Shown: positions 1 through 64,000 of the stretch, one piece after another
Layout of the letters: each line of letters starts with the position of its first letter
Numbering within the stretch: the stretch's first letter is position 1
Position numbers and translations under genes: made by a program
Notes under the pieces: model-generated
What the model was told of the DNA's origin: nothing
The model's input: the letters and a program-made list of their open reading frames with translations, nothing else
Database searches by the model: none
From: Candidatus Nomurabacteria bacterium
Lineage (GTDB): Bacteria; Patescibacteriota; Saccharimonadia; Saccharimonadales; CAIOMD01
NCBI GenBank assembly: GCA_020631975.1
Contig: JACKGO010000001.1
Location: forward strand, 3,409 to 67,408
DNA length: 64,000 nucleotides
Direction: 5' to 3'

Positions 1-3000
1 TAGGTACCTCAACCGCCCTTACTGCTAGTGGGGCACTTGGCATAACAAGTGGTGGTGCTAATGCCTTAACCCTAGACACAGGTGGAGCAGCAACCTTAAG
101 CGTTGGTGCTACAAATGCCAACGCCCTTAGCATCTCTCGTGCTGGCATAACCACTACTGTCAATGGTGTACTTACCGTAGCAGAAAACGCTAACTTTAAC
201 GGCAACACTACCATAGGTAATGCTACCACCGACCGACTCACCGTCACCAGCCAACTACTCGGCCAAGACGCACTCGTCTTCCAAGGTGCCACAGACGATG
301 GCTTCACTACAACCTTTAGGGTTACTGATCCTACGGCAAATAACATCATCACATTCCCTAATTCTAGTGGAACAGTACAACTAGCACCTACTGCCGGTTC
401 ATATATTAAGCAAGTACCAACAAGCACAGCAGAAAACACCATTACCCCAACCGCTAATAGCGTAGTTGGATTAACTGTTAACGGCACGAGCGGCACAGCT
501 GCAACAGCCTTGGCTGTTTCTCAACCAGGTGCAGCTGAAGGCGTAACTATTGCTTCTGCTAACAATACCGCTACTAATGGTTTAAGCTTTAGCGGTACCT
601 TTACCAACCTTATTAATAGCACCAACTTTACAGTCAGCAATTCCGGAGCTATTACAGCTGTTGGTGTAAACAGTGGCACTGGCTTATTGCAAGGTACTGG
701 CGGTTTAACAGTAACTGGTGCTACCAGCATTAATGCGAGTGGTGCCAATACGACTAACATTGGCACAGGAACTAACACGGGCGTAATTAACATAGGTAAT
801 GCATCTGCTGGTGCATTAGCTTTGCAAAGTGGTGCAGGGGTAACAGTAACTGGTGGGGCCGCAAGTAGCTTTACGACAACGAGCGGTAACCTAACATTTG
901 ATTCAGCAGCTGTACTAAATCTAGGAAATACGAGCGCAACTAGCATTACGCTTGGCCGAACTGGTGTTACCACTACTAACGCAGGTGCACTTACCGTATC
1001 ACAGCTATTAACTGGTAGCCTTGGTGCAACAATTTCTGGCGCCGCCATATCCTTAAACGACAACAGTAACTTTAATACGACCATTAACACTGGTACCAGC
1101 ACTGGTACCGTTGCGATTGGTAGCGCAAATGCCGGCAATATATCACTACAAAGTGGCGGCACAATTAGCCTAATAGGCACAACCAACATTAATACTACTG
1201 GTACTGCCAATACCGCCATTGGTAACGCAACTGGCACATTTGCACTTACGAGTAACGGTGGTTTAAGTGTGTCTACTGGTGGTGCATTAACTGGCGTAAG
1301 TGGCATTACCACAACTGGTGCGTACACTCAGAGTGGTACAAGCGCTAATACATTAACAGGCGCAACAACCTTAAGTAATACATTAACGGTACAAACAACG
1401 ACTGCTACTCAAGATCAGATTATTGTCCAGGCAGCTGCAGTGGGTGCTGCCCGATTTGCCGGTACAATTACAAATGCCGATCTTACAGCGGCAAGAACAT
1501 ACACTTTACCAAACGCTTCAGGCACATTTACTCTTAACCCAACAAGTGGATCTTACCTGCAAACCATACCGACCACTACAGCGGCAAACACGGTAGCACC
1601 AACAACCGCTAGCGTCGTTGGCTTGACGGTAAATGGTACAACTAATGCAACGGGTGCAACTGCGCTTATTGTTAACCAGAGCAATACAACCGCAACAGGC
1701 GCTGCATTCAACCTAACGAATGCAAGTGGAGTTCAAACGGATGGCGTGCTAATAAATCGCAGTACTGCTGGTGGCACAACGACTAATCTATTGAACCTAA
1801 CCAACACAGCTGGTACAGCTACAAACGGGCTTACATTTAGCGGTACCTTTACCAACCTTATTAATAGCACCAACTTTACAGTCAGCAATGCCGGAGCTAT
1901 TACAGCTGTTGGTGTAAACAGTGGCACTGGCTTATTGCAAGGTACTGGCGGTTTAACAGTTACTGGTGCCACAAGTATTAATGCTTCTGGCGCCACCGCC
2001 ACTAGTATTGGCACCGGCACCAACACTGGCCTCGTAACCATTGGTAATGCCAGCAATGCTGCAAATACCGTAACACTTGTTGCTGGGTCTACCAACGGTA
2101 TTAACCTAAATGCACCTAAAGTAGAGTCTAATGCCACTACTCTTGGCCTATTCACTACACCTACAACAGTCAATAGCTTTACAGCTGCTACCGCACTAAA
2201 CATAGGTGCTGCCACTGGCATAGCTACCTTTGGTAACGGCGGAGCATACACATTGCGCTCAACTACTGGTCAATTAACAGTCCAGAGCGGTTCTGGTACA
2301 TTAAGCTTTGGTTCTACCACCGCCCTTACTGCTAGTGGGGCACTTGGCATAACAAGTGGTGGTGCTAATGCCTTAACCCTAGACACAGGTGGAGCAGCAA
2401 CCTTAAGCGTTGGTGCTACAAATGCCAATGCCCTTAGCATCTCTCGTGCTGGCATAACCACTACTGTCAATGGTGTACTTACCGTAGTAGAGAACGCTAA
2501 CTTTAACGGCAATACAACAATAGGTGATGCCACTACCGACCGGCTAACTGTCACCAGCCAACTACTAGGTCAAGATGCACTCGTCTTCCAAGGTGCCACA
2601 GACGATGGCTTCACTACAACTCTAAGAGTAACGAACCCGACTGCCAACAACATACTAACCCTACCTAACGAAACAGGTACTATTTGTACAACTGGTAGTG
2701 TTTGCACAGGTTACGCACCAAGTGCTACGAATGGATATGTCCAGTTAGCACCAGCTTCAGCTCAGGCAGACGCTACTAATAACAGCTCTATCTTTATTAA
2801 TAAGACAAGTGGTACAGGGAATATATTACAGCTACAAAGAGCTGGCAGCGATGCATTAGTAGTTGCCAATAATGGCTATGTTGGCTTAGGTGGTTCAGCT
2901 TCAAACAGACTAAGTGTTACAGATACTCAAGCAGCAAACAGTGGGTATGTCGCGGCCCAGAACATCAGCCAAACCTTTACTCCAACGACCGCTAATTATT

Positions 3001-6000
3001 CTACTTGGGCAATGGGAATGAATGTAACAACTAGCTTGGGTGCTAGTACTGCTGTTGATAGTTCGAATGTAAATGCCAATATTAGGGGTATTTATGCAGA
3101 GGCAGCAAACTTCTCTGGCCAATCTATATACGCTTCTTACGGCGTTACGGGTGCGAGCGGTATTGGCAGTGGCGCTGGTGGGGCTATTACAAATGCCTAT
3201 GGTGCACAAGGCTATGTATACCAAAATGGGGCAGGCACTATAACAAATGCATTTCCAGTATTTTCTGAAGTTCGTAGCACTGGCGCTGGGCAAATTATTA
3301 ATGCAACAGGTTTTTATGGAGATTTGTCTGTCACAGCTGGCACTGTGGGTGAGTATACTCTACTTAAAGCAGCCGACTATTCCAGTATTGTTGGCGCTAA
3401 TCAGTTCGGCGTCATTACCTACGGTAAGTCTAGGTTTGGTGACAACACATTGCCAACAGAGGTTCTAGAAGTTGCCGGAAACATCAGTGTTACTGCTGCA
3501 AATTCATATAAAATTGGTGGCGTCATAGCTGTCGAAGCTTCTGGCGGCTACCTAAGGCTTAATCAAAATAATCAGTTCGCACAAGGTATTTACACTGGAA
3601 CTTCTGGTGTAAGAGTAGGTGGAACGACCGGTATTTTGGTAGGTTCAATTGGTGCAGACGGCCAGATTGGACTTATACCAAACGGTGTAGACACAACCAG
3701 AAGAATTACATTAGATGGTGGAACTGGTGCTATTACTGCAATTGGCATCAATAGCGGCACTGGCTTAATACAAGGTACTGGTGGAGTAACGGTTACCGGC
3801 ACTACTAACATTAATGCCACTGGTACTGCAGCTGCGACCATTGGGAATGGTACAGGCACATTGGCTCTGCTCGGTGGTAATAGCTCTAGCTGGATTGTTG
3901 GTACAGGTGGTAACACCACAACACTAAACTTCACAGCTCCGTCGGGCGCTAATACTATTACTTTCCCCGCAGCGAGTGGAATAGTACAGGTTAGCCCCTC
4001 AGGATCTGGCAATTCATTAGTGCAGGTCCCTACGAGCAACACAGCTGGAGTTAACGGAGCCAATGTTATTTCACCAACAGCAGACTGGATAAATGGCTTA
4101 ACAATTAACGGAACAACTGCAGCTACCAACAAGGCAGACGCCTTGGTAGTTAATCAGTCTGGCACGGGAGTTAACGCAGCAACAATTCGCTTGCAAGCTG
4201 CTGGTGCACTCGCAGGTGCAGAAATTAAGCTAGAAAATGCAAGTGGCACTACCACTGCTGGTTTATTGGTTAATCGTAATACTGCCGGTGGTACAACAAC
4301 TGCTGGTGTTAACATTACCAATGGTGCAGGCACAATGACAACTGGTCTGAACATCCAAAACTCAGGCACAATGACAAATGGTATTCAGCTCGCCGGTGCA
4401 GGGACTTTAACATCTGCTATAAACCTAAATAGCAATGCTACTAACGGTATAATCTTCAACGGCACAATTACTACAGATATCACAACAGCAACAGGTAGAA
4501 ACCTTAATATTATTACTGCCACAACTGGTCAACTTAACTTAGACACAGGTACTACTGGTGCAATAAACATTGGTACAAATGCCAATGCAAAGACGGTTAC
4601 TATTGGTAATACAACCGGTGCCAGCATTGTAAATATTCAAGGTGGTACCGGCACAGCAGCAGGTGACATCAATATAGGCGATACAACCGTAGCAGGTAAG
4701 ATAATAGACATTGGTTCTGTCACCAATGCAGCTACTAGTACAATTCGTATAGCTACTGCAGCTGCAGTACAAACGGTTACAGTTGGCTCAACCAATTCTA
4801 CAAGTACAACAACTATTCAGGCAGGTGCAAACGGTGCAAATACTACCTTAGCACTGCAGGCTGCAAGTGGCGGAGTAATTACTATGGGTAGCCAGACCGC
4901 AGCTAATACTATTAATGTTGGAACGGTAGGCTCAGCCGCCTTTAGCTCAACAGTCAATGTTGGCACAAGTACTGGTGCAGCTCAGACTGTAAATATAGGT
5001 TCAACAAACGGAGCAAGTAGCCTGAATCTCAATGCAGGTACAGGCAGAATTAATCTTAATGCATCTACTTTGCAATTTGTTGCAGGCGCTAACCGAACAA
5101 TTAATGTAGCTAGCGCAGCAACACCTAACACACTTACTGTTGCTGCCGGTAGCGCAACTGGCGCCAACACTAACGGCGCGGCACTTTACTTACAAGGTGG
5201 TAGTGCTACTAGTGGTAATGCAAGCGGTGGCAATGTGTTTGTTCAGGGTGGTACGGGCATAGGTACAGGAGCTAAAGGCTTGGTGGTTCTAGATACTGCA
5301 ACTTATCTAACTGCCGCAACACAGAGTTCGGCTGTAGATGTAAACATAACTCAGGCTAATATCGATAGCTATGGAGCTATAGTTCTTAACGCAACAGCGG
5401 CAGATGTTAACTTTACACTCTCTGCTCCAACACTTGGTGCAAGCGCAGCAGGCCGATTGGTGTATGTAACAGCTGCCAATGGGTCTAACGACTTTACCTT
5501 GCGTGCCAATGTAGGTGGAGGTGTGGGTGTAGAGCAAAACATCGCCATGCGCCAAAACACCACAGCTACCATGATATGGAACGGTAGCCAATGGACGGCA
5601 GCGGGCGCATCTAGCTCAACCACGTTACAGGCAGCTTATGACAATACGTTAAGTAGTGCGGGTGGTGCTGAAATTATTCTAAGTAACAGTGCAACCGCTA
5701 ATGGATTAACCGTGCGCAACAATGCCAATAACCCAATTATTGGTGGCATCTTTGAAGCACAAACGTCCATTGGTAGTAATTTATTTAGTGTCAACAACAA
5801 CGCAACAGAATATGCTACCAATGGTGGAGCAGAAACAATTGGCGCAACAGCCAGCACCTTCCCAGCGAACACATGGGATGCCACAACGGGTGGGATAGTA
5901 GATCGCTACACAACGGTAGGTGATAATATTGCAACTGGTGCAGCATCGGTTCGCGTACAGGCTTCTGGTTCTAACCACGGTGCCAGAAACCGAATTAGCG

Positions 6001-7493
6001 CACCACTTACTTCTGGGTTGACCTACTCTGTATCGTTTGCCGTGCGTGGTGCCACTAACTTTAACACGCTTGATATTCGCTACTCACCAGATGGTAGCAC
6101 AAGTGGTACAACACAATGTTCAACAGCAGAAGTTGTTACAAGCGGCATATGGACACGTATTAACTGTACGTTTGTAGCATCTGGTGCAATAAATGCTAAC
6201 AATTCAATACTTATACGACAAACTGACGCTACTGCCCGCACATTCTACATAGATAATCTTAGCGTTAATATCAATGCCAGTGCTACGTATGCAGCAGATG
6301 GTAGTGTAGATAATGCTGGCACATTTGCCACAAACTGGACTGCCTATGGGGTAGGCTCTACTGCTAACCGAGACACTTCTGTTATTTATGATTCAAGCGC
6401 CAGTGCACGTGGCGATACAATAAACGCCGCTGATCGTGGTATTCGTAACAATTTAGCAATTGTTCCGTCTGTAAACACGCAGTATTTGGTGAGTTTCTAT
6501 GCACGCTCCGGAACGGGTAATATTAATGATTTAACAGTAAGGTATTCTCGTGACGGTGGTACAAACTTTGTTAGTTGTGTTGACTATTCTACGCAAGCTA
6601 TTGACACAACTGGGTGGACAAAAATTACGTGTTTGTTTACAACGGACGGTACGGCAGCAAGTAACGCAGACCTTATTATTACGCAGGCGAGCGCACCTGG
6701 TGGAACACGCTCAATATATGTAGATGCGTTGTCTATGACACTTAACACCAACAATGCTAACAACGTACAAATTGGTGGCGCAAACAAAGGTGGCCCAACG
6801 ACACTCTTTACGTTAGACCGTTCTGACAGCCCACCAATTGCCGCAAACAACGATGCCTACCTAGGGAGCATGTACTATGACACAACTACTGGGCGTATTC
6901 AGTGTTACGAAGCAGATGGTTGGGGTGCATGCGGTAGTGCACCAGACAATATCGTGAACCTTAACCCTGAATATTCTGGGGCTGTCTTAAACGGATCTGG
7001 TGTTGGTACCATGACAGCCGATTTGTGCGCAGACCAAGCTGGCGTCTTGCAAGTTAACCAAGCACTCTGTGATGGCACCGGTAACCCAGCAGTAAAAGCA
7101 ACCAACTTTTATAAATGGACAAGTCCGCAGGCAACTCAACAAACCTATAGTATTTATGTTTCGTACCAGTTACCGACGACCTTTAAAGGCTTCGCCAGTG
7201 ACGATACTGTCCAGCTGACTGCTCGTGTAGACAACACTACTAATGCCGCTGTTACCTATGAGATGTTCCGCAGTGAAGGTGGTACGTTGTATCGTTGTGG
7301 CACCGGTGAAACAGCCGTTACGACATCTGCCAACACGTGGCAGACAGTCGGTATTAATGGTAACGAGGCAACTGGTTGTGGCTTTACAAGTTCGTCTGGC
7401 GGGGCCTATGTAATCTTTAAGGTCAACGTAAAGGCCAACAGTAATGCCAATGCCTATGTATCAACATTAAGCTTTACGACAACGGGTAAATAA
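1..7493 (+). CDS. Giant repetitive Thr/Gly/Ala/Asn-rich surface protein, 5'-partial (continues upstream of window)
   Basis: The frame of the 510..7493 ORF stays open back to nt 3 (GTSTALTASGALGITSGGANALTLDTGG...), so TTG-510 is not the true start. It holds more than 2490 codons of degenerate beta-strand-like repeats (xTGxLTVTG, TLPNxSGT-type motifs). Two tandem ~120-aa segments at nt ~5900-6750 look like CBM4/9/22-type jelly-roll modules (LTYSVSFAVRG...FYIDNLSVN; QYLVSFYARSG...IYVDALSMT). The C-terminal module contains Cys residues. Confidence 0.85.
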   Translation, partial: GTSTALTASGALGITSGGANALTLDTGGAATLSVGATNANALSISRAGITTTVNGVLTVAENANFNGNTTIGNATTDRLTVTSQLLGQDALVFQGATDDGFTTTFRVTDPTANNIITFPNSSGTVQLAPTAGSYIKQVPTSTAENTITPTANSVVGLTVNGTSGTAATALAVSQPGAAEGVTIASANNTATNGLSFSGTFTNLINSTNFTVSNSGAITAVGVNSGTGLLQGTGGLTVTGATSINASGANTTNIGTGTNTGVINIGNASAGALALQSGAGVTVTGGAASSFTTTSGNLTFDSAAVLNLGNTSATSITLGRTGVTTTNAGALTVSQLLTGSLGATISGAAISLNDNSNFNTTINTGTSTGTVAIGSANAGNISLQSGGTISLIGTTNINTTGTANTAIGNATGTFALTSNGGLSVSTGGALTGVSGITTTGAYTQSGTSANTLTGATTLSNTLTVQTTTATQDQIIVQAAAVGAARFAGTITNADLTAARTYTLPNASGTFTLNPTSGSYLQTIPTTTAANTVAPTTASVVGLTVNGTTNATGATALIVNQSNTTATGAAFNLTNASGVQTDGVLINRSTAGGTTTNLLNLTNTAGTATNGLTFSGTFTNLINSTNFTVSNAGAITAVGVNSGTGLLQGTGGLTVTGATSINASGATATSIGTGTNTGLVTIGNASNAANTVTLVAGSTNGINLNAPKVESNATTLGLFTTPTTVNSFTAATALNIGAATGIATFGNGGAYTLRSTTGQLTVQSGSGTLSFGSTTALTASGALGITSGGANALTLDTGGAATLSVGATNANALSISRAGITTTVNGVLTVVENANFNGNTTIGDATTDRLTVTSQLLGQDALVFQGATDDGFTTTLRVTNPTANNILTLPNETGTICTTGSVCTGYAPSATNGYVQLAPASAQADATNNSSIFINKTSGTGNILQLQRAGSDALVVANNGYVGLGGSASNRLSVTDTQAANSGYVAAQNISQTFTPTTANYSTWAMGMNVTTSLGASTAVDSSNVNANIRGIYAEAANFSGQSIYASYGVTGASGIGSGAGGAITNAYGAQGYVYQNGAGTITNAFPVFSEVRSTGAGQIINATGFYGDLSVTAGTVGEYTLLKAADYSSIVGANQFGVITYGKSRFGDNTLPTEVLEVAGNISVTAANSYKIGGVIAVEASGGYLRLNQNNQFAQGIYTGTSGVRVGGTTGILVGSIGADGQIGLIPNGVDTTRRITLDGGTGAITAIGINSGTGLIQGTGGVTVTGTTNINATGTAAATIGNGTGTLALLGGNSSSWIVGTGGNTTTLNFTAPSGANTITFPAASGIVQVSPSGSGNSLVQVPTSNTAGVNGANVISPTADWINGLTINGTTAATNKADALVVNQSGTGVNAATIRLQAAGALAGAEIKLENASGTTTAGLLVNRNTAGGTTTAGVNITNGAGTMTTGLNIQNSGTMTNGIQLAGAGTLTSAINLNSNATNGIIFNGTITTDITTATGRNLNIITATTGQLNLDTGTTGAINIGTNANAKTVTIGNTTGASIVNIQGGTGTAAGDINIGDTTVAGKIIDIGSVTNAATSTIRIATAAAVQTVTVGSTNSTSTTTIQAGANGANTTLALQAASGGVITMGSQTAANTINVGTVGSAAFSSTVNVGTSTGAAQTVNIGSTNGASSLNLNAGTGRINLNASTLQFVAGANRTINVASAATPNTLTVAAGSATGANTNGAALYLQGGSATSGNASGGNVFVQGGTGIGTGAKGLVVLDTATYLTAATQSSAVDVNITQANIDSYGAIVLNATAADVNFTLSAPTLGASAAGRLVYVTAANGSNDFTLRANVGGGVGVEQNIAMRQNTTATMIWNGSQWTAAGASSSTTLQAAYDNTLSSAGGAEIILSNSATANGLTVRNNANNPIIGGIFEAQTSIGSNLFSVNNNATEYATNGGAETIGATASTFPANTWDATTGGIVDRYTTVGDNIATGAASVRVQASGSNHGARNRISAPLTSGLTYSVSFAVRGATNFNTLDIRYSPDGSTSGTTQCSTAEVVTSGIWTRINCTFVASGAINANNSILIRQTDATARTFYIDNLSVNINASATYAADGSVDNAGTFATNWTAYGVGSTANRDTSVIYDSSASARGDTINAADRGIRNNLAIVPSVNTQYLVSFYARSGTGNINDLTVRYSRDGGTNFVSCVDYSTQAIDTTGWTKITCLFTTDGTAASNADLIITQASAPGGTRSIYVDALSMTLNTNNANNVQIGGANKGGPTTLFTLDRSDSPPIAANNDAYLGSMYYDTTTGRIQCYEADGWGACGSAPDNIVNLNPEYSGAVLNGSGVGTMTADLCADQAGVLQVNQALCDGTGNPAVKATNFYKWTSPQATQQTYSIYVSYQLPTTFKGFASDDTVQLTARVDNTTNAAVTYEMFRSEGGTLYRCGTGETAVTTSANTWQTVGINGNEATGCGFTSSSGGAYVIFKVNVKANSNANAYVSTLSFTTTGK
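13..313 (+). repeat. Long intragenic DNA repeat, partner at 2320-2620 (offset 2307)
   Basis: The first ~200 nt are almost identical when read side by side (ccgcccttactgctagtggggcacttggcataacaagtggtggtgctaatgcc...). The copies diverge after ggcttcactacaac. Confidence 0.9.
591..738 (+). repeat. Long intragenic DNA repeat, partner at 1839-1986 (offset 1248)
   Basis: agcggtacctttaccaaccttattaatagcaccaactttacagtcagcaat[t/g]ccggagctattacagctgttggtgtaaacagtggcactggcttattgcaaggtactggcggtttaacagt is shared nearly perfectly. A more diverged third copy lies near 3720-3800. Confidence 0.9.
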
Positions 7494-8142
7494 TGATGAA
7501 TATGCATAACACTCACATCACAAACCAAGCGCATCAAATTACATTTGATAGCTTTGGTTTATTGCTGGCTGATTTATGGCTTACCGTTTGCGGTGCGCGC
7601 TTGTTGTACCATCACGTACAGCTCGCTTACGCGTCTCGCGGATACACCAAAACTCAGCTTATCTGTGAGCGTTTTCAGGCGAGTGGTATCTGTAAATATC
7701 AATTCATTACCACCCACAATACAACAATTTTTTGAACACAAATATTATTCTTTTTAGTCACAGTTTCGGCGGTTTATCGCCGCCGAAAAACGCGTTAGGG
7801 TAACGAGAAATCGTGCGCGTTATATGAACTAATAACTGGTCTCGCGACAAGTTATTACGCCAAAGGGGTTTTAATTGTTCTTTTGCCCCATTCTTAAACA
7901 TACCCTAAAAACAAAAAGTCTTGGGGATTAGCTCTCCTCAAAAAATTGGTCGCTGTTGTGCGGACTTCAAGCAGCCAAAAACAAACCCAGGACACAAAAA
8001 TAAAAACTACAAATAGTGGTTAGGCTATAGTGGCTAGTGATTAGCCACAAGAACACTAAACACAGCAAACAGTAAGCAAAAATAGCTTACCAAAACTAAC
8101 ACCAACACAGGCGATGCCAAATAGATCGTCTACATCAAAACA

Positions 8143-8171
8143 AAAAAGCCTGGGCCAACCCCCAGGCTTTT
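8143..8171. terminator. Bidirectional Rho-independent terminator-like hairpin
   Basis: aaaaagcctggg / ccaac / cccaggcttttt forms a perfect 12-nt inverted repeat whose A-run and T-run flank a GC core. Confidence 0.7.
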
Positions 8172-8304
8172 TAGATATAACATTTCTATGTAAGAACTCT
8201 TTAGAATGCTAAAAAATAAAACTACTTGTGCGACACATTCCATTTGCAGTAATAATCGGTATTAAGAGTATCTGTTAGAGTCGTGTAAAAATGCTGATAT
8301 TATT

Positions 8305-8334
8305 GTTTCAAAACACTAGCATTTTTGCTATACT
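8305..8334 (+). promoter_or_regulatory. Promoter of giant gene 2 (-35 GTTTCA, 18-nt spacer, -10 TATACT) carrying the CAAAACACTAGCAT box
   Basis: The sequence caaaacactagcatttttgctatact is nearly the same as the island promoters at 30916-30944 and 31707-31735. The spacer holds the palindrome TAGCA-TTTT-TGCTA (8317-8330). Confidence 0.6.
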
Positions 8335-8371
8335 TTATATACGTACTTTAAGGAGTAACAAAAAAGGAAAA

Positions 8372-11300
8372 ATGGATGGTATAAAACCACCAATCAAAAA
8401 ACGCACCTATTATCCTGCTAGTAATCAAAAAGAGCAGTTTATTAAGCCTGCATCAACCCAGCCACAAAGTAAAACTAAACGTTCTGTAAATATTAAACAC
8501 TTTTTTAATAAGCGACCTAAGTCATCAAGACCTATATACAAAGCACCCGATAAGGTCAGCTTTAGTGTTAAGATTCCAAGATTTTTACAAAAGCTCATCA
8601 ATGTTTATATGGGTTTACCATTTTTGTTGAGGATATTTGCTTTAATGATGGCTATAACAATGTTTGTGATTATAGTGCTAGACGTTTTCTATAACAAAAA
8701 CCAAGTTGATGCGTACTCTTTAAACAAAACCGATGTGTTGCTTAAAGAAAGTTCACCCATTTATGGCACTAGTATCGTGAAGGATGCTACGGGTAAATAC
8801 TACAAATATAACGAAGGATATAAACCTGGCGCTGAAGTGAGTGGACTTTCTGCTAGCCCCAAATTTAGTGCAGACTTTGCTGTAGATCCAAAAGAAGGTG
8901 TATCCGTAACTGATGTAAATAGTAACTTAACAGTAACCTTAAAGCCAAAATACGGTCTAAAAGAACCCCAGCAGTCGGAAAATCGTTTAATATATCCGCT
9001 TAATAATAATGCTAAAAAAGTATTTACGTTGGGCGCGGCGTCTATAAAAGAAGATATTTTATTAGAAAAATACATCAGAGACGATATGGTATTTGACTAC
9101 ACTTTGGAAATGCCCGATTACTTAGAAGCAAAACTAGAAACAGATGGTTCTATTAGTATATACGGACCTGCTAATTCTGCATTGATTGGTGATGTAAGCG
9201 CGAGTACAGAAAGTGATAGTCAGCTACTAGATAAAGCTCGCCAAAAATCATCTAAAAATCGTCTTATTTTTAAACTGCCTGCCCCGTATATATTAGAAGT
9301 CGGTAAGACGATGAGTAAAGCTACGGCTGAATTTGAGCTTAAAGACAATATTATTTCACTGAAAGCTAGCAATTTAAAAGCAGCAAATTACCCAATTACG
9401 ATAGACCCTAGTATTTACGTTGAAACAGCAGCCAAACTCATGAAGGGCAATAATGAAACGAACGTAGATTTTGATGTTGATAATGAACTTATACAAAAAA
9501 GCCAGACTACTGGTGCTAGGATTGATTCGTGGCAATCAAATCTAGATATAAGCCAAGAAGTTTGGGGTCATAGTACGGCTGCAGCTGGCGGATATATTTA
9601 TAGAGCGGGTGGTAAAACAGAAGATGGTAGTATTGTAACGCCACCCGTTGCTGCTAGCTCGGTAGATAGTTTACAGAGCTCCAACTCTACTTCTTTCACA
9701 ATGTCTATGCCGGGTACGAGACCGGCTGGTGATTTATACGTAGCATTGATGTGTCATGATGGCACGGGTGCAGTTACTCCGCCTGCTGGTGGGGGCTGGA
9801 CAGAGTTTGCCGACATAGGAGAATTTGCTGGTTACTATAAAGTAGGCACAAACGAAGGTGGAGGTGATGAAGCCGCTAGCTATACGTGGACCGGACCGAG
9901 CGAAAAGTGGGGTGGAGCTATTCTTAGGGTTACTAATTTTAACACGAGTAATCCTGTGTCGCCAACACCTACTACAGCTTCATCTGGCTCTAACACGACA
10001 CCGAGCTTCCCAGCTATTACACCAAGCAATGATGACACGTTAATTATTAGAGCTATGGGTGCAGACAACGATGAAATAGATGATGCTGGCTGGGCTCCAA
10101 GTGGACACACCTCGATTGCGTATGGTGGTCCAACAGGAACCCAGGACTGTGCTTATGGTGTTGCATCTATGAACAATCCTCCAGCTGCTGGTGTGTCCAC
10201 GGGCACAATTAGTATGGCTAGTGGTTACGTAACTGATACGTGGGGCTCAACTACTATTGCCATTAACCCTGCGCCGTCAAGTGGAAGTACACCTACTGTG
10301 GTAAATACCGTAGAATGGGCTAAATTTGACTCAAATAGTTTGGCAATAACAAGTCCTAACCCAGGTACTGGTGCTTGTAGTGGTTGGTGTAACGATCCTG
10401 TGTATAATTTGCCAGAAGGCCGAGTGAACCATAGTATGGTCAGTTACAATGGTTATTTGTATGTGATTGGAGGACAAGACCCATCGGGCAGTAGGGAATC
10501 TACGGTCTACATTGCTAAGCTTGGTGCAAATGGTGAACCACAGCTTTGGCATCCTACCGACGACAATAAAAATAATTGGGTGTATTGGTATCAAGACTCT
10601 GGCCTAAGTGGCGGTGTAGCCAAAAGTTACCTATCTGCAGTTGTTTACAACAATAGTATGTATATAGTTGGTGGCCAAACTAATGCGAGCCCGGGAGGCG
10701 TAAATACTGTTGAAAAAGCTGATATTTTGCCAAATGGTAAACTATCTAGCTGGACTACTACTGGCATGCAATCACTACCAGCTGGAGCCGGACGCCATAT
10801 GGGTGACGTGGTAGTTTACAATGACACGCTTTATTCTATTGGTGGGTTCGAAGGCGCAAGTAACTCAAGCGCAAACCTAAGAGATACTGTATATTATTCT
10901 AAATTAAACCAAGACGGAACAATGAATGCCTGGCAAACGACTTCCAATATTACTACCGCAAGAGCAAATTTTGGAGGTAAATTTAGTTATATTTGGGGAG
11001 CCTACATTTACATGGGTGGTGGTTGTAGCGCTGTGAATGCGAGTGGCAACTGTACTACGTTTTCATCAGATATGCAGATCGCTAGCATAAATGCTGATGG
11101 CAGCCTGGGTACGTGGCGTTCAATTGGTAATTTAGATAATACGAGAGTAGGCTACACTTTTATAGGCTGGCAGGGTGGTTTATACAGATTAGGTGGATGC
11201 ATATCAGTAAGCCCTACGTCTGGCCATTGTTTGGACGCTCTATCGGCCGTTGATTACGGCGTCATAAACCCAGCCGGTGAGGTTTCTACAGTCAGCATTA

Positions 11301-14300
11301 CAGATGAAGTCGGCGAAGGCTTGTGTGTCGGTGGTACGCCAGAAAATTGTGATTTACCACCATTAGGTGACGCTGCCGGCGAAGGTGGCGGCATGTTATC
11401 TTCTACTGTTATACTAAATGGATATTTGTATGTTATTGGTGGTTGCACAAACTATGCATGCAGTACGTCTTCTGGAAATACATCTTACGTTGCAATTGGT
11501 CCGGACGGAGCATTACAAGCACCTGCCGTTTGTTCTGGTACGTCAGTAGGAGCATGGTGCGTTGACTCTACAAATAAAGTGAATGGTACAAGTGGCGTAT
11601 CTGCAGCTGGGATCACCGTTTTCAATAATAGGATTTATTTAATTGGTGGAATAGACGAGACGGCTGACGGTTTAAGGGCTGTTACACATAACGCAGTGAA
11701 TGACGATGGTAGCTTAGATGGCGCCTGGGAAACAAACTCATTTGGTGGCATTGGAGTTGCGGGCGAACTATCATACACATATGCTTACGCGAGAGCAAAC
11801 CCTTCTGCTGCCAGCACTAGCCCAGGCAACCTGTATATTATTGGAGGATGCTCTGCGTTCAGCAATAGCGCGGGTTGTTCAAATTCATATAATACCCAAG
11901 TGTATAAATGTAATATATCTACTGTTGGAAATATATCTGGTTGTGATACATCTGGACAGCTGCAAATAGATGCCGAACTAGCTAGTGAAGCCAACCAAGG
12001 TTTAGGTTTACATTCTGGCACTGTTTACGCCAATTATATTTATTTAATTGGTGGGTACAGTGATAACGTGGGCGATAGAAACACAGTATTTTATGCAAAG
12101 TTTGATGATAATAATAATATCGTAGATGCCGAAAGCGGGACGGCTAACCCGGCAAGCAATGACGATGATTGGATAGAGTCTGAGAATAATCTTTCTATTG
12201 GCCGGCGTCGTGGTTTTGCTTTTGGGTACAATGGTCATATTTACGGAGTTGGTGGATATAATGCCGGTGGGGCAGGCATTATTCCCTTTATTGAATGGGC
12301 CAGAGAAGACGTATCTGATGGAAGCATTGACAATTTTGTGACTTCGTCTGTAACGATTAACCAGAGGTGGGGGCTGTCTATGGCAGTTTCTAATTCGTAT
12401 GCTTATGTAGTTGGCGGTTGTGATGTAGGTGCCAGCCCGGGTGGATGTAGTAGCTTTGAACCTTCAGTTCAAACATTTCAGTTATATAACAATGATAGCG
12501 GTACACCTGCGAGCTATACTGCTGCGAGTAATCAGTTTGGAACTGACAGGTATGCAGCAAGCTCAATCATACATAACGGCTATATTTACATGGCAGGTGG
12601 ATGTACCGACACGGTTGGTAACTGTAGTACAACGAGTAATAATGTTCAGTATGCTGCTCTTGATTCACAAGGAGATATCGGAGTTTGGAATTCCACGACG
12701 GGTGGTTTGCCAGCTGGGCGAGGATGGGGCAAACTGCGCGAGGCTGGTGGAACTTTATACTGGATGGGCGGACAGGATAATACTGGTGATGAAAAAAGCG
12801 AAGTATATTATGCGACTCCGAATGGTGTCACTGGCAATATAGCAAGTTGGGCAACAGCTACTAATGGTTTACCAGCTGATAGAACGCAGTTTGGGGCTAC
12901 TAGCTGGAACGATAGGCTATATGTAGTGGGCGGTAATGATGATAGTGCTAACGTATCTAATACCGTATATATATCGCCCGATCTCAGTTCTGGTGGTAAT
13001 ATCACCTCTAGTTGGGCTACTGAAACTACCAATACTCCGGACGTACCTAGGTCTGGTAATGCAGTTGTTGCCTATGCAAATAACCTGTACACTTTTGGCG
13101 GTTTTGACGGAAGCAACTATTTGCTCGATTCTCAGTTTGCTAAAATTAACTCTGATGGCAGCTTAAGCGCATGGACCTTTACAACACCACTACCTAATGT
13201 TGTTAGGCAAGGTGAAGGTTTTGCTGCGAATGGCTACATGTATGTGGTTGGTGGACGGTCAGCCAATGATGTTTGTGATAGCAATACCTACGTTGCACCT
13301 ATTAGTGCCAATACCACAATTGCCACCGGCAATAACCCAACCGGTGTAGGCGAATGGAATGAAACAAATGTTAGGTACGAAGGTGATCGGTTCGGCAACG
13401 CCGTTGCGTATAACCAAGGAAGATTATACTTACTTGGTGGTGGCTGTATAGCTCAAAATCAAACAGTCTATGACACACCTGGTAGTGGCACGTATGTAGT
13501 TCCAGCTGGTGTTACTTCTATTAACGTTAAAATGTGGGGTGCCGGTGGCGGTGGCGGTGCAGGTGGATCATCTGGCGCTGGCGGTCCTGGTGGTGGCGGA
13601 GGTTATGTGTCATCTACACTGACGGTCACACCGTCTGAATCATTAAACATCTACATAGGTTCTGGTGGGGCAGGTGGAACATATCCTGGGTCAAATTCTG
13701 GCGGTGGTGGCGGCGGCGGCGGTCACACTGAGATAAATAGAAGTGGCACTAATTTACTTATTGCAGCCGGTGGCGGTGGCGGTGGCGGTGGCGACAACTC
13801 GTCTGCTACTCCGGGAGGCGCCGGTGGTGGTGGCGGTGGAACAACTGGTGTCATAGGAGGCAGCTCTAGTAATGCAAATGGTGGAAACCCCGGTACGGGT
13901 GCAGCTGGTGGCACTGGTGGTACAGGCGGTTCTAATAATGGATCGTCTGGCGGTGCTGAAACAGCTGGCGACGGAGGCAATGGCGGTAGTGGTACTGGTG
14001 GAGAAAATAATGGTGGACAAGCTGATGATGGTGACGGCGGTAGTGGTGATACGGGCGGCTATGGCGGTGGCGGTGGCGGTGGTGGTGGTCGTTATGGTGG
14101 CGGTGGTGGTAGTAGTTCACAAGCAGGTGATGCCGGCGGTGGTGGCGGTGGTGGTGGCTCTAACTACTTGACTGGCACAAGCCAAACAAATAGTCAGGCC
14201 AGTGGACAAGCTCCTGGTAATAGTGTTGATTCAGACAGAGGAAGTGCAGGCACGGGCGGTGGTGGAGGTAGCACAACCAACCCTGGGTCAGAAGGAGCTG

Positions 14301-14872
14301 TTGGGCGTATAGTAATAACCTATGGTGCACCAACAATGAATCTTACGGGTGCTAACAGGGCGGTTCGAACTGCTTTGCTATCCCAGCCTCAACTAGCCAA
14401 ATACTCACGTATGATTGACACCGATACAGACGTTTTTCCAAACTCATGGCTATTAAATGGTTTAGATAATTCTATTGGCGCGAGATGGCAAGTTCGTTAC
14501 AGATCTATGAATGACACCGATGGGATTCCAACAGACTGCGGCACCGCAGACATGAGTACTTGGGGGAGAGTGACCAATTTTGGTGATACTAATTTAGGCC
14601 AAGTAAACACCTACACCCCATTAGATGGAAGTGGCACAAACATTAACTGTGCAAGGTATTTCTACTTTTTTGTAGAAATCGATGCTGAACAGACCTTTGG
14701 CTACCCAGAAGACGTTAATAGGGGTCCGACAATTGCTGACTTAAGCTTATTCTTCACTTCTGATCCAAGCAAGAGGCTACGACACGGCAAAACATTTACA
14801 GGAGGGGAGCAACAGCCTCTAGACACTCCTTGTAGGCAAAGTGGTGGCCAGATTAACTGTTCGTTACCATAA
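8372..14872 (+). CDS. Giant membrane-anchored surface protein: N-terminal TM helix, many Kelch-like beta-propeller repeats, glycine-rich (PF12810-like) domain, C-terminal globular domain
   Basis: The start is moved from 8291 to ATG 8372 because it is downstream of the promoter at 8305-8334 and preceded by aaggaaaa. The TM helix is LPFLLRIFALMMAITMFVIIVLDVF. There are more than 15 repeats of the YNGYLYVIGG / YNDTLYSIGG / WNDRLYVVGG type. The glycine-rich domain begins GSGTYVVPAGVTSINVKMWGAGGGGGAGG...LNIYIGSGGAGG. Confidence 0.85.
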   Translation: MDGIKPPIKKRTYYPASNQKEQFIKPASTQPQSKTKRSVNIKHFFNKRPKSSRPIYKAPDKVSFSVKIPRFLQKLINVYMGLPFLLRIFALMMAITMFVIIVLDVFYNKNQVDAYSLNKTDVLLKESSPIYGTSIVKDATGKYYKYNEGYKPGAEVSGLSASPKFSADFAVDPKEGVSVTDVNSNLTVTLKPKYGLKEPQQSENRLIYPLNNNAKKVFTLGAASIKEDILLEKYIRDDMVFDYTLEMPDYLEAKLETDGSISIYGPANSALIGDVSASTESDSQLLDKARQKSSKNRLIFKLPAPYILEVGKTMSKATAEFELKDNIISLKASNLKAANYPITIDPSIYVETAAKLMKGNNETNVDFDVDNELIQKSQTTGARIDSWQSNLDISQEVWGHSTAAAGGYIYRAGGKTEDGSIVTPPVAASSVDSLQSSNSTSFTMSMPGTRPAGDLYVALMCHDGTGAVTPPAGGGWTEFADIGEFAGYYKVGTNEGGGDEAASYTWTGPSEKWGGAILRVTNFNTSNPVSPTPTTASSGSNTTPSFPAITPSNDDTLIIRAMGADNDEIDDAGWAPSGHTSIAYGGPTGTQDCAYGVASMNNPPAAGVSTGTISMASGYVTDTWGSTTIAINPAPSSGSTPTVVNTVEWAKFDSNSLAITSPNPGTGACSGWCNDPVYNLPEGRVNHSMVSYNGYLYVIGGQDPSGSRESTVYIAKLGANGEPQLWHPTDDNKNNWVYWYQDSGLSGGVAKSYLSAVVYNNSMYIVGGQTNASPGGVNTVEKADILPNGKLSSWTTTGMQSLPAGAGRHMGDVVVYNDTLYSIGGFEGASNSSANLRDTVYYSKLNQDGTMNAWQTTSNITTARANFGGKFSYIWGAYIYMGGGCSAVNASGNCTTFSSDMQIASINADGSLGTWRSIGNLDNTRVGYTFIGWQGGLYRLGGCISVSPTSGHCLDALSAVDYGVINPAGEVSTVSITDEVGEGLCVGGTPENCDLPPLGDAAGEGGGMLSSTVILNGYLYVIGGCTNYACSTSSGNTSYVAIGPDGALQAPAVCSGTSVGAWCVDSTNKVNGTSGVSAAGITVFNNRIYLIGGIDETADGLRAVTHNAVNDDGSLDGAWETNSFGGIGVAGELSYTYAYARANPSAASTSPGNLYIIGGCSAFSNSAGCSNSYNTQVYKCNISTVGNISGCDTSGQLQIDAELASEANQGLGLHSGTVYANYIYLIGGYSDNVGDRNTVFYAKFDDNNNIVDAESGTANPASNDDDWIESENNLSIGRRRGFAFGYNGHIYGVGGYNAGGAGIIPFIEWAREDVSDGSIDNFVTSSVTINQRWGLSMAVSNSYAYVVGGCDVGASPGGCSSFEPSVQTFQLYNNDSGTPASYTAASNQFGTDRYAASSIIHNGYIYMAGGCTDTVGNCSTTSNNVQYAALDSQGDIGVWNSTTGGLPAGRGWGKLREAGGTLYWMGGQDNTGDEKSEVYYATPNGVTGNIASWATATNGLPADRTQFGATSWNDRLYVVGGNDDSANVSNTVYISPDLSSGGNITSSWATETTNTPDVPRSGNAVVAYANNLYTFGGFDGSNYLLDSQFAKINSDGSLSAWTFTTPLPNVVRQGEGFAANGYMYVVGGRSANDVCDSNTYVAPISANTTIATGNNPTGVGEWNETNVRYEGDRFGNAVAYNQGRLYLLGGGCIAQNQTVYDTPGSGTYVVPAGVTSINVKMWGAGGGGGAGGSSGAGGPGGGGGYVSSTLTVTPSESLNIYIGSGGAGGTYPGSNSGGGGGGGGHTEINRSGTNLLIAAGGGGGGGGDNSSATPGGAGGGGGGTTGVIGGSSSNANGGNPGTGAAGGTGGTGGSNNGSSGGAETAGDGGNGGSGTGGENNGGQADDGDGGSGDTGGYGGGGGGGGGRYGGGGGSSSQAGDAGGGGGGGGSNYLTGTSQTNSQASGQAPGNSVDSDRGSAGTGGGGGSTTNPGSEGAVGRIVITYGAPTMNLTGANRAVRTALLSQPQLAKYSRMIDTDTDVFPNSWLLNGLDNSIGARWQVRYRSMNDTDGIPTDCGTADMSTWGRVTNFGDTNLGQVNTYTPLDGSGTNINCARYFYFFVEIDAEQTFGYPEDVNRGPTIADLSLFFTSDPSKRLRHGKTFTGGEQQPLDTPCRQSGGQINCSLP

Positions 14873-14874
14873 AA

Positions 14875-15822
14875 TTACTGCTTATTATCAGAGACAAAAC
14901 GATAGATTACATTAGATATATTTTTAAATTGATTATTCGTCGTTTCATTGTCTTCGCCCATTAGCATTACACACACTAAATAATTACCGTTGTCATAATA
15001 TACAATGCCACAATCACTCTGGACTTGCGTATTGAATACCCCAATCTTATGGGCAACCGTTACTGAATCATCGGGTATGCCAGCTTGCAAGCGGTTATTG
15101 AATGTAGAATTACTTAAATAATTTAATATTTCTTGCGAATCTGCTTTGTTGTTATAGCAGGCAAAGTACAAACACTTAAAAAACGATGAATACGAACGAG
15201 TTCCTAGGTCAATGCTAGTATCTTTATTGAGCGTGAACTCTATATCTAACGAGCCTAGCGCCAAATCGGTTGTTTCGAGTTTTCCGTCGGTGGCGTCTAA
15301 GATTGCGCGCAGGGCGGTGTTATCGGACTCTTCTAGGAGTATCCTGGCTGCGTCACGCAGACTAAGCTGGTAACCTTCGCCTTTGCTATAGAGTGTGCCA
15401 TAACCGTCATTGAGCCATTCTTTTTTAAGTGTAACAGTGCTGTCTAGATCTACCTTACCTAGCTCGCTGGCTTTATAAAGTTCCATGGCAACCGGTAACT
15501 TCATTAAAGAAGCAGCTCGGTAGCGTTCGTCGCCATTCACGCGGATAGAGGTGCCCGTAGGCAGATACTCAAAATACAAACTGCCTTTAAGATTGTTATC
15601 TGTAAAATACTGGTTTAGTTGTTTTCTCAGTGGGCTAAAATTAATGCGCGTATCATTTGGGTTATCTACGAACAAACGTTTCGCAAGCAAGGGGTAATCG
15701 GTATTTGATGCGGTGCTTTTTGTATCACCTACAAAGAATTTACCTACCACAACACCTACAATAACAAGGCAAATCCCAACAATAACCAGTACCACCGTAT
15801 GTTTTTTATTCATCGCTACCAT
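14875..15822 (-). CDS. Class A beta-lactamase-like / PBP-like serine hydrolase, membrane-anchored
   Basis: The motif order is SxxK (ASLMK), SDN (ESDNTA), then a KTG-like HKIG. An N-terminal TM helix is present (VVLVIVGICLVIVGVVV). The start could instead be ATG 15813. Confidence 0.7.
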   Translation of the reverse strand: MVAMNKKHTVVLVIVGICLVIVGVVVGKFFVGDTKSTASNTDYPLLAKRLFVDNPNDTRINFSPLRKQLNQYFTDNNLKGSLYFEYLPTGTSIRVNGDERYRAASLMKLPVAMELYKASELGKVDLDSTVTLKKEWLNDGYGTLYSKGEGYQLSLRDAARILLEESDNTALRAILDATDGKLETTDLALGSLDIEFTLNKDTSIDLGTRSYSSFFKCLYFACYNNKADSQEILNYLSNSTFNNRLQAGIPDDSVTVAHKIGVFNTQVQSDCGIVYYDNGNYLVCVMLMGEDNETTNNQFKNISNVIYRFVSDNKQ

Positions 15823-15917
15823 GTATTATCACACAAATATAGTTTGTTTAGAACAGACATCATTGTCGCTTGACGTCTGGTTACACTATGAAACCAGAGG
15901 TGGTATAATGATTTTAG

Positions 15918-16766
15918 ATGCAAAAAGAGGTAAAAAAGCCAAAAGTTCGCTTAACACGTAAAGACGATGGTAGTATTGGTTTGCCTACCAGTTCACAGCA
16001 AGGCTCACCAGAACAACTGACACACATTTGGGGTGCGCAAAAAAAAGCACAAGCTACACGACGCGCGTCTGTAAAGCAAGAACTTTCCCAGTGGCGTAAA
16101 GCGCGCGTAGCAAAAAAACAACAACAAAAAAACCAAGCCACCAAATCGCGCACGAAAGATCACAAAAAAATCACTAATGACGCACAGCGTTCTGTTAGCG
16201 TGCGGTTGCCACACATCGCGATACCCAATAAACTCAAAAATCAGCCCAAGAAACGACTTATTTCTGTTGCTGGTATTGCCTTGGTCGTGATGGTCACGGG
16301 GGTAGTCATTGCCAATGTAAAAAAATCAGACGCAAATAATAGCGGGGAAGTGCAAGGTGCAGTCACCTCTAGCATTCAAACCAATGTCACCCCTGAATTC
16401 CCTATGCTTACCCCATTTGGCAAGGGTGTTGATGATTTAGGAGGTTTTGCCAAAATAAGCCCCAACGGAAGCCCACCAGTGTATGCTTTTGCAGATTCTA
16501 TTGGTTCTGTAAAAATAAAAGTGAGCCAACAACAACTTCCGGATGCTTTGCGGACCGACCAAGCTGCCAAACTTAAAGAGTTAGCAAACAGTTTTAACGC
16601 CAACGATACCATAGAAATAGACGATAATACTGCGTACATTGGCGCTTCAGTGAATGGTGCACAGTCTGTTGTCTATATAAAAGGCGAAAACCTCGTGCTT
16701 ATAGCGTCAGAAAGTACCATACCGAACGCCGATTGGGTCACATACATTGGCAACCTTAAGTTCTAA
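15918..16766 (+). CDS. Hypothetical membrane-anchored protein with a Lys-rich N-terminus
   Basis: This is a 282-aa ORF with a basic N-terminus, one TM helix (LISVAGIALVVMVTGVVIA) and an extracytoplasmic domain. TGGTATAAT (15901-15909) lies 8 nt upstream of the ATG. Confidence 0.6.
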   Translation: MQKEVKKPKVRLTRKDDGSIGLPTSSQQGSPEQLTHIWGAQKKAQATRRASVKQELSQWRKARVAKKQQQKNQATKSRTKDHKKITNDAQRSVSVRLPHIAIPNKLKNQPKKRLISVAGIALVVMVTGVVIANVKKSDANNSGEVQGAVTSSIQTNVTPEFPMLTPFGKGVDDLGGFAKISPNGSPPVYAFADSIGSVKIKVSQQQLPDALRTDQAAKLKELANSFNANDTIEIDDNTAYIGASVNGAQSVVYIKGENLVLIASESTIPNADWVTYIGNLKF

Positions 16767-16927
16767 TGGGTGATTATTACTGGTACTAATGTGGTAAAGA
16801 AGCCATTTCGTGGCTACGTCGTACAATGTTAAGAACACACACCATATACTAGCATAATATGGCTAGTATAAAACAGCTAGTATAGTAAAGCTTGTGGATA
16901 TGTATATAAGGTTGTGTAGCAAAGTTC

Positions 16928-16956
16928 TTGTGTTAAATATCCATTAGGGGTACACT
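16928..16956 (+). promoter_or_regulatory. Candidate promoter of giant gene 3 (TTGTGT, 17-nt spacer, TACACT)
   Basis: The hexamer spacing was read directly from the sequence. It is followed by an ~85-nt A-rich leader. Confidence 0.4.
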
Positions 16957-17045
16957 AGAGGTAACGTTAGCAAAACAAAAATGGCTGCGAAACCAAAAAA
17001 GCTGCGCTGACGAAACAAAAAAATCAAAATAAAAAGTACCCAACA

Positions 17046-20000
17046 ATGCATAGAGTATATTTAGCGTGGACGCACGCTATACATCGTATAACAGAGTCAA
17101 AGGCCCTCCGCCGTAGTGCTCTGTTTTTTGTTATGCTAGTATCTGTTGCTGTATATATATCTATATACGCGGGTAATGCGGGCGCGGCTGCTAATAACAC
17201 GATTAATTTCCAGGCAAGAGTTCTCAAAAACACTGGTGCGCTCGTGCCAGATGGTTTTTACACTATTCAGTTTAACGTTTACTCTTTAGCGAGTGGTGGC
17301 TCAACGCAGTGGACCGAAACACAAGTGGTGACGAGTAAAAACGGTTATATTACGGCGAGTTTGGGCAGCGTAACGCCGTTTGGGCCAGGCATTGATTGGA
17401 GCCAAGAACAGTGGCTAAGCATGAACATTAATGGCGACGGTGAAATGGCGCCCCGTATGAAGATTACTGCCGTACCGCTGGCGTTTCGGGCGGTCCAGGC
17501 AGATACGCTGACTACGTCTAGTGGAACGATAGCAGCAGATCAACTGACCCAGCTTACACCAGGCCTGGTACAATCCGTTAACTCTACTAACAGTGCACTC
17601 CGTATAAACCAAAATGGTAGCGGTGGCTTGCTGCAGCTTCAGGGTAACGGGGTAGATGTGTTCACGCTTAATAAAAGTGGTGGTCTAGCAATCGCTCAAG
17701 GTTTAACAGTGGGCAACAGTGGTCTGACGACGGCTGGTACAATACGCTGGAGCGGTACCGACTTTGAAGGATACGATGGCAGCGATTGGCGCTCATTTAC
17801 TAGTGGCGGTAGTGGGGGTGGTAGCTCAGGAACACCTAACCTTAAGACGGTAGTCAAGACGACAAACGAAACGGTGAATAATTCTGCTACATTGCAAAAC
17901 GATGACGAGCTGAAGTTTAGCATTGGTGCAGATGAAACGTGGACGTATCGTTTTGTGCTACAGGCTAACTCAGGTACGACACCAGATTTTCGGTTCGCCG
18001 TAACAGCCCCATCTGGAGCAACCTGTCGGGTTGCTTACATTGACCCAGAAGGTGCGACGTCAAATGGCCAGTATGGTTGTGGTGTATCAACTACCACTGT
18101 GTCGGGTAATGGGAGAGTCGATGTGTATGAAATAACTGGCGCGGTTACTAATGGTGCGAATGCGGGTGATGTAACGCTGCAATGGGCACAATTTACGGCT
18201 AATGCAAGTAATACCATTGTGTATGCTGGTAGCTACGTGGTAGCCACCGCTACAACAGATGTAGTCAGCCTAGATTTCACCCAAAACGGTAATAGCTTTT
18301 CACAAACAGCCGTGCTTGGTACCACTGATAATTTTGGGCTTAATGTCATAACCAATGGGCTAACAAGACTGTCTGTCAGTAACGCTGGGGCGGTATCGGT
18401 TGCAAAGGGACTTACAGTGGGCGAGGGTCTAATAGTTGGTAATGGCCTCACGGTGACGACTGGCGGGGTAAATATTACCGGCAGTTCAATATTTAGTGGT
18501 AGCTTGCAAGTATCTAGTGGAGGAGCATCAATAGACGGCGGTGTTAGTCTTACGGGCGGTGGTTTAGATGTAAATAGTAATGGGATTACCAACGCCGGTG
18601 ACATTATAGGTGTGGGTAATAGCCTAACCGCAAGTGGTGGTCTCACCATTTCAACAGGTGCTGGTAATAGTTTACAGCTAGACTCAGGCAATGACATTTT
18701 AATCTTAAACGACGCTACTGTGCGCAGAACCGCAAGCGGTACAACTGCCATAGAGCTGAATGATACGGCAGATACACTACTAAGCATCACCAATAGTGAT
18801 GGTACGGCCGTAGCAGGGCTTAGTGTAGAAGGGGCAATATCTGCCCAAAGCTTTAATGGTGATGGATCGGCGCTTACCAACTTAAGCGCTAGTAACATCA
18901 ACAGCGGTACGCTTAGTGATACGTTGTTGTCTAGTAATGTGGCGCTACTCAATACTGCCCAAAGCTTTAGTGGCATACAGACGTTTGGTAATGGGCTTGT
19001 GGTAGGCAATACGGCAACTGCAGCAGCTGGTACAATCCGTTGGACTGGTACTGATTTTGAAGGTTATGACGGTAGCAGTTGGGTATCATTAACGGGCGGT
19101 GGTGGCGGCGGGCCAGCACCGCTGACTGTCGCTGCCATACAGGCATATGATAATACAGGTGGTACAGATCTTAACTCAGCTACACCTACAGCCGTGCCAT
19201 GGGACGCTGAAACCAAGAAAGATACTGGCTTTACTCATAGTAATTCTACAAATAACACAAGAGTGTATCTTGATGAGCCCGGCTGGTATAAAATTAACTA
19301 TAATATTAGTGGCCTCAACCAATCAGGCAATAGAAATACCGTATTCTGTCAGGTAAGGTTTAACGGCACAACCTATAACTCGCCGAGTGGCTCGTATTCC
19401 TATGCTAGAAATAACACTGATGCCGGAGGTACGAACAGCTCGTCTGTATATGCCCAGACTACAGCAGCGAATGAGTACTATGAGGTATTATGTTCGCAAT
19501 CTGGTTCGTCTGGCCCGCAATATGCTGTAGCCGGCAGTTCATGGACGATAGCTGAAAAAACTGCCGCACCTGCAGGTAGCCCTGGCAGCGGCTTTTTACA
19601 GGGTGGTAATAGTTTTGGTGCAGCAGCCATACTTGGTACGTCAGATGTCAATGATTTAGAAATTGTTACTGGTGGTCTTACGCGTATAACAGTTTCAGCG
19701 AGCGGTGATACCACCATTGCAGGTCTCGCGACAATTAGCGGGAATTTAGTAGCCAACGCAAATACACTCTTGAACGGTGATGTAACTATAGGTGACGCTG
19801 CGACTGATGTTTTAACAATTAACTCAGACACCTTGCAGCTACCAAACGGCCTAGATATTGCTAATGGAACGCTTGTCTTTGACGCCGCAGGCAATAAAAT
19901 TGGTATAAATGCTTCTGCTTCTAATACGCTAAGTGTCAATACTGCTGCCACAGCAGATTCCGCTGCAGAAGTCTTAATTTACACCAATGGTGTCAACCAA

Positions 20001-21125
20001 AAAGGTTTAGTACTACAATCTGTTTCTGGCCAGTTAGCCAACGTTTTTGAAGTCCAAACAGACGGCGGCGTGCCAGTAGTGGCCGCCAGTTCAGATGGTT
20101 TACTATCACTTGGTAGTGATATTTCTGGATCGTCTAATCAAGGTAGATTACTGTTACACGATGGCATTAATGCCAATGGCTTTACCAGCGTGCTGGGCGT
20201 TACGTCACTTACCGCATCAAGGAATATTGACCTACCAGATGCCAGCGGAACGGTCTGTATTAGCGGCAGCGACGCCTGTGGCTTTATATTAATTGCCCCG
20301 GGGAGTGCCCAACAAGACAACTCAACCAATAATAGCCTATACATAAATAAAACAGGTGCATCAGGCGACATCCTCAACTTACAAAAGAATGGAACGTCGG
20401 TGCTAAGAATGGTGAATAGCGGTGCTTTACAGCTATCACTTACCAGTAGCACGGCTTTCACTGTTAAAAATGGCAGTGGTGTAGACTACTTTAATGTCGA
20501 TACCAACGGTGGGCTCATACGCATAGGTGGTGCAAGTGCAGATGCTAACGGTGTGCTACTAGTGCTTGATACTAAGAATACATCTGGCGATCCAACAGGT
20601 ACGGATGGTGGTATGTATTATAACAGCGCTTCAGGTAAGTTTAGATGTTATGAAGGTGGCGAATGGATTGATTGTATTGGTACGCGTCAAGTCAGGAGCT
20701 TTATAGATACGACATCTGATTCTGCAGTAGACTCTAACACAACATCATACTGGGATACCAGCGGTGAGAATAATAATTCGGTTCCTAACTTTTCACCAAG
20801 CACCACGGCTAAGTCTATAACTGGTAGCATATCTATGGAAGTGTCTTCGGCCACCACTGCTGACCGTTCTATTGTTGCACGGGTAGAAAGAAGTATTGGA
20901 TCGCCGGCGGCCTGTGGCAGTGGTACCCCTGTTGGAACCATCCTAAGTACTTTTACTACCAATAATGGTGAACAGGCTTCAAATACAATGATATTCCTAG
21001 ATAGCCCAAATACAACCAGTGCCGTGTACTACACATTGTGTTCTGATACAGCCACCAGCAATGCAAGCAGCATGACCATAAATAGAATTCGTATCACCCT
21101 AGAAGAAGCTAACAACAGCAACTAA
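17046..21125 (+). CDS. Giant secreted/surface protein with tail-fibre-like repeats
   Basis: This is a 1359-aa ORF with an N-terminal signal/TM segment (ALFFVMLVSVAVYISIYAGNAGA). It has a duplicated motif GTIRW(S/T)GTDFEGYDGSxW and LGTxDxxxLxxxTxGLTR(L/I)xVSxxG repeats. The C-terminal GGMYYNSASGKFRCYEGGEWIDC module is shared with giant gene 1. Confidence 0.85.
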   Translation: MHRVYLAWTHAIHRITESKALRRSALFFVMLVSVAVYISIYAGNAGAAANNTINFQARVLKNTGALVPDGFYTIQFNVYSLASGGSTQWTETQVVTSKNGYITASLGSVTPFGPGIDWSQEQWLSMNINGDGEMAPRMKITAVPLAFRAVQADTLTTSSGTIAADQLTQLTPGLVQSVNSTNSALRINQNGSGGLLQLQGNGVDVFTLNKSGGLAIAQGLTVGNSGLTTAGTIRWSGTDFEGYDGSDWRSFTSGGSGGGSSGTPNLKTVVKTTNETVNNSATLQNDDELKFSIGADETWTYRFVLQANSGTTPDFRFAVTAPSGATCRVAYIDPEGATSNGQYGCGVSTTTVSGNGRVDVYEITGAVTNGANAGDVTLQWAQFTANASNTIVYAGSYVVATATTDVVSLDFTQNGNSFSQTAVLGTTDNFGLNVITNGLTRLSVSNAGAVSVAKGLTVGEGLIVGNGLTVTTGGVNITGSSIFSGSLQVSSGGASIDGGVSLTGGGLDVNSNGITNAGDIIGVGNSLTASGGLTISTGAGNSLQLDSGNDILILNDATVRRTASGTTAIELNDTADTLLSITNSDGTAVAGLSVEGAISAQSFNGDGSALTNLSASNINSGTLSDTLLSSNVALLNTAQSFSGIQTFGNGLVVGNTATAAAGTIRWTGTDFEGYDGSSWVSLTGGGGGGPAPLTVAAIQAYDNTGGTDLNSATPTAVPWDAETKKDTGFTHSNSTNNTRVYLDEPGWYKINYNISGLNQSGNRNTVFCQVRFNGTTYNSPSGSYSYARNNTDAGGTNSSSVYAQTTAANEYYEVLCSQSGSSGPQYAVAGSSWTIAEKTAAPAGSPGSGFLQGGNSFGAAAILGTSDVNDLEIVTGGLTRITVSASGDTTIAGLATISGNLVANANTLLNGDVTIGDAATDVLTINSDTLQLPNGLDIANGTLVFDAAGNKIGINASASNTLSVNTAATADSAAEVLIYTNGVNQKGLVLQSVSGQLANVFEVQTDGGVPVVAASSDGLLSLGSDISGSSNQGRLLLHDGINANGFTSVLGVTSLTASRNIDLPDASGTVCISGSDACGFILIAPGSAQQDNSTNNSLYINKTGASGDILNLQKNGTSVLRMVNSGALQLSLTSSTAFTVKNGSGVDYFNVDTNGGLIRIGGASADANGVLLVLDTKNTSGDPTGTDGGMYYNSASGKFRCYEGGEWIDCIGTRQVRSFIDTTSDSAVDSNTTSYWDTSGENNNSVPNFSPSTTAKSITGSISMEVSSATTADRSIVARVERSIGSPAACGSGTPVGTILSTFTTNNGEQASNTMIFLDSPNTTSAVYYTLCSDTATSNASSMTINRIRITLEEANNSN

Positions 21126-21199
21126 ATACTTGCGCCACTACTAGCCGAGAACCCTAGAGGTGTGGTACGCTTATGGTAGAATAAGGTGACGTATAGAAA

Positions 21200-21958
21200 A
21201 TGAAAACAATTGCTGTTGTAAACCAAAAAGGCGGGGTCGGTAAAACTACCACGGCTATTAATGTAGCAGTATATATAGCGCGTAGCGGAAAAAACGTCTT
21301 ATTAGTAGACCTTGATCCACAGGGTAATGCCACCAGTGGCTTAGGTATAGATAAATACGAGTCAGACAAAAGCATATATGACGTACTGGTGAATGATACG
21401 AGCCCCGATATTGTGCGACATACTACTATTGAGAAAAACCTACATATTATTACGTCTAACCATAACCTTTCTGGGGCAGAAGTAGACCTTGTTTCAATAG
21501 CCAGACGAGAGTACCGTCTTAGCACAGCTTTGTCTGCTATCGAAAGCGAATATGACATATGTATTATCGATTGCCCACCATCACTAGGGCTTTTGAGTAT
21601 AAATGGTTTGGTCGCTGCAGACTATGTATTGATACCAGTGCAAACTGAATACTACGCCATGGAAGGCATTGGCCAACTGGTGCAAACCATTCAGCGTATT
21701 CAACAAACGCTTAATCCTACGCTTAGTATTGTAGGAGTCGTCATGACGATGTACGATACCAGAACATCATTAAGTTCGCAGGTAAGGGCAGAAATAGAGC
21801 GAGTCTTTGGTGATTTAGTCTGTAAAACAGTTATTCCGCGTAATGTTCGTTTGGCAGAGGCACCCAGCCATGGTAAATCAATTGCTACGTATGATAAATG
21901 GTCAAAAGGAGCGCGGAGCTATAAATCGCTCGCAAAGGAGGTGATGCAACGTGTCTAA
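21200..21958 (+). CDS. parA: Chromosome partitioning ATPase ParA/Soj
   Basis: It has the deviant Walker A motif NQKGGVGKTTT and the overall ParA layout. It overlaps parB by 8 nt. Confidence 0.95.
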   Translation: MKTIAVVNQKGGVGKTTTAINVAVYIARSGKNVLLVDLDPQGNATSGLGIDKYESDKSIYDVLVNDTSPDIVRHTTIEKNLHIITSNHNLSGAEVDLVSIARREYRLSTALSAIESEYDICIIDCPPSLGLLSINGLVAADYVLIPVQTEYYAMEGIGQLVQTIQRIQQTLNPTLSIVGVVMTMYDTRTSLSSQVRAEIERVFGDLVCKTVIPRNVRLAEAPSHGKSIATYDKWSKGARSYKSLAKEVMQRV

Positions 21959-22820
21959 AAAAGGGTTAGGAAGAGGCTTTGATAGTTTAGTACCAGAAGG
22001 TACGAATATAGACGGTGTGACGATTCCAAAAAATGAAAAAATACATAAGCTTGCCATAGATATTGTTCAGCCAAAAAGCAATCAACCTCGGCAGCTGTTT
22101 GATGAACAACAATTGCAACAACTGGCTTTGAGTATTGAAGCACAAGGGATACTACAACCAATTATTGTTGCAGAAATTGAACATAATTTGTATTCAATTA
22201 TTGCAGGTGAACGCAGATGGCGCGCCGCCCAACTTGCTGGGCTACGTCATGTCCCAGCTATCATAAAAGACGTTGACCCGCTGCAACACTTAGAGCTTTC
22301 ACTGCTAGAAAATGTACAACGTGCAGATTTAAACGCCATAGAAACCGCCAAAACAATTCAACGGCTTCATGTTGAATACCAGCAAAGCTACGAAGACATC
22401 GCCCTACGGCTAGGTAAAGGCTACACAACCGTCGTTAATGCTGTACGGTTATTGCAATTACCAGAACCAATGCAACAAGCACTAATGAAGGGCGACATAT
22501 CAGAAGGTCACGGCAGGGCCTTATTGTCTTTAGCAAAACATCCACATGCTCAAATGGTGTTATTTAAAGCGATTCAAACCAAAAAATTGTCTGTCCGCCA
22601 GACAGAAGCCTTAGCAGCGAATGCAAAGCTAGATGCCGAGCGTACCAAAACAAAAGACGATGCAAAAAAATCAGTAACAAGTACGCAACTATCTAAACAG
22701 CTCACCAAACACCTTGGCCTGGCGGTACGAGTGCCAAAGTCAAACAGTAAAGGGAAAATTACTATTAGCTATACTTCTCAAAAAGAGTTTGATCGTATAA
22801 TACGGCATTTGCAAAAGTAG
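21951..22820 (+). CDS. parB: Chromosome partitioning protein ParB/Spo0J
   Basis: It has the ParB box IIAGERRWRAA and an HTH region, and it sits downstream of parA. Confidence 0.95.
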   Translation: MSKKGLGRGFDSLVPEGTNIDGVTIPKNEKIHKLAIDIVQPKSNQPRQLFDEQQLQQLALSIEAQGILQPIIVAEIEHNLYSIIAGERRWRAAQLAGLRHVPAIIKDVDPLQHLELSLLENVQRADLNAIETAKTIQRLHVEYQQSYEDIALRLGKGYTTVVNAVRLLQLPEPMQQALMKGDISEGHGRALLSLAKHPHAQMVLFKAIQTKKLSVRQTEALAANAKLDAERTKTKDDAKKSVTSTQLSKQLTKHLGLAVRVPKSNSKGKITISYTSQKEFDRIIRHLQK

Positions 22821-23598
22821 AAGAAAAAGTCTGGAACTCACTTAAGGGGAAGTAGCGCACCCATAATCTCCCTATTATGTTATCTATTGGTACCAAACCA
22901 AGCCCGCTATGGGAATCAAGTGAGCCACCGGGGCCTCGGTTATCACCAAGTACGAATAATTCACCTTGGCCAACGTCTTCGACGACTTTTTGGCCATCGC
23001 TATCTATTGGCTCTAGGGTGTTTTCGTGGTCGGTGCCTTTATCTGGGTTGAACCCACCAGGATTATCTATGTTATATATAGTGACGTTGCCGTTTTCTAT
23101 CACAACTCTATCGCCTGGCAAGCCAATAACGCGCTTAATAAGTTGTGTGCCATCGTTGGTAGGTTTTTTAAATACAATTACTTCGTTTCTGGCAGGGGTA
23201 TATTCTTTGTTTTGTAATTTTGCCATCGTTTTAGGGAGCTTTAATATAAAGACACGGTTCCCATTTTGAAGGGTAGGTTCCATGCTAGAGCCATCAACCA
23301 CATAGCTCTGAAAGACAAATAATATCATTAACACCGCAAACAGGGGAGCAAGTATAAATAACAGTATGGTGTACAGCATATTTTGGCGCTCTTCACGCCT
23401 GCGTTGCTTAAGTTGAGCAGCTTGATCAGGTTGCTGGATATTTTGCGGCACTGGGTTATTGTTCACCATATGAGGCGCACTGTTAAACTGAGCAGGTTGC
23501 TCTTTTGTGATAGGATGCTCACTAGGCGGCTGTGGTAATGGCGGCGTAGATGGCTTAATATCAAAACTCTTCGGGTTATGTGGCTCGTTTGGTTGCAT
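22765..23598 (-). CDS. lepB: Signal peptidase I (S26) with a Pro/Gln-rich N-terminal extension
   Basis: It has the VDGSSMEPTL (catalytic Ser) and GDNRGPGGSLDSH motifs plus a TM helix. Its 3' end overlaps the parB 3' end. Confidence 0.9.
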   Translation of the reverse strand: MQPNEPHNPKSFDIKPSTPPLPQPPSEHPITKEQPAQFNSAPHMVNNNPVPQNIQQPDQAAQLKQRRREERQNMLYTILLFILAPLFAVLMILFVFQSYVVDGSSMEPTLQNGNRVFILKLPKTMAKLQNKEYTPARNEVIVFKKPTNDGTQLIKRVIGLPGDRVVIENGNVTIYNIDNPGGFNPDKGTDHENTLEPIDSDGQKVVEDVGQGELFVLGDNRGPGGSLDSHSGLGLVPIDNIIGRLWVRYFPLSEFQTFSSTFANAVLYDQTLFEKYS

Positions 23599-23678
23599 CG
23601 TCTACATTATTGTAAACCAAAAGCGTTACAATGTGCCAAAAAAAAGATTATTTGGTATAATGTATTGACGTACATATT

Positions 23679-25352
23679 ATGGATAGATATAAGAAAATCA
23701 AGCCAAAAAATCAGTACTCAACAGATGGTTTTTTGGTTACCGGACCAAGAAAAGGCTTTCAGCCAAAGCGAACACCTGTAAATGCAACACCAAAGTCACC
23801 CCGCTTAAATCAGCTAGATAATTTTTCGGGACGTGATGGGTTTAGGGGGCAACGCACCCCCCAAATGCAAGAATCAGGTGATTTTGAGCATATAGAATTA
23901 CCAGGTGATGATACACGTGCTACTTCTAGAAAAAGCTTTACATTAGATAGCTCTCAGTCATTGCACACACCACGCTACAAGCGATTATTTACAAAGAATA
24001 AATCAGGTAAGAAAAAACATAAAAGTAAGCGGCGGGCATATGCAAAAATGGCACTATTTTTTGTCATTGCAGGGGTAAGTATATTTGGTTTTATTTTTGG
24101 CAAAGCCTGGTGGGACGCTCATAAAGCCCTCGGTGGTGGTGGGTCGGCGCTCGCCATGTCTAAAGATATTGACCCAAACAGCTTAAACGGCGAAGGGGAT
24201 GGCCGAATAAACGTGCTCTTGATGGGTAAGGGCGGGGATAAACACGAAGGTGGCCAGCTAACCGATACTATTATGATTGCCAGCATAGATCCTATAAATG
24301 ATGGCGTGGTGATGCTGAGTATTCCACGCGATTTATGGGTAAAACCAGACGATTTGTGGCCCATGAAGATTAACGCCGTTTATAACAGTGCAAAAGAACA
24401 GGCACTCTATACGAACCCCAAAGATAAATCTGCTGCAGAAAAAACAGGTATTAACGCAACCAAAAAGGTTGTGCAAGATTATATGGGTGTCAATATTAAT
24501 TACTACGCCATGGTAGACTTTACGGTATTTGAAGAATCGGTTAACACGCTTGGGGGCATTACGGTTAACTTGCCAGCTGCCTATAGCGACCCAACCATGA
24601 AGATAGGTAAGCAGTATCTTAACTTGCCAGCTGGCCCCAATGAGCTAGACGGTGGCCACGCCCTTGGGCTGGCGCGTTCACGATACGGTTCGTTTAAGGG
24701 GCAAGAAAGCAGAAACGACTTTGGCCGAGGCGAAAATCAACAACTTGTTTTAATTGCCATTAAAGACAAAGCCCTCAGCACCGGCACATTTGCCAACCCA
24801 CTTAAAGTGTCGCAACTCGTTAGCGCGTTTGGTAACAGAGTCCAAACAAACTTTTCTACTGATGATTTAATGCGCTTGTATGAACTATCTAAAAAAATAC
24901 CAAACGAAAACATTACCAATGTAGACCTCGCCATGAAAGACGAAGCAGTTGTTACAACGGGGTCTATTGGTGGCCAATCGGTTGTGTACCCAATTGCAGG
25001 TGTTGATGATTATTCAGAAGTAAAGAAATTTGTCCGCTTAAAACTTAAAGACGGTTTTATTATTAAAGAAAATCCTACTATTATTGTGCTGAATGCATCT
25101 GGTAAAGCGGGTGCTGCCACTAAGCGTGCCGATGAGCTAAAAAGCTACGGCTACAACGTAATACAGGTAGCAGATGCACCAGTCAGTAATGTACCTGTAA
25201 CGCAACTGATAGACACCACAAAAGGTGCTAAAAAGTACACAAAACGTTACCTAGAACTTCGTTTTAATACACAAGCCGTTGGCAAGGCAGACGGTGTAGA
25301 TATAAGCCCTTACATCGCTGATTACATTGTTATAATTGGCCAAAACGGGTAA
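23679..25352 (+). CDS. LytR-CpsA-Psr (LCP) family cell-envelope phosphotransferase
   Basis: INVLLMGKGGDKHEGGQLTDTIMIASIDP...LSIPRDLWV is the typical LCP core. An N-terminal TM helix and a LytR_C-like C-terminus are present. Confidence 0.9.
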   Translation: MDRYKKIKPKNQYSTDGFLVTGPRKGFQPKRTPVNATPKSPRLNQLDNFSGRDGFRGQRTPQMQESGDFEHIELPGDDTRATSRKSFTLDSSQSLHTPRYKRLFTKNKSGKKKHKSKRRAYAKMALFFVIAGVSIFGFIFGKAWWDAHKALGGGGSALAMSKDIDPNSLNGEGDGRINVLLMGKGGDKHEGGQLTDTIMIASIDPINDGVVMLSIPRDLWVKPDDLWPMKINAVYNSAKEQALYTNPKDKSAAEKTGINATKKVVQDYMGVNINYYAMVDFTVFEESVNTLGGITVNLPAAYSDPTMKIGKQYLNLPAGPNELDGGHALGLARSRYGSFKGQESRNDFGRGENQQLVLIAIKDKALSTGTFANPLKVSQLVSAFGNRVQTNFSTDDLMRLYELSKKIPNENITNVDLAMKDEAVVTTGSIGGQSVVYPIAGVDDYSEVKKFVRLKLKDGFIIKENPTIIVLNASGKAGAATKRADELKSYGYNVIQVADAPVSNVPVTQLIDTTKGAKKYTKRYLELRFNTQAVGKADGVDISPYIADYIVIIGQNG

Positions 25353-25366
25353 GCTAAGTAGCGTCT

Positions 25367-26119
25367 ATGGCCAAAAACTACTTACAATTCTTACGCCCAA
25401 AATCAGGTGTTTCTTCGTGGCTATATTTTGTATTAAACGCGGCGCTACCAATTTTAGTACTAGTTTTTGTCCGTTTAGACCTTGCAAGCATTGCATTTAC
25501 ATTAGTGCTGCTTTCTAAATGGCGCATATTTGCCATGCGTCCACGCTATTGGCTGCCAAACTTGCGTGCTAATTCGGTAGATATTTTTGTTGGACTATCT
25601 ATTGTCGTTTTTATGTCTGGTACCAAAATTTTATTGGTTCAGCTACTATGGACGATATTCTTCTTGGTGTGGCTGTTGTGGCTTAAGCCAAAGTCTAGCC
25701 AAATATTTGTTATGATTCAGGCGCTGCTTGCTCAGATTATGGCACTGATTGCTTTTTATCAAGCATCACCAGACCACGCCATTGCCACAGGAGTGATAGC
25801 AGTATGGCTGATAAGCTATTTGTCGGCACGTCACTTTTTTGGAGCTTTTGAAGAACCATATACAATTCAGCTTAGCGCTATTTGGGGTTGGTTCGCTGCT
25901 ACCCTTACGTGGGTGCTAGAACACTGGGTCATCATATATGTCACCGTTCCACAAGTTGCGCTCATTATTACGCTTGTCGGCTATATTTTAGCGTTGCTGT
26001 ACTACTTGCACAGTAACGAAAAATTAAAAAATTCAGTAAAACATCAGCTTATTGGGTTTATAACTATATTATTGATAATTATCATTGCTTTTTCTGATTG
26101 GCAAGCAAAAACAATATAA
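25367..26119 (+). CDS. Polytopic membrane protein, unknown function
   Basis: This is a 250-aa ORF with about 7 hydrophobic helices. It is tightly spaced after the LCP gene. Confidence 0.6.
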   Translation: MAKNYLQFLRPKSGVSSWLYFVLNAALPILVLVFVRLDLASIAFTLVLLSKWRIFAMRPRYWLPNLRANSVDIFVGLSIVVFMSGTKILLVQLLWTIFFLVWLLWLKPKSSQIFVMIQALLAQIMALIAFYQASPDHAIATGVIAVWLISYLSARHFFGAFEEPYTIQLSAIWGWFAATLTWVLEHWVIIYVTVPQVALIITLVGYILALLYYLHSNEKLKNSVKHQLIGFITILLIIIIAFSDWQAKTI

Positions 26120-26150
26120 ATTGTAACAATTATAGAGAGGTATACCCGTC

Positions 26151-27338
26151 ATGGCACCAGCACCGGTAAAACAAAGCGAACCAACCCCCAAGCGTCCTAA
26201 ATCAACTACGTCAATACCAACCAGGGTAGCAGTTATTGTCGTTGCACTCGCCTTTATTAGCGGTATTGCTGGTGGCTTTTTAGGGAGTCGTTTAAACACC
26301 AGCCGAATTACATCCCTAGACAGTACAGCAACGCAACAAAAAATTGCCTCCAGTCAGAGTGAACTTATTAGCAATATCGCCAAAGATGTGAGCCCGAGTG
26401 TTGTTTCTATAAATGTAGAAAGTACGGTGGGCAATTCGTATTTTTACGGCGAACAAACCCAAAGTAGTGCCGGGACAGGTTTTATTATTTCTAGCGATGG
26501 TGTTATTGTGACCAATAAACACGTCATACCAGAAAACACGAGCAAAGTAGCCATTACGACCAGCGAAGGTACAGAGTACGATAATGTAGACGTGATAGCT
26601 CGTGACCCACGCTCTAATGTAGACTTGGCGTTTCTTAAAGTAAATGGCGCCAAAGATCTCAAGCCAGTTAAACTCGGCGATTCTAGCCAAATGGTTGTTG
26701 GCGATAGTGTTATCGCTATTGGCTATGCACTTGGTCAGTTCCAAAACACTGTAACCAGTGGCATCATTTCTGGGCTAGGTAGGCCAGTAACAGCCAGCGA
26801 CGGCAGCGCAACAAGTGCCGAATCACTCACTAATTTGTTTCAAACCGATGCAGCAATAAACCCAGGCAACTCTGGTGGCCCACTGCTTAACATGAGTGGC
26901 GAAGTCATTGGCATAAACACAGCAGTAGCTGGCGATGCAGAAAACATTGGCTTTGCTATTCCTATAAACGACGTAAAGCCGCAAATAACCAGCATACTAG
27001 AAAAGGGTAAGCTCGAAGTACCATACTTGGGTGTGCGGTATGTCATGTTAACAGAAGCGCTGCAGCAACGTTTTGAATTAGCACGCAGTAGTGGTGCATG
27101 GCTGAAAGCTGGTAACGAAGCTCAAGCGGTGGTAAATGGAAGTCCAGCAGATAAAGCTGGCCTAAAAGAAGGTGACATTATATTCAAGGTAAATGGCGAA
27201 GAAGTAACTATAGAAAAACCACTTGCTTCTGTATTAAGCAAATATAATGTTGGCGATGAAATAGAACTTACCTACAACCGTGATGGTAAAGAGCAAACTG
27301 CCAAAGCAACCATAGAAGTCGCCCCATCCACAAATTAG
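26151..27338 (+). CDS. htrA: HtrA/DegP-family serine protease with a PDZ domain
   Basis: It has TNKHV (His), GNSGGPLLN (Ser) and a C-terminal PDZ-like region (SPADKAGLKEGDII), with an N-terminal TM helix. Confidence 0.9.
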   Translation: MAPAPVKQSEPTPKRPKSTTSIPTRVAVIVVALAFISGIAGGFLGSRLNTSRITSLDSTATQQKIASSQSELISNIAKDVSPSVVSINVESTVGNSYFYGEQTQSSAGTGFIISSDGVIVTNKHVIPENTSKVAITTSEGTEYDNVDVIARDPRSNVDLAFLKVNGAKDLKPVKLGDSSQMVVGDSVIAIGYALGQFQNTVTSGIISGLGRPVTASDGSATSAESLTNLFQTDAAINPGNSGGPLLNMSGEVIGINTAVAGDAENIGFAIPINDVKPQITSILEKGKLEVPYLGVRYVMLTEALQQRFELARSSGAWLKAGNEAQAVVNGSPADKAGLKEGDIIFKVNGEEVTIEKPLASVLSKYNVGDEIELTYNRDGKEQTAKATIEVAPSTN

Positions 27339-27375
27339 TATTTTGTATTTAATATGTAGTAGTTTGTGGAGAACT

Positions 27376-28200
27376 TTAGCTCATTACAGACTTCTTAAAA
27401 ACCTGGATGAACCCAGCATTATCTATAGCTGTAAGGCCGGCTTTTTGGTAGTGGTCGCAAATTTCTTCTTGTTGTTCAATAAGAGATTCAACAAAAATCA
27501 AGCCGTCTTTGGTAAGGCTTTTTTTGGCTTGGTCTGCAAGTCGAAAAATCAGCGCCAAGCCGTTTTTGTCCGCAAAAATAGCCCGTTGTGGTTCGCTAAG
27601 TACCTCGGCTGAAACGGAATAGTCTTTTGGTACATACGGCAAGTTTGCAAAAATATAGTCAAAACAACCCGGTACGGTATGTAGCAGGTTTGATTGAATA
27701 CACTGTATGGTAACCGCATGGTTTTTTGCATTTGTAGCAGCTACGCGTAAAGCCGCCTTGGATACATCTGTTACATAGACAGACAAAGCAGGGAACTCTT
27801 TTTTTGCACTAATTGCTAAAATGCCGCTGCCTGTACCGATATCTATGAGTTTGTGGCCTTTTGTTGGCGGATAGTGTTTTAGAAGATTAATAAAATCTTC
27901 AGATTCTGGGCGTGGTATCAGCACGTTGGGAGTCACTAAAAAATTACGTCCATAGAACTCTTTTGTGCCCATAATATATGCTATCGGCTCGTGATTACAA
28001 CGTCGTTTCAGGGCTGTAGCAAGGGTAGCTATATCGGCTGACGAAAGGGCAGTTTCGGGATGTGCAAGAATAGCGGCTTTGTCTTGTTTTGTTACATAAC
28101 TCATTAGCACTAGGGCATCGAGCCGCGCAGTTGTTATAGCGCATTTCAGTAACGCTTTTGTTGCGTTGGCAATCCACTCACCTTGTGTCATATCGCCCAT
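27376..28200 (-). CDS. prmC: Release-factor glutamine N5-methyltransferase PrmC/HemK
   Basis: It has the SAM motif DIGTGSGILAI and the catalytic NPPY variant ANLPYVP. The start is trimmed to MGDMTQGEW (ATG 28200, or 28191), because the longer ORF-track N-terminus is hydrophobic junk that overlaps a plus-strand promoter and gene. Confidence 0.9.
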   Translation of the reverse strand: MGDMTQGEWIANATKALLKCAITTARLDALVLMSYVTKQDKAAILAHPETALSSADIATLATALKRRCNHEPIAYIMGTKEFYGRNFLVTPNVLIPRPESEDFINLLKHYPPTKGHKLIDIGTGSGILAISAKKEFPALSVYVTDVSKAALRVAATNAKNHAVTIQCIQSNLLHTVPGCFDYIFANLPYVPKDYSVSAEVLSEPQRAIFADKNGLALIFRLADQAKKSLTKDGLIFVESLIEQQEEICDHYQKAGLTAIDNAGFIQVFKKSVMS

Positions 28201-28213
28201 TCTAGCACACCAC

Positions 28214-28242
28214 TTGACACCATATAATAAAAGTACTATAGT
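28214..28242 (+). promoter_or_regulatory. Sigma70-type promoter (TTGACA, 17-nt spacer, TATAGT) for the small TM ORF
   Basis: Hexamers and spacing were read directly. The ATG lies 11 nt after the -10. Confidence 0.6.
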
Positions 28243-28253
28243 TTTCATATCAA

Positions 28254-28469
28254 ATGAGTGAAAATACACAATCTTTGCCACTAGCAGAAAGACGTGCAGC
28301 AAAAGAAAAAAAACGACAACATGAAGAAATAACAAGAATGTTCATTGTTTTTTCCATTGGCGTAGCTGCTATATACGGCCTTATAACAAGTGGCTATATA
28401 GACAATCCACTTACTGAATTACACCAAGACACCTCAATCACCGTCGAAGACACCAGTGCTAATAAATAG
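28254..28469 (+). CDS. Small single-pass membrane protein (IDNP family, paralog of 30656..30901)
   Basis: It has a basic N-terminus, a TM helix and a conserved tail (YIDNPLTELHQDTSITVED versus LIDNPFATHPDSSVSIED in the paralog). Confidence 0.6.
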   Translation: MSENTQSLPLAERRAAKEKKRQHEEITRMFIVFSIGVAAIYGLITSGYIDNPLTELHQDTSITVEDTSANK

Positions 28470-28488
28470 TATATAGCACACACAAAAA

Positions 28489-28517
28489 TTGACAAAATAG
28501 CTAAAAAATGCTACAAT
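28489..28517 (+). promoter_or_regulatory. Sigma70-type promoter (TTGACA, 17-nt spacer, TACAAT)
   Basis: The sequence is ttgacaaaatagctaaaaaatgctacaat, which is related to the island promoter family. Confidence 0.6.
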
Positions 28518-28540
28518 GTATATTGAATAAGGTATAGATT

Positions 28541-29506
28541 ATGGCAGAGATACTACAGGGAAATATTCCTAAAAACGAAGCTGATGCCAACCCCGAATCC
28601 GCGCGTCGCGCGAAATTAAATCGTATTTTTGGAGTAATTGCAATATTTGGTTTTTTAGGAAATGCTGGTGTGGCTTATTTAGGTTACCAACAGCTCAATA
28701 ATACAGAAAAGAGCAATGCAGAAAGCACTTCAATAGGGAGGCTGAAGCAAAACTTACCAAGATTGACAGAGTGTGATGGCACTACGCTTCACACTAGAGA
28801 AGAGCTTGATAGTGAAGATATAGCTAGTATGTGCGAAACACTTATTAAGGTAATGAGTACTTTGGGCATAGATGAAGATATTTATTACGATGATATACCC
28901 GAAGGCCATAATCGCTCTGCTTTTGTAGAAACAAGTAAAGGTGAGTTTATTGTATTAGAAGCAAGCCCGTATAATATTCCGGCAAACAAAACGCAGGATG
29001 TGTTACTGCACGAGGCTATCCACGCGGCATATGATGAGCTCGTTAATGAAGTGCTTGAAAATGAAGAAAATAATATCGAAGGTCGAGCTGACTTTGTGTT
29101 AAATAACCTAGTATCAGCATTTAGAAGCCTACAGAAAATCAACAATGACATATCCAGCAATGGCATCGAGAAGAACACAGATCAAAGAGAGGTGTGTACT
29201 ACTGTATGGAGTACATTCACCGAAGGTTGTTTTGCTCGTGATTTTAGCGGAGATGATACAACCTATGGCCATCCGTTTGACGATATCACCGAGTTGACAG
29301 CATCAGGAACTAACCTGCTTGCTGGGCTTGATAAAGATGCCTCAAAGTGGTGGTTCAGAACAAGTCTAAAGAACGCAGACAAGGCAGAAAAAACCACAAT
29401 CCGTCAAGCGATTATTGCTGTACTTGATTTTATCTTTTACGTAACAGAAGGTCAGCCAGAAAAGATAGTCAAGGACTACGATTCACTAATGACTAAGTAT
29501 TCTTAA
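28541..29506 (+). CDS. Membrane-anchored hypothetical protein with an HExxH motif (putative zinc metallopeptidase)
   Basis: It has an N-terminal TM helix (IFGVIAIFGFLGNAGVAYLGY). The extracytoplasmic domain contains LLHEAIHAAYDE followed by acidic residues. I recognise no family. Confidence 0.6.
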   Translation: MAEILQGNIPKNEADANPESARRAKLNRIFGVIAIFGFLGNAGVAYLGYQQLNNTEKSNAESTSIGRLKQNLPRLTECDGTTLHTREELDSEDIASMCETLIKVMSTLGIDEDIYYDDIPEGHNRSAFVETSKGEFIVLEASPYNIPANKTQDVLLHEAIHAAYDELVNEVLENEENNIEGRADFVLNNLVSAFRSLQKINNDISSNGIEKNTDQREVCTTVWSTFTEGCFARDFSGDDTTYGHPFDDITELTASGTNLLAGLDKDASKWWFRTSLKNADKAEKTTIRQAIIAVLDFIFYVTEGQPEKIVKDYDSLMTKYS

Positions 29507-29527
29507 ATTGGGAGTAGCACGCAATAA

Positions 29528-30588
29528 CGTAATTAGTTCAACACCTTTGCAACACTCGCTGGTGTTCTACACTCTAAGCTCAAGTGTAGCCTTTCTTCGT
29601 TGTAGTAGGCAAGGTAGTTTGCTACCTTGCCATATAGTTCTTTAGAGAATGGATTTGTGGAACCAATACATTCTTCTTGTATTGTCCGGTTGAACCGCTC
29701 TATGTGAGCATTGTCATTCGGTCGTCGCACTCTACTGTGACGTACTGTCGTACCTTGCGCTTTAAGTAGCTCTTCAAAGTTCTTACTAAATTCGGGTCCA
29801 TTGTCAGCCTGGACGGTTTTGAAACGGAACTGAGCATAGGCCTGGCCTCGCTGGATGACTGCAGCGGCTACACGCTGGCTGAGCACAGTACTGTATTCGG
29901 CATACGCCCAACGAGAGTAAACATCAACCAGTGTATACAAATAGCTCCGCTTTTTTGTTCGGTGATCATACAGGTGTACCGTGTCGGTTTGAATGAAGTC
30001 ACCTGGACACTGTACATCTGGGCGCGGTAGTGGCGGACGCCACCGACGTTGCCACTTTTGTCGTACCACCAACCCGAGTCGGTACAATACCCGACGAACC
30101 GTACTGAGTGACACTTCGGTACCTTCTTGTTTGCAGTAGGCGTGAACAATTGTTGCGCAACGGTTGTACTTAGTGCGGTAATACCGAATGCGTTCAACAA
30201 CCATATTGGGTACTGCCCGACCAAAGAAATGAGGTCGGCTACTGTTGGTAGGTATACGCCACGTACAAGCTGCGAGACGAAAGCTGCTGGGCACTTGGGA
30301 ATCTGAGTTTCTTTTTGGTCGGTTGACATTGGTGAGCTGAACATTCTGGTTTAGTAGCTCCCATTTGCGTAGCCAACGCCATAAGGTTGTGCGGTGGACT
30401 CCACATCTTCTTGCAGCAATTGTCAAAGGCATACTTTGCTCAATGACGAGCCTAACGGCTTCTGCTCTCGCTTTAGGTAGTAATGGGTTGCTAGAATAGC
30501 TCATGTGGCTGTTCTCCTGTTTAGATTAGTACACTTACAGTGTAGAACAGCCACATGTTATGTGTTGCAAAGCTGTTGAGTCATTACG
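29528..30588 (-). mobile_element. IS481-family-like insertion sequence (~1.06 kb)
   Basis: It has imperfect terminal inverted repeats: cgtaattagttcaacacctttgcaacac (29528-29555) versus the reverse complement of 30562-30588, cgtaatgactcaacagctttgcaacac. There is a single DDE transposase ORF. No clear target-site duplication was seen. Confidence 0.75.
29533..30504 (-). CDS. DDE transposase (HTH plus rve integrase core)
   Basis: It has an N-terminal HTH (RRCGVHRTTLWRWLRKW) and an rve core (QTDTVHLYD...QADNGPEFS...NAHIERFNRTIQEE). Confidence 0.9.
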   Translation of the reverse strand: MSYSSNPLLPKARAEAVRLVIEQSMPLTIAARRCGVHRTTLWRWLRKWELLNQNVQLTNVNRPKRNSDSQVPSSFRLAACTWRIPTNSSRPHFFGRAVPNMVVERIRYYRTKYNRCATIVHAYCKQEGTEVSLSTVRRVLYRLGLVVRQKWQRRWRPPLPRPDVQCPGDFIQTDTVHLYDHRTKKRSYLYTLVDVYSRWAYAEYSTVLSQRVAAAVIQRGQAYAQFRFKTVQADNGPEFSKNFEELLKAQGTTVRHSRVRRPNDNAHIERFNRTIQEECIGSTNPFSKELYGKVANYLAYYNEERLHLSLECRTPASVAKVLN

Positions 30589-30594
30589 CAAAGC

Positions 30595-30623
30595 TTGACT
30601 AATTAGCACTAGCATGATACTAT
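30595..30623 (+). promoter_or_regulatory. Sigma70-type promoter (TTGACT, 17-nt spacer, TACTAT)
   Basis: The sequence is ttgactaattagcactagcatgatactat. It lies immediately outside the right IR of the IS. Confidence 0.55.
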
Positions 30624-30655
30624 AGGTTTATAAAGTAACAATAAATAGATAAATA

Positions 30656-30901
30656 ATGACATCACCAGAATCCATCTCACCAGAATTTGCCGCCAGATTG
30701 GCAGAAAAAGAACAAGCAAGAAAACGTACAGAATTAAAAAGAGCATTGGCGCTATTTGCGTTTGCGCTAGCAGCTGTCTTCTTTGCATCGCAAGAGGGAC
30801 TTATTGATAACCCGTTTGCCACACACCCAGATTCTTCTGTATCTATAGAAGATGGTCCAGATACTTCACGCCACACCATACCTACTGGAACAGAACGTTA
30901 G
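30656..30901 (+). CDS. Small single-pass membrane protein (IDNP family, paralog of 28254..28469)
   Basis: It has the same architecture and conserved tail as 28254..28469. Confidence 0.6.
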   Translation: MTSPESISPEFAARLAEKEQARKRTELKRALALFAFALAAVFFASQEGLIDNPFATHPDSSVSIEDGPDTSRHTIPTGTER

Positions 30902-30915
30902 TACACTGTAAAAAT

Positions 30916-30944
30916 TTGACAAAACACTAGCATTATGCTACTAT
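30916..30944 (+). promoter_or_regulatory. Cassette promoter P1 (TTGACA, 17-nt spacer, TACTAT) with the palindrome TAGCAT-T-ATGCTA
   Basis: A ~90-nt promoter plus leader block is almost identical to 31702-31790. The CAAAACACTAGCAT box is shared with 8309-8322. Confidence 0.7.
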
Positions 30945-30999
30945 GTTCTATAACGACTGACAAACAAAAACTACTAAAAAATAAAAAAGGAATAAATTA

Positions 31000-31632
31000 A
31001 TGAGCCACGAACAAGTACCAGTACGTGATCCAAAAGGAGAACACGAAGTAGATAGTAGCTGGGATTTAGACAAAGCAAGTAAATTAGCACCACTGCTATT
31101 ACAAGATAAAGGATTTCGTAATAAAATGAATGATTTATCTAGAGATCCTGAGAATTTATCTTTAAAGCTAGAAACAGATGAGGCCGCGGAAGGCTTAATA
31201 AGATTTACAGAAATGCTGTATGATGAAATACCTGAGTTGTTTGAAAATATACCTGATGAGCAGAAAGATGACGTCGCACGAGAACTATACGGCCTTGCCA
31301 GAAAAGAGGCTGAAAAGACACAAGATGCAGAACGATACGAAGTGTGTGCTGCAGAAATACGTGAATGGCATAAAAAGAAGATGCCTATGGGCGTTGCTAT
31401 GAGTTTGGGATATGGCGAATTTCTTAGTAGAAGGGAAATCGATTTTGCGCCAGATATTGCACTTCAAATGAAAAATATTCTTAACCACTACGAGATGTCA
31501 GATTCTGATAAGTCATTAGCAATGATTGCTTTGTTTGAAACTCTTCGTGACGAAGCAAATGTCGCATCACACGACGCAGGCTCTGCCTATGAAGAATTAT
31601 TTGATAAATTCTTACCTACTACTGAAAAATAA
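31000..31632 (+). CDS. Hypothetical acidic protein (210 aa)
   Basis: The ORF follows promoter P1 and an AAGGA Shine-Dalgarno sequence. I recognise no domain. Confidence 0.6.
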   Translation: MSHEQVPVRDPKGEHEVDSSWDLDKASKLAPLLLQDKGFRNKMNDLSRDPENLSLKLETDEAAEGLIRFTEMLYDEIPELFENIPDEQKDDVARELYGLARKEAEKTQDAERYEVCAAEIREWHKKKMPMGVAMSLGYGEFLSRREIDFAPDIALQMKNILNHYEMSDSDKSLAMIALFETLRDEANVASHDAGSAYEELFDKFLPTTEK

Positions 31633-31706
31633 GAAGAGTAAATAAGTTTGAAGAATTGTATAAGTCATTAGTCTTAGGTGAGATAACAGTAATATACTCT
31701 GAAAAT

Positions 31707-31735
31707 TTGACAAAACACTAGCATTATGCTACTAT
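31707..31735 (+). promoter_or_regulatory. Cassette promoter P2 (duplicate of P1)
   Basis: The sequence is ttgacaaaacactagcattatgctactat, identical to P1 across the -35/-10 region. Confidence 0.7.
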
Positions 31736-31790
31736 TGATGCTAACGACTGACAAACAAAAACTAATAAAAAATAAAAAAGGAATAAAAAA

Positions 31791-32291
31791 ATGAGCGAAC
31801 AAATGCCCATGCAAAGTGAAGTAAATACACAATTAGATAAAAAACCTGATACTGTCGTAGATCCTCAAAAAGCTGAAATTATGGCATATGCAGAAAATCC
31901 TATCAGGTCATCTGCGATATTAAAAAGAGAGATAGTTGATACGCTTGAAGAAGCAGCTAAACTTAATCCAGCTAAGACTTTTAATTCTGTAAATAGCCTA
32001 GCTGATTACTTTGTAGAATTGGGTTCTCAGTCCGAAGACAATCCTTTTATAAATTGGAATACTGAATATGCCGATGCTGTGGCGAACAGAATAATCAAAG
32101 CTCAATATGGAGATAAGACTGAACTTACGGTTATTGATGTAATTAATTACTTTGAATCTGATGCAGAATACTTAGACATAGATGCTAATATGGAGGGTGA
32201 GCGTGCTTCCGATTCATTTGATGCGTTACAAAAACGAATGGGTGAAATAGCTGCTAGCAGAAAAGGAAAGTATACCAGGACTTCATTATAA
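31791..32291 (+). CDS. Hypothetical acidic protein (166 aa)
   Basis: The ORF follows P2 and the conserved leader. Its N-terminal motif AEIMAYAENP resembles AWYMAHAEKP of 32581..33021. Confidence 0.6.
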   Translation: MSEQMPMQSEVNTQLDKKPDTVVDPQKAEIMAYAENPIRSSAILKREIVDTLEEAAKLNPAKTFNSVNSLADYFVELGSQSEDNPFINWNTEYADAVANRIIKAQYGDKTELTVIDVINYFESDAEYLDIDANMEGERASDSFDALQKRMGEIAASRKGKYTRTSL

Positions 32292-32330
32292 TAGTTTAGG
32301 GTACTAAGTTCTAACGCAATACATCATTAT

Positions 32331-32352
32331 AACGGATGGGTGACCATCCGTT
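32331..32352 (+). terminator. Terminator-like hairpin after the 166-aa ORF
   Basis: The hairpin is aacggatgg / gtga / ccatccgtt, followed by gttaatttattctt (T-rich, not a clean U-run). Confidence 0.45.
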
Positions 32353-32392
32353 GTTAATTTATTCTTATAATTCAAATCCTAACCTCTAAAAT

Positions 32393-32465
32393 CTAGTTAT
32401 TTTCTTGGAGGGCGTGGCGTTCGGCGTTTGCGAGTTCATCTATAGGGTCTTGAATATCACCAGCC
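32393..32465 (-). pseudogene. Displaced duplicate of the prfA 3' end (last ~23 codons plus stop)
   Basis: The minus strand reads [23 protein letters not shown], against the true prfA C-terminus [23 protein letters not shown]. The DNA match 32411-32465 versus 33078-33132 has 4 mismatches. Confidence 0.7.
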
Positions 32466-32580
32466 ACAGTAAATGGTATTTCACAAAATATTAATTTCTA
32501 AGTAGTTATTAAGCAAACTGGTCATAGTGTTTGTGGTTGCGTCGCCTTAAGACAGTAGGATACTATTACCCTTATTAAAT

Positions 32581-33021
32581 ATGAGGTTAAGAGTGAAGGC
32601 CAATAAAAAAAATGAGTTAGTGCGAAATAAACAAAAAGCATGGTATATGGCTCATGCCGAAAAACCTTATCAGGAACGGATTATTGCAGCTGAACAAATA
32701 GAGAGCATGGCCATTGATTTACAAGAATTTCACCAAGAAGATATAGTAGTTTCAAAAAAGACAATGCAAAAAATGATGGGTGTAGGCAGGCTCGCTTTAT
32801 TAAGATACTGGCTAAGAGGTGAGCCGTCGTACTATATTTCGCAGTGCGGAAAAACAGCAATCATAAGTACCATAGATTTTATCTATTACGGGCAAGCTAA
32901 AGAGCTGTCAGCTTCTGAAATAGAATATCAGGCAGAAGGTCTTGTAGGTCAGCTAGAAGTGTGGTCAACAACAAATGCTAAAACAGCTTGGCGAATGCAC
33001 AAAATAACATCCAATATCTAG
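32581..33021 (+). CDS. Hypothetical protein (146 aa)
   Basis: The ORF lies between the two copies of the prfA 3' end. I recognise no domain. Confidence 0.5.
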   Translation: MRLRVKANKKNELVRNKQKAWYMAHAEKPYQERIIAAEQIESMAIDLQEFHQEDIVVSKKTMQKMMGVGRLALLRYWLRGEPSYYISQCGKTAIISTIDFIYYGQAKELSASEIEYQAEGLVGQLEVWSTTNAKTAWRMHKITSNI

Positions 33022-33059
33022 TATCCATAATCTAATATCTATAATCCAATACTAATAAT

Positions 33060-34115
33060 CTATGCGCTGTCTTGTAAGGCGTGGCGTTCGGCGTTGGCGA
33101 GTTCGTCAATAAGGTCTTGAATATCACCAGCCAGCGCGGCAGGGATATTGCTGCGGCTGTAGCCTATGCGGTGGTCCGTAATACGGTCTTGCGGAAAGTT
33201 ATAGGTGCGGATTTTTTCGCTGCGGTCGCCGCTGCCAATAAGTTTTTTGCGGGCATCGCTGAGCTGTTTTTGCTCATCGTCTATCTTCATTTGCATTAAC
33301 CGTGCCCGTAGCACGCCCATTGCTTTATCTTTGTTTTTGATTTGGGACTTTTCGTCTTGGCAGGTAACAACAAGGCCAGTAGGTACGTGGGTAATACGCA
33401 CAGCACTATCTGTTGTGTTTACACTTTGGCCGCCATGGCCGCTAGCTCTATATACATCTACCCGTAAGTCACTGGGGTTAAGCTCTATGTCTGTTTCTTC
33501 TGCTTCTGGTAACACAGCCACAGTTGCTGTGCTGGTGTGTATGCGGCCTTGGCTTTCTGTAACTGGTACGCGTTGCACGCGGTGTACGCCGGCTTCATAC
33601 TTATATGTTTTGTAGGCATCGCTCCCACGAATGGCAAAAATAATTTCTTTAAAACCGCCAGATTCTGATGGGCTTTCGCTAATGAGCTCGATTTTAAAAC
33701 TGTGGAGTTCGCCGTAGCGAACATACATACGATACAGATCTGCACTAAACAGTGAAGATTCATCGCCACCGGCACCTGCCCGAATTTCTATAATACAGTC
33801 GCGTTCGTCGTTTGGATCTTTTGGGGTGAGGGCAGCGTCTAGCGCTTCACTTAGGGTAGCAAGTTTGGTGGTGAGTTCGGTTACTTCTATTTCTGCAAGT
33901 TCGGCAAGGTCGCCACCACTGCTTAGCAGTTCTTTTGCTTCTGTAAGCTGTTCTTGGGCTGCGATGTAATCATCATATAAGGCGATGGTAGATTCTAAAT
34001 AATTTTGGCGTTTGGCAAGTTTTGGGTATTCTGGGCTACTAAAAATAGCAGTGTCATTAAGGCGACCTTTTAGTTCGGCAAGTTCTGCACGGAGGGTATG
34101 AATTTTTTGTTCCAT
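33060..34115 (-). CDS. prfA: Peptide chain release factor 1
   Basis: It has the RF1 tripeptide region [16 protein letters not shown] and the GGQ motif ([20 protein letters not shown]). Confidence 0.97.
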
Positions 34116-34166
34116 ATTTATATAGTTTACAGCTAATCTGTAGGTATTATCAAAAACATATTAGTA

Positions 34167-34384
34167 TTTTTCATTTTTGTGTGGTCAAAAACGAACCAAA
34201 AACCCACAGGGCGCCCAGCTCCCAATACTCATCTGCTAGTAACTTCTACATAGCACAAAAAGGACTCCTTGCAGTCGGTCTGGCACTTGTTATTTTAGGA
34301 AGTGCCAGACCACTCTTTTTGTATTGGCCATGCTAGAAGTTACATCAGCTGAATCAATAGTGAGCCGAGATGCCCAGACCCAGC
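34167..34384. repeat. Structured 217-bp repeat, copy A (candidate ncRNA; same orientation as copy B)
   Basis: It starts with the invariant 39-mer ttttcatttttgtgtggtcaaaaacgaaccaaaaacccac. It has nested helices and an apical 12-bp hairpin at 34277-34311. It lies between rpmE and prfA. Confidence 0.85.
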
Positions 34385-34478
34385 AGTCCGCTAGCAGACT
34401 CAATGTTGCAAAGAAGGTATCCATAATGATGAGCTCATAACGGATTACGTTTTGCCGTAAGCTGTGTACGGACGGCTT

Positions 34479-34835
34479 CTATGCAGCTGTTTTTACAGGT
34501 TTTTCTGGTTCTGCTTTGGCTTCGTCTTTGCTTGGTTTTTTGGCGCGAGTTTTGCTGGCAGATTTAATGCGGTCTTGTTGCGCTTTTTTGGCAGCTTCTT
34601 GGCGGGCCTTAAAGCGATCTACACGACCTTCCATGTCTAGCATCTTTTCTGTACCAGTGTAAAATGGGTGGCTACTGCTACTAATGTGAACTTTTACTAG
34701 TGGGTACTCTGTGCCGTCTTCCCACTTGGCGGTTTCTTCTGAACGCACAGTGCTGCGAGTTAATATACGCGTGCCGTCGTTTAAATCTTCAAAAATTACC
34801 AGACGGTAATCTTTGGCATGAATATCTTTTTTCAT
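34479..34835 (-). CDS. rpmE: Ribosomal protein L31 (type B-like, no CxxC) with a Lys/Ala-rich C-terminal tail
   Basis: [15 protein letters not shown]...HPFYTG is the L31 signature. The start is trimmed to ATG 34835. Confidence 0.9.
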
Positions 34836-35004
34836 AATATTGTACGTACCTCTGACCAATTAGTTGGCTGTTGGTTAGCAGCAGGTCAATCGCTGCAGGC
34901 AACAGGTGAATATATCTAGCATATAGTAACAGATAGGACGACTTCTTTCAATAGAAGAATAATGCATTACAACGACCAATGGTTTAGTACTCGCGGTACT
35001 ACTG

Positions 35005-35033
35005 TTGAATTAGCGTGCTGCATCTGTTATACT
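35005..35033 (+). promoter_or_regulatory. rpsB promoter (TTGAAT, 17-nt spacer, TATACT)
   Basis: Hexamers and spacing were read directly. It would give a ~78-nt 5' UTR. Confidence 0.55.
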
Positions 35034-35070
35034 AGGTGTACACATTAATTTAACGAAGCAATCTGCATAT

Positions 35071-35117
35071 ATATCCTCCCCACTCGGGGCGAATGTAGAT
35101 GAAGGGAGAAGGATATC
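35071..35117 (+). promoter_or_regulatory. rpsB 5'-UTR element: a CCUCC-containing tract able to pair with the SD
   Basis: atatcctccc (35071-35080) is complementary to gggag..gatat within the SD region (35104-35116). A competing cccc-actc-gggg hairpin lies at 35078-35089. Confidence 0.35.
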
Positions 35118-35828
35118 ATGGCGACAAAACCTGATATTAAGGCCTTGCTAGAAGCGGGCGCACATTTTGGTCACAAGACCAGTCGGTGGCATCCAAAGAT
35201 GGCACCATATATTCATAGTAAAAGAGGCGGTATACATATTATTGACCTCACAAAAACAGTCGAACAGCTAGAAAAAGCGATTGCTTTTGCAGAAAAGCAA
35301 ACTGCTGCAGGCCACCAAATATTGTTTGTTGGTACAAAACGCCAAGCCAAAGACATTGTAAAGACAGCAGCCGTATACGCTGGCCAGCCATACGTTGTTG
35401 AACGATGGTTGGGCGGTATGCTTACCAATTCAACAACAACCAACGCACGCATCAAAAAGCTCAAAGACCTAGAAGGCAAAATGGAAAGTGGCGAGCTTGC
35501 CAGCAGGTATAACAAGCTAGAAGTTCAACGGTTCCAAGAGCAAATAGATGCCATGAACCATAACTATGGTGGCATAAAAGACATGAACGGTCGCCCGGGG
35601 GCTGTTTTTGTAACAGATATCCTAGAAGATCAAAACGCCGTGAATGAAGCTATTAAACTAAACATTCCGGTCATTGCAATTGTAGATACCAACACAGACC
35701 CAAGCAAAATAGAGTATCCTATTCCTGCTAATGATGATGCAGTAGGTACGTTGCAGTTGATTGTGAATTACATTGCAGATGCAGCACAAGAAGGTCGTGG
35801 TAAAAAAGTAGCAAAGGCAGCTGAATAA
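35118..35828 (+). CDS. rpsB: Ribosomal protein S2
   Basis: It has LLEAGAHFGHKTSRWHPKM and a strong SD (gaagggagaagga). Confidence 0.97.
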   Translation: MATKPDIKALLEAGAHFGHKTSRWHPKMAPYIHSKRGGIHIIDLTKTVEQLEKAIAFAEKQTAAGHQILFVGTKRQAKDIVKTAAVYAGQPYVVERWLGGMLTNSTTTNARIKKLKDLEGKMESGELASRYNKLEVQRFQEQIDAMNHNYGGIKDMNGRPGAVFVTDILEDQNAVNEAIKLNIPVIAIVDTNTDPSKIEYPIPANDDAVGTLQLIVNYIADAAQEGRGKKVAKAAE

Positions 35829-35840
35829 AAGGGGGTAAGT

Positions 35841-36437
35841 ATGGCAATTGATATAGATACAATTAAGCGACTACGCGAACTAACAGGTGTTGGTATTACC
35901 GATGCCAAAAAAGCTCTGGTAGAAGCAGAGGGCGATTTTGATAAAGCCTTGGCTGCTATGCGTAAAAAAGGCATGACCAAAGCAGAAAAACGTGGTGAAC
36001 GCGAAGCCCGCGCCGGGGTTATAGGAAGTTACCTACACGATGGCCGAATAGGCGTACTTGTAGAAGTAAACTGCGAAACAGACTTTGTGGCACGGAACGA
36101 AAACTTTACGACTATTGTAAAAGACGTGGCAATGCACATTGCAGCTAGCTCACCAGAATTTGTAAGCCCAGATAACATACCAGAACAAGCCAAAGCAGAA
36201 AAACGAGCCGAATTTACAGAAAAGGTAAAAGCAGAAGGCAAGCCAGATAAAATGGTGCCACAAATTGTAGACGGTATGCTGAATAAATATTTTGCAGAAC
36301 GCTGCCTATTAGAACAACCGTTTATTAAAAACCCAGACATTACAGTAGACCAGTACGTTAAAGAGGGCATCGCAAAACTAGGTGAAAACATAGTAGTGCG
36401 TCGGTTTAGCCGTATGGCACTTGGCGAAGTTGTTTAA
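35841..36437 (+). CDS. tsf: Elongation factor Ts (short form)
   Basis: It has the N-terminal UBA-like segment IKRLRELTGVGITDAKKALVEAEGDFDKA and follows rpsB. Confidence 0.95.
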   Translation: MAIDIDTIKRLRELTGVGITDAKKALVEAEGDFDKALAAMRKKGMTKAEKRGEREARAGVIGSYLHDGRIGVLVEVNCETDFVARNENFTTIVKDVAMHIAASSPEFVSPDNIPEQAKAEKRAEFTEKVKAEGKPDKMVPQIVDGMLNKYFAERCLLEQPFIKNPDITVDQYVKEGIAKLGENIVVRRFSRMALGEVV

Positions 36438-36517
36438 AAAAAGCTCGCTTAACAAATAATACCACTGCTGCACCAACGCTGTTTGGTATATACTAAGAAT
36501 ATAGTAATGGGGGAATC

Positions 36518-37081
36518 ATGAGTCCAAACCAATTAGTAGAAGATGCAAAGACCAAACTAGCTACGGCCGTAAACCATTTTAATGACGAAATCAAAAAATT
36601 ACGGACTGGTCGGGCGCACCCGAGCATGCTCGATGGCATTACGGTACTAGCATATGGTACTCCCATGCCGTTAAACCAAGTCAGCAACGTAACTGCACCA
36701 GAAGCGCAACAGCTACAAATCACTCCGTTTGACCCCAGTAACATCCAGGCGATTTCTGATGCGATACGCAATGATCAGTCACTAGGGCTTAACCCAGCAG
36801 ATGATGGTCGGGTTGTGCGAATTTCTATTCCACCACTCACCACAGAACGTCGGCAGCAAATTGTAAAACAGCTTAACGAAAAGACAGAAGAAACGCATAT
36901 TGCATGTAGAAATATTCGCCACGAAGCATTAGACTCTGCCAAGCAAGCTAAAGCAGATAAAGATATTAGTGAAGACGATTACACCAGAATAGAAAAGCAA
37001 GTAGAAGATTTAATGACCAAAACTAAACAAGACATAGAAACAGCCACCAAAGCCAAAGAACAAGAGATAATGACGGTATAA
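36518..37081 (+). CDS. frr: Ribosome recycling factor
   Basis: It shows typical RRF sequence (LRTGRAHPSMLDGI...ERRQQIVKQ). Confidence 0.95.
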   Translation: MSPNQLVEDAKTKLATAVNHFNDEIKKLRTGRAHPSMLDGITVLAYGTPMPLNQVSNVTAPEAQQLQITPFDPSNIQAISDAIRNDQSLGLNPADDGRVVRISIPPLTTERRQQIVKQLNEKTEETHIACRNIRHEALDSAKQAKADKDISEDDYTRIEKQVEDLMTKTKQDIETATKAKEQEIMTV

Positions 37082-37136
37082 TCACGCAATCTAATGGCTA
37101 AAACAAAACTATCAAGATGTGAGGATGAAATAACAT

Positions 37137-37826
37137 ATGGTTCATAACAATACACAACCACAGCATGTGGGTATAGTCCTTGACGGCAACCGCCGTTGGG
37201 CCAAGCAGCATGGTGTGTCTGCCCAAGAAGGCCACAAGCAAGGGTTCGAAACGTTTCGGCGAATTGCCGATGCTGGTCTTGCACGGGGCATACCTTACTT
37301 AAGTGTTTTTGCTTTTTCTACAGAAAACTGGAACCGCGCCAAAGACGAAGTATCTTTTTTAATGCGCTTTATACAGATTGTTATGAATAAATACATAAGC
37401 GAACTTACCAAAAAAGATATACGCTTTATTTGGCTAGGTAGCGAAGAAGGGCTGGACGCCAAAATTATTAAGCAATTACGCCGCGCCGAAGAATCATCTA
37501 AAAATAATACTACAGCAACATTTTGTTTGTGTTTTAACTATGGTGGCCAACAAGAAATAGCCGATGCAGCTGCCAAGCTCGCAGCAACGGGAACGCCAAT
37601 TACGCAAGAGAGCATAGAAACTGCACTGTATGGCGGAAGTGCTGTGCCCCCTGTAGATTTACTTATACGGCCATCAGGCGAAATGCGCATTAGTAATTTT
37701 ATGTTATGGCGGGCAGCTTATAGCGAGCTGTTTTTTACCGACAAGCTCTGGCCAGATTTTACACCAGAAGATTTAGACGAAGCCTTAGCTGCGTATGCTT
37801 CACGCCATAGGAGGTTTGGCGCGTAA
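37137..37826 (+). CDS. uppS: Undecaprenyl-diphosphate synthase (cis-prenyltransferase)
   Basis: It has HVGIVLDGNRRWAKQHG, ENWNR and SNFMLWRAAYSE. Confidence 0.95.
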   Translation: MVHNNTQPQHVGIVLDGNRRWAKQHGVSAQEGHKQGFETFRRIADAGLARGIPYLSVFAFSTENWNRAKDEVSFLMRFIQIVMNKYISELTKKDIRFIWLGSEEGLDAKIIKQLRRAEESSKNNTTATFCLCFNYGGQQEIADAAAKLAATGTPITQESIETALYGGSAVPPVDLLIRPSGEMRISNFMLWRAAYSELFFTDKLWPDFTPEDLDEALAAYASRHRRFGA

Positions 37827-38983
37827 TGTGGTTAATTGTTTTAGGCTTATTTTTGTTTGTGCTACTTATAGTGCTGCACGAATACGGCCACTTTTTGGTA
37901 GCAAAACGTAACGGGGTAGATGTAGAAGAATTTGGTATAGGCTTTCCACCAAAACTATTTGGCAAAAAGTTGGGCAAGGGCATTTTTGAAGGCTATTACA
38001 CAATTAACTTGTTACCACTTGGTGGTTTTGTGCGGCTAAAAGGCGAAGAAGACGCTGCTACAGAAAAAGGTTCGTTTGGCTCGGTGGGTTTATCGGCTAA
38101 ATTGCGTATTATGTTGGCAGGTGTAGCGGTCAATTTACTTGCAGCGCTGGTGTTCTTTACTATTGTTGCGTGGGTGGGGATGCCACAAGTAATCCCTAAT
38201 CAATTTAGTGTGCCATCAGATAGCACGGTGCTCCGTAACGATATATTTGCTGGCTATGTAGACGCAGACTCACCTGCAGCGCAAGCAGGTTTGCAGGTAG
38301 GCGACACCATCGTATCTCTTAACAACCAACCAATTACCAACGAAGCATCGGTACGCGAAGTAGCATCTGCAAATGCAGGGAACACGGTGCCTATTGTTTA
38401 TGAACGTGATGGTCAAACTACCATGGCGACTACAACGCTGCTTAGTGAACAACAAGTAGCAGACAGTAAAAATACCGATACACCAAAGGGGTATTTGGGG
38501 GTTGTCCCAAGGAAATATACCCTTATACAATCTACGTGGTCGGCACCCATTGTAGCGGTTGGTGTATCTGCACAGCTGACTCATCTTACACTTAAAGCAC
38601 TTGGCGAAGCACTTTATAATTTAGTTTCTGCATTTTTTAGTGCAATAACTGGTAACACCAAAGAAGCACGGCAAGAAGCCTCTAAAGCGGGCGAAAACGT
38701 GTCTGGACCAGTAGGTATATTTGCCATCTTGCAGCAAGGAACAGATTTAGGCTACCAATTTATACTATTTGTTGTTGCTGTTATTAGCCTTACTTTGGCT
38801 ATTATGAACTTTTTGCCAATCCCAGCCTTAGACGGTGGTCGGGCATTTGTAATGCTCCTTTTTAAGGCGATGAAAAAACCACTTACTCCAGACTTAGAAG
38901 CACGTATACATGGCACCGGGTTTGCTGCGTTAATGATATTATTTGTTGTAATAACGGTGGTTGATATACGCCGCTTTTATTAG
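37826..38983 (+). CDS. rseP: Site-2 protease RseP-like (M50) with a PDZ domain
   Basis: It has HEYGHFLVAK (HExxH in TM1) and the C-terminal NFLPIPALDGG motif. Its start overlaps the uppS stop as TAATG. Confidence 0.9.
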   Translation: MWLIVLGLFLFVLLIVLHEYGHFLVAKRNGVDVEEFGIGFPPKLFGKKLGKGIFEGYYTINLLPLGGFVRLKGEEDAATEKGSFGSVGLSAKLRIMLAGVAVNLLAALVFFTIVAWVGMPQVIPNQFSVPSDSTVLRNDIFAGYVDADSPAAQAGLQVGDTIVSLNNQPITNEASVREVASANAGNTVPIVYERDGQTTMATTTLLSEQQVADSKNTDTPKGYLGVVPRKYTLIQSTWSAPIVAVGVSAQLTHLTLKALGEALYNLVSAFFSAITGNTKEARQEASKAGENVSGPVGIFAILQQGTDLGYQFILFVVAVISLTLAIMNFLPIPALDGGRAFVMLLFKAMKKPLTPDLEARIHGTGFAALMILFVVITVVDIRRFY

Positions 38984-38989
38984 CGATTC

Positions 38990-39856
38990 ATGCCTATGGA
39001 CACGCTTATAAAAAACAAAAAACGAATCGTTGTACCATGGGATGCTCGGTATGCGTATAGCGTCACTATTTTGGCGTATGTTGTTTCGCAGCTTTTTACA
39101 ACGCTGCCACTACTCGTAGCACTGTTTTTTACGAATTGGTCCACAATAGAAGATAGTTTATTAGATCAACCCTGGATGAGCCTGAGTCTAACAGGGGTAG
39201 GGGCGGTTGGTATTTTTGTTGTTTTGTATTACTTTTTGCATAAAAAAAAGTATGGTTTTTCGCAACTAAAGCTACAAAAGGGGTTGCCACTTAAATCGTT
39301 ATTGCTTGTTGCAGGAACGTATATTGTGTACATCTTGCTTAGTGTTGCCGTGGCAGCTATTGTGCAGGCGCTGTTTCCATCTTTTAATGCAGATCAAGAA
39401 CAGCTGGTTGGTTATAAAAATGCCGTTGGCTGGCAATTAATCTTAGCGTTTGTTGGCTTGGTGGTGGTGCCACCAATTGCAGAAGAGATGTTATTTAGAG
39501 GCTTTTTATACCAAGGGCTGCGTGACCACTGGAATAAACATGCCACGTTATGGTGGGGTTTTGGCGTAGCTATTGCCGTGGCACTACTAGCAGGTGCTGT
39601 CGCCGGCATTATTGTAGCGCTGCTCATAGTTGTATCTATAGTTATTGGTAAAAAGCATCCAGCACGTGCTGCGGCCATTGTTACCAGTGTGCTTTTTGGC
39701 TTGGTACATATGCAGTGGAACATTAGTATAGATACGTTTATATTTTCTTTTGCGCTAATATACGTGTTTGAGAAAACACAAAATTTGTGGGCGGCGATTG
39801 TGCTGCATGCGCTTAAGAATGGAATTGCGTTTGTAGGATTATTTATTTTATCTTAA
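38990..39856 (+). CDS. CPBP-family intramembrane glutamic endopeptidase (CAAX protease-like)
   Basis: It has the motifs EEMLFRG, FGLVH and HALKN in a polytopic protein. Confidence 0.85.
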   Translation: MPMDTLIKNKKRIVVPWDARYAYSVTILAYVVSQLFTTLPLLVALFFTNWSTIEDSLLDQPWMSLSLTGVGAVGIFVVLYYFLHKKKYGFSQLKLQKGLPLKSLLLVAGTYIVYILLSVAVAAIVQALFPSFNADQEQLVGYKNAVGWQLILAFVGLVVVPPIAEEMLFRGFLYQGLRDHWNKHATLWWGFGVAIAVALLAGAVAGIIVALLIVVSIVIGKKHPARAAAIVTSVLFGLVHMQWNISIDTFIFSFALIYVFEKTQNLWAAIVLHALKNGIAFVGLFILS

Positions 39857-39863
39857 GCAAATA

Positions 39864-40080
39864 TTTTCATTTTTGTGTGGTCAAAAACGAACCAAAAACC
39901 CACTGGGCGCTCAGCTCCCAATACACATCTGCTTGTAACTTCTACATAGCACAAAAAGGACTCCTTACAGTCGGTCCGATTCTTGTTAATAAAGACGAAT
40001 CAGACTATTCTTTTTGTCTTGGCCATGCTAGAAGTTACATCATCTGAATCAATAGGGCGCTGAGATGCCCAGACCCAAGC
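39864..40080. repeat. Structured 217-bp repeat, copy B (left bracket of the R-M cassette)
   Basis: It begins 8 nt after the CPBP stop codon. It has the same 39-mer and helices as copy A. The apical stem sequence is changed but pairing is retained (ggtccgattctt / acgaatcagact). Confidence 0.85.
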
Positions 40081-40113
40081 GCACATTACGACAGGTTCGT
40101 AATTAAAAACATA

Positions 40114-40149
40114 ACGCTACAGATAGCGTAGGTACGCTATCTGTAGCGT
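40114..40149. other. Perfect 17-bp inverted repeat (strong hairpin or cruciform)
   Basis: acgctacagatagcgta-gg-tacgctatctgtagcgt. An A-run lies upstream (aattaaaaac) and a T-run lies 10 nt downstream (tttttt). Confidence 0.8.
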
Positions 40150-40324
40150 AGTGCTAGCTTTTTTAAAAATATTACTTAAACTTCTTTTTCCTTGGATATG
40201 TCAAAAATACGACACGCAAATCAACTGTGCAGAACAAGGCTATATCCACATTGCATGCACAGAAGATTGAATTGACATCACATTAGTTATGGATTATTGA
40301 AGTTAACATAGTAGAATAGTATTA

Positions 40325-41140
40325 ATGAGTAAAAAAATTCTTGAGGGTGTTGGAGTTTCTCCTGTATTTAAGGGTTCGAACTATGCACTGTACTTGCATG
40401 ATTCTATTGAGCTTATAAAACAGCTACCAGAAAATAGTATAGATATGATTTTTGCGGATCCTCCATACAATTTATCTAATGGTGGCTTTACTGTACATGC
40501 AGGCAAAAGAGTCAGCGTTCATAAAGGCGACTGGGACAAAAGTAATGGTGTAGAAGACGATTATATTTTCCACCATAACTGGATAAAAGAGTGTTATAGA
40601 ATTTTAAAGCCTGAAGGAACTATATGGATAAGTGGCACCTACCACTCCATATACCAGTGTGGCTATGCGTTACAACAAGTTGGTTATAAAATTTTAAACG
40701 ATATAAGTTGGTTCAAGCCTAATGCATCACCCAACTTAAGTGGTAGATACTTTACTGCGAGCCATGAAACATTGATTTGGGCAAGGAAAGATCATAAATC
40801 AAAACATGTTTTTAATTACCAAGATATGAAAAATGGTGAGTGGCACGTGGTTGATTTAATAAAAAAAGAAGGCAAACAGATGAGAAGTGTTTGGGCTATT
40901 GGGACGCCCAAACAGGATGAAAAAAAATATGGTAAGCATCCTACGCAAAAACCATTAGCACTATTGGAAAGAATTATATTAGCCTCAACACACCCATCTC
41001 ATGTAATACTTGATCCATTTACTGGAAGCTCAACTACAGGTGTGGCTGCTCTTAAGTTTGGAAGAAAATTTATTGGTATTGATCTTGAAAAAGAATATTT
41101 AAATGTGTCAAAAAGTCGTTTAGAGGACGTAACTATTTAA
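40325..41140 (+). CDS. Beta-class N6/N4 DNA methyltransferase (type II R-M)
   Basis: The catalytic motif IV (FADPPYN) precedes the SAM motif I (ILDPFTGSSTTGVAA), which is the order of the PF01555-type family. Confidence 0.9.
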   Translation: MSKKILEGVGVSPVFKGSNYALYLHDSIELIKQLPENSIDMIFADPPYNLSNGGFTVHAGKRVSVHKGDWDKSNGVEDDYIFHHNWIKECYRILKPEGTIWISGTYHSIYQCGYALQQVGYKILNDISWFKPNASPNLSGRYFTASHETLIWARKDHKSKHVFNYQDMKNGEWHVVDLIKKEGKQMRSVWAIGTPKQDEKKYGKHPTQKPLALLERIILASTHPSHVILDPFTGSSTTGVAALKFGRKFIGIDLEKEYLNVSKSRLEDVTI

Positions 41141-41150
41141 AGGAGAAATA

Positions 41151-41681
41151 ATGATAGAAGGTGGTATCGGCGGTGCAAATACTAAAACTGGAATCATATT
41201 TGAAGGACGCGTAGATCTACTCACTAAATTCAAGACACTTGATAGATATTCTGTTAAAGAAAACATTATTTTGTACGATAAAAAAGAGGTTGCGCGTTAC
41301 TACAAGAAACGATCACTTTATAAATTACTCGAAGAAAATAATATTAACTATAAAGATTATATCTCTAAGCGGCTAGAACCTGATAACGCCATTTATGTCA
41401 TCAAAGACAATACACTAAATGTCATAGAAATGAAGTTTCAAAGAGTTGCGGGATCTGTAGACGAGAAGCTACAAACCTGCGATTTTAAGAAAAAACAGTA
41501 TAAAAAATTATTCTCAGCACTGAATTATGAGGTTGAATACATCTATATATTAAGTGATTGGTTTAGAAAAGAAGAGTACAAGGATACTCGCGACTATATT
41601 ATTTCTGTTGGTTGTAAGTTATATTTTGAATATTTACCTCTAAATGAAATTGGCTTACCTGTGCCAGATGAAAGTCAATAA
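41151..41681 (+). CDS. Putative type II restriction endonuclease, PD-(D/E)xK
   Basis: It is a 176-aa ORF starting 10 nt after the methyltransferase, with an AAGGAGA SD. It has a candidate PD...ExK motif (EPDNAIYV...NVIEMKFQ). The assignment rests on context plus the motif only. Confidence 0.6.
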   Translation: MIEGGIGGANTKTGIIFEGRVDLLTKFKTLDRYSVKENIILYDKKEVARYYKKRSLYKLLEENNINYKDYISKRLEPDNAIYVIKDNTLNVIEMKFQRVAGSVDEKLQTCDFKKKQYKKLFSALNYEVEYIYILSDWFRKEEYKDTRDYIISVGCKLYFEYLPLNEIGLPVPDESQ

Positions 41682-41714
41682 TTAATATAAAGCTGCAACA
41701 GGAAATTATAACAA

Positions 41715-42038
41715 GTGAATTTAAAAGATATTATAATACCGTCACAATTTAGCAAATCAGATATTATTGAAGCATATATTTTTGGAAGTACCGCTAAAAA
41801 TATTGATGGTCACGATAGAGATATTGCTTTATTTATCAGAAGTAATCACCCATCTTTTATACAAATGGGTAATGAATATAATTTGTATAATAATAATCTT
41901 GAGTATCATGTACTGCCTTATAATGACCAAGGCAAATCAATCTTTTATGCGATGTTGGAAATGAAAGATTATAAATATGGCACAGGTAAAGGTGTAGCTA
42001 TCTCGGTAGATATAGATGAGAATACTGATGCAATGTAG
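41715..42038 (+). CDS. Minimal nucleotidyltransferase (MNT-like)
   Basis: It has a GS...DxD signature (IFGSTAKNIDGHDRDIALFI) and a GTG start. Confidence 0.6.
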   Translation: MNLKDIIIPSQFSKSDIIEAYIFGSTAKNIDGHDRDIALFIRSNHPSFIQMGNEYNLYNNNLEYHVLPYNDQGKSIFYAMLEMKDYKYGTGKGVAISVDIDENTDAM

Positions 42039-42074
42039 AGGGTACTTATCTTAAAAGTTGTATAATTAGTATAT

Positions 42075-42329
42075 ATGTCACAAGAAGTATTAAGGCAATC
42101 TGATGACGATTTGCCGATTAATGTAGATGAGCTTCTCATAGAAATACAACTAGCTGCGAAAGAGCTCGGCAATGGGCGTAAGCATATGGATGAACGCCGT
42201 AAAATAGCTTATAGGTATATTATTAAAGAAAATATAATTGCACTGGGGCTAGACCCCCAGAACTACTACGGCGATTACCGCGCATTGCTACAGGCTCGCC
42301 CTTCAAGTCAAATTGTTGACGAAAACTAA
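42075..42329 (+). CDS. Hypothetical protein (84 aa)
   Basis: The ORF is downstream of the MNT-like gene. It has no recognisable motif. Confidence 0.4.
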   Translation: MSQEVLRQSDDDLPINVDELLIEIQLAAKELGNGRKHMDERRKIAYRYIIKENIIALGLDPQNYYGDYRALLQARPSSQIVDEN

Positions 42330-42380
42330 TTTTAGTAACAAATATTTATCTGATTCATTATTAAGCTTTTATTGAACTCT

Positions 42381-42431
42381 GCTGATGCCCAGTGGGTTTT
42401 TGGTTCGTTTTTGACCACACAAAAATGAAAA
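42381..42431. repeat. Partial copy D of the structured repeat (invariant tail only, orientation as copy C)
   Basis: gctgatgcccagtgggtttttggttcgtttttgaccacacaaaaatgaaaa contains the reverse complement of the invariant 39-mer. Confidence 0.85.
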
Positions 42432-42494
42432 CCAGAATAAATAGAGGTTCTTAAAATCAATGATGTTTATTTAGTATCCTTCATTGAACGATTG

Positions 42495-42711
42495 GCTGGG
42501 TCTGGGCATCTCGGCTCACTATTGATTCAGCTGATGTAACTTCTAGCATGGCCAAGACAAAAAGAGTAGTCTGACACTTCCCAAAGTAACAAGTGTCAGA
42601 CCGACTGTAAGGAGTCCTTTTTGTGCTATGTAGAAGTTACTAGCAGATGAGTATTGTGAGCTGAGCGCCCAGTGGGTTTTTGGTTCGTTTTTGACCACAC
42701 AAAAATGAAAA
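42495..42711. repeat. Structured 217-bp repeat, copy C (inverted relative to A/B; right bracket of the R-M cassette)
   Basis: Its reverse complement aligns end to end with copies A and B. The apical stem is gtctgacactt / aagtgtcagac. Confidence 0.85.
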
Positions 42712-42841
42712 GTAATATAAGTAATATAGGTACTAAAAAGTACCAGAAATAAGTTGTAGTGTATCTACAAATTATTAATTTATGAAAAGACTATAAAAAG
42801 AGTATTTATTTTCCGTATGTTTTAGGAGTACTATTAGCCAT

Positions 42842-43162
42842 ATGGACTATAAAACTATGCAACAACAGGCACTACAGATAAGTAACTTGTACGATATGTT
42901 AAATAAAAAACATGCACAAAAAATATGGAACGAACAAGATGTTATGGCAGGTTTTGTGGGTGACGTAGGAGATTTATCTAAATTAATATTGGCAAAGAAT
43001 AATTTGCGTAGTAAAGACAACGTAGACGAAGCTTTAGCGCACGAACTGAGTGATTGTTTATGGTCTTTGCTTGTGCTGGCAGACAAGCTTGGTATAGATT
43101 TAGACCAGGCATTCATAAAAACAATGGATAGCCTAGAACAAAAGCTTACTCAAAAACTGTAG
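42842..43162 (+). CDS. MazG-like all-alpha NTP pyrophosphohydrolase
   Basis: The small 106-aa helical protein has DEALAHELSDCLWSLLVLADKLGIDLDQAF, typical of the MazG/NTP-PPase fold. Confidence 0.6.
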   Translation: MDYKTMQQQALQISNLYDMLNKKHAQKIWNEQDVMAGFVGDVGDLSKLILAKNNLRSKDNVDEALAHELSDCLWSLLVLADKLGIDLDQAFIKTMDSLEQKLTQKL

Positions 43163-43561
43163 AGCAAGTAGTAGCAAAAATATTCGTTCATTATATGGAA
43201 GACTACAATTACGAAAGTGGCTCATTTATTCCTGCTATACCTGTTATTTATATAATGGTGCGCATACGGCAATACAGGGAAATGCTAGCAAAACATATGG
43301 CACTCGCAAGCGAAGAAGCAGAATGGCGCTACACTGCCACCATGAATTAACACATAAGAGTTAGATTTTATAGCTAGGAAGAATTAGTAGAATCATTTGG
43401 TTTGGCAATGCAAAAGCCTCGTATATACTTATGCTTATGGACGATACCATGCAAGAATTTGTTAGTTGGCTAAAAACTGATCTTACTCATTTTGCAGCAC
43501 TGGTAGAAGAAGGTTCGGTAGCTACAGACGACCCCAAGCAAGACGGCTATAGCGATATGAT

Positions 43562-44101
43562 TTGCAGATAGTTGTATATAAAGATATTACAAGCGAAATG
43601 TTGGCGGTACGAAACTGGCTACAGCAACATCCGCTTGGCGATAATTACTTGTTGAGTCCACGTGTATATGAAGAATTTATCGTAGGTGATACATTAAATG
43701 ATTTATCACTAAAATTTAGATCTAGAACCATTGCTGGCAGGGACGTGGTCGCAGAAAAGCTGCCACCGAGTAGGGAAGCTGCCATAAAAATTGGGTACGA
43801 TGGTTTACAATATTTGGTTAAACGATTAGAGCGCCGCTGGCTAAACTTAGCCCACTGGTCAAATGATTACTCACGCCATAAAAACTATGAAATATATAAA
43901 AACTTCTTTGTGTATTTTGCGGCTCTACACTATGGCAAAACGGGGCACTATCCTAATAGTAGAGCAGACGTAGCAGAAGTCATGCCAGATCAACAATTAG
44001 CCCATAATGTATTATTAGTAACCAACGATATCGCCAATGCCAGCAAAGACCAACAAAACCTCGCATTAGAATCTGCCATACAAATCATCCAAAAAATGTA
44101 G
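43562..44101 (+). CDS. Hypothetical protein (start uncertain: TTG 43562 or ATG 43598)
   Basis: This is a 179-aa ORF with no recognisable motif. Confidence 0.5.
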   Translation: MQIVVYKDITSEMLAVRNWLQQHPLGDNYLLSPRVYEEFIVGDTLNDLSLKFRSRTIAGRDVVAEKLPPSREAAIKIGYDGLQYLVKRLERRWLNLAHWSNDYSRHKNYEIYKNFFVYFAALHYGKTGHYPNSRADVAEVMPDQQLAHNVLLVTNDIANASKDQQNLALESAIQIIQKM

Positions 44102-44226
44102 TCGTAAAAAAATTAACACAAAACATTTTTACATAAATATTTGTATTGTCTAATAGTATGCATAAACGAATATAGACAAAAAAACAATAGTATGATATAC
44201 TAAATTTACTTAATACTAATAAAAAA

Positions 44227-45474
44227 ATGACAGAAACATTAACTGCACCAGAAATACTTATAGACTCCCGAAAAGATGCGATCCCTGACTATGAAGAAAT
44301 TGAGCAAGGCATCAAAAGACGTGTCCTTGACTATTTGCACAATCATAGAGAGGAAATATCTATCCAAACAGTAGAATATGGCGAAGATTATGACGTATTA
44401 TTGCCTCTTATAGAACAAGATGCGCCATGGAGTGTTGAACAAATACTTGAGAAATACTCAAAAAGACTGGCAAAAACTAAATCACATACATGGTGGGCAA
44501 AGACTCTTAATATAATAAGAGACAAGCTTCCAGATCCTAGCGCAACCGATGCTCTGCAGATGACCGCTGTTCACCATTTAACTCTAGAAGAAGACAATCA
44601 AGTACAGGGCGACTTCGAGATATACGATATAGGAAACGAAGAAATAGACGAAGATACACTAAAGACTGTATATGCTACGTTACAACTTATAGATCAATTT
44701 GCAGGTGGCTTAATTTCTAAAGATCCTAGGTTCAAAAGGGTAATACTGGTAACTGGCCTAGACATAGGGTCGGGTCTAGGAAGAAGACACGACGAGAATT
44801 CTCAAATTCTGGGCTATTTTAACAGAACAGATGAAGTTGTTATCAATATTAGCGGCATTAAAGTAAAAGCCCTAAATGCCGCAGTGTCGTATAATGAAAC
44901 ACTTTCAGCTGTACTCGTGCATGAAGTACTAGGACACGCCTTAGAAAAACTGATATTCAATAATAATGAATCATTTAATGAGCACTTTGACTACTCTGAA
45001 GAACGTATTACGGGCGAGATATATACCTCAATACACCAAGACATAAGCCCTATAGAAGAAACGCTTACTGAAACTACACAACCGGTACGTGAATATGGTT
45101 GGATGAATCCCGCTGAAGACTTAGCTACTACCGTAGATGGATTAGTAACAAGAGTGATGGGCTGGGACTTAGAAAAAATTAAAAATTTTAAAAGTAATCC
45201 TGATAGATATAGAGAAGAGATAATCATGCGTATGATGGATATGGCTGCCGCTAAGGCAAGAGAAATGGGAGCCTCTGGGGTTGTGGGGAGCCGCATTACA
45301 TTCATACTAGATGAGCATGGCAATACAAAAGTAAGACCTGCGCAACAACCACACGTTACAACCGTAACGGGCGAAGAATATATCAAAAAGACAATAGACG
45401 ATGCATATAAAGAAATAATCGAAACTATTCCACGTACTATACGCGTATACTTAGCGCCTGAAATGGTTATGTAA
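44227..45474 (+). CDS. Hypothetical protein (415 aa)
   Basis: This long ORF contains HEVLGH, which is HExxxH and not a canonical HExxH. Confidence 0.6.
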   Translation: MTETLTAPEILIDSRKDAIPDYEEIEQGIKRRVLDYLHNHREEISIQTVEYGEDYDVLLPLIEQDAPWSVEQILEKYSKRLAKTKSHTWWAKTLNIIRDKLPDPSATDALQMTAVHHLTLEEDNQVQGDFEIYDIGNEEIDEDTLKTVYATLQLIDQFAGGLISKDPRFKRVILVTGLDIGSGLGRRHDENSQILGYFNRTDEVVINISGIKVKALNAAVSYNETLSAVLVHEVLGHALEKLIFNNNESFNEHFDYSEERITGEIYTSIHQDISPIEETLTETTQPVREYGWMNPAEDLATTVDGLVTRVMGWDLEKIKNFKSNPDRYREEIIMRMMDMAAAKAREMGASGVVGSRITFILDEHGNTKVRPAQQPHVTTVTGEEYIKKTIDDAYKEIIETIPRTIRVYLAPEMVM

Positions 45475-45569
45475 AAACAAAAGAGTTTATTTAGATCTCT
45501 ACATTTTTATATTATACACACCCATAACAACAGCCTATTGGTACAGTACTTCTGGTATAATTGCTAGAC

Positions 45570-47273
45570 ATGAGAGTAACAGAACTATTTACCAAGACAA
45601 GCAAAACAGTACCAGCGGACGAGACAGCGAGAAACGCACAACTTCTTATACAAGCCGGTTTTATTCATAAAGAAATGGCAGGAGCCTACGCCTATTTGCC
45701 ACTTGGCTTGCGTGTGATAGAAAACATCAAAACCATTGTGCGTGAAGAAATGAACGCCACAGGGAGCCAAGAATTATTAATGACGGTTCTGCAACCCAAA
45801 GAAATTTGGGAAAAAACCAATCGCTGGGACGATGCAGTGGTAGATAACTGGTTTAAAACAACGTTACTTAACGGCACAGAGCTGGGGGTAGGCTTAACCC
45901 ACGAAGAACCAATCGTAGATGCGGCCAAGGGTTCAATTTCTTCTTATAAAGATTTGCCTAAAAGTGTCTACCAAATAGGTACAAAGTTCCGTAATGAAAA
46001 ACGAGCGAAATCGGGCCTATTAAGAGGCCGAGAATTTATTATGAAAGACGCCTATACATTTGCCAAAGATCAAACCCAGCATGAAGAAATCTATGAAAAA
46101 ATTGCGGCTGCTTACCACAAAGTATATGAACGCTTAGGTCTAGGCGATAGCACATACCGCGTAAAGGCAGATGGTGGGATTTTTACAAAAAGATATAGCG
46201 ACGAATTTCAGACGGCAAGCCCTTTGGGCGAAGATACGATATTTACAGTGCCAGACACTGATATATTTTTTAATGCAGAAATAGCGCCGTCTCAGGCACC
46301 ACAAGGTGCGCAACCGACCGATACATTACCAATGGAGCATCTAAAAACTCCAGGTGTAACAGGCGTGCAGCAACTATCAGAAGTCTTAGGCGTACCCGTA
46401 GAGAGAACAGTCAAAACAATGCTCTATATTGTAGACGGGGTACTTACTGCCGTGGCAGTACGGGGAGATTACGATGTAAACGAAATCAAGCTAAGGACAG
46501 CGCTTGGTGCTACGAAGGTGGCTTTAGCAGATGAGGCAACGATTAAAGAAACCACTGGTGCAGCCGTAGGCTACGCCGGATTAATTGGTTTGCCAAACGA
46601 TGTTCAGATTATCGTGGATGATTCGCTAAAAACACTCGTTAACTTTGAGCTTGGTGCAAATAAAACAGACTATCACTGCATTAACGTAAACTGGGGCAGA
46701 GATTTGCCACTGCCAGAAAAGCTGTACGACGTTAAAATGGCCAAAACTGGTGATATTCATCCAGAAACTGGCAAAGTATACACGACCTTTAAAGGTGTAG
46801 AAGTGGGCAATATATTCCCCTTAGAAACAAAATTTACAGATGCACTAGATTTATACTATTCAGACGAAAACGGTGAACGAAAACAGATTATTATGGGAAG
46901 TTATGGCATAGGGGTTAGCCGATTAATGGGGGTTATAGCAGAGCATTTTGCCGATGACAAAGGGTTAGTTTGGCCAGAAAACATCGCACCGTTTTTAGTG
47001 TATCTTGTACAAATAGGTACAGACGAAGCTGTAGCGCAAGCAGCTAAAAACTTATACACAGAACTGGCTGCCAAGGGTATAGAAGTCCTGTGGGACGATA
47101 GGGATGCTCGCCCAGGTGAAAAATTTGCCGATGCCGATTTATATGGCATACCGTACCGCATTGTGGTAAGTAATAAGACACTACAGAGCAACCAATACGA
47201 AGTAAAAAAACGTTCTGAAAAAGATTCAGAAATGATATCAAAAGAAAAACTTGTCAATATGTTTACAACCTAG
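45570..47273 (+). CDS. proS: Prolyl-tRNA synthetase (bacterial type)
   Basis: It has the class II motifs (LLRGREFIMKDAYTF) and a C-terminal anticodon-binding region. The start is set to ATG 45570 because TTG 45561 overlaps the -10 box TGGTATAAT (45553-45561). Confidence 0.95.
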   Translation: MRVTELFTKTSKTVPADETARNAQLLIQAGFIHKEMAGAYAYLPLGLRVIENIKTIVREEMNATGSQELLMTVLQPKEIWEKTNRWDDAVVDNWFKTTLLNGTELGVGLTHEEPIVDAAKGSISSYKDLPKSVYQIGTKFRNEKRAKSGLLRGREFIMKDAYTFAKDQTQHEEIYEKIAAAYHKVYERLGLGDSTYRVKADGGIFTKRYSDEFQTASPLGEDTIFTVPDTDIFFNAEIAPSQAPQGAQPTDTLPMEHLKTPGVTGVQQLSEVLGVPVERTVKTMLYIVDGVLTAVAVRGDYDVNEIKLRTALGATKVALADEATIKETTGAAVGYAGLIGLPNDVQIIVDDSLKTLVNFELGANKTDYHCINVNWGRDLPLPEKLYDVKMAKTGDIHPETGKVYTTFKGVEVGNIFPLETKFTDALDLYYSDENGERKQIIMGSYGIGVSRLMGVIAEHFADDKGLVWPENIAPFLVYLVQIGTDEAVAQAAKNLYTELAAKGIEVLWDDRDARPGEKFADADLYGIPYRIVVSNKTLQSNQYEVKKRSEKDSEMISKEKLVNMFTT

Positions 47274-47357
47274 TACCATATGCTATACTACTACGGCTGC
47301 AGACAGGTGTGAAAAAGGAGCAACGCAGCTCATTTAACGGAAAAATAAGAGGGTAGA

Positions 47358-47819
47358 ATGAATAAAGCATTCAAATTAACGCAGTCAGGAATAGACGAAC
47401 TACAGGCAGAACTAGATGATTTAATTGCCCAACGCCCAGAAATTACTGAACGCATAAAAACAGCGAGAGAAATGGGTGATTTAAGTGAAAATGCAGAATA
47501 CGCCAGTGCCCGCAGTGAACAAGATCGTTGCGAGCTACGTATTAAAGAAATTGAACACATTATTAAAAATGCCGAAATTATTAAGCAGCCAAAATCTGCT
47601 AACAAAGTACACCTTGGCAGCAAAGTTGTCCTAAAAAGCGACGGTGGCAAAACGCAGCAGTATCAAATTGTGGGTACGGTAGAAGCTAACCCGCTAGAAG
47701 GTAAAATTAGTGATGAATCACCAATTGGGCTTGCCTTAATGAACAAGACTGTCGGTGATAGCGTAGAAATTGTAACTCCTGCCCAGACAACCCTTTATAA
47801 AGTAACTGACATTTCCTAA
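47358..47819 (+). CDS. greA: Transcription elongation factor GreA
   Basis: It has an N-terminal coiled coil (REMGDLSENAEYASAR) and a C-terminal FKBP-like domain. Confidence 0.95.
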   Translation: MNKAFKLTQSGIDELQAELDDLIAQRPEITERIKTAREMGDLSENAEYASARSEQDRCELRIKEIEHIIKNAEIIKQPKSANKVHLGSKVVLKSDGGKTQQYQIVGTVEANPLEGKISDESPIGLALMNKTVGDSVEIVTPAQTTLYKVTDIS

Positions 47820-47826
47820 ACACATA

Positions 47827-47985
47827 ATGCAGAGAAAAACCTCCTTAAAACTGCTATTCATAGGGGTAGGGCTGGCAGTTTTAGGTGCATTCTTAGCGCT
47901 TGTTGCGTCGCTCACGCTTGTGGGCTTTATAACTACTGCTATAGGCGTAGCACTCATATCATTAGTCGCATTTCGTATAGTGTAG
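47827..47985 (+). CDS. Small two-helix membrane protein (52 aa; below the ORF-track cutoff)
   Basis: It reads MQRKTSLKLLFIGVGLAVLGAFLALVASLTLVGFITTAIGVALISLVAFRIV and starts 8 nt after the greA stop. The antisense 91-aa ORF in the track looks spurious. Confidence 0.4.
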   Translation: MQRKTSLKLLFIGVGLAVLGAFLALVASLTLVGFITTAIGVALISLVAFRIV

Positions 47986-48052
47986 GTTAAGCTATTTTTC
48001 AATAGATGCACCTAAAAGGCAAAATGCTCATTTTGCTGTATACTAATTTACA

Positions 48053-49564
48053 ATGGCTACACTAAAAGAACTGCGCGACGAACGCCTGCGCAAACTAGAC
48101 GATTTACATACACTTGGCGTTAATCCATATCCAGCGTCTTCGTATCGTACCCACATTGCTACCGATGTGACCAATAGATACGAAGAAACAAAAGGTCAAA
48201 CGGTAACCCTTGCAGGGCGAATTACAAGTATTAGAAAGTTTGGAAAGATTGCATTTATCGTCATCAAAGACAACTCTGGCGAGGCCCAGCTTTTCTTAAA
48301 AGCTGGTAGCGTGCAACCGCTTGACGCAGCCAATAGTTATTTGGGGCTCGATAATATTAGTCTGCTAGATAGTGGTGATTTTATAGAGGCTGCTGGTACT
48401 GTTATTAAGACACAAACAGGCGAGCCTTCAGTAGAGGTTGCAAAATTACGCTTGCTTACCAAGAGTTTACGGCCCATGCCAACCAAGCAAGACGGCTTTA
48501 CCAATAAAGAAGAGCGCCTGCGCCGACGTTATATAGACATTAATGTGAATGACGCTGTAAAGGCGCGGTTTATTCGTCGTAGTACATTTTGGCAGGCAAC
48601 CAGAGATTATTTGAATGAACACGGCTTTATAGAAATTAATACGCCAGTACTAGAACATACGACAGGTGGCGCTGATGCTACGCCTTTTGTGACACACATG
48701 AATGCGCTTGACCAAGATTTTTACTTGCGTATCAGCCATGAACTACCACTAAAGCGGCTCATTGGTGCTGGGTACGAAAAGGTATATGATATTGGCCCAC
48801 GGTTTCGGAACGAAAATTACAGCGATGAGCATTTGCCAGAACATATCGCGATGGAATGGTATTGGGCGTACGCCGATTGGCGTGATGGTATGCAATTTAT
48901 GACAGACATGTATCGGTATGTCGCTAAGCAAACATTTGGCCGACTGCAGTTTACCATAGGTTCTATGCAAGTAGACTTGGCACAAGAGTGGGAAGAGTGG
49001 GATTATGCTACGGTTATTCAAGAACACTATGACTTAAACGTGTTTGATTGCACCCTAGACCAAGTGAAGGCAGCGCTTTCAGCTCACAAACTAGAAGTAG
49101 AAAAGACCGAAAATATCGCCCGAGGCATAGATAAGCTATGGAAGAATATTCGCAAAGACGTAGTTGGGCCGGTGTGGCTCGTAAATACGCCAACGTTTAT
49201 TAGTCCGCTTAGTAAGAGCAATCCAAATAACCCTAACACCGTACAGCGCTTTCAGCCTATTATCGCTGGTAGTGAACTTGGTAATGGGTTTAGTGAGCTC
49301 AATGACCCACAAGACCAGTTGCAGCGGTTTTTAGAACAGCAAAAAATGCGTGATGCAGGTGACGAAGAAGCGATGATGCTTGATATCGATTACATTGAAA
49401 TGCTCGAATATGGCATGCCACCAGCATGTGGCTGGGGATGGGCAGAGCGTGTTTTTTGGGTTCTAGAAGGTGTAAGTGCGCGTGAAGGTGTGCCGTTTCC
49501 ACATTTGCGCCACGAAATAGACGACGTTACAAAAACCATCTATCCTGACATTAATCTTACATAA
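48053..49564 (+). CDS. lysS: Lysyl-tRNA synthetase, class II
   Basis: It has an OB-fold N-terminus and a class II core (TGGADATPFVTHMNALDQDFYLRISHELPLKRL; FRNE). Confidence 0.95.
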   Translation: MATLKELRDERLRKLDDLHTLGVNPYPASSYRTHIATDVTNRYEETKGQTVTLAGRITSIRKFGKIAFIVIKDNSGEAQLFLKAGSVQPLDAANSYLGLDNISLLDSGDFIEAAGTVIKTQTGEPSVEVAKLRLLTKSLRPMPTKQDGFTNKEERLRRRYIDINVNDAVKARFIRRSTFWQATRDYLNEHGFIEINTPVLEHTTGGADATPFVTHMNALDQDFYLRISHELPLKRLIGAGYEKVYDIGPRFRNENYSDEHLPEHIAMEWYWAYADWRDGMQFMTDMYRYVAKQTFGRLQFTIGSMQVDLAQEWEEWDYATVIQEHYDLNVFDCTLDQVKAALSAHKLEVEKTENIARGIDKLWKNIRKDVVGPVWLVNTPTFISPLSKSNPNNPNTVQRFQPIIAGSELGNGFSELNDPQDQLQRFLEQQKMRDAGDEEAMMLDIDYIEMLEYGMPPACGWGWAERVFWVLEGVSAREGVPFPHLRHEIDDVTKTIYPDINLT

Positions 49565-49582
49565 AAAAGGAGCCGACCGTAC

Positions 49583-51022
49583 GTGAAGCACAAGCAATGC
49601 ATCGTCATAGGCGCTGGTGTGGCAGGGCTTAGCAGTGCGGCTTTGCTTGCCAGTAAAGGCTACGATGTTATGGTTATCGAGCAAAGTAGCACCTACGGTG
49701 GTAAAGTGGGCGAACGTATGGTAGGGCACGCCTATTTTGACAGTGGTCCAAGTGTTTGCACCGACACACGTGTCATAGATTTGGTATACACAAAGTGTGG
49801 TAAAAACCCTAGAGATTATTGGCAGTACCAAAAATTGTTAGAAAACACAGCTTATTTTTGGCCTTCAGACGACACGCGCTATACGATGCCCATAGGCACG
49901 GCACGTATAGAAAGGTCAATTGTGCACACTTTTCATGAGCGGCCCAAAAAAGTACGGGCCTATTCAAAGCGTACCCAAGCGTTATATGCACTAACGGCAC
50001 GCTATTATATAGACAGAAGGATTGCGCTGAAAACATTATTTCATCCAAAGGCATTTGTTGGTGCTATGAAATTACTGCCACTGCTTTTCAGTACGGTTAA
50101 TACTCGCAATAGCCGTTATTTTTCTAACCCCAAGACAGTACAACTCTTTAACCGCTACGCTACGTACAGTGGTAGTAACCCATATAAAGCCCCAGCTGTA
50201 TTGCAATTTGCCGCCATACCAGAACTAACCCAGGGTGTTTATTTTCCTGATGGAGGTATGCGGTCTATTGCGACAGGGCTATACAAACTCTGCGAAGATG
50301 TGGGGGTGAAGTTTTTGTTTAATAAAAAAATTACGTCTTTGCAGCAGAGCAATAATTTCGTAACGTCTGTTCGTGTTAATAAGCAACAATTTTTATGTGA
50401 CACCTTACTATATAGTGGTGATGTTGTGCGCCTGTATGAACTACTTGGTGATACAACGCATAAACACAAGATTGCCCAAACTGAGCGTTCTACCTCTGCG
50501 ATTGTTTTTTACTGGGAAGTACGCGGTACTTTTAAGCAATTTGGTTTACACAACGTTATTTTTAGCGATGATTACCAAAAAGAATATGCCCAATTGCAAC
50601 GTGGCGAAATACCACAAGATCCAACGATATACTTGAATATCACCAGCAAAGTCGACCGCTCACATGCTGCAAAAGGTACCGAAAACTGGTTTGTCATGGT
50701 TAATGTACCCGCAGGTACAAAAGACGTTGCCATACTCGCTCTTAAGGATGTCGTTAAAGCCAAACTAGAAACGATGTTGGGCGGTTACATCACGATTTTA
50801 CATGAACATACCATGAGCCCTACAGATATTGCTACGAGCACGGGTGCATGGCAAGGGGCGATTTACGGCCAAGCGAGTAATTCATTACAATCCTTGCTAT
50901 TTAGGCCTAAAAATCATGCCAAAACACCGTACAATATATATAGGGTAGGTGGTACTGTGCATCCAGGTGGTGGAATACCTTTGGCGGTACGATCCGCCCT
51001 CATAACAACGGATATGCTATGA
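49583..51022 (+). CDS. Phytoene-desaturase-family FAD oxidoreductase (CrtI/CrtD/CrtN-like)
   Basis: It has the Rossmann motif IVIGAGVAGLSSAALLASKGYDVMVIEQSSTYGGK. The mid-region is FNRYATYSGSNPYKAPAVL...GVYFPDGGM and the C-terminus is GGTVHPGGGIPLAVRSA. It has a GTG start. Confidence 0.8.
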   Translation: MKHKQCIVIGAGVAGLSSAALLASKGYDVMVIEQSSTYGGKVGERMVGHAYFDSGPSVCTDTRVIDLVYTKCGKNPRDYWQYQKLLENTAYFWPSDDTRYTMPIGTARIERSIVHTFHERPKKVRAYSKRTQALYALTARYYIDRRIALKTLFHPKAFVGAMKLLPLLFSTVNTRNSRYFSNPKTVQLFNRYATYSGSNPYKAPAVLQFAAIPELTQGVYFPDGGMRSIATGLYKLCEDVGVKFLFNKKITSLQQSNNFVTSVRVNKQQFLCDTLLYSGDVVRLYELLGDTTHKHKIAQTERSTSAIVFYWEVRGTFKQFGLHNVIFSDDYQKEYAQLQRGEIPQDPTIYLNITSKVDRSHAAKGTENWFVMVNVPAGTKDVAILALKDVVKAKLETMLGGYITILHEHTMSPTDIATSTGAWQGAIYGQASNSLQSLLFRPKNHAKTPYNIYRVGGTVHPGGGIPLAVRSALITTDML

Positions 51023-51672
51023 AGCAATTTAGTATACATATGTGGAAACATCATCAAGAGCTTGTCGTACTGGCAATTACCAGCTTTTTTTTGCTGGCCG
51101 GTGTTGTGCAGTACGCGATAGGCCTCACATACGTCTTGCGCCTGACGCCTGTTGTGATAGGTATTATTGCAGCACTCGTCATGCTGTATTGGCATGCACC
51201 ACCACGGCGAAAAGCTAGCCTTATTATGGTAGCTTTTTTAGTAGGCTTTATCGCAGAAATAGTGGGGGTAAACACTGGACTTTTATTCGGTGATTATACG
51301 TACGGGAGCGTGATGGGGTTAAAAATCGCGGGAGTCCCCATACTCATAGGTATTACTTGGGCCTTAGTGACCATTGCTGCGTGGCAAATAGTAAGTATGA
51401 GCCCGTATAGCAGGGGAGCAAAGATATTTTTAGCAGCCTGTTTAGTAGTAATATTTGATTTAATCTTAGAACAGTATGCAACCGCGTTTGGTCTGTGGCA
51501 ATGGGGTGGTGGCATCATACCACTTAAGAATTATATTTCTTGGTTTATCGTCGCAGCTGCAATTACGACAAGTTATAGCCTTGTAGCCAAACAATCGAAG
51601 CCAAATATATATGGAGCCTGCGTGCTGCCGGTGCTGGCACTTTATTTTTGGTTGATGTTACTTGTACGGTAG
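51019..51672 (+). CDS. Carotenoid-biosynthesis membrane protein (DUF422/CruF-like)
   Basis: This polytopic 217-aa protein has an ATGA start/stop overlap with the upstream desaturase. The family call is from overall resemblance and context, and it is moderate. Confidence 0.55.
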   Translation: MKQFSIHMWKHHQELVVLAITSFFLLAGVVQYAIGLTYVLRLTPVVIGIIAALVMLYWHAPPRRKASLIMVAFLVGFIAEIVGVNTGLLFGDYTYGSVMGLKIAGVPILIGITWALVTIAAWQIVSMSPYSRGAKIFLAACLVVIFDLILEQYATAFGLWQWGGGIIPLKNYISWFIVAAAITTSYSLVAKQSKPNIYGACVLPVLALYFWLMLLVR

Positions 51673-51808
51673 TAAAAAATATTACAGCGTATCATCAGCT
51701 AGGCGCGCTACAGTACGTGTAGGTTATTGACAATAATACTTAACTTAGTTAAACTAAGTATTAAGTTCTGACCTACAATGTAACATAATTTGCAAAAGGG
51801 GGGTACGA

Positions 51809-51991
51809 ATGAAAAGAACAATGAAAAAACGAATGAATGACAAGTACGATAGGCTCAGCGAAGATTTGCGTGAGTTGCAACGGCTTATGACCAAGCAGAG
51901 TGTGTATGCTAACGCAAAAGTACGCTCGTATAATCAAAGACGTCCAAAGCACGTGAAGCGATACTTCGAATTTCAAGACATGTATAGCTAA
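51809..51991 (+). CDS. Small basic protein (60 aa)
   Basis: It has a strong SD (aaaagggggg, 7 nt upstream), its own promoter region and a clean terminator at 52019-52053. Confidence 0.55.
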   Translation: MKRTMKKRMNDKYDRLSEDLRELQRLMTKQSVYANAKVRSYNQRRPKHVKRYFEFQDMYS

Positions 51992-52018
51992 GGATAACGT
52001 ATAGGTTTTAGACAAGTT

Positions 52019-52053
52019 GAGTCACCAAGTTAAACAGTTGGTGACTCTTTTTT
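52019..52053 (+). terminator. Rho-independent terminator
   Basis: The hairpin is gagtcaccaa / gttaaacag / ttggtgactc followed by tttttt. Confidence 0.8.
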
Positions 52054-52079
52054 GTAGGTTTGGCTGTACAATAGGTAAC

Positions 52080-52787
52080 ATGAAGCTACATAGATTTTAT
52101 ATTCACGAAATGCACAATAGATTTGGCCCAATAGCACTTGGCCACGAGGTATGGATACATGACACAACATTACTACATCAGTGGCTTACTGTACTGCGCT
52201 TTCGGGTTGGTGATCAGCTTGTACTGTTTAACGATACAGAAGAGCGTTTATATACAATTGCCACAATACAAGGTACCGATTCTGTTAAACTAGAGCTTCT
52301 TACAGATATAGAACGTTGTGTAGCGACCCGTGAAGTATACTTAGTGTGGTCACTACTTAAAAAAGATAAAAATGATTGGGTATTGCAAAAAGCCACAGAG
52401 CTCGGTGTGCATAAATTTATACCAATGATTGCCCAAAGAAGTGAAAAAACAGAGCTTAATATAGAACGAGCCAAACGAATTATCATCGAAGCAGCCGAAC
52501 AATGTGGCAGAGCAGACATTCCAGAGTTGAGAGAACCAATTAGCCTACACGAAGCATTAGAAGAGTATAAAGACTTGCCGCTATGTATTGCTGAACAGCA
52601 CGATGATCAAAACAACATACCGACAGATACAAAAAAAGTAGGCATCTTGATAGGGCCCGAGGGTGGCTGGTCAGATGAAGAAAAGATCTATTTTAAAGAA
52701 TTAGCCTTACCCCATGTGTCGTTATCTCGTTTTACTTTGCGGGCAGAAACAGCTGCAATCACTGCCGTAAGCAGACTACTGAGCTAG
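52080..52787 (+). CDS. rsmE: 16S rRNA (uracil1498-N3)-methyltransferase RsmE
   Basis: It has the MKLHRFYI N-terminus and the SPOUT C-terminal motif ILIGPEGGWSDEE. The start is trimmed to ATG 52080, downstream of the terminator. Confidence 0.9.
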   Translation: MKLHRFYIHEMHNRFGPIALGHEVWIHDTTLLHQWLTVLRFRVGDQLVLFNDTEERLYTIATIQGTDSVKLELLTDIERCVATREVYLVWSLLKKDKNDWVLQKATELGVHKFIPMIAQRSEKTELNIERAKRIIIEAAEQCGRADIPELREPISLHEALEEYKDLPLCIAEQHDDQNNIPTDTKKVGILIGPEGGWSDEEKIYFKELALPHVSLSRFTLRAETAAITAVSRLLS

Positions 52788-52879
52788 TTGCCAAAAAATA
52801 TACTTGATTTTGTAATACGTTAGGCGTATACCATATATATCTTATGTTTAATGAGTATAAATAAGGTACACATACGCAA

Positions 52880-53446
52880 ATGTCATTTATTGATCATTTT
52901 CGTCACCCCATAAATAGTGATGAAATCCGGTTTATAACAGAAGAGCAGCAGCGCTTAGAGCAAGCCCACGTTGCTTTATTTACTGAAGCGCAACACCTAA
53001 GAGATATATGTGACTACATGCTTGCAGGCCGTTGTAATGCTCTGGTTCCTACTTATGATAGATTCGCAGAATATAACAATAATGCACCCGATTTCAGTGA
53101 AGAAAAATATCGCATCACGTGTTTTCGGCCAAACGATTCTTTGCGTCTCGTACAAAGCAAGGGGGGCAGGTATGTAGACTGTGTGATATCTGATTGCCAG
53201 GTAAGCATTACTCATGAAGAACGAGCCGCAAATGGTGAGCACAAAATTTCTTCGCAATTTACAGCGTGCAAACCTGCACCACATAGCCACAGTACTTTAG
53301 AACTAGCAGCGCTTTCTGAAGAGCTGCTCGCGCTACAAGAGAATTTGCTTATAGCCGCTGGATACAGAGAGCTGACAATGAACCCGAATGCTCGTGAACG
53401 ATTAGCAAAGACGGCTGTCGAACACGTAGTGTCTAGCACGTTTTAG
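52880..53446 (+). CDS. Hypothetical protein (188 aa)
   Basis: It is an ORF only. Confidence 0.5.
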   Translation: MSFIDHFRHPINSDEIRFITEEQQRLEQAHVALFTEAQHLRDICDYMLAGRCNALVPTYDRFAEYNNNAPDFSEEKYRITCFRPNDSLRLVQSKGGRYVDCVISDCQVSITHEERAANGEHKISSQFTACKPAPHSHSTLELAALSEELLALQENLLIAAGYRELTMNPNARERLAKTAVEHVVSSTF

Positions 53447-53471
53447 CCTGCTGTCTGTTACAATTGGTTGA

Positions 53472-54245
53472 ATGGCATATTACAGAAACACGCGTTACAC
53501 ACTTGGGCAAACGAAACCATATACAATTAGTCGTAGTAAAATAGAACTCTTTACACAGTGCCAGCGTTGTTTTTGGCTCGAGGCGAGGCTTGGTATTAAA
53601 AGACCCAGCAGTCCACCGTTCCAAATAAATAAAGCAATAGACGAACTCTTCAAAAAAGAATTTGATTTTTACCGCCAAAAACAACAACCGCACCCTATTA
53701 TGGTACAAAATAAGCTTGCAGCTGTACCATTTAAACATAAAGACGTGGTGCTATGGCAAGATACGTTTAAAGGAATCCGTACACTGCACACGGGTACTAA
53801 CCTAGAAGTGTTTGGTGGCATAGATGACGTTTGGATAGACGCAAATGAGCAGCTTATTGTGGTAGATTATAAGGCCACCGCAAAAGCCAAAGAAGTGACG
53901 CTAGACGCCGATTGGCAAAAAAGCTATAAACGCCAGCTAGAGGTATACCAATGGTTATTACGCCAAAATGGTTTTACCGTGAGTGATACGGGGTATTTTG
54001 TATACGCGAATGCTCGCTTTGATGGGGATATTTTTAACGATACACTAACCTTTACAACCAAATTAATTGCTCACACAGGTACCGATAATTGGATTGAGCC
54101 AACACTTGTACACATTAAAGAGGTACTCGAAGGCGACATGCCACCAGTTGGTGATTCTATAATGGGCGGTGAATGCGAATTTTGTGCATATGCTCGCAAG
54201 CGTACAGAACTTACGCTAGATCATTTGCAAAAATCTAAACGGTAA
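53472..54245 (+). CDS. PD-(D/E)xK nuclease with Cas4/AddB-like Cys cluster
   Basis: It has an N-terminal CxxC (CQRCFW), a core GGIDDVWID...LIVVDYKAT and a C-terminal CxxC (CEFCAY). Confidence 0.7.
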   Translation: MAYYRNTRYTLGQTKPYTISRSKIELFTQCQRCFWLEARLGIKRPSSPPFQINKAIDELFKKEFDFYRQKQQPHPIMVQNKLAAVPFKHKDVVLWQDTFKGIRTLHTGTNLEVFGGIDDVWIDANEQLIVVDYKATAKAKEVTLDADWQKSYKRQLEVYQWLLRQNGFTVSDTGYFVYANARFDGDIFNDTLTFTTKLIAHTGTDNWIEPTLVHIKEVLEGDMPPVGDSIMGGECEFCAYARKRTELTLDHLQKSKR

Positions 54246-54273
54246 GCTTGCCTAAAAGGGGTATAATAAAAGT

Positions 54274-55572
54274 ATGGTAGATATTCAGTTTATTCGCGAA
54301 AATCCTGACTTAGTAAAAGAAAAATCCAAGCAAAAGGGCTACGATATAGATATTGATGAACTACTGCGCCTTGATAGCGAACGACTTGCTTTGCTTGCAC
54401 AAGTAGAAGAATTGCGCCAAAAACGCAACGAAAACGCAGCAGCTATAAAGAAGCAAGGTAAACCAGACCAAGCAGCAATAGACACTGGCAAACAAATAAA
54501 AGTAGAACTTGCCCACCGCGAAGCTTTACTCACAGAAACTACCGAAGCCTGGGGTATCGCACACAAGCAAGTTCCTAACATGCCTTTAGAAACTGTACCA
54601 ATTGGCAACAGTGAAGACCAAAACGTGGTAGTCAAAGAAGTTGGCACCAAGCCAAATTTTGATTTTACACCCCAAAATCATGCCCACATCGCCGAAAGCA
54701 AAGGCTGGTTAGATAAAGAACGGGCTACCAAAATTGCCGGCGCGCGCTTTGTGTATATGAAGGGTGATTTAGTGCTTTTAGAATTTGCATTGTGGCAGTA
54801 TGGTCTGAGTGTTCTAACAAATAGTACACTCCTTAAGCAAATTGCTACAGATAATGCCTTATCTGTCAGTACAAAACCATTTATTCCAGTTATACCACCA
54901 GCAGTGGCTAAGCAATCTGTGTTTGAAGCTACAGGGAGGTTAAACAAGCAGGAGCAAACCTACAAAATTGAAGACGAAGATTTATGGCTTAATGCCAGTG
55001 CCGAACATACGCTATCACCAATGTATTTACACGAAATACTATCAGAAAACGAGCTACCCATTAGGTTGGTTGGCTATACGACGGCCTTCCGTCGCGAAGC
55101 AGGCACTTACGGGAAAGATACAGAAGGTATTTTTAGATTACACCAGTTTAATAAATTAGAAATGGAAAGCTTTAGCGCACCCGAAGATTCACTTAGCGAG
55201 CATCATTTCATGGTTGCTATTCAAGAATATTTGATGCAAAGCCTAGGTTTGCCGTACCGTGTCCTAGAAAAATGTACTGCTGATATTGGCCGTCCCAATG
55301 CTAAGGGGGTTGATATTGACGTATGGCTCCCAAGCCAACAGGCATACCGAGAAACTCATACTGCAGACTACTTAACAGATTACCAAGCCAGGGCAATGAA
55401 CACACGAGTGCGTCGTGCAGACGGCCATATCGAGCTTGTTCACACCAATGACGCGACAGCATTTTCACAGCGGCCACTAATAGGCATCATAGAAAACTTC
55501 CAAACTAAGCAGGGTGATGTTCGTATTCCAGATGTACTAAAGCCATTTATGAGCGGAAAGGAGCTTATATGA
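54274..55572 (+). CDS. serS: Seryl-tRNA synthetase
   Basis: It has an N-terminal coiled-coil arm and the class II motifs (FRREAGTYGKDTEGIFRLHQFNKLE). It ends with TGA. Confidence 0.95.
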   Translation: MVDIQFIRENPDLVKEKSKQKGYDIDIDELLRLDSERLALLAQVEELRQKRNENAAAIKKQGKPDQAAIDTGKQIKVELAHREALLTETTEAWGIAHKQVPNMPLETVPIGNSEDQNVVVKEVGTKPNFDFTPQNHAHIAESKGWLDKERATKIAGARFVYMKGDLVLLEFALWQYGLSVLTNSTLLKQIATDNALSVSTKPFIPVIPPAVAKQSVFEATGRLNKQEQTYKIEDEDLWLNASAEHTLSPMYLHEILSENELPIRLVGYTTAFRREAGTYGKDTEGIFRLHQFNKLEMESFSAPEDSLSEHHFMVAIQEYLMQSLGLPYRVLEKCTADIGRPNAKGVDIDVWLPSQQAYRETHTADYLTDYQARAMNTRVRRADGHIELVHTNDATAFSQRPLIGIIENFQTKQGDVRIPDVLKPFMSGKELI

Positions 55573-55946
55573 TCAAAAAAATAGAAGTAACCAGTATCCA
55601 CACGGAGACCGAACCAGAGGTAACCAAGTACGTAAAGAAAAAGATTGCCAAACTAGATAGCTATATGCCCAAACACGCCCGTAAAAGTGCCCGTGCAGAA
55701 GTCCGCTTAAAAGAAGAAAAAATTAAAACTAAAAAGCAATCGAGCTGCGAAGTCGTGCTGTATGTTCCAGGCGAAATTATCACCGCTAAAGAGACCACCG
55801 TCAATATGTACGCTGCCGTAGATATTGTAGAAGAAAAGCTCAAAAGCCAATTACGCAAGTATAAAGAGCAGACAATTATCACGAAAAAACGCGGTGATGC
55901 CAAAATTAGAAAAATGTTTGGCAAAATAGTCGGGAAAAGTCGTTAA
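55569..55946 (+). CDS. hpf: Ribosome hibernation factor HPF/RaiA (short form)
   Basis: It shows the S30AE-family pattern (YVKKKIAKLDSY...CEVVLYVPG...MYAAVDIVEEKLKSQLRKYKE). It has an ATGA overlap with serS. Confidence 0.85.
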   Translation: MIKKIEVTSIHTETEPEVTKYVKKKIAKLDSYMPKHARKSARAEVRLKEEKIKTKKQSSCEVVLYVPGEIITAKETTVNMYAAVDIVEEKLKSQLRKYKEQTIITKKRGDAKIRKMFGKIVGKSR

Positions 55947-56016
55947 AAATACGGTACAATAGACCTAGTATTTTCTGTTTTTAATTCGGGTGGTAAGAAA
56001 GGTCGTTTAGTTTTTT

Positions 56017-58605
56017 ATGAGTAATTTTATTAAGAAAGTCCTTGGCGATAATCAAAACGGCGCGCTCCGACGCATGCGGCGCAAAGTAAAAGAGATTAAC
56101 AAGCTAGAGGATACATACAAGGCAATGCCAAAGAAAACATTGGCAGAGCAAACACAGGTTTTGCAAAAGCGGGCAGAAAAAGAATCGCTTGATAAAATTT
56201 TGCCAGACGCCTTTGCCGTTGTCAGGGAAGCCGCTCGTCGTATTCTAAAACAGCGCCACTTTGACGTGCAGCTTATTGGTGGCATAACGCTCCATGACGG
56301 TAACGTCGCAGAAATGAAGACTGGTGAAGGTAAGACATTAGTAGCGACTGCGCCAGTATATTTAAACGCACTCACTAAAAAAGGTGTGCATGTAGTAACG
56401 GTAAACGATTACTTAGCACGACGCGACGCCGGTTGGATGGGTGAGATTTATCATTTCTTAGGCTTGTCTACGGCTGTTATTATCCCTGATGAATCGTATA
56501 TTTATGATCCAGAATACACCAACGAAGATCATACCGACCCACGCTTTCAACACCTGCGTCCATGCACTCGCCAAGAAGCCTACCAAGCCGATATCACCTA
56601 TGGCACAAACAACGAATTTGGTTTTGATTATTTACGCGACAACATGGTAAAAGAAACCAACCAGTTACGCCAACGGGAACTTAATTTTGCCATCGTAGAC
56701 GAAGTAGACTCAATTTTAATTGATGAAGCGCGAACGCCACTTATTATTAGCGCACCAAGCACGACAAGTGGGCAATCGTACACGCAATTCGCCCGCGTTG
56801 TTGCCCAGCTAAAGCCAGAGCACTACGTTGTAGATGAAAAAGAAAAACAGGTAGTACTCACCGATAAAGGTATAGAAAAAGTAGAGAAACTACTGGGCAT
56901 AAAAAACCTATACATCGGTGATAACATACGTACGTTGTATCACCTCGAACAAGCGTTGCGTGCCCAAACGCTATTCTTGCGCGACAAAGATTACGTTGTC
57001 ACTAAAGACGGCGAAGTTGTGATTGTAGATGATTTTACCGGCCGTTTACTGAAAGGTCGCCGCTATAACGAAGGCCTCCACCAAGCTATCGAAGCAAAAG
57101 AAAGTGTTACTGTTCAAGAAGAATCTATGACGCTTGCCACGATATCGTTCCAAAATTACTTCCGTTTATACAACAAATTGTCTGGTATGACTGGTACGGC
57201 AGCTACCGAAGCAGAAGAATTTCATCAGATATACAAGCTAGAAGTTATTAGCATCCCAACCAATAAAAAGAACATCAGAAAAGATTTACCAGATCGTATA
57301 TATAAGACAAAAGAGGCCAAAACACGGGCAATTATTAAAGAAGTTCAACGCTTGCATAAAAAAGGCCAACCAGTACTTATTGGTACCGTTGCCATAGAAA
57401 ATAACGAAGAAATTAGCGCAGCCCTAAATAAAGCTAAAATCCCACACCAAGTACTTAATGCTAAAAATAATGAAAGCGAAGCTCAAATTGTAGCCAAAGC
57501 TGGCCATGTTGGTGCGGTAACGCTCGCAACCAACATTGCAGGTCGTGGTACAGACATCGTCTTAGGTGACGGTGTGCGTGAACTTGGTGGTTTGTTTGTG
57601 CTTGGTTCTGAACGCCACGAATCACGCCGCATAGATAACCAGCTGCGTGGCCGTACTGGTCGCCAAGGTGACCCTGGGGCTACACAATTTTATGTCAGCA
57701 CAGAAGACGATCTTATGCGCGTCTTTGGTGGTGATAAAATCCGCAGTCTTATGGAGCGGCTCAAGGTAGACGAAGACATGCCACTAGAAAACAGGGTTGT
57801 CAGTAAAAGCTTAGAAAATGCACAAAAGAAAGTAGAAGGCTTTAACTTTGATATTCGTAAAAACGTGGTTAAGTATGACGATGTCATGAACAGGCATCGT
57901 AAAGTTACCTACGAAACGCGCCGTGCATTGTTAGAAAACGCGAACATCGCAGACAGAATAGCCAAATTTATCCACGAAGAATCAGTGAATTTGGCCAGTT
58001 TGCCAGGCCAAGACGACGAATACGAAAAACTCATTACTGATGTATTTCCGTTTGACGATGAAACGCTAGATAGATTGTTTGATGCTCCAGCTGATAAGTT
58101 CGCCCAAGTGCTCGAGCAAGAGGCCACCGAACTGTATAACGCACGGGTGACAGCATTTACACCAGACGTTATGCGCGTGGTCGAGCGTGATATTTATTTC
58201 CAGACGCTAGACAACATGTGGATGCAACATCTAGAAACGATGGAACATTTACGCCAAGGTATTGGCTGGACGAGTGTTGGGCAACGCGATCCGTTGGTAG
58301 AATACCGTAAACGCGCACAAGCAATTTTTGAAACAATGCAAAATAGTTTGCGTCGTGAGGTTATCCGTAATGTCATGCATGCCATGCCACTCGGTTATAG
58401 TGCAGAACACGCTCAAATGCATGAAACAGAGCTTACCCGCGCCGCCCGCCAATCGGTAGATAACGCCGACAGTATTACAGAGGCAGAAATCATTACACAA
58501 GCCGACTTTAAACCCATAAAAGCGCAACCAAAGGGCACCAGCACAAAGAAAAAACGTGCAGCTCGTAAAGTACAACGTAAAAATCGCAAAAAGAGCCGAC
58601 GTTAA
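56017..58605 (+). CDS. secA: Preprotein translocase ATPase SecA
   Basis: It has MKTGEGKTLVAT (Walker A), DEVDSILIDEARTPLIIS and TNIAGRGTDI. Confidence 0.97.
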   Translation: MSNFIKKVLGDNQNGALRRMRRKVKEINKLEDTYKAMPKKTLAEQTQVLQKRAEKESLDKILPDAFAVVREAARRILKQRHFDVQLIGGITLHDGNVAEMKTGEGKTLVATAPVYLNALTKKGVHVVTVNDYLARRDAGWMGEIYHFLGLSTAVIIPDESYIYDPEYTNEDHTDPRFQHLRPCTRQEAYQADITYGTNNEFGFDYLRDNMVKETNQLRQRELNFAIVDEVDSILIDEARTPLIISAPSTTSGQSYTQFARVVAQLKPEHYVVDEKEKQVVLTDKGIEKVEKLLGIKNLYIGDNIRTLYHLEQALRAQTLFLRDKDYVVTKDGEVVIVDDFTGRLLKGRRYNEGLHQAIEAKESVTVQEESMTLATISFQNYFRLYNKLSGMTGTAATEAEEFHQIYKLEVISIPTNKKNIRKDLPDRIYKTKEAKTRAIIKEVQRLHKKGQPVLIGTVAIENNEEISAALNKAKIPHQVLNAKNNESEAQIVAKAGHVGAVTLATNIAGRGTDIVLGDGVRELGGLFVLGSERHESRRIDNQLRGRTGRQGDPGATQFYVSTEDDLMRVFGGDKIRSLMERLKVDEDMPLENRVVSKSLENAQKKVEGFNFDIRKNVVKYDDVMNRHRKVTYETRRALLENANIADRIAKFIHEESVNLASLPGQDDEYEKLITDVFPFDDETLDRLFDAPADKFAQVLEQEATELYNARVTAFTPDVMRVVERDIYFQTLDNMWMQHLETMEHLRQGIGWTSVGQRDPLVEYRKRAQAIFETMQNSLRREVIRNVMHAMPLGYSAEHAQMHETELTRAARQSVDNADSITEAEIITQADFKPIKAQPKGTSTKKKRAARKVQRKNRKKSRR

Positions 58606-59885
58606 TGCAGCATAACGTTCGGCACGTTACGCTTAAAAATGGCGCAGAAGGCTTATATATTGATATGCCGGGCGCAGGTGTGGTGGCTATAGATATTGTG
58701 TTTCGGGCAGGTGATTATTTATCACCAGCTGGCAAAACAGATACAGCCCACGTGATGGAACATTTAGTACTTGGCGCGAACAAAAAATATCCGAGTTCCA
58801 AAGAATATAGCAGAGAATTTAGTAAATACGGTGCGTATAACAATGCCTATACGGGTGATTACCACATGGGGTACGAAGCCGAATGCGAAGCCAGCGAAGC
58901 CGCTCGTATTACCGATTTGCTCTGTGATGCAATAGAAGCACCATTATTTACGCAGACAGATTTTATCGCAGAAATTGGCAATGTCCGCGAAGAACTCAAA
59001 ATGCGCCGTAATAATGATGACGTAGAACTTAGTTTGATGCTCGAGGATGCAATGGGGTTTGTACCCAAAAGTTTTAAGCAGCGTGAATCTGAACTATCTG
59101 CAATTACCTTGGCAGATGTGCATGCTCACTATAAAAAAACCCACACGTCTAGTAATATGCGCTTTGTCATTGCTGGTCCCATGGATCACCTACAAAAACC
59201 TATAACTGAGCGGCTAGCATCAATAGCCTTGCCAAAAGGCACCGGCTATATAGAGCTTCCTGACGAACAGCCAAAACAGCTAAAAAGCCCACTCCTTGTA
59301 CGTAATGCTAATTTAGATAATCTTTGCTACAGATGGGAAGCAGTGCTGCCTATGTTTAGTAGCCTTGTACAGCGTGATAGCCTTAGTGCTTTGCAGGAAC
59401 TATTATTTAACGGCATTCATTCACGCGTGTTTGGCGACCTACGCGAAAAGGGCCTAGTCTATGGTATTTTTGGGAGTAATTACGAAACAAAACATAACGT
59501 TGTAAATGTAATTAGCGGGCAAGTGCAAACAGCTAACATCGCAGACGTTTTTGAAATTTTGCACAAAGAAATCGCTACAATTGCCAACAATGGTCTGCCA
59601 GAAAAAGAAGTACAAGACCTTAGAAAACGTGCCTACGGCGAGGTCCAGCGCTACAACCAAACTGCCAGCCAACTAAGTGGCTGGTATAGGCAGCCGTTTA
59701 TCACCCGTAACGAAATTATCTATTTTGATGCGTTTGCAGAGCGCTTAGAGCATGTTACAAGCAGCAGTATTCAAGCCATTGCCCAGGCCATTTTAGAGGC
59801 ACCTATTGATGGGCTTGGCATTATGCATAATGATACAGAAGTGCCTGATGCACGCCAGTTATTTGCCAAACTAAAACAAGGGTAA
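58605..59885 (+). CDS. M16-family zinc peptidase (pitrilysin-like)
   Basis: It has the inverted zinc motif HxxEH (AHVMEHL). It has a TAATG overlap with secA. Confidence 0.8.
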   Translation: MQHNVRHVTLKNGAEGLYIDMPGAGVVAIDIVFRAGDYLSPAGKTDTAHVMEHLVLGANKKYPSSKEYSREFSKYGAYNNAYTGDYHMGYEAECEASEAARITDLLCDAIEAPLFTQTDFIAEIGNVREELKMRRNNDDVELSLMLEDAMGFVPKSFKQRESELSAITLADVHAHYKKTHTSSNMRFVIAGPMDHLQKPITERLASIALPKGTGYIELPDEQPKQLKSPLLVRNANLDNLCYRWEAVLPMFSSLVQRDSLSALQELLFNGIHSRVFGDLREKGLVYGIFGSNYETKHNVVNVISGQVQTANIADVFEILHKEIATIANNGLPEKEVQDLRKRAYGEVQRYNQTASQLSGWYRQPFITRNEIIYFDAFAERLEHVTSSSIQAIAQAILEAPIDGLGIMHNDTEVPDARQLFAKLKQG

Positions 59886-59894
59886 AAACTAAAC

Positions 59895-60986
59895 ATGAAC
59901 GGCACAGAACTACAAACCGTACTAACAGACCTCCAAACGCAAGTTTCTGCCGACATGCAACGATTAGACATAGCGTCCGCCGAAGCTTTAATATCAACCA
60001 TCACTACTGCCCAGCAATCGCCAGATTTTTGGCAAGATGCACAAGCAGCGCAAGCCAGTATGCAGCAACTCAGCAAACTGAACCAAAAAGTACAGCCGTG
60101 GCAGGCACTTGCTGGCACAATAGCAGACACGTTAGAGCTGTTAGCATTGCAAGATGATGCGTTGCTACCAGAAATTACCAAAACAGTAGAGATCCTTCAA
60201 GTAGAATACGCAGCATGTAAAAAACTTGCACAGTACAATGGCCCATACGATGACCACGATGCTATAATCACATTGTACTCAGGGGCGGGTGGCACCGATG
60301 CGCAAGATTGGGCGCAAATGCTGCTGCGTATGTACACCCGTTGGGCAGAACAAAATAAGTATACGGTTAGCTTGCTCCAAGAATCGCCCGGCGAAGAAGC
60401 TGGAATAAAAAGTGCAACCTTACAAATACGTGGAGCATTGGCGTACGGAAAGCTAAAAGGCGAACATGGTGTACATCGTTTGGTGCGCTTAAGCCCCTTT
60501 AATGCCGATAATTTGCGCCAAACGAGTTTTGCCAAGGTAGACGTACTGCCAAAAATAGATGCTCCAGAAGAAGTTGCTATAGACGAAAAAGACTTAAAAG
60601 TAGATGTCTATAGGGCAGGAGGCCATGGTGGGCAAAGTGTTAATACAACAGATAGTGCTGTTCGTATCACGCACCTACCAACAGGCATAACGGTGGCTAT
60701 TCAAAATGAACGATCACAGTTGCAAAATAAAGAAACAGCCCTGACGATTGTGCGTTCGCGTTTGGCGCAACTACAGCTCGAACAACACACCCAAGACATC
60801 GCCAAACTAAAAGGTCCAAACGAACAAGCCGCCTGGGGCAACCAAATACGTAATTATGTGCTACATCCTTACAGTATGGTAAAAGACACCCGTACCAAAT
60901 ACGAAACGTCAGATGTCCAAGGTGTTTTAGACGGCTCTATAAACAGTCTTATAGAAGCGTACGCAGAGTATGCCATCAGTAGTTAA
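59895..60986 (+). CDS. prfB: Peptide chain release factor 2 (uninterrupted ORF, no +1 frameshift site)
   Basis: It has the SPF tripeptide (RLSPFNA) and the GGQ motif ([20 protein letters not shown]). Confidence 0.95.
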   Translation: MNGTELQTVLTDLQTQVSADMQRLDIASAEALISTITTAQQSPDFWQDAQAAQASMQQLSKLNQKVQPWQALAGTIADTLELLALQDDALLPEITKTVEILQVEYAACKKLAQYNGPYDDHDAIITLYSGAGGTDAQDWAQMLLRMYTRWAEQNKYTVSLLQESPGEEAGIKSATLQIRGALAYGKLKGEHGVHRLVRLSPFNADNLRQTSFAKVDVLPKIDAPEEVAIDEKDLKVDVYRAGGHGGQSVNTTDSAVRITHLPTGITVAIQNERSQLQNKETALTIVRSRLAQLQLEQHTQDIAKLKGPNEQAAWGNQIRNYVLHPYSMVKDTRTKYETSDVQGVLDGSINSLIEAYAEYAISS

Positions 60987-61045
60987 ACATAAATTAACTA
61001 TATGTAGAGAACTATCTGTTACGATTTTACTAAGTATGCTGTTTC

Positions 61046-61492
61046 TTATGCGTTAATTAACTCGGCTGACTCAGGTGTGTCAACTTTAGTTAAATCAATA
61101 ACCGGTTCTTCGGGTGCAGTATCCGGACGTAGGGGTACTTGTGGTGGTACAATAGGCTCTTCACTACTTGCTCCACTGAAAGTGAGGCCTTCTACGAGCT
61201 CAGCGAGGGCCGTGATTGCCATTCCGTGTATAATTCTTAACCTATTAATTTCACTCGTTTTTTCTCCTATACGCCCAATCTCACTAGTAGGGTTTTTCGG
61301 TGCAGAACTTACAAGACTACCGTATTCTCGGGCGCTTTGTTCAGCTCTGCGGAGGGCTTCTTCATATTCGGCTCGAGAATCTTCATTTAAATTACCCAAC
61401 TGTACTTCGCTTAAGTAGAATTTCCCCATACCAATAATCGGATCTCCGCCATCTCGGGCAGGGTGGGGGTGTGTATTAAAGCGCTCGCTCAT
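61046..61492 (-). CDS. Hypothetical protein (148 aa)
   Basis: The ORF sits behind a promoter and leader of the island-type family (61493-61569, minus strand). Confidence 0.55.
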   Translation of the reverse strand: MSERFNTHPHPARDGGDPIIGMGKFYLSEVQLGNLNEDSRAEYEEALRRAEQSAREYGSLVSSAPKNPTSEIGRIGEKTSEINRLRIIHGMAITALAELVEGLTFSGASSEEPIVPPQVPLRPDTAPEEPVIDLTKVDTPESAELINA

Positions 61493-61540
61493 ATTTATTT
61501 TTTGTCCTATTTTTTTGTTAATTTTTGTCAGTATAAACTT

Positions 61541-61569
61541 AATGTATCATACTTATGCTAAATTGTCAA
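61541..61569 (-). promoter_or_regulatory. Sigma70-type promoter (TTGACA, 17-nt spacer, TACATT) followed by the ACTGACAAA leader box
   Basis: The minus strand reads ttgacaatttagcataagtatgatacatt...actgacaaaaattaacaaaaaaataggacaaaaaataaatATG. Confidence 0.55.
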
Positions 61570-61700
61570 AATTACACTATACTACATTGTACAACATAGA
61601 AGTGGCTATGCAACCAAAACATACACCACCTGTAGTGTTTTTTAAAGAGAAATATTTCATATAAATGAGTGGCTTTATGTTGTATACTTACTAAATTACC

Positions 61701-62660
61701 ATGACTAAATACGCTATCACTGTAAAAAAGCTTAAAAAAGCCTATAAAGATAATGAGGTCTTAAAAGGTGTCGATTTACAGGTAGAGCACGGCACGATGC
61801 TGGCGCTACTTGGGCCAAATGGTGCAGGTAAAACGACCACAGTAAAAATCCTAAGTACTTTACTTAATTCTGATGAAGGACAGGTTACTGTAGGTGGTTT
61901 TGATGTTAAGCGCCAGCCAGACAAAGTACGTGGTGTAATAGGTTTAACCGGTCAATCTGCAGCAGTAGACGAATTATTAACAGGTAAAGAGAATCTTGTA
62001 ATGATGGGTCGTTTATACCGGCTCACTAAGCAGAGTGCAATTGCGCGTGCAGATGAACTACTACAAGATTTTGACTTGGTAGAGGCAGCTAACCGGCCAG
62101 CCAAAACATATTCTGGTGGTATGCGTCGGCGCTTAGATTTAGCCGTTAGCCTTATTGCAACGCCACCGATAATATTTTTGGATGAACCTACAACGGGGCT
62201 TGATCCACGATCACGCATTGCTATGTGGAATATCATTACAGAACTTAAAAAGCAGGGTACAACTATACTGCTGACAACACAATATTTAGAAGAAGCCGAC
62301 CAACTAGCAGACCAGATTGCGGTCATAGATGGTGGTAAGGTTATTGCTAAAGGTACGTCAGCGGAGCTAAAAAAGGCAATTGGTAATGACCGATTAGTGC
62401 TTACATTTACACAAAGTAACTATGTAAAAGCCAAAAAGCAGTTTGTTAGCGAAAAGACTATGCAACATAATGATGAAGACCATGCGTTATCATTTGCGTT
62501 AAAAAACACGACCAAAGATACTTCTGTTATATTACAGACTTTGCAAAAAGCAGATATTACAGTTGCAGCTATGGATATTCATAAACCAACGCTTGACGAC
62601 GTCTTTTTGAGCCTCACTGGTAAAAAACAAGCAAAATCTACAGATAAGGAGCAGAAGTAA
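61701..62660 (+). CDS. ABC transporter ATP-binding protein (DrrA-like, ABC-2 exporter)
   Basis: It has Walker A GPNGAGKTT, the signature YSGGMRRR and Walker B IIFLDEPTTGLD. Confidence 0.95.
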   Translation: MTKYAITVKKLKKAYKDNEVLKGVDLQVEHGTMLALLGPNGAGKTTTVKILSTLLNSDEGQVTVGGFDVKRQPDKVRGVIGLTGQSAAVDELLTGKENLVMMGRLYRLTKQSAIARADELLQDFDLVEAANRPAKTYSGGMRRRLDLAVSLIATPPIIFLDEPTTGLDPRSRIAMWNIITELKKQGTTILLTTQYLEEADQLADQIAVIDGGKVIAKGTSAELKKAIGNDRLVLTFTQSNYVKAKKQFVSEKTMQHNDEDHALSFALKNTTKDTSVILQTLQKADITVAAMDIHKPTLDDVFLSLTGKKQAKSTDKEQK

Positions 62661-63472
62661 TGGCACGTACACAGCTCCAGTTTGAGCAAAAACCCGCCTG
62701 GGTAATGTCATTTGTCGATTCATTGGTAATGATTAAGCGTAGTAGCACGCACATAGTGCGTAATACCGATCAGCTACTGGGCACGTTCTTTCAGCCAATT
62801 ATGTTCTTGGTGTTATTTTCTGCAGTTTTTGGCGGAGCAATATCGCTCGCTTTACCAGAAGGCGTAAGTTACCTAAGCTTTTTAATGGCAGGTATTATTG
62901 TGCAAACAGTTGCTTTTGGTTCTACCACTACAGCAGTAGCAATCACGAACGATTTACAAAAAGGTATTGTAGATAGATTCCGTTCACTGCCTATGGCAAA
63001 CAGCGCGGTGTTAAATGGCCACGTGGTGTCAGATGTATTTCGTAACGGTATATCTACAGCAGTTATGTTAGTTGCTGGCCTGGCACTCGGCTTTAGAAGC
63101 AGCGCATCGCTGCTCGATTGGTTACTTATTGCAGGCATACTACTGCTGTTTACGCTAAGCTTTTCTTGGCTAATGGCAATTGTTGGTGTGCTTGCAAAAA
63201 GCGTAGAAGGCGTACAATGGTTAAGCTTTGTCATTATATTTCCGCTTACATTCGCTAGTAGCGCGTTTGTACCAACAGAAGGCATGAACCAATATTTAAA
63301 GGTATTTGCAGAAAACCAACCTATATCGCAAGTAATAGAGGCGGTGCGTGCACTGATGCTTGGCACGCCAATGGGCGACCATTTGTTCTGGGCAGTATTT
63401 TGGTGTGTACTTATGTTGGTGATAGCAGTTCCAATTGCTATCAATCTATTCAAAAAGAAAACCAACAATTAA
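62660..63472 (+). CDS. ABC-2 type transporter permease
   Basis: It is a six-helix membrane protein with a TAATG overlap with the ATPase gene. Confidence 0.9.
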   Translation: MARTQLQFEQKPAWVMSFVDSLVMIKRSSTHIVRNTDQLLGTFFQPIMFLVLFSAVFGGAISLALPEGVSYLSFLMAGIIVQTVAFGSTTTAVAITNDLQKGIVDRFRSLPMANSAVLNGHVVSDVFRNGISTAVMLVAGLALGFRSSASLLDWLLIAGILLLFTLSFSWLMAIVGVLAKSVEGVQWLSFVIIFPLTFASSAFVPTEGMNQYLKVFAENQPISQVIEAVRALMLGTPMGDHLFWAVFWCVLMLVIAVPIAINLFKKKTNN

Positions 63473-63684
63473 AGACATATGGTTGAGTTAGAGAAAATTG
63501 ATATTGATGAGGGCGCGCGGTTGGGCACAATGTGGTTGAATGCGCCGCGCTTTTATTTAAGCAGCACTAGCAAAAAGGCAAGGCTCTGGCACTAGAGAAC
63601 TTACGTGAGCAGGTACATAAAGAATTACCATCAAACACCAGCCTCTAACATGTATGGCGTAAATTTGGTATAATTACCATAAGA

Positions 63685-64000
63685 ATGATTTTACTGGATA
63701 GGGTAACAAAAAGTTATGGACGTAAAAGCGCAGCCTTAAAAGGTATTAATTTGCATGTAGAAAACAAAGAGTTCGTCGTTATTGTTGGCCAGAGTGGGGC
63801 GGGCAAATCTACTTTGCTTAAGTTACTAACGCGTGAAGAAAAACCATCGTCTGGCAAGATTATTGTTGGCGGCATAGATTACGATAAATTAAAAGATAAA
63901 AACGTGCCGTATTTACGCCGTAAAATTGGTGTGGTGTTTCAGGATTTTAAACTCATACAAAAGAAAACAGTGTTTGAAAACGTTGCGTACGCACTAGAAA
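63685..64000 (+). CDS. ftsE: Cell-division ABC ATPase FtsE-like, 3'-partial (runs off the window)
   Basis: It reads MILLDRVTKSYGRKSAALKGINLHVENKEFVVIVGQSGAGKSTLLKLL...FQDFKLIQKKTVFENVAYALE. TGGTATAAT ends 10 nt before the ATG. Confidence 0.8.
   Translation, partial: MILLDRVTKSYGRKSAALKGINLHVENKEFVVIVGQSGAGKSTLLKLLTREEKPSSGKIIVGGIDYDKLKDKNVPYLRRKIGVVFQDFKLIQKKTVFENVAYALE

Follow-up and report, generated by a model that had tools for sequence, protein, structure and literature searches.

Why a predicted restriction-modification (R-M) system should lie between inverted copies of a structured repeat is the question raised by a 64,000-nt stretch of Candidatus Nomurabacteria bacterium DNA (GCA_020631975.1, contig JACKGO010000001.1, positions 3,409-67,408 of the forward strand; hereafter the window). 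A first-pass annotation of the sequence had read the interval from repeat copy B to repeat copy C as a composite, non-autonomous mobile unit, or else as a cassette inserted through recombination between repeat copies. The comparisons described here argue that the R-M genes are probably foreign cargo in a conserved replacement-type defence slot, whose contents a naturally competent lineage exchanges through homologous recombination.

The cargo genes and the structured repeat

The features on which the argument turns, in window coordinates, are as follows.

34162-34384, + strand: repeat copy A, between the core genes rpmE (34479-34859, - strand) and prfA (33060-34115, - strand)
38990-39856, + strand: CPBP/Rce1-like intramembrane protease gene (PF02517, 2.6e-15), conserved left flank of the slot
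39857-45560, no strand assigned: entire variable CPBP-proS interval (GC 0.36), with different content in each species examined
39864-40077/40079, + strand: repeat copy B, head then long hairpin; left border of the slot, within the swapped block
40114-40149, no strand assigned: palindrome, 17+17 nt and perfect (ACGCTACAGATAGCGTA/TACGCTATCTGTAGCGT), preceded by an A-run and followed by a T-run
40325-41140, + strand: beta-class N6-adenine DNA methyltransferase (M), CcrM/HinfI-like (PF01555, 2.6e-59; PADLOC MTase_II, 3.1e-99; PDB 6pbd CcrM, 1.8e-59)
41151-41681, + strand: candidate 176-aa PD-(D/E)XK nuclease (R), directly 3' of the methyltransferase
41715-42038, + strand: 107-aa ORF, weakly nucleotidyltransferase-like ('MNT'), of lowest GC (0.296); last gene of the swapped block
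42053-42074, + strand: right breakpoint of the allelic substitution, directly 5' of the orf84 start; the identity of L022 and L001 to the window resumes at 42053
42075-42329, + strand: orf84 (84 aa), small conserved gene, right flank of the R-M slot
42387-42431, - strand: partial repeat, 45-nt head only, in the orientation of C and 100% complementary to the head of B
42495-42717, - strand: repeat copy C, a paralogue of A (95%), outside the swapped block
42842-43162, + strand: MazG-like gene (PF12643/PF03819, both sub-threshold), part of the variable CPBP-proS interval

The methyltransferase belongs to the beta class, as first annotated, since its DPPY motif stands ahead of FxGxG (FTGSSTTG). 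The small nuclease proposed beside it was borne out by residues P77, D78, E93 and K95 (P77-D78...E93-x-K95), which are invariant across 36 homologues, and by an AF2 model (pLDDT 82.6) whose best Foldseek matches are PD-(D/E)XK nucleases, including BstEII, at E values of at least 2e-3 and TM scores of 0.3-0.4. Homologues of the nuclease number 5408, and one directly follows an M homologue at L038, L039 and L040, loci that include an Elusimicrobium and another Saccharibacterium. The 176-aa ORF is probably the restriction endonuclease partner of the methyltransferase, and the motif-bearing methyltransferase and its adjoining, linked nuclease together constitute a predicted type II R-M system. Such a pair resembles the CcrM/HinfI-family enzymes that have a small PD-(D/E)XK partner, both in the adjoining PD...ExK nuclease and in being kept together across phyla; it differs from them in that GANTC is not depleted in the window (114 sites observed vs 108 expected, ratio 1.05) and in that the nuclease has no sequence match in PDB, PADLOC or NCBIfam. 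The third gene had been called a minimal nucleotidyltransferase, of which a weak Polbeta likeness stands (PF18765, E 1e-4), although its 22.9 bits fall below the cut-off of 26.9. Only 12 distant relatives of this ORF were found, mostly internal domains of large proteins; its single-sequence model (pLDDT 40.8) was unusable, it has no match in PDB, and no HEPN partner was matched among its neighbours.

The cassette had looked AT-rich by eye, and GC is indeed 0.342 over 39858-42052 as compared to 0.428 for the window and 0.431 for neighbouring core genes, with individual cargo genes at 0.30-0.36 vs 0.43. The description does not extend to B, C and orf84, whose GC is native (0.42-0.44), and low GC runs past C up to proS. 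Both M and R are 66% identical to their Elusimicrobium minutum homologues, as compared to 37% for ProS and 27% for RseP, and the M-R homologues at L038-L040 occur without repeats. The GC and identity comparisons show the M-R pair to be of foreign origin and horizontally acquired. No transposase is encoded between B and C, and no direct repeat flanks either B...C or the cargo as a target-site duplication, both in agreement with the first-pass annotation; neither was an integrase or recombinase found in or near the slot at any locus examined. An integron-like cassette array was rejected, as the window holds no integrase near the slot and the full repeat copies are inverted rather than direct.

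The repeats themselves are as first described: B and C are inverted, their heads face outward, B begins with the 8th base past the stop of the CPBP ORF (38990-39856), and orf84 and the partial repeat lie between them. The full element is about 215-217 nt long (to 223 nt in A and C), and the 64-kb window contains three full copies and one partial copy, with none elsewhere in it. All four copies share an identical 40-nt head, and a 29-mer from this head occurs four times vs zero expected from shuffles. The inverted arms of B and C comprise one stretch of 125 nt at 95% and another of 78 nt at 94%, and A and C are 95% complementary over 223 nt. Copy B shares 88-91% identity with A and C, and its L036 orthologue is comparably similar (86-90%); that B resembles A and C no more closely than does the orthologue from another species would fit B and the cargo having been brought in jointly from another lineage.

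The predicted fold of the element comprises a small AU hairpin, a U-tract and a long hairpin in which 26 pairs covary, and copy A folds far more stably than shuffles (z = -5.4 and -6.7, one per strand). Covariation on this scale suggests that the fold is under selection. When the Rfam 15 covariance models were searched, the window gave no match at gathering score and 33900-43200 none at E ≤ 5, while the L006 and L036 repeat copies gave only generic-hairpin matches far below threshold; no tRNA or tmRNA was found. The strongly covarying repeat, for which Rfam holds no match, remains unclassified and is a side result of modest novelty. Two copies carry transcription-like signals. The partial repeat holds, on the + strand, a terminator-like GCCCAGTGGG-TTTTT and a promoter-like TTGACC-16-CAGAAT site, and the head of copy C holds an outward promoter-like TTGACC-16-TAATAT site directed at the MazG-like gene. 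The palindrome resembles a terminator on either strand, and four species keep its sequence after B; as it is conserved in sequence and not in structure alone, it might be a protein-binding or recombination site.

Alleles and diversity within the species

Near-identical strains revealed where the exchanged segment begins and ends. L022 is 98.9% identical to the window over 37108-39857 and 100% identical over 42053-42549, and in between, 787 nt containing a 219-aa ORF take the place of 39858-42052, that is, of B, the palindrome, M, R and the MNT-like ORF. The L001 allele is that of L022 with an IS30 insertion; both lack copy B and retain orf84, the partial repeat and C. A third, cargo-less allele (L004, on one 2.7-kb Logan contig) keeps C and 28 nt of the B head, and its junction lies in a 10-nt microhomology, CAAAAA(C/T)GAA, common to the 3' arms of the B-head and partial-copy hairpins. 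The cassette is accordingly accessory, being missing from all three strains, and orf84 is common to the R-M allele and the 219-aa allele.

Diversity was then measured relative to the window across 18 same-species contigs, which are metagenome consensus contigs and possibly chimeric:

Left core flank: 0.66%
Copy B: 0/2509 compared bases
Cargo: 0.08%
orf84 to partial repeat: 0.99%
Copy C: 2.5%
MazG side: 2.1%

B and the cargo form a trough, and orf84 is itself polymorphic (0.99%). The ends of the trough vary by contig: the last SNPs before the SNP-free block lie within the CPBP gene at 39262, 39535, 39706, 39772 or 39778, making that gene the site of the variable left crossover points, and the block ends on the right at 41918, at 42115 or beyond. 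Such variable haplotype ends inside CPBP and orf84 argue for homologous recombination rather than cutting at the repeat ends. An identical methyltransferase follows CPBP in 23/23 contigs read that encode it, and short-read contigs break within the repeats. The swapped, near-monomorphic unit is therefore 39858-42052, which ends 5' of orf84 and excludes C. That the swapped block leaves C outside, and that it occupies a fixed locus in at least 23 contigs, largely refutes the earlier reading of B...C as a composite mobile unit.

We propose that B, the palindrome, M, R and the 107-aa ORF (39858-42052) were recently gained and spread in the species as a block that replaces, or is replaced by, the 219-aa-ORF allele. 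The exchange would have taken place via homologous recombination with crossovers in CPBP on the left and orf84 on the right, and B would move with the block because it lies within the recombined tract. The incoming DNA would most plausibly have arrived by natural transformation, as Saccharibacteria are naturally competent and integrate DNA through homologous flanks of about 0.5 kb (PMC10633639). Copies C and A would be paralogues elsewhere and not transposon termini, and the palindromic repeat heads could also act as deletion microhomology, as in the L004 allele. The order of events may be read either way, as gain of the R-M block or as loss of the 219-aa allele, and the low variation of B and cargo could instead reflect a very recent clonal origin followed by recombination in the flanks.

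The slot in other species and competing explanations

In all relatives, frr-uppS-rseP precede the CPBP gene, and in four other species (L036, L034, L005 and L006) an orthologue of B lies directly after its stop codon. The first-pass annotation had anticipated that the same bracket might carry different cargo, and this is what these four loci contain. At L036, CPBP is followed after 8 nt by the B orthologue, the palindrome, a type II methyltransferase (2.5e-118) of the EcoRI-methylase family, a GmrSD/HNH REase (2.7e-129), an orf84 homologue (62% identical) and proS, and the B orthologue is the sole repeat copy there. In L034, a type IIG enzyme (3.7e-256) comes after a B-like element and the palindrome, and L005 and L006 have a B-like element and then small ORFs. 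An inverted repeat pair of species-specific sequence surrounds the slot in L006, the second copy being the first with its hairpin interior deleted. The slot of L008 holds a 75-aa ORF and no repeat. An empty site in which CPBP leads directly to a MazG-like gene (66% identical), without repeats, had also been foreseen; it was seen in L031, but that is a more distant species and not a near-identical strain. The MazG-like gene is missing from L006, L008 and L036.

Related genomes keep the flanking genes but hold non-homologous cargo between them, which marks this locus as a replacement hotspot. The left border of the R-M slot is CPBP plus copy B and the 36-nt palindrome, its right border is orf84 here and in L036, and in a wider sense the slot extends to proS. 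The slot spans 0.4-5.7 kb, with one system at a time, in a host genome that we expect to be about 1 Mb. Since species with other cargo have an orthologue of copy B in this very place, B is older than the present cargo, and it is best read as a resident structured element rather than a transposon end. The M-R pair occurs elsewhere without repeats, and copy A has no accessory DNA between its core-gene neighbours. Judged by the refuting conditions set out in the first-pass annotation, the transposon reading fails, but the association of a repeat with the border of the variable slot survives. The rpmE-prfA gap of L008 and L009 is 92 nt and contains no repeat.

The competing explanations assign the repeats a more active part. 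If the hairpins and quasi-palindromic heads were substrates for microhomology- or hairpin-induced breakage, giving deletions, inverted duplications and cassette capture, then the variability of the slot would be a consequence of the repeats. The microhomology at the L004 junction, the hairpin-interior deletion in L006, the contig breaks within repeats and the inverted pairs flanking the slot in two species are all in keeping with this. We nevertheless consider it quite unlikely, as the main polymorphism, the R-M block vs the 219-aa allele, has no repeat at its right breakpoint, copy A has caused no visible rpmE-prfA rearrangement, an inverted-orientation cassette was seen in 0/23 contigs, L036 carries the slot and foreign cargo with one repeat copy, and L008 and L031 lack the repeat yet differ in CPBP-proS content. 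The recurrence of an inverted pair in L006 is not explained by simple flank recombination, and the repeats may have had some part in forming the slot. Another idea, which also seems rather improbable, is that B and/or the palindrome serve as an attachment site, much as tRNA/tmRNA genes do for genomic islands, at which defence cassettes are inserted by a recombinase whose gene lies elsewhere or arrives with the incoming DNA, partial copies being left as scars. Variable cargo does begin right after B and the palindrome in four species, the palindrome sequence is conserved, a 45-nt head-only copy lies on the far side of the cargo, the cargo-less L004 allele keeps the head of B, and core defence hotspots in Pseudomonas are flanked by ncRNA-gene landing sites (PMC10250203). 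Set against this, no integrase or recombinase accompanies the slot at the loci examined, the partial head is inverted relative to B while attL/attR-type scars are direct repeats, L022 is without B, palindrome and cargo together, its right breakpoint has no repeat, and the haplotype-block ends are variable and inside genes.

That B and C are the ends of a non-autonomous unit resembling a MITE pair, mobilised in trans and carrying defence genes, is very improbable. The inverted copies with identical outward 40-nt heads, the transposase-free interior, the direct CPBP-MazG-like junction of L031, the precedent of R-M units flanked by inverted repeats without a transposase (PMC2853133) and an IS481 transposase 10 kb off (29533-30504) would all suit such a unit. 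However, the outer flanks, ...AAGCAAATA before B and GTAATATAAG... after C, share nothing, a repeat search of 39850-42850 gave no flanking direct repeat that would indicate a target-site duplication, and the unit was found at no second locus in 23 contigs. The strain-level empty or alternative sites (L022, L001, L004) keep C, and complete absence of the unit was seen solely in the distant L031; C is polymorphic, in contrast to the monomorphic B and cargo, B is orthologous in species with other cargo, and the M-R pair is found elsewhere free of repeats. A single element also lacks terminal inverted repeats of its own, its ends TTTTCATTTTTG... and ...CCCAGACCCAGC not being inverted copies, and the IS481 region and the IS30 region of L001 are dissimilar to the repeat.

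Known systems and the nature of the repeat

Exchange of cargo between conserved flanks has a precedent in the allelic substitution of R-M systems at a fixed chromosomal locus reported by Furuta, Abe and Kobayashi (2010; PMC2853133). As there, unrelated R-M or other genes occupy one position with conserved flanks, deviant GC, distant-phylum homologues and no mobility gene; here, in contrast, a conserved structured non-coding element and a palindrome form part of the left flank, there is a within-species trough with variable ends, and the host is a Saccharibacterium (CPR). In core defence hotspots (Johnson et al. 2023, PMC10250203) and in flexible genomic islands of the replacement type (Hochhauser et al. 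2023, PMC10121019), conserved core genes likewise mark the slot and defence systems differ by isolate; for these hotspots, transfer through the conserved flanks by homologous recombination has been proposed. In comparison, the slot here is tiny, its border is a ~215-nt unclassified hairpin element and not a tRNA/tmRNA gene, and the DNA would come by transformation rather than transduction. Transposon-like R-M units with long inverted repeats and 8-bp duplications have been described in X. oryzae and N. gonorrhoeae, their repeats occurring neither at the empty site nor elsewhere in the genome (PMC2853133). The present locus shares with them an R-M system between long imperfect inverted repeats and no transposase inside, but it has no duplication, its polymorphic unit excludes one repeat, another repeat is orthologous beside other cargo, and yet another lies between core genes.

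MITE-flanked units, such as integron mobilisation units, consist of transposase-free cargo bracketed by two short non-autonomous elements; MITEs end in inverted repeats, are flanked by target duplications and depend on a cognate IS for their mobility. Two repeat copies surround transposase-free cargo here as well, but terminal inverted repeats, target duplications and a cognate IS were not found at this locus. Inverted repeats flanking R-M genes do not alone delimit a mobile unit, which is a caution for genome scans. The locus is a population-level case of defence-gene turnover in an ultrasmall epibiotic CPR bacterium without mobile-element machinery, which agrees with the recently shown competence of Saccharibacteria, and its naturally permissive insertion site (CPBP-B and orf84 or proS) could be useful for engineering such bacteria genetically.

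BOX, REP/BIME and Correia elements are short, strongly folding, non-coding intergenic repeats near gene ends. The repeat described here resembles them in that it can provide terminator-like and promoter-like signals, and it differs in its very low copy number (three full and one partial in 64 kb), in the conserved position of one copy across species and in its extensive covariation. As a strongly covarying motif absent from Rfam, it is a candidate structured RNA. More tentatively, and on balance unlikely, the ~215-nt element may represent an undescribed class of structured RNA or folded ssDNA, specific to a Saccharibacteria clade and functional on the strand reading hairpin to head, with a dedicated role at the defence-slot border either in insulating transcription, through a terminator and an outward promoter, so that foreign cassettes can be plugged in safely, or as the recognition site of a cassette-exchange mechanism.

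Repeat copies and the genes between them

The following repeat copies were located, with the CPBP intramembrane protease gene given for reference.

34162-34384 (+): repeat copy A, 95% complementary to C over 223 nt
38990-39856: CPBP/Rce1-like gene, directly before copy B
39864-40079 (+): repeat copy B, starting at the eighth base past the CPBP stop codon
42387-42431 (orientation as C): partial repeat, 45-nt head only
42495-42717 (−): repeat copy C, inverted relative to B

The first-pass annotation had placed B 8 nt after the CPBP stop codon and C in inverted orientation, and both the positions and the inversion were confirmed; one pair of arms spans 125 nt at 95% complementarity, the other 78 nt at 94%. 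All four copies share 40 identical bases of the head, and a 29-mer from the head occurs four times in the window as compared to zero times in 100 shuffles. Two nhmmer profiles detected no further copies in the remaining 55 kb of the window and none in loci lacking B. An exact 24-mer of the repeat was found in one contig among 185,579 species genomes and in two JGI metagenome contigs, with no matches in viral contigs; the three contigs matched by the repeat head, one from a Saccharibacteria MAG and two from metagenomes, all represent the same loci as the window. Beyond the window's species, the repeat was located solely via protein anchors.

The genes annotated at first pass between B and C largely held up. 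The methyltransferase (M) is indeed of the beta class (PF01555 at 2.6e-59; CcrM 6pbd at 1.8e-59; PADLOC MTase_II at 3.1e-99). The proposed PD-ExK endonuclease (R), a 176-aa protein with 5408 homologues, is corroborated by P77, D78, E93 and K95, which are invariant across 36 homologues, by an AF2 model (pLDDT 82.6) predicted to resemble PD-(D/E)XK nucleases including BstEII, and by homologues lying directly after an M homologue in Elusimicrobium minutum and another Saccharibacterium. No PDB sequence match was found for R, nor any entry in PADLOC or NCBIfam. The 84-aa ORF (orf84) and the partial repeat are both present. For the supposed minimal nucleotidyltransferase, an ORF of 107 aa does exist (41715-42038), but its Polbeta match is below threshold only. 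It has 12 detectable distant relatives among 1.84 billion representatives, most of them domains inside proteins of 750-1541 aa (at residues ~600-730) that lack a Pfam match; a word-index search returned the ORF itself alone, and a single-sequence AF2 model was unusable. The ORF could be a fragment of a gene, or else a domain belonging to some unknown system.

The AT-richness first judged by eye was computed: GC is 0.342 over 39858-42052 as compared to 0.428 for the window. Copies B and C and orf84 are of native GC, and the low GC runs on to proS. In agreement with the first reading, no transposase was found inside B...C, and no target duplications or direct repeats were found around either B...C or the low-GC cargo.

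A variable slot after the CPBP gene

Through homologues of the CPBP protein, the orthologous region was reached in a single near-identical strain and in about six related species (60-70% protein identity), and methyltransferase and orf84 look-ups added 19 more contigs of the window's species; all comparisons are based on metagenome contigs. Within this one species, at about 98.4-99% nucleotide identity, three alleles occupy the slot.

Alleles at the slot after CPBP in the window's species
Window type: B, palindrome, M, R, 107-aa ORF, orf84, partial copy, C
L022 type: 39858-42052 (B, palindrome, M, R, 107-aa ORF) swapped for 787 nt with a 219-aa ORF
L004 type (single contig): CPBP, then 28 nt of the B head, joined to the spacer before C

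The L022-type allele is without copy B and retains orf84, the partial copy and C; strain L001 carries the same allele with an IS30 insertion. The junction in L004 lies at a 10-nt microhomology, CAAAAA(C/T)GAA.

Divergence relative to the window over 18 cassette-bearing contigs
Left core genes: 0.66%
B: 0/2509
Cargo: 0.08%
orf84 to partial repeat: 0.99%
C: 2.5%
MazG side: 2.1%

The ends of the SNP-free block differ among contigs, falling at 39262-39778 on the left, inside CPBP, and at 41918, 42115 or beyond on the right, in the 107-aa ORF or orf84. A haplotype that has spread recently, with exchange by homologous recombination, looks like this. The pattern agrees exactly with the L022 breakpoints, and it puts B inside the varying unit and C outside it. 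We infer both the direction of these events and the route of transfer.

Core gene order, (prfA-rpmE)-rpsB-tsf-frr-uppS-rseP-CPBP ... proS-greA, is kept throughout, and the CPBP-proS interval is different in every species.

Slot content after CPBP in other species
L008: 75-aa ORF
L006: 195-aa membrane protein
L005: 212-aa ORF
L036: type II MTase and GmrSD/HNH REase
L034: 1050-aa type IIG enzyme
L031: MazG-like gene directly

Both arrangements that the first-pass annotation had proposed looking for are among these: CPBP followed directly by the MazG-like gene (L031) and the same bracket with different cargo (for example, the type II R-M genes of L036 and the type IIG enzyme of L034). An orthologue of B lies within a few bases of the CPBP stop codon in L036, L034 and L005 and ~110 nt later in L006, in the same orientation in all four. 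A 36-nt palindrome of conserved sequence follows B in the window, L036, L034 and L005, with unrelated cargo next. The palindrome was also considered as a dispersed REP-like motif, but elsewhere it matches only when 2-3 mismatches are allowed, at what look like small hairpins unrelated to it. L036 has an orf84 homologue (62% identity) after its R-M genes, and L006 has a second repeat copy, shortened and inverted, upstream of proS, so a second species also has the inverted bracket, with a sequence of its own. No repeat copy was found in L008, L009, L010 or L031, and the L008 rpmE-prfA gap is only 92 nt, indicating that copy A has been added between two core genes. By comparison of these loci, copy B is a resident element and not a transposon end.

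The first-pass annotation had read B...C as a composite non-autonomous mobile unit, or as a cassette inserted by recombination between repeats. A transposon-like R-M unit flanked by inverted repeats was rejected given that a target duplication is lacking, no empty site cleanly lacks the whole unit and the unit occurs at one location only, and the composite reading is not supported by these sequence comparisons. It remains true that the cassette is accessory and exchanged by recombination, and that the repeat is a border marker of the variable slot. The locus is an R-M replacement hotspot, a known kind of locus and, to our knowledge, the first case in a CPR bacterium. It behaves like allelic R-M substitution at fixed loci (PMC2853133) and resembles replacement-type defence hotspots flanked by core genes and non-coding RNA genes, for which homologous-recombination transfer via conserved flanks has been proposed (PMC10250203). 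Saccharibacteria are naturally competent, and short homologous flanks suffice for DNA integration (PMC10633639).

M and R share 66% identity with the Elusimicrobium minutum pair, as compared to 37% for ProS and 27% for RseP, which together with the low GC shows that M-R was acquired horizontally. No repeat was found beside the M-R pair in E. minutum or at the homologous loci L039 and L040. Copy B shares 88-91% identity with A and C, and the L036 orthologue is about as close (86-90%) despite only 65% identity between the window and L036 CPBP proteins. This is consistent with copy B having been imported along with the cargo from a different lineage of Saccharibacteria. In E. minutum (CP001055, 3204-4525) the M-R pair has ispG on one side and proS on the other and lies downstream of rseP, a setting broadly like that in the window, and it overlaps the adjacent genes as though it were part of a housekeeping operon.

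GANTC is the site of the CcrM/HinfI family. It is not depleted in the window once dinucleotide content is accounted for, and its avoidance was dropped as a clue to specificity. The most under-represented pentamer of the form XYNY'X' (two bases, any base, their complement) is GGNCC, with 55 observed vs 117 expected (order-1 model, whole window).

Structure and possible role of the repeat

A by-product of modest novelty is the repeat itself, an unclassified structured element with a 40-45-nt head (a small AU hairpin and an A/U-rich spacer) and a hairpin of ~175 nt. An alignment of seven copies, drawn from four species, was scored on the predicted structure. Paired cells amounted to 93%, as compared to 84% in column shuffles and 37-47% in slid controls, and compensatory changes were seen in 26 of 68 pairs, as compared to 9 ± 2 and 4-9, respectively. 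The hairpin-to-head strand gives the more stable fold in 8/8 copies (five species, including L005) and contains 32 G-U vs 6 A-C cells in the seven-copy alignment, which favours an RNA (or a single strand that folds) with this polarity.

We infer a role for the repeat from its layout. On the hairpin-to-head strand, GGGUUUUUGG comes after the hairpin, and the TTGACC of the head, together with sequence flanking C and the partial copy, makes up promoter-like sites, so the repeat could be a terminator-promoter module at the rpmE/prfA and orf84/MazG-like gaps. Copy B faces the opposite way, toward the CPBP 3' end, and no convincing promoter was found for it on the hairpin-to-head strand. A coding role was rejected, as the 51-56-aa ORF of the window copies is either interrupted or unrelated in L005, L006 and L034, its frame shifts between copies, and no ORF is conserved. 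Rfam searches of the window and divergent copies at gathering and permissive thresholds returned nothing meaningful, and a tRNA/tmRNA scan found none, with no tRNA genes in the 64 kb.

Other features of the window and its relatives

Strain L022 (99% identical) has two extra genes at otherwise conserved intergenic sites, one of 150 aa between rpmE and rpsB (L022 629-1124) and one for a 118-aa membrane protein between frr and uppS (L022 3260-3576); neither is repeat-flanked. An IS481-family transposase (29533-30504, −; rve domain, NCBIfam at 2e-49) lies within another variable interval of the window, between prmC and prfA (27376-34115), which in L008 holds two small ORFs only. The prfA 3' end (33057-33133) has a 77-nt copy at 84% identity 0.6 kb downstream (32390-32466), the two flanking a 146-aa ORF (32581-33021). 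A 112-nt direct repeat (87%; 30894-31005 and 31685-31796), just upstream of unannotated ORFs of 210 and 166 aa, probably represents paralogous 5' regions.

After the MazG-like gene, the short ORF at 43138-43350 is what truncation has left of a 103/147-aa gene, which L023 (3423-3969) and L036 (11408-11851) carry intact; the window lacks 347 nt here, deleted at a 9-nt microhomology, AAAAACTGT. ProS (45561-47273) is 570 aa in the window's species, with an editing (tRNA_edit) domain, and 415-417 aa in L006, L008 and L036, which are without residues ~242-411; the flanking parts are 61-68% identical. Three very large ORFs (510-7493, 8291-14872 and 17046-21125; 2327, 2193 and 1359 aa) contain internal repeats, including glycine-rich GGTGGC tracts (13540-14146), and are probably surface proteins.

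Follow-up and report, generated by a model that had tools for sequence, protein, structure and literature searches.

A small family of structured palindromic intergenic repeats, with pairing kept on one strand, in an uncultured member of Saccharibacteria

Repeat copies and the genes around them

The window analysed here is a stretch of 64,000 nt from the chromosome of an uncultured member of Saccharibacteria, and three full copies and one fragment of an intergenic repeat span 8.5 kb of it. The flanking genes are of the housekeeping kind: rpmE, prfA, rpsB, tsf, frr, uppS, rseP, proS, greA, lysS, serS and secA. Copy A (34168-34382, minus strand, 215 nt) is found between rpmE (L31, 34479-34859, minus) and prfA (33060-34115, minus). 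The tail of copy B (39864-40077, minus strand, 214 nt) begins 7 nt past the stop of a CAAX-protease gene (38990-39856, plus). Copy C (42497-42711, plus strand, 215 nt) is placed between a gene for 84 amino acids (42075-42329, plus) and a MazG-like gene (42842-43162, plus), and a 3' fragment of 45 nt (42387-42431, plus strand), consisting of GCCCAG and the 39-nt tail, is found 65 nt upstream of C and points the same way. The three loci are 91-97% identical; compared with copy C, identity is 95% for A and 91% for B, which is the most diverged copy. The original prediction had described these three copies and the partial one, with coordinates that were off by 1-6 nt, and it had assigned to all four an invariant string of 39 nt; such a string is indeed present in all four copies of the window, and exact searches extend it to 40 nt, beginning at the last G of GCCCAG. 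An alignment and a covariance model, which had been proposed as a check, were built, and the search of the window with this model returns the three full copies (258.7 bits for A, 240.9 for B and 266.7 for C) and the fragment, and none in addition. The same set is obtained with a repeat finder, exact searches, nhmmer and the covariance model with its filters off, the rest of the 64-kb window being free of copies in searches allowing three mismatches, with nhmmer and with the unfiltered covariance model, and shuffled sequence gives no match. It is to be noted that the fragment is not an empty target site, a reading that was considered and excluded: it retains GCCCAG of the 3' arm, and is thus a truncated copy.

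Copies A and C are sited in the largest intergenic gaps, and in both cases the sense strand of the element, that is, the minus strand for A and B and the plus strand for C, is the coding strand of both neighbouring genes. Copy B is antisense to both of its neighbours, and on its own sense strand it comes immediately downstream of a perfect terminator-like hairpin of 16 bp. This palindrome, at 40114-40149, has the arms ACGCTACAGATAGCGT and ACGCTATCTGTAGCGT around ACCT with T-runs on both sides, and from its sequence is likely to be a bidirectional terminator between B and the methyltransferase gene that follows. Copy B stands at the left edge of a cassette of low GC content (31-37%, against 42-46% in the surroundings and 43% in B itself), which encodes a type II methyltransferase (40325-41140), a PD-(D/E)XK nuclease (41151-41681) and a nucleotidyltransferase (41715-42038).

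How stable are these copies among strains? The segment 39858-42052, between the CAAX-protease gene and proS, is a strain-variable island. In the strain contigs L018 and L020 this segment, with B and the restriction-modification cassette, is swapped for a gene of 219 amino acids while the fragment and C are retained, and C and the fragment are present without B in L007 as well; one of the alternatives at the island in these three contigs has an IS30-like transposase inserted. It was considered whether B and C make up a composite transposon with the restriction-modification genes between them; this was excluded by the persistence of C without B in these contigs, and also by the break-points 39857 and 42053, which lie away from the repeats. 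At locus A, the allele is identical in L004 and L008; L001 has a copy lacking 142 nt (columns 67-208 of the alignment), the deletion having occurred between two ACAAAAA repeats; and in L003, L006 and L016 the whole spacer between rpmE and prfA, including A, is replaced by a gene of the 23S_rRNA_IVP family. This replacing gene, equivalent in position to 34116-34478, encodes a four-helix-bundle, Avd-like protein of 118 amino acids next to an identical RF-1 protein, and it is apparently a small mobile gene. Copy B is identical in 11 contigs. No clean pair of a filled and an empty site was found among the strain contigs compared, in which alternative alleles replace whole segments. Many metagenome contigs terminate inside the element, as repeats would be expected to cause.

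Other rearrangements are seen in the window. A 77-nt copy of the 3' end of prfA (32390-32466, 84% identical to 33057-33133) is located 667 bp downstream, and the two copies bracket an ORF of 146 amino acids (32581-33021) of unknown function; small genes downstream of prfA vary by strain (142 and 168 amino acids versus 146, 166 and 210), and the arrangement looks like a cassette insertion at the 3' end of prfA, with target duplication, as far as can be read from the sequence. A direct repeat of 112 nt (30894-31005 and 31685-31796, 87% identical) covers the upstream regions and starts of the adjacent unknown ORFs 31000-31632 and 31791-32291, which points to small genes having been duplicated in tandem at this place. 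There are two genes for class I release factors (33060-34115, minus; 59895-60986, plus), each with PCRF and RF-1 domains, and a 96-nt inverted repeat, I3 (33375-33470 and 60591-60686, 81% complementary), reflects the coding similarity shared by them. Three giant ORFs (510-7493, 8291-14872 and 17046-21125; 2327, 2193 and 1359 amino acids) contain internal repeats including Gly-rich GGTGGCGGT tracts, with Kelch/beta-propeller matches in related contigs, and the first of them ranges from 1493 to 3095 amino acids between strains.

Fold of the unit and maintenance of pairing on one strand

The unit is repeated, folds into a long hairpin, and conserves its pairing in a strand-specific manner. Read on its sense strand (plus for C), it begins with TGGGT, continues into an imperfect hairpin of about 171 nt and ends with a U-rich conserved tail. 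In copy C the long hairpin extends over 42502-42672 on the plus strand (alignment columns 6-176), with 63 pairs in six helices and a three-way junction close to the apex; the helices include GUAACUUCUA/UAGAAGUUAC, ACAAAAAG/CUUUUUGU, an apical stem of 11-12 bp and a side stem of 4 bp. The apical stem-loop (42569-42601, plus strand, columns 73-105, helix 5) is where the majority of the two-sided changes and wobbles described below are found. The tail (42673-42711, plus strand) consists of TGGGTTTTTGG, a hairpin of 10-6-10 layout, and then AA. Its AU-rich 10-bp hairpin (42684-42709, plus strand), TTCGTTTTTG-ACCACA-CAAAAATGAA, is helix 7, an invariable helix in which a single pair is G.U when read on the sense strand, and a consensus scan finds in the tail an outward-facing TTGACC resembling a -35 box (42691-42696, plus strand). 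The helices named in the original prediction are all present in the minimum free energy fold, and the tract UUUUUGGUUCGUUUUU does lie 4 nt past the closing helix, as had been claimed. Folded as RNA, copy C reaches -89.6 kcal/mol compared with -56.3 +/- 4.5 for shuffled sequences (z = -7.4), 0 of 200 shuffles folding as well; with DNA parameters z is -9.5.

Is the pairing a property of one strand, or just of a palindrome in duplex DNA? In every allele the sense strand is more stable than the antisense strand, by 10-26 kcal/mol (about -80 to -88 against -57 to -78 kcal/mol), and the covariance model gives 267 bits for the sense strand and 32 for the antisense. Eight distinct full alleles were collected from contigs of other strains (one of A, one of B and six of C), and in these 98.1% of the pair cells on the consensus structure are standard. 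Seven pairs vary on one side, all of them alternating between Watson-Crick and G.U on the sense strand, and three further G.U pairs are fixed; at these 10 wobble positions, and in the helices generally, A.C is opposed in none of the eight alleles on that strand. When a transition hits a Watson-Crick pair, one strand acquires G.U and its complement A.C, either strand being equally likely to receive the G.U, and by our estimate the chance that 8 of 8 transitions fall as G.U on the same strand is about 0.004. Since all wobbles are G.U on the sense strand, the pairing is maintained in a single strand, as RNA or as single-stranded DNA, and it is not the mere symmetry of duplex DNA. The strand that had been named beforehand, minus for A and B and plus for C, is therefore the correct one, folding better and carrying every wobble as G.U.

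Changes on both sides of a pair are seen at 22:161 (A-U and C-G), 79:99 (C-G and U-A) and 80:98 (A-U and U-A), and position 78:100 passes stepwise through A-U, G.U and G-C. The apical difference between A and C pointed out in the original prediction, G-C to A-U, is this last pair, and its G.U intermediates are found in other strains. For copy B, three consecutive pairs had been described as swapped; the double changes at 79:99 (C-G to U-A) and 80:98 (A-U to U-A) are real, while 76:102 is a U.G wobble and 82:96 a G.A mismatch. Similarly, in the outer helix of B the pair 22:161 co-varies as had been stated (A-U to C-G), and 20:163 is broken (G.A). Altogether, 3-4 two-sided changes and seven one-sided wobble changes stand beside six mismatch-bearing pairs, which are transversion mismatches, among eight alleles of three loci of one species; column shuffles attain the observed covariation in 2-6 of 500 trials. 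As there are only three loci, 91-97% identical, the covariation rests on few events. Moreover, 11 of the approximately 20 differences of copy B fall in columns 79-102, and this cluster resembles the product of a single complex event, be it recombination with an unseen member of the family or a template switch. Template switching during replication is known to yield apparently compensated changes in a hairpin in one step (PMC8794818). The covariation is real but thin, and a part of it is probably this single clustered event in B. Alleles of locus C are mosaics with states common to A or to B, which suggests from the sequences that gene conversion has operated among the copies.

The two parts of the unit are conserved to different extents. 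At locus C, 6.2% of columns in the hairpin body vary across strains, compared with 2.4% in the neighbouring 84-aa gene and 0-8.5% in other segments of the spacer. The body drifts at a spacer-like rate and yet keeps its pairs; thus, the sequence is free to change while pairing is maintained. In the tail, none of the 39 columns varies among the four copies of the window, whereas in a set of five full alleles (A, B and three C alleles) the body varies in about 15% of its columns, a contrast that we estimate to arise by chance with a probability of about 0.002. In other strains changes do occur in the tail, namely in its loop in L026 and also in the fragment, which has 1-2 substitutions there.

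Distribution and competing explanations

The pattern of the tail was found in one contig among 185,579 species-representative genomes, the same locus in a metagenome-assembled genome of an uncultured Candidatus Saccharibacteria, and a 23-mer of the body that is invariant in all copies was found in two JGI metagenome contigs, which correspond to locus A and locus C in the same species. Exact-word scans of these species genomes and JGI metagenomes gave no match outside this one Candidatus Saccharibacteria species. Viral contigs contain neither the tail nor the body pattern (a 16-mer has eight chance hits there, none of which extends), and phage and plasmid collections gave no match by blastn. 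There is no copy in about 20 kb of extra flank in related contigs, and no diverged copy in 143 kb of related contigs searched with nhmmer and the unfiltered covariance model. Within the scope of these searches, the family appears to be low in copy number, clustered and private to one lineage. No Rfam family matches anywhere in the window at gathering thresholds, and at E <= 10 nothing overlaps the element in 42350-42750; no tRNA or tmRNA was found by the corresponding scan. The original prediction had recognised no conserved motif of 6S, SRP, tmRNA or RNase P RNA in the element, and in Rfam neither these nor any other family, HEARO included, reaches its gathering threshold. In the literature searched, structured intergenic repeats have not been described in Saccharibacteria or other CPR bacteria.

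What, then, is the element? The original prediction took it for a structured RNA of about 200 nt, and three paralogous genes for a new small RNA of about 175-215 nt, each with its own promoter and ended at the U-rich tract, would agree with the strand-specific fold, with the maintained pairing, with the order of hairpin and U-rich tract, and with the lack of an Rfam match, which a new RNA would have. The structure and the strand hold; a free-standing gene does not follow from them. The copies resemble one another only from the first base of the unit onward, the upstream flanks being unrelated, so that no promoter is shared and a free-standing small RNA gene is left unsupported; nor did a consensus scan detect a promoter-like site at a constant distance upstream. 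In addition, the element is as variable as neutral spacer DNA, copies are deleted, lost or replaced between strains (A in L001, B in L018 and L020), the family is low in copy number, exact-word scans matched nothing beyond one species, and the best-conserved part is the tail past the hairpin instead of loops or junctions. Copy B would also have to be a gene antisense to both neighbours just past a terminator-like hairpin. We therefore regard small RNA genes as rather improbable. Single-strand pairing could also be asked of DNA, if the element moves in a strand-specific way as single-stranded DNA and a transposase encoded elsewhere recognises the hairpin and the 40-nt tail; by analogy this would resemble REPIN/RAYT or elements derived from IS200/IS605. 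Under such a model, which we think unlikely, the preference for one strand is natural, as G.T wobbles also stabilise DNA hairpins, and so are the lack of target-site duplications and of inverted-repeat ends, typical of such elements, the conservation of a tail on one side only, the existence of a 5'-truncated copy, and the presence of copies in both orientations at strain-variable junctions. REPIN hairpins, too, keep their pairing by compensatory change (PMC3116915). However, neither a Y1/HUH transposase nor a recombinase nor a RAYT gene was found among the window ORFs scanned with Pfam (about 45 of them, not including the three longest or a handful of short ones), and no transposase or recombinase emerged when the unknown neighbouring proteins were compared with Pfam, NCBIfam, PHROGs and PADLOC. 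No conserved target sequence is present beside either end, the strain contigs offer no clean filled-versus-empty pair, and instead of the tens to hundreds of dispersed copies of REPINs there are three copies and one fragment, the three being within 8.5 kb with none in the other approximately 70 kb and only one or two matching contigs in each metagenome or genome collection. Taken more generally, it is doubtful that the element is more than a passive repeat and works as a functional strand-specific nucleic-acid machine found in this Saccharibacteria lineage alone, be it a new regulatory RNA of about 215 nt with three paralogues or a mobile element of a new type acting through a single-stranded hairpin; it is likewise a minor possibility that, in the mobile form of such a machine, movement would leave no target-site duplication, the invariant 40-nt tail would be the recognition site of the enzyme, and the element would shape the strain-variable defence island around it.

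The position of the copies may remind one of cassette exchange. attC sites of integrons fold strand-specifically. A folded recombination site of the attC or Xer type, working via the hairpin or the 10-6-10 palindrome, would fit the observations that every copy borders a strain-variable segment, that the layout of the tail resembles the core site of a recombinase, and that strand-specific folding is shared with attC. Nevertheless, inspection of both strands shows neither the R''/R' core motifs (RYYYAAC/GTTRRRY) nor a dif-like sequence, the window ORFs scanned include no integrase or recombinase nearby, the copies have mixed orientations, and the left break of the island (39857) is 7 nt outside the tail while the right one (42053) is far from any copy. 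The attC and dif/Xer readings were excluded by the missing motifs and recombinase, and a recombination site in general is very unlikely. An insertion sequence of the rve type is located only 4 kb away, at approximately 29527-30589, with a transposase of 323 amino acids (29533-30504, minus strand) that has an HTH domain and an rve integrase core; its terminal inverted repeats are imperfect and of about 28 bp (CGTAAT..CAACA.CTTTGCAACAC). This neighbour, the IS30-like element of another strain, and the character of the repeat itself, which is short, non-coding, intergenic, palindromic, multi-copy and present in both orientations, might call for an ordinary IS-derived MITE moved by a DDE transposase. 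Yet complementarity is confined to the internal arms (columns 6-176), and TGGGTCTGGGC... at one end of the unit does not pair with ...CAAAAATGAAAA at the other; the insertion sequence has terminal inverted repeats that are related to neither end of the element; and A, B, C and the fragment all lack a target-site duplication, the sole direct repeat at the copies being TGGGT on either side of the hairpin, inside the conserved unit. Target-site duplications with a cognate transposase, which according to the original prediction would have marked an ordinary MITE, were thus not found in the window, and we give this possibility very little credence. As for coding capacity, an antisense ORF with a GTG start is open for 51-56 codons in all three copies and its product is partly hydrophobic, so that a small hydrophobic peptide such as a type I toxin could be imagined. 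But a frameshift in the loop gives B an unrelated sequence in its C-terminal half, the amino acid is altered by most of the differences that separate A from C, a ribosome-binding site is absent, and no protein sharing words with it was found in 5.8 billion clusters. The frameshift and the amino-acid-changing differences exclude the coding reading of the 51-aa ORF, and a peptide gene of this kind is barely conceivable. Even taken jointly, a recombination site, an ordinary MITE and a peptide gene remain quite improbable.

Possible action in transcripts and relation to known repeats

The element adds a new example to a known class, that of structured palindromic intergenic repeats: an imperfect palindrome with a single-strand fold, it is found in either orientation between genes of transcription units, as ERIC and Correia elements (CREE) are. 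The reading that we favour, at about an even chance and from sequence comparison, goes further, and supposes a small lineage-restricted family of the ERIC/Correia/REPIN kind that is co-transcribed with its flanks at loci A and C. Because A and C lie between co-directional genes with their sense strand on the coding strand, they are probably part of those mRNAs. If so, the unit would be transcribed within the message, where its RNA would fold as a long hairpin and, with the UUUUUGGUUCGUUUUU tract, may end or attenuate read-through. The hairpin might also protect the upstream message, and its long double-stranded stem may serve as a target and cut site of RNase III. At the outer end, TTGACC together with a -10 box in the flank could then restart transcription of the downstream gene. 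Correia elements create promoters at their ends and bind RNase III, and an action of this kind on transcripts has been proposed for them and for ERIC sequences alike (PMC2649163).

Several observations bear on this proposal of a co-transcribed repeat. A terminator scan reports the fragment together with its own upstream sequence as a terminator-like hairpin, with a stem of seven pairs followed by TTTTTGGTTC, whereas the full copies, with their gap of 4 nt before the U-tract, are not called; in an intrinsic terminator a G+C-rich stem has the U-tract 0-2 nt behind it. By the consensus scan, promoter-like sites are TTGACC-16-TAATAT at C and TTGACC-16-CAGAAT at the fragment, and no good -10 box follows the tail at A or B; such a site is thus usable at two of the four positions. 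Since copy B is antisense to its neighbours, termination as formulated above cannot cover it, and the conservation of the tail above that of the body is explained only loosely by the terminator and promoter functions. As to how the copies were made, nearby copies may have recombined or undergone gene conversion, or the element may on rare occasions have transposed in a strand-specific way.

Genomes of Saccharibacteria and of CPR bacteria in general are tiny and streamlined, and structured intergenic repeats are undescribed there in the literature searched. The element offers a clean, small example of pairing that is maintained on one strand within the population of a single species, and it marks the borders of a strain-variable island carrying a restriction-modification system. 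If it is true that it ends and restarts transcription, it would serve between genes as a portable insulator; should it be mobile, the cognate enzyme would be worth finding. As it stands, the feature is well documented but of an ordinary kind, and it breaks metagenome assemblies at these loci.

Among known systems, ERIC sequences, also called IRUs, are imperfect palindromes of about 127 nt in transcribed intergenic regions of enterobacteria, with tens to hundreds of copies. The present element resembles them in being an imperfect palindrome with an RNA hairpin, placed between genes of a transcription unit in either orientation, variably present among strains and presumed to affect the ends or stability of mRNAs; it differs in its length of 215 nt, its asymmetry, the conserved 40-nt tail on one side, the number of three copies, the absence of sequence similarity and its occurrence in a different phylum, of the CPR lineage. 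The Correia elements of Neisseria are also hairpin-forming intergenic repeats that can supply promoter elements at their ends, and the present element in RNA form would, like them, be a long duplex which RNase III could bind or cut (PMC2649163), but their terminal inverted repeats, TA target duplication, IHF site and hundreds of copies have no counterpart here. With REPINs the element shares a long hairpin made from inverted arms, compensated pairing and strand-specific behaviour (PMC3116915), whereas its arms are about 85 nt instead of about 25-40 nt, it has no GTAG-type REP head and an extra one-sided tail, and it occurs in very low copy number with no RAYT in the window. As in intrinsic terminators, a gene is followed on its coding strand by a stable hairpin and then a U-rich tract at A, at C and at the fragment; here, however, the stem is about 10 times longer than usual and ends 4 nt before the U-tract, in a repeated block that includes another conserved hairpin as well as a hexamer resembling a -35 box. 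Finally, attC sites of integrons are likewise imperfect palindromes with a strand-specific fold between variable gene cassettes, while the present element has no R''/R' core and no integrase in the window, is longer than known attC sites, appears in mixed orientations, and has housekeeping genes between its copies A and B.
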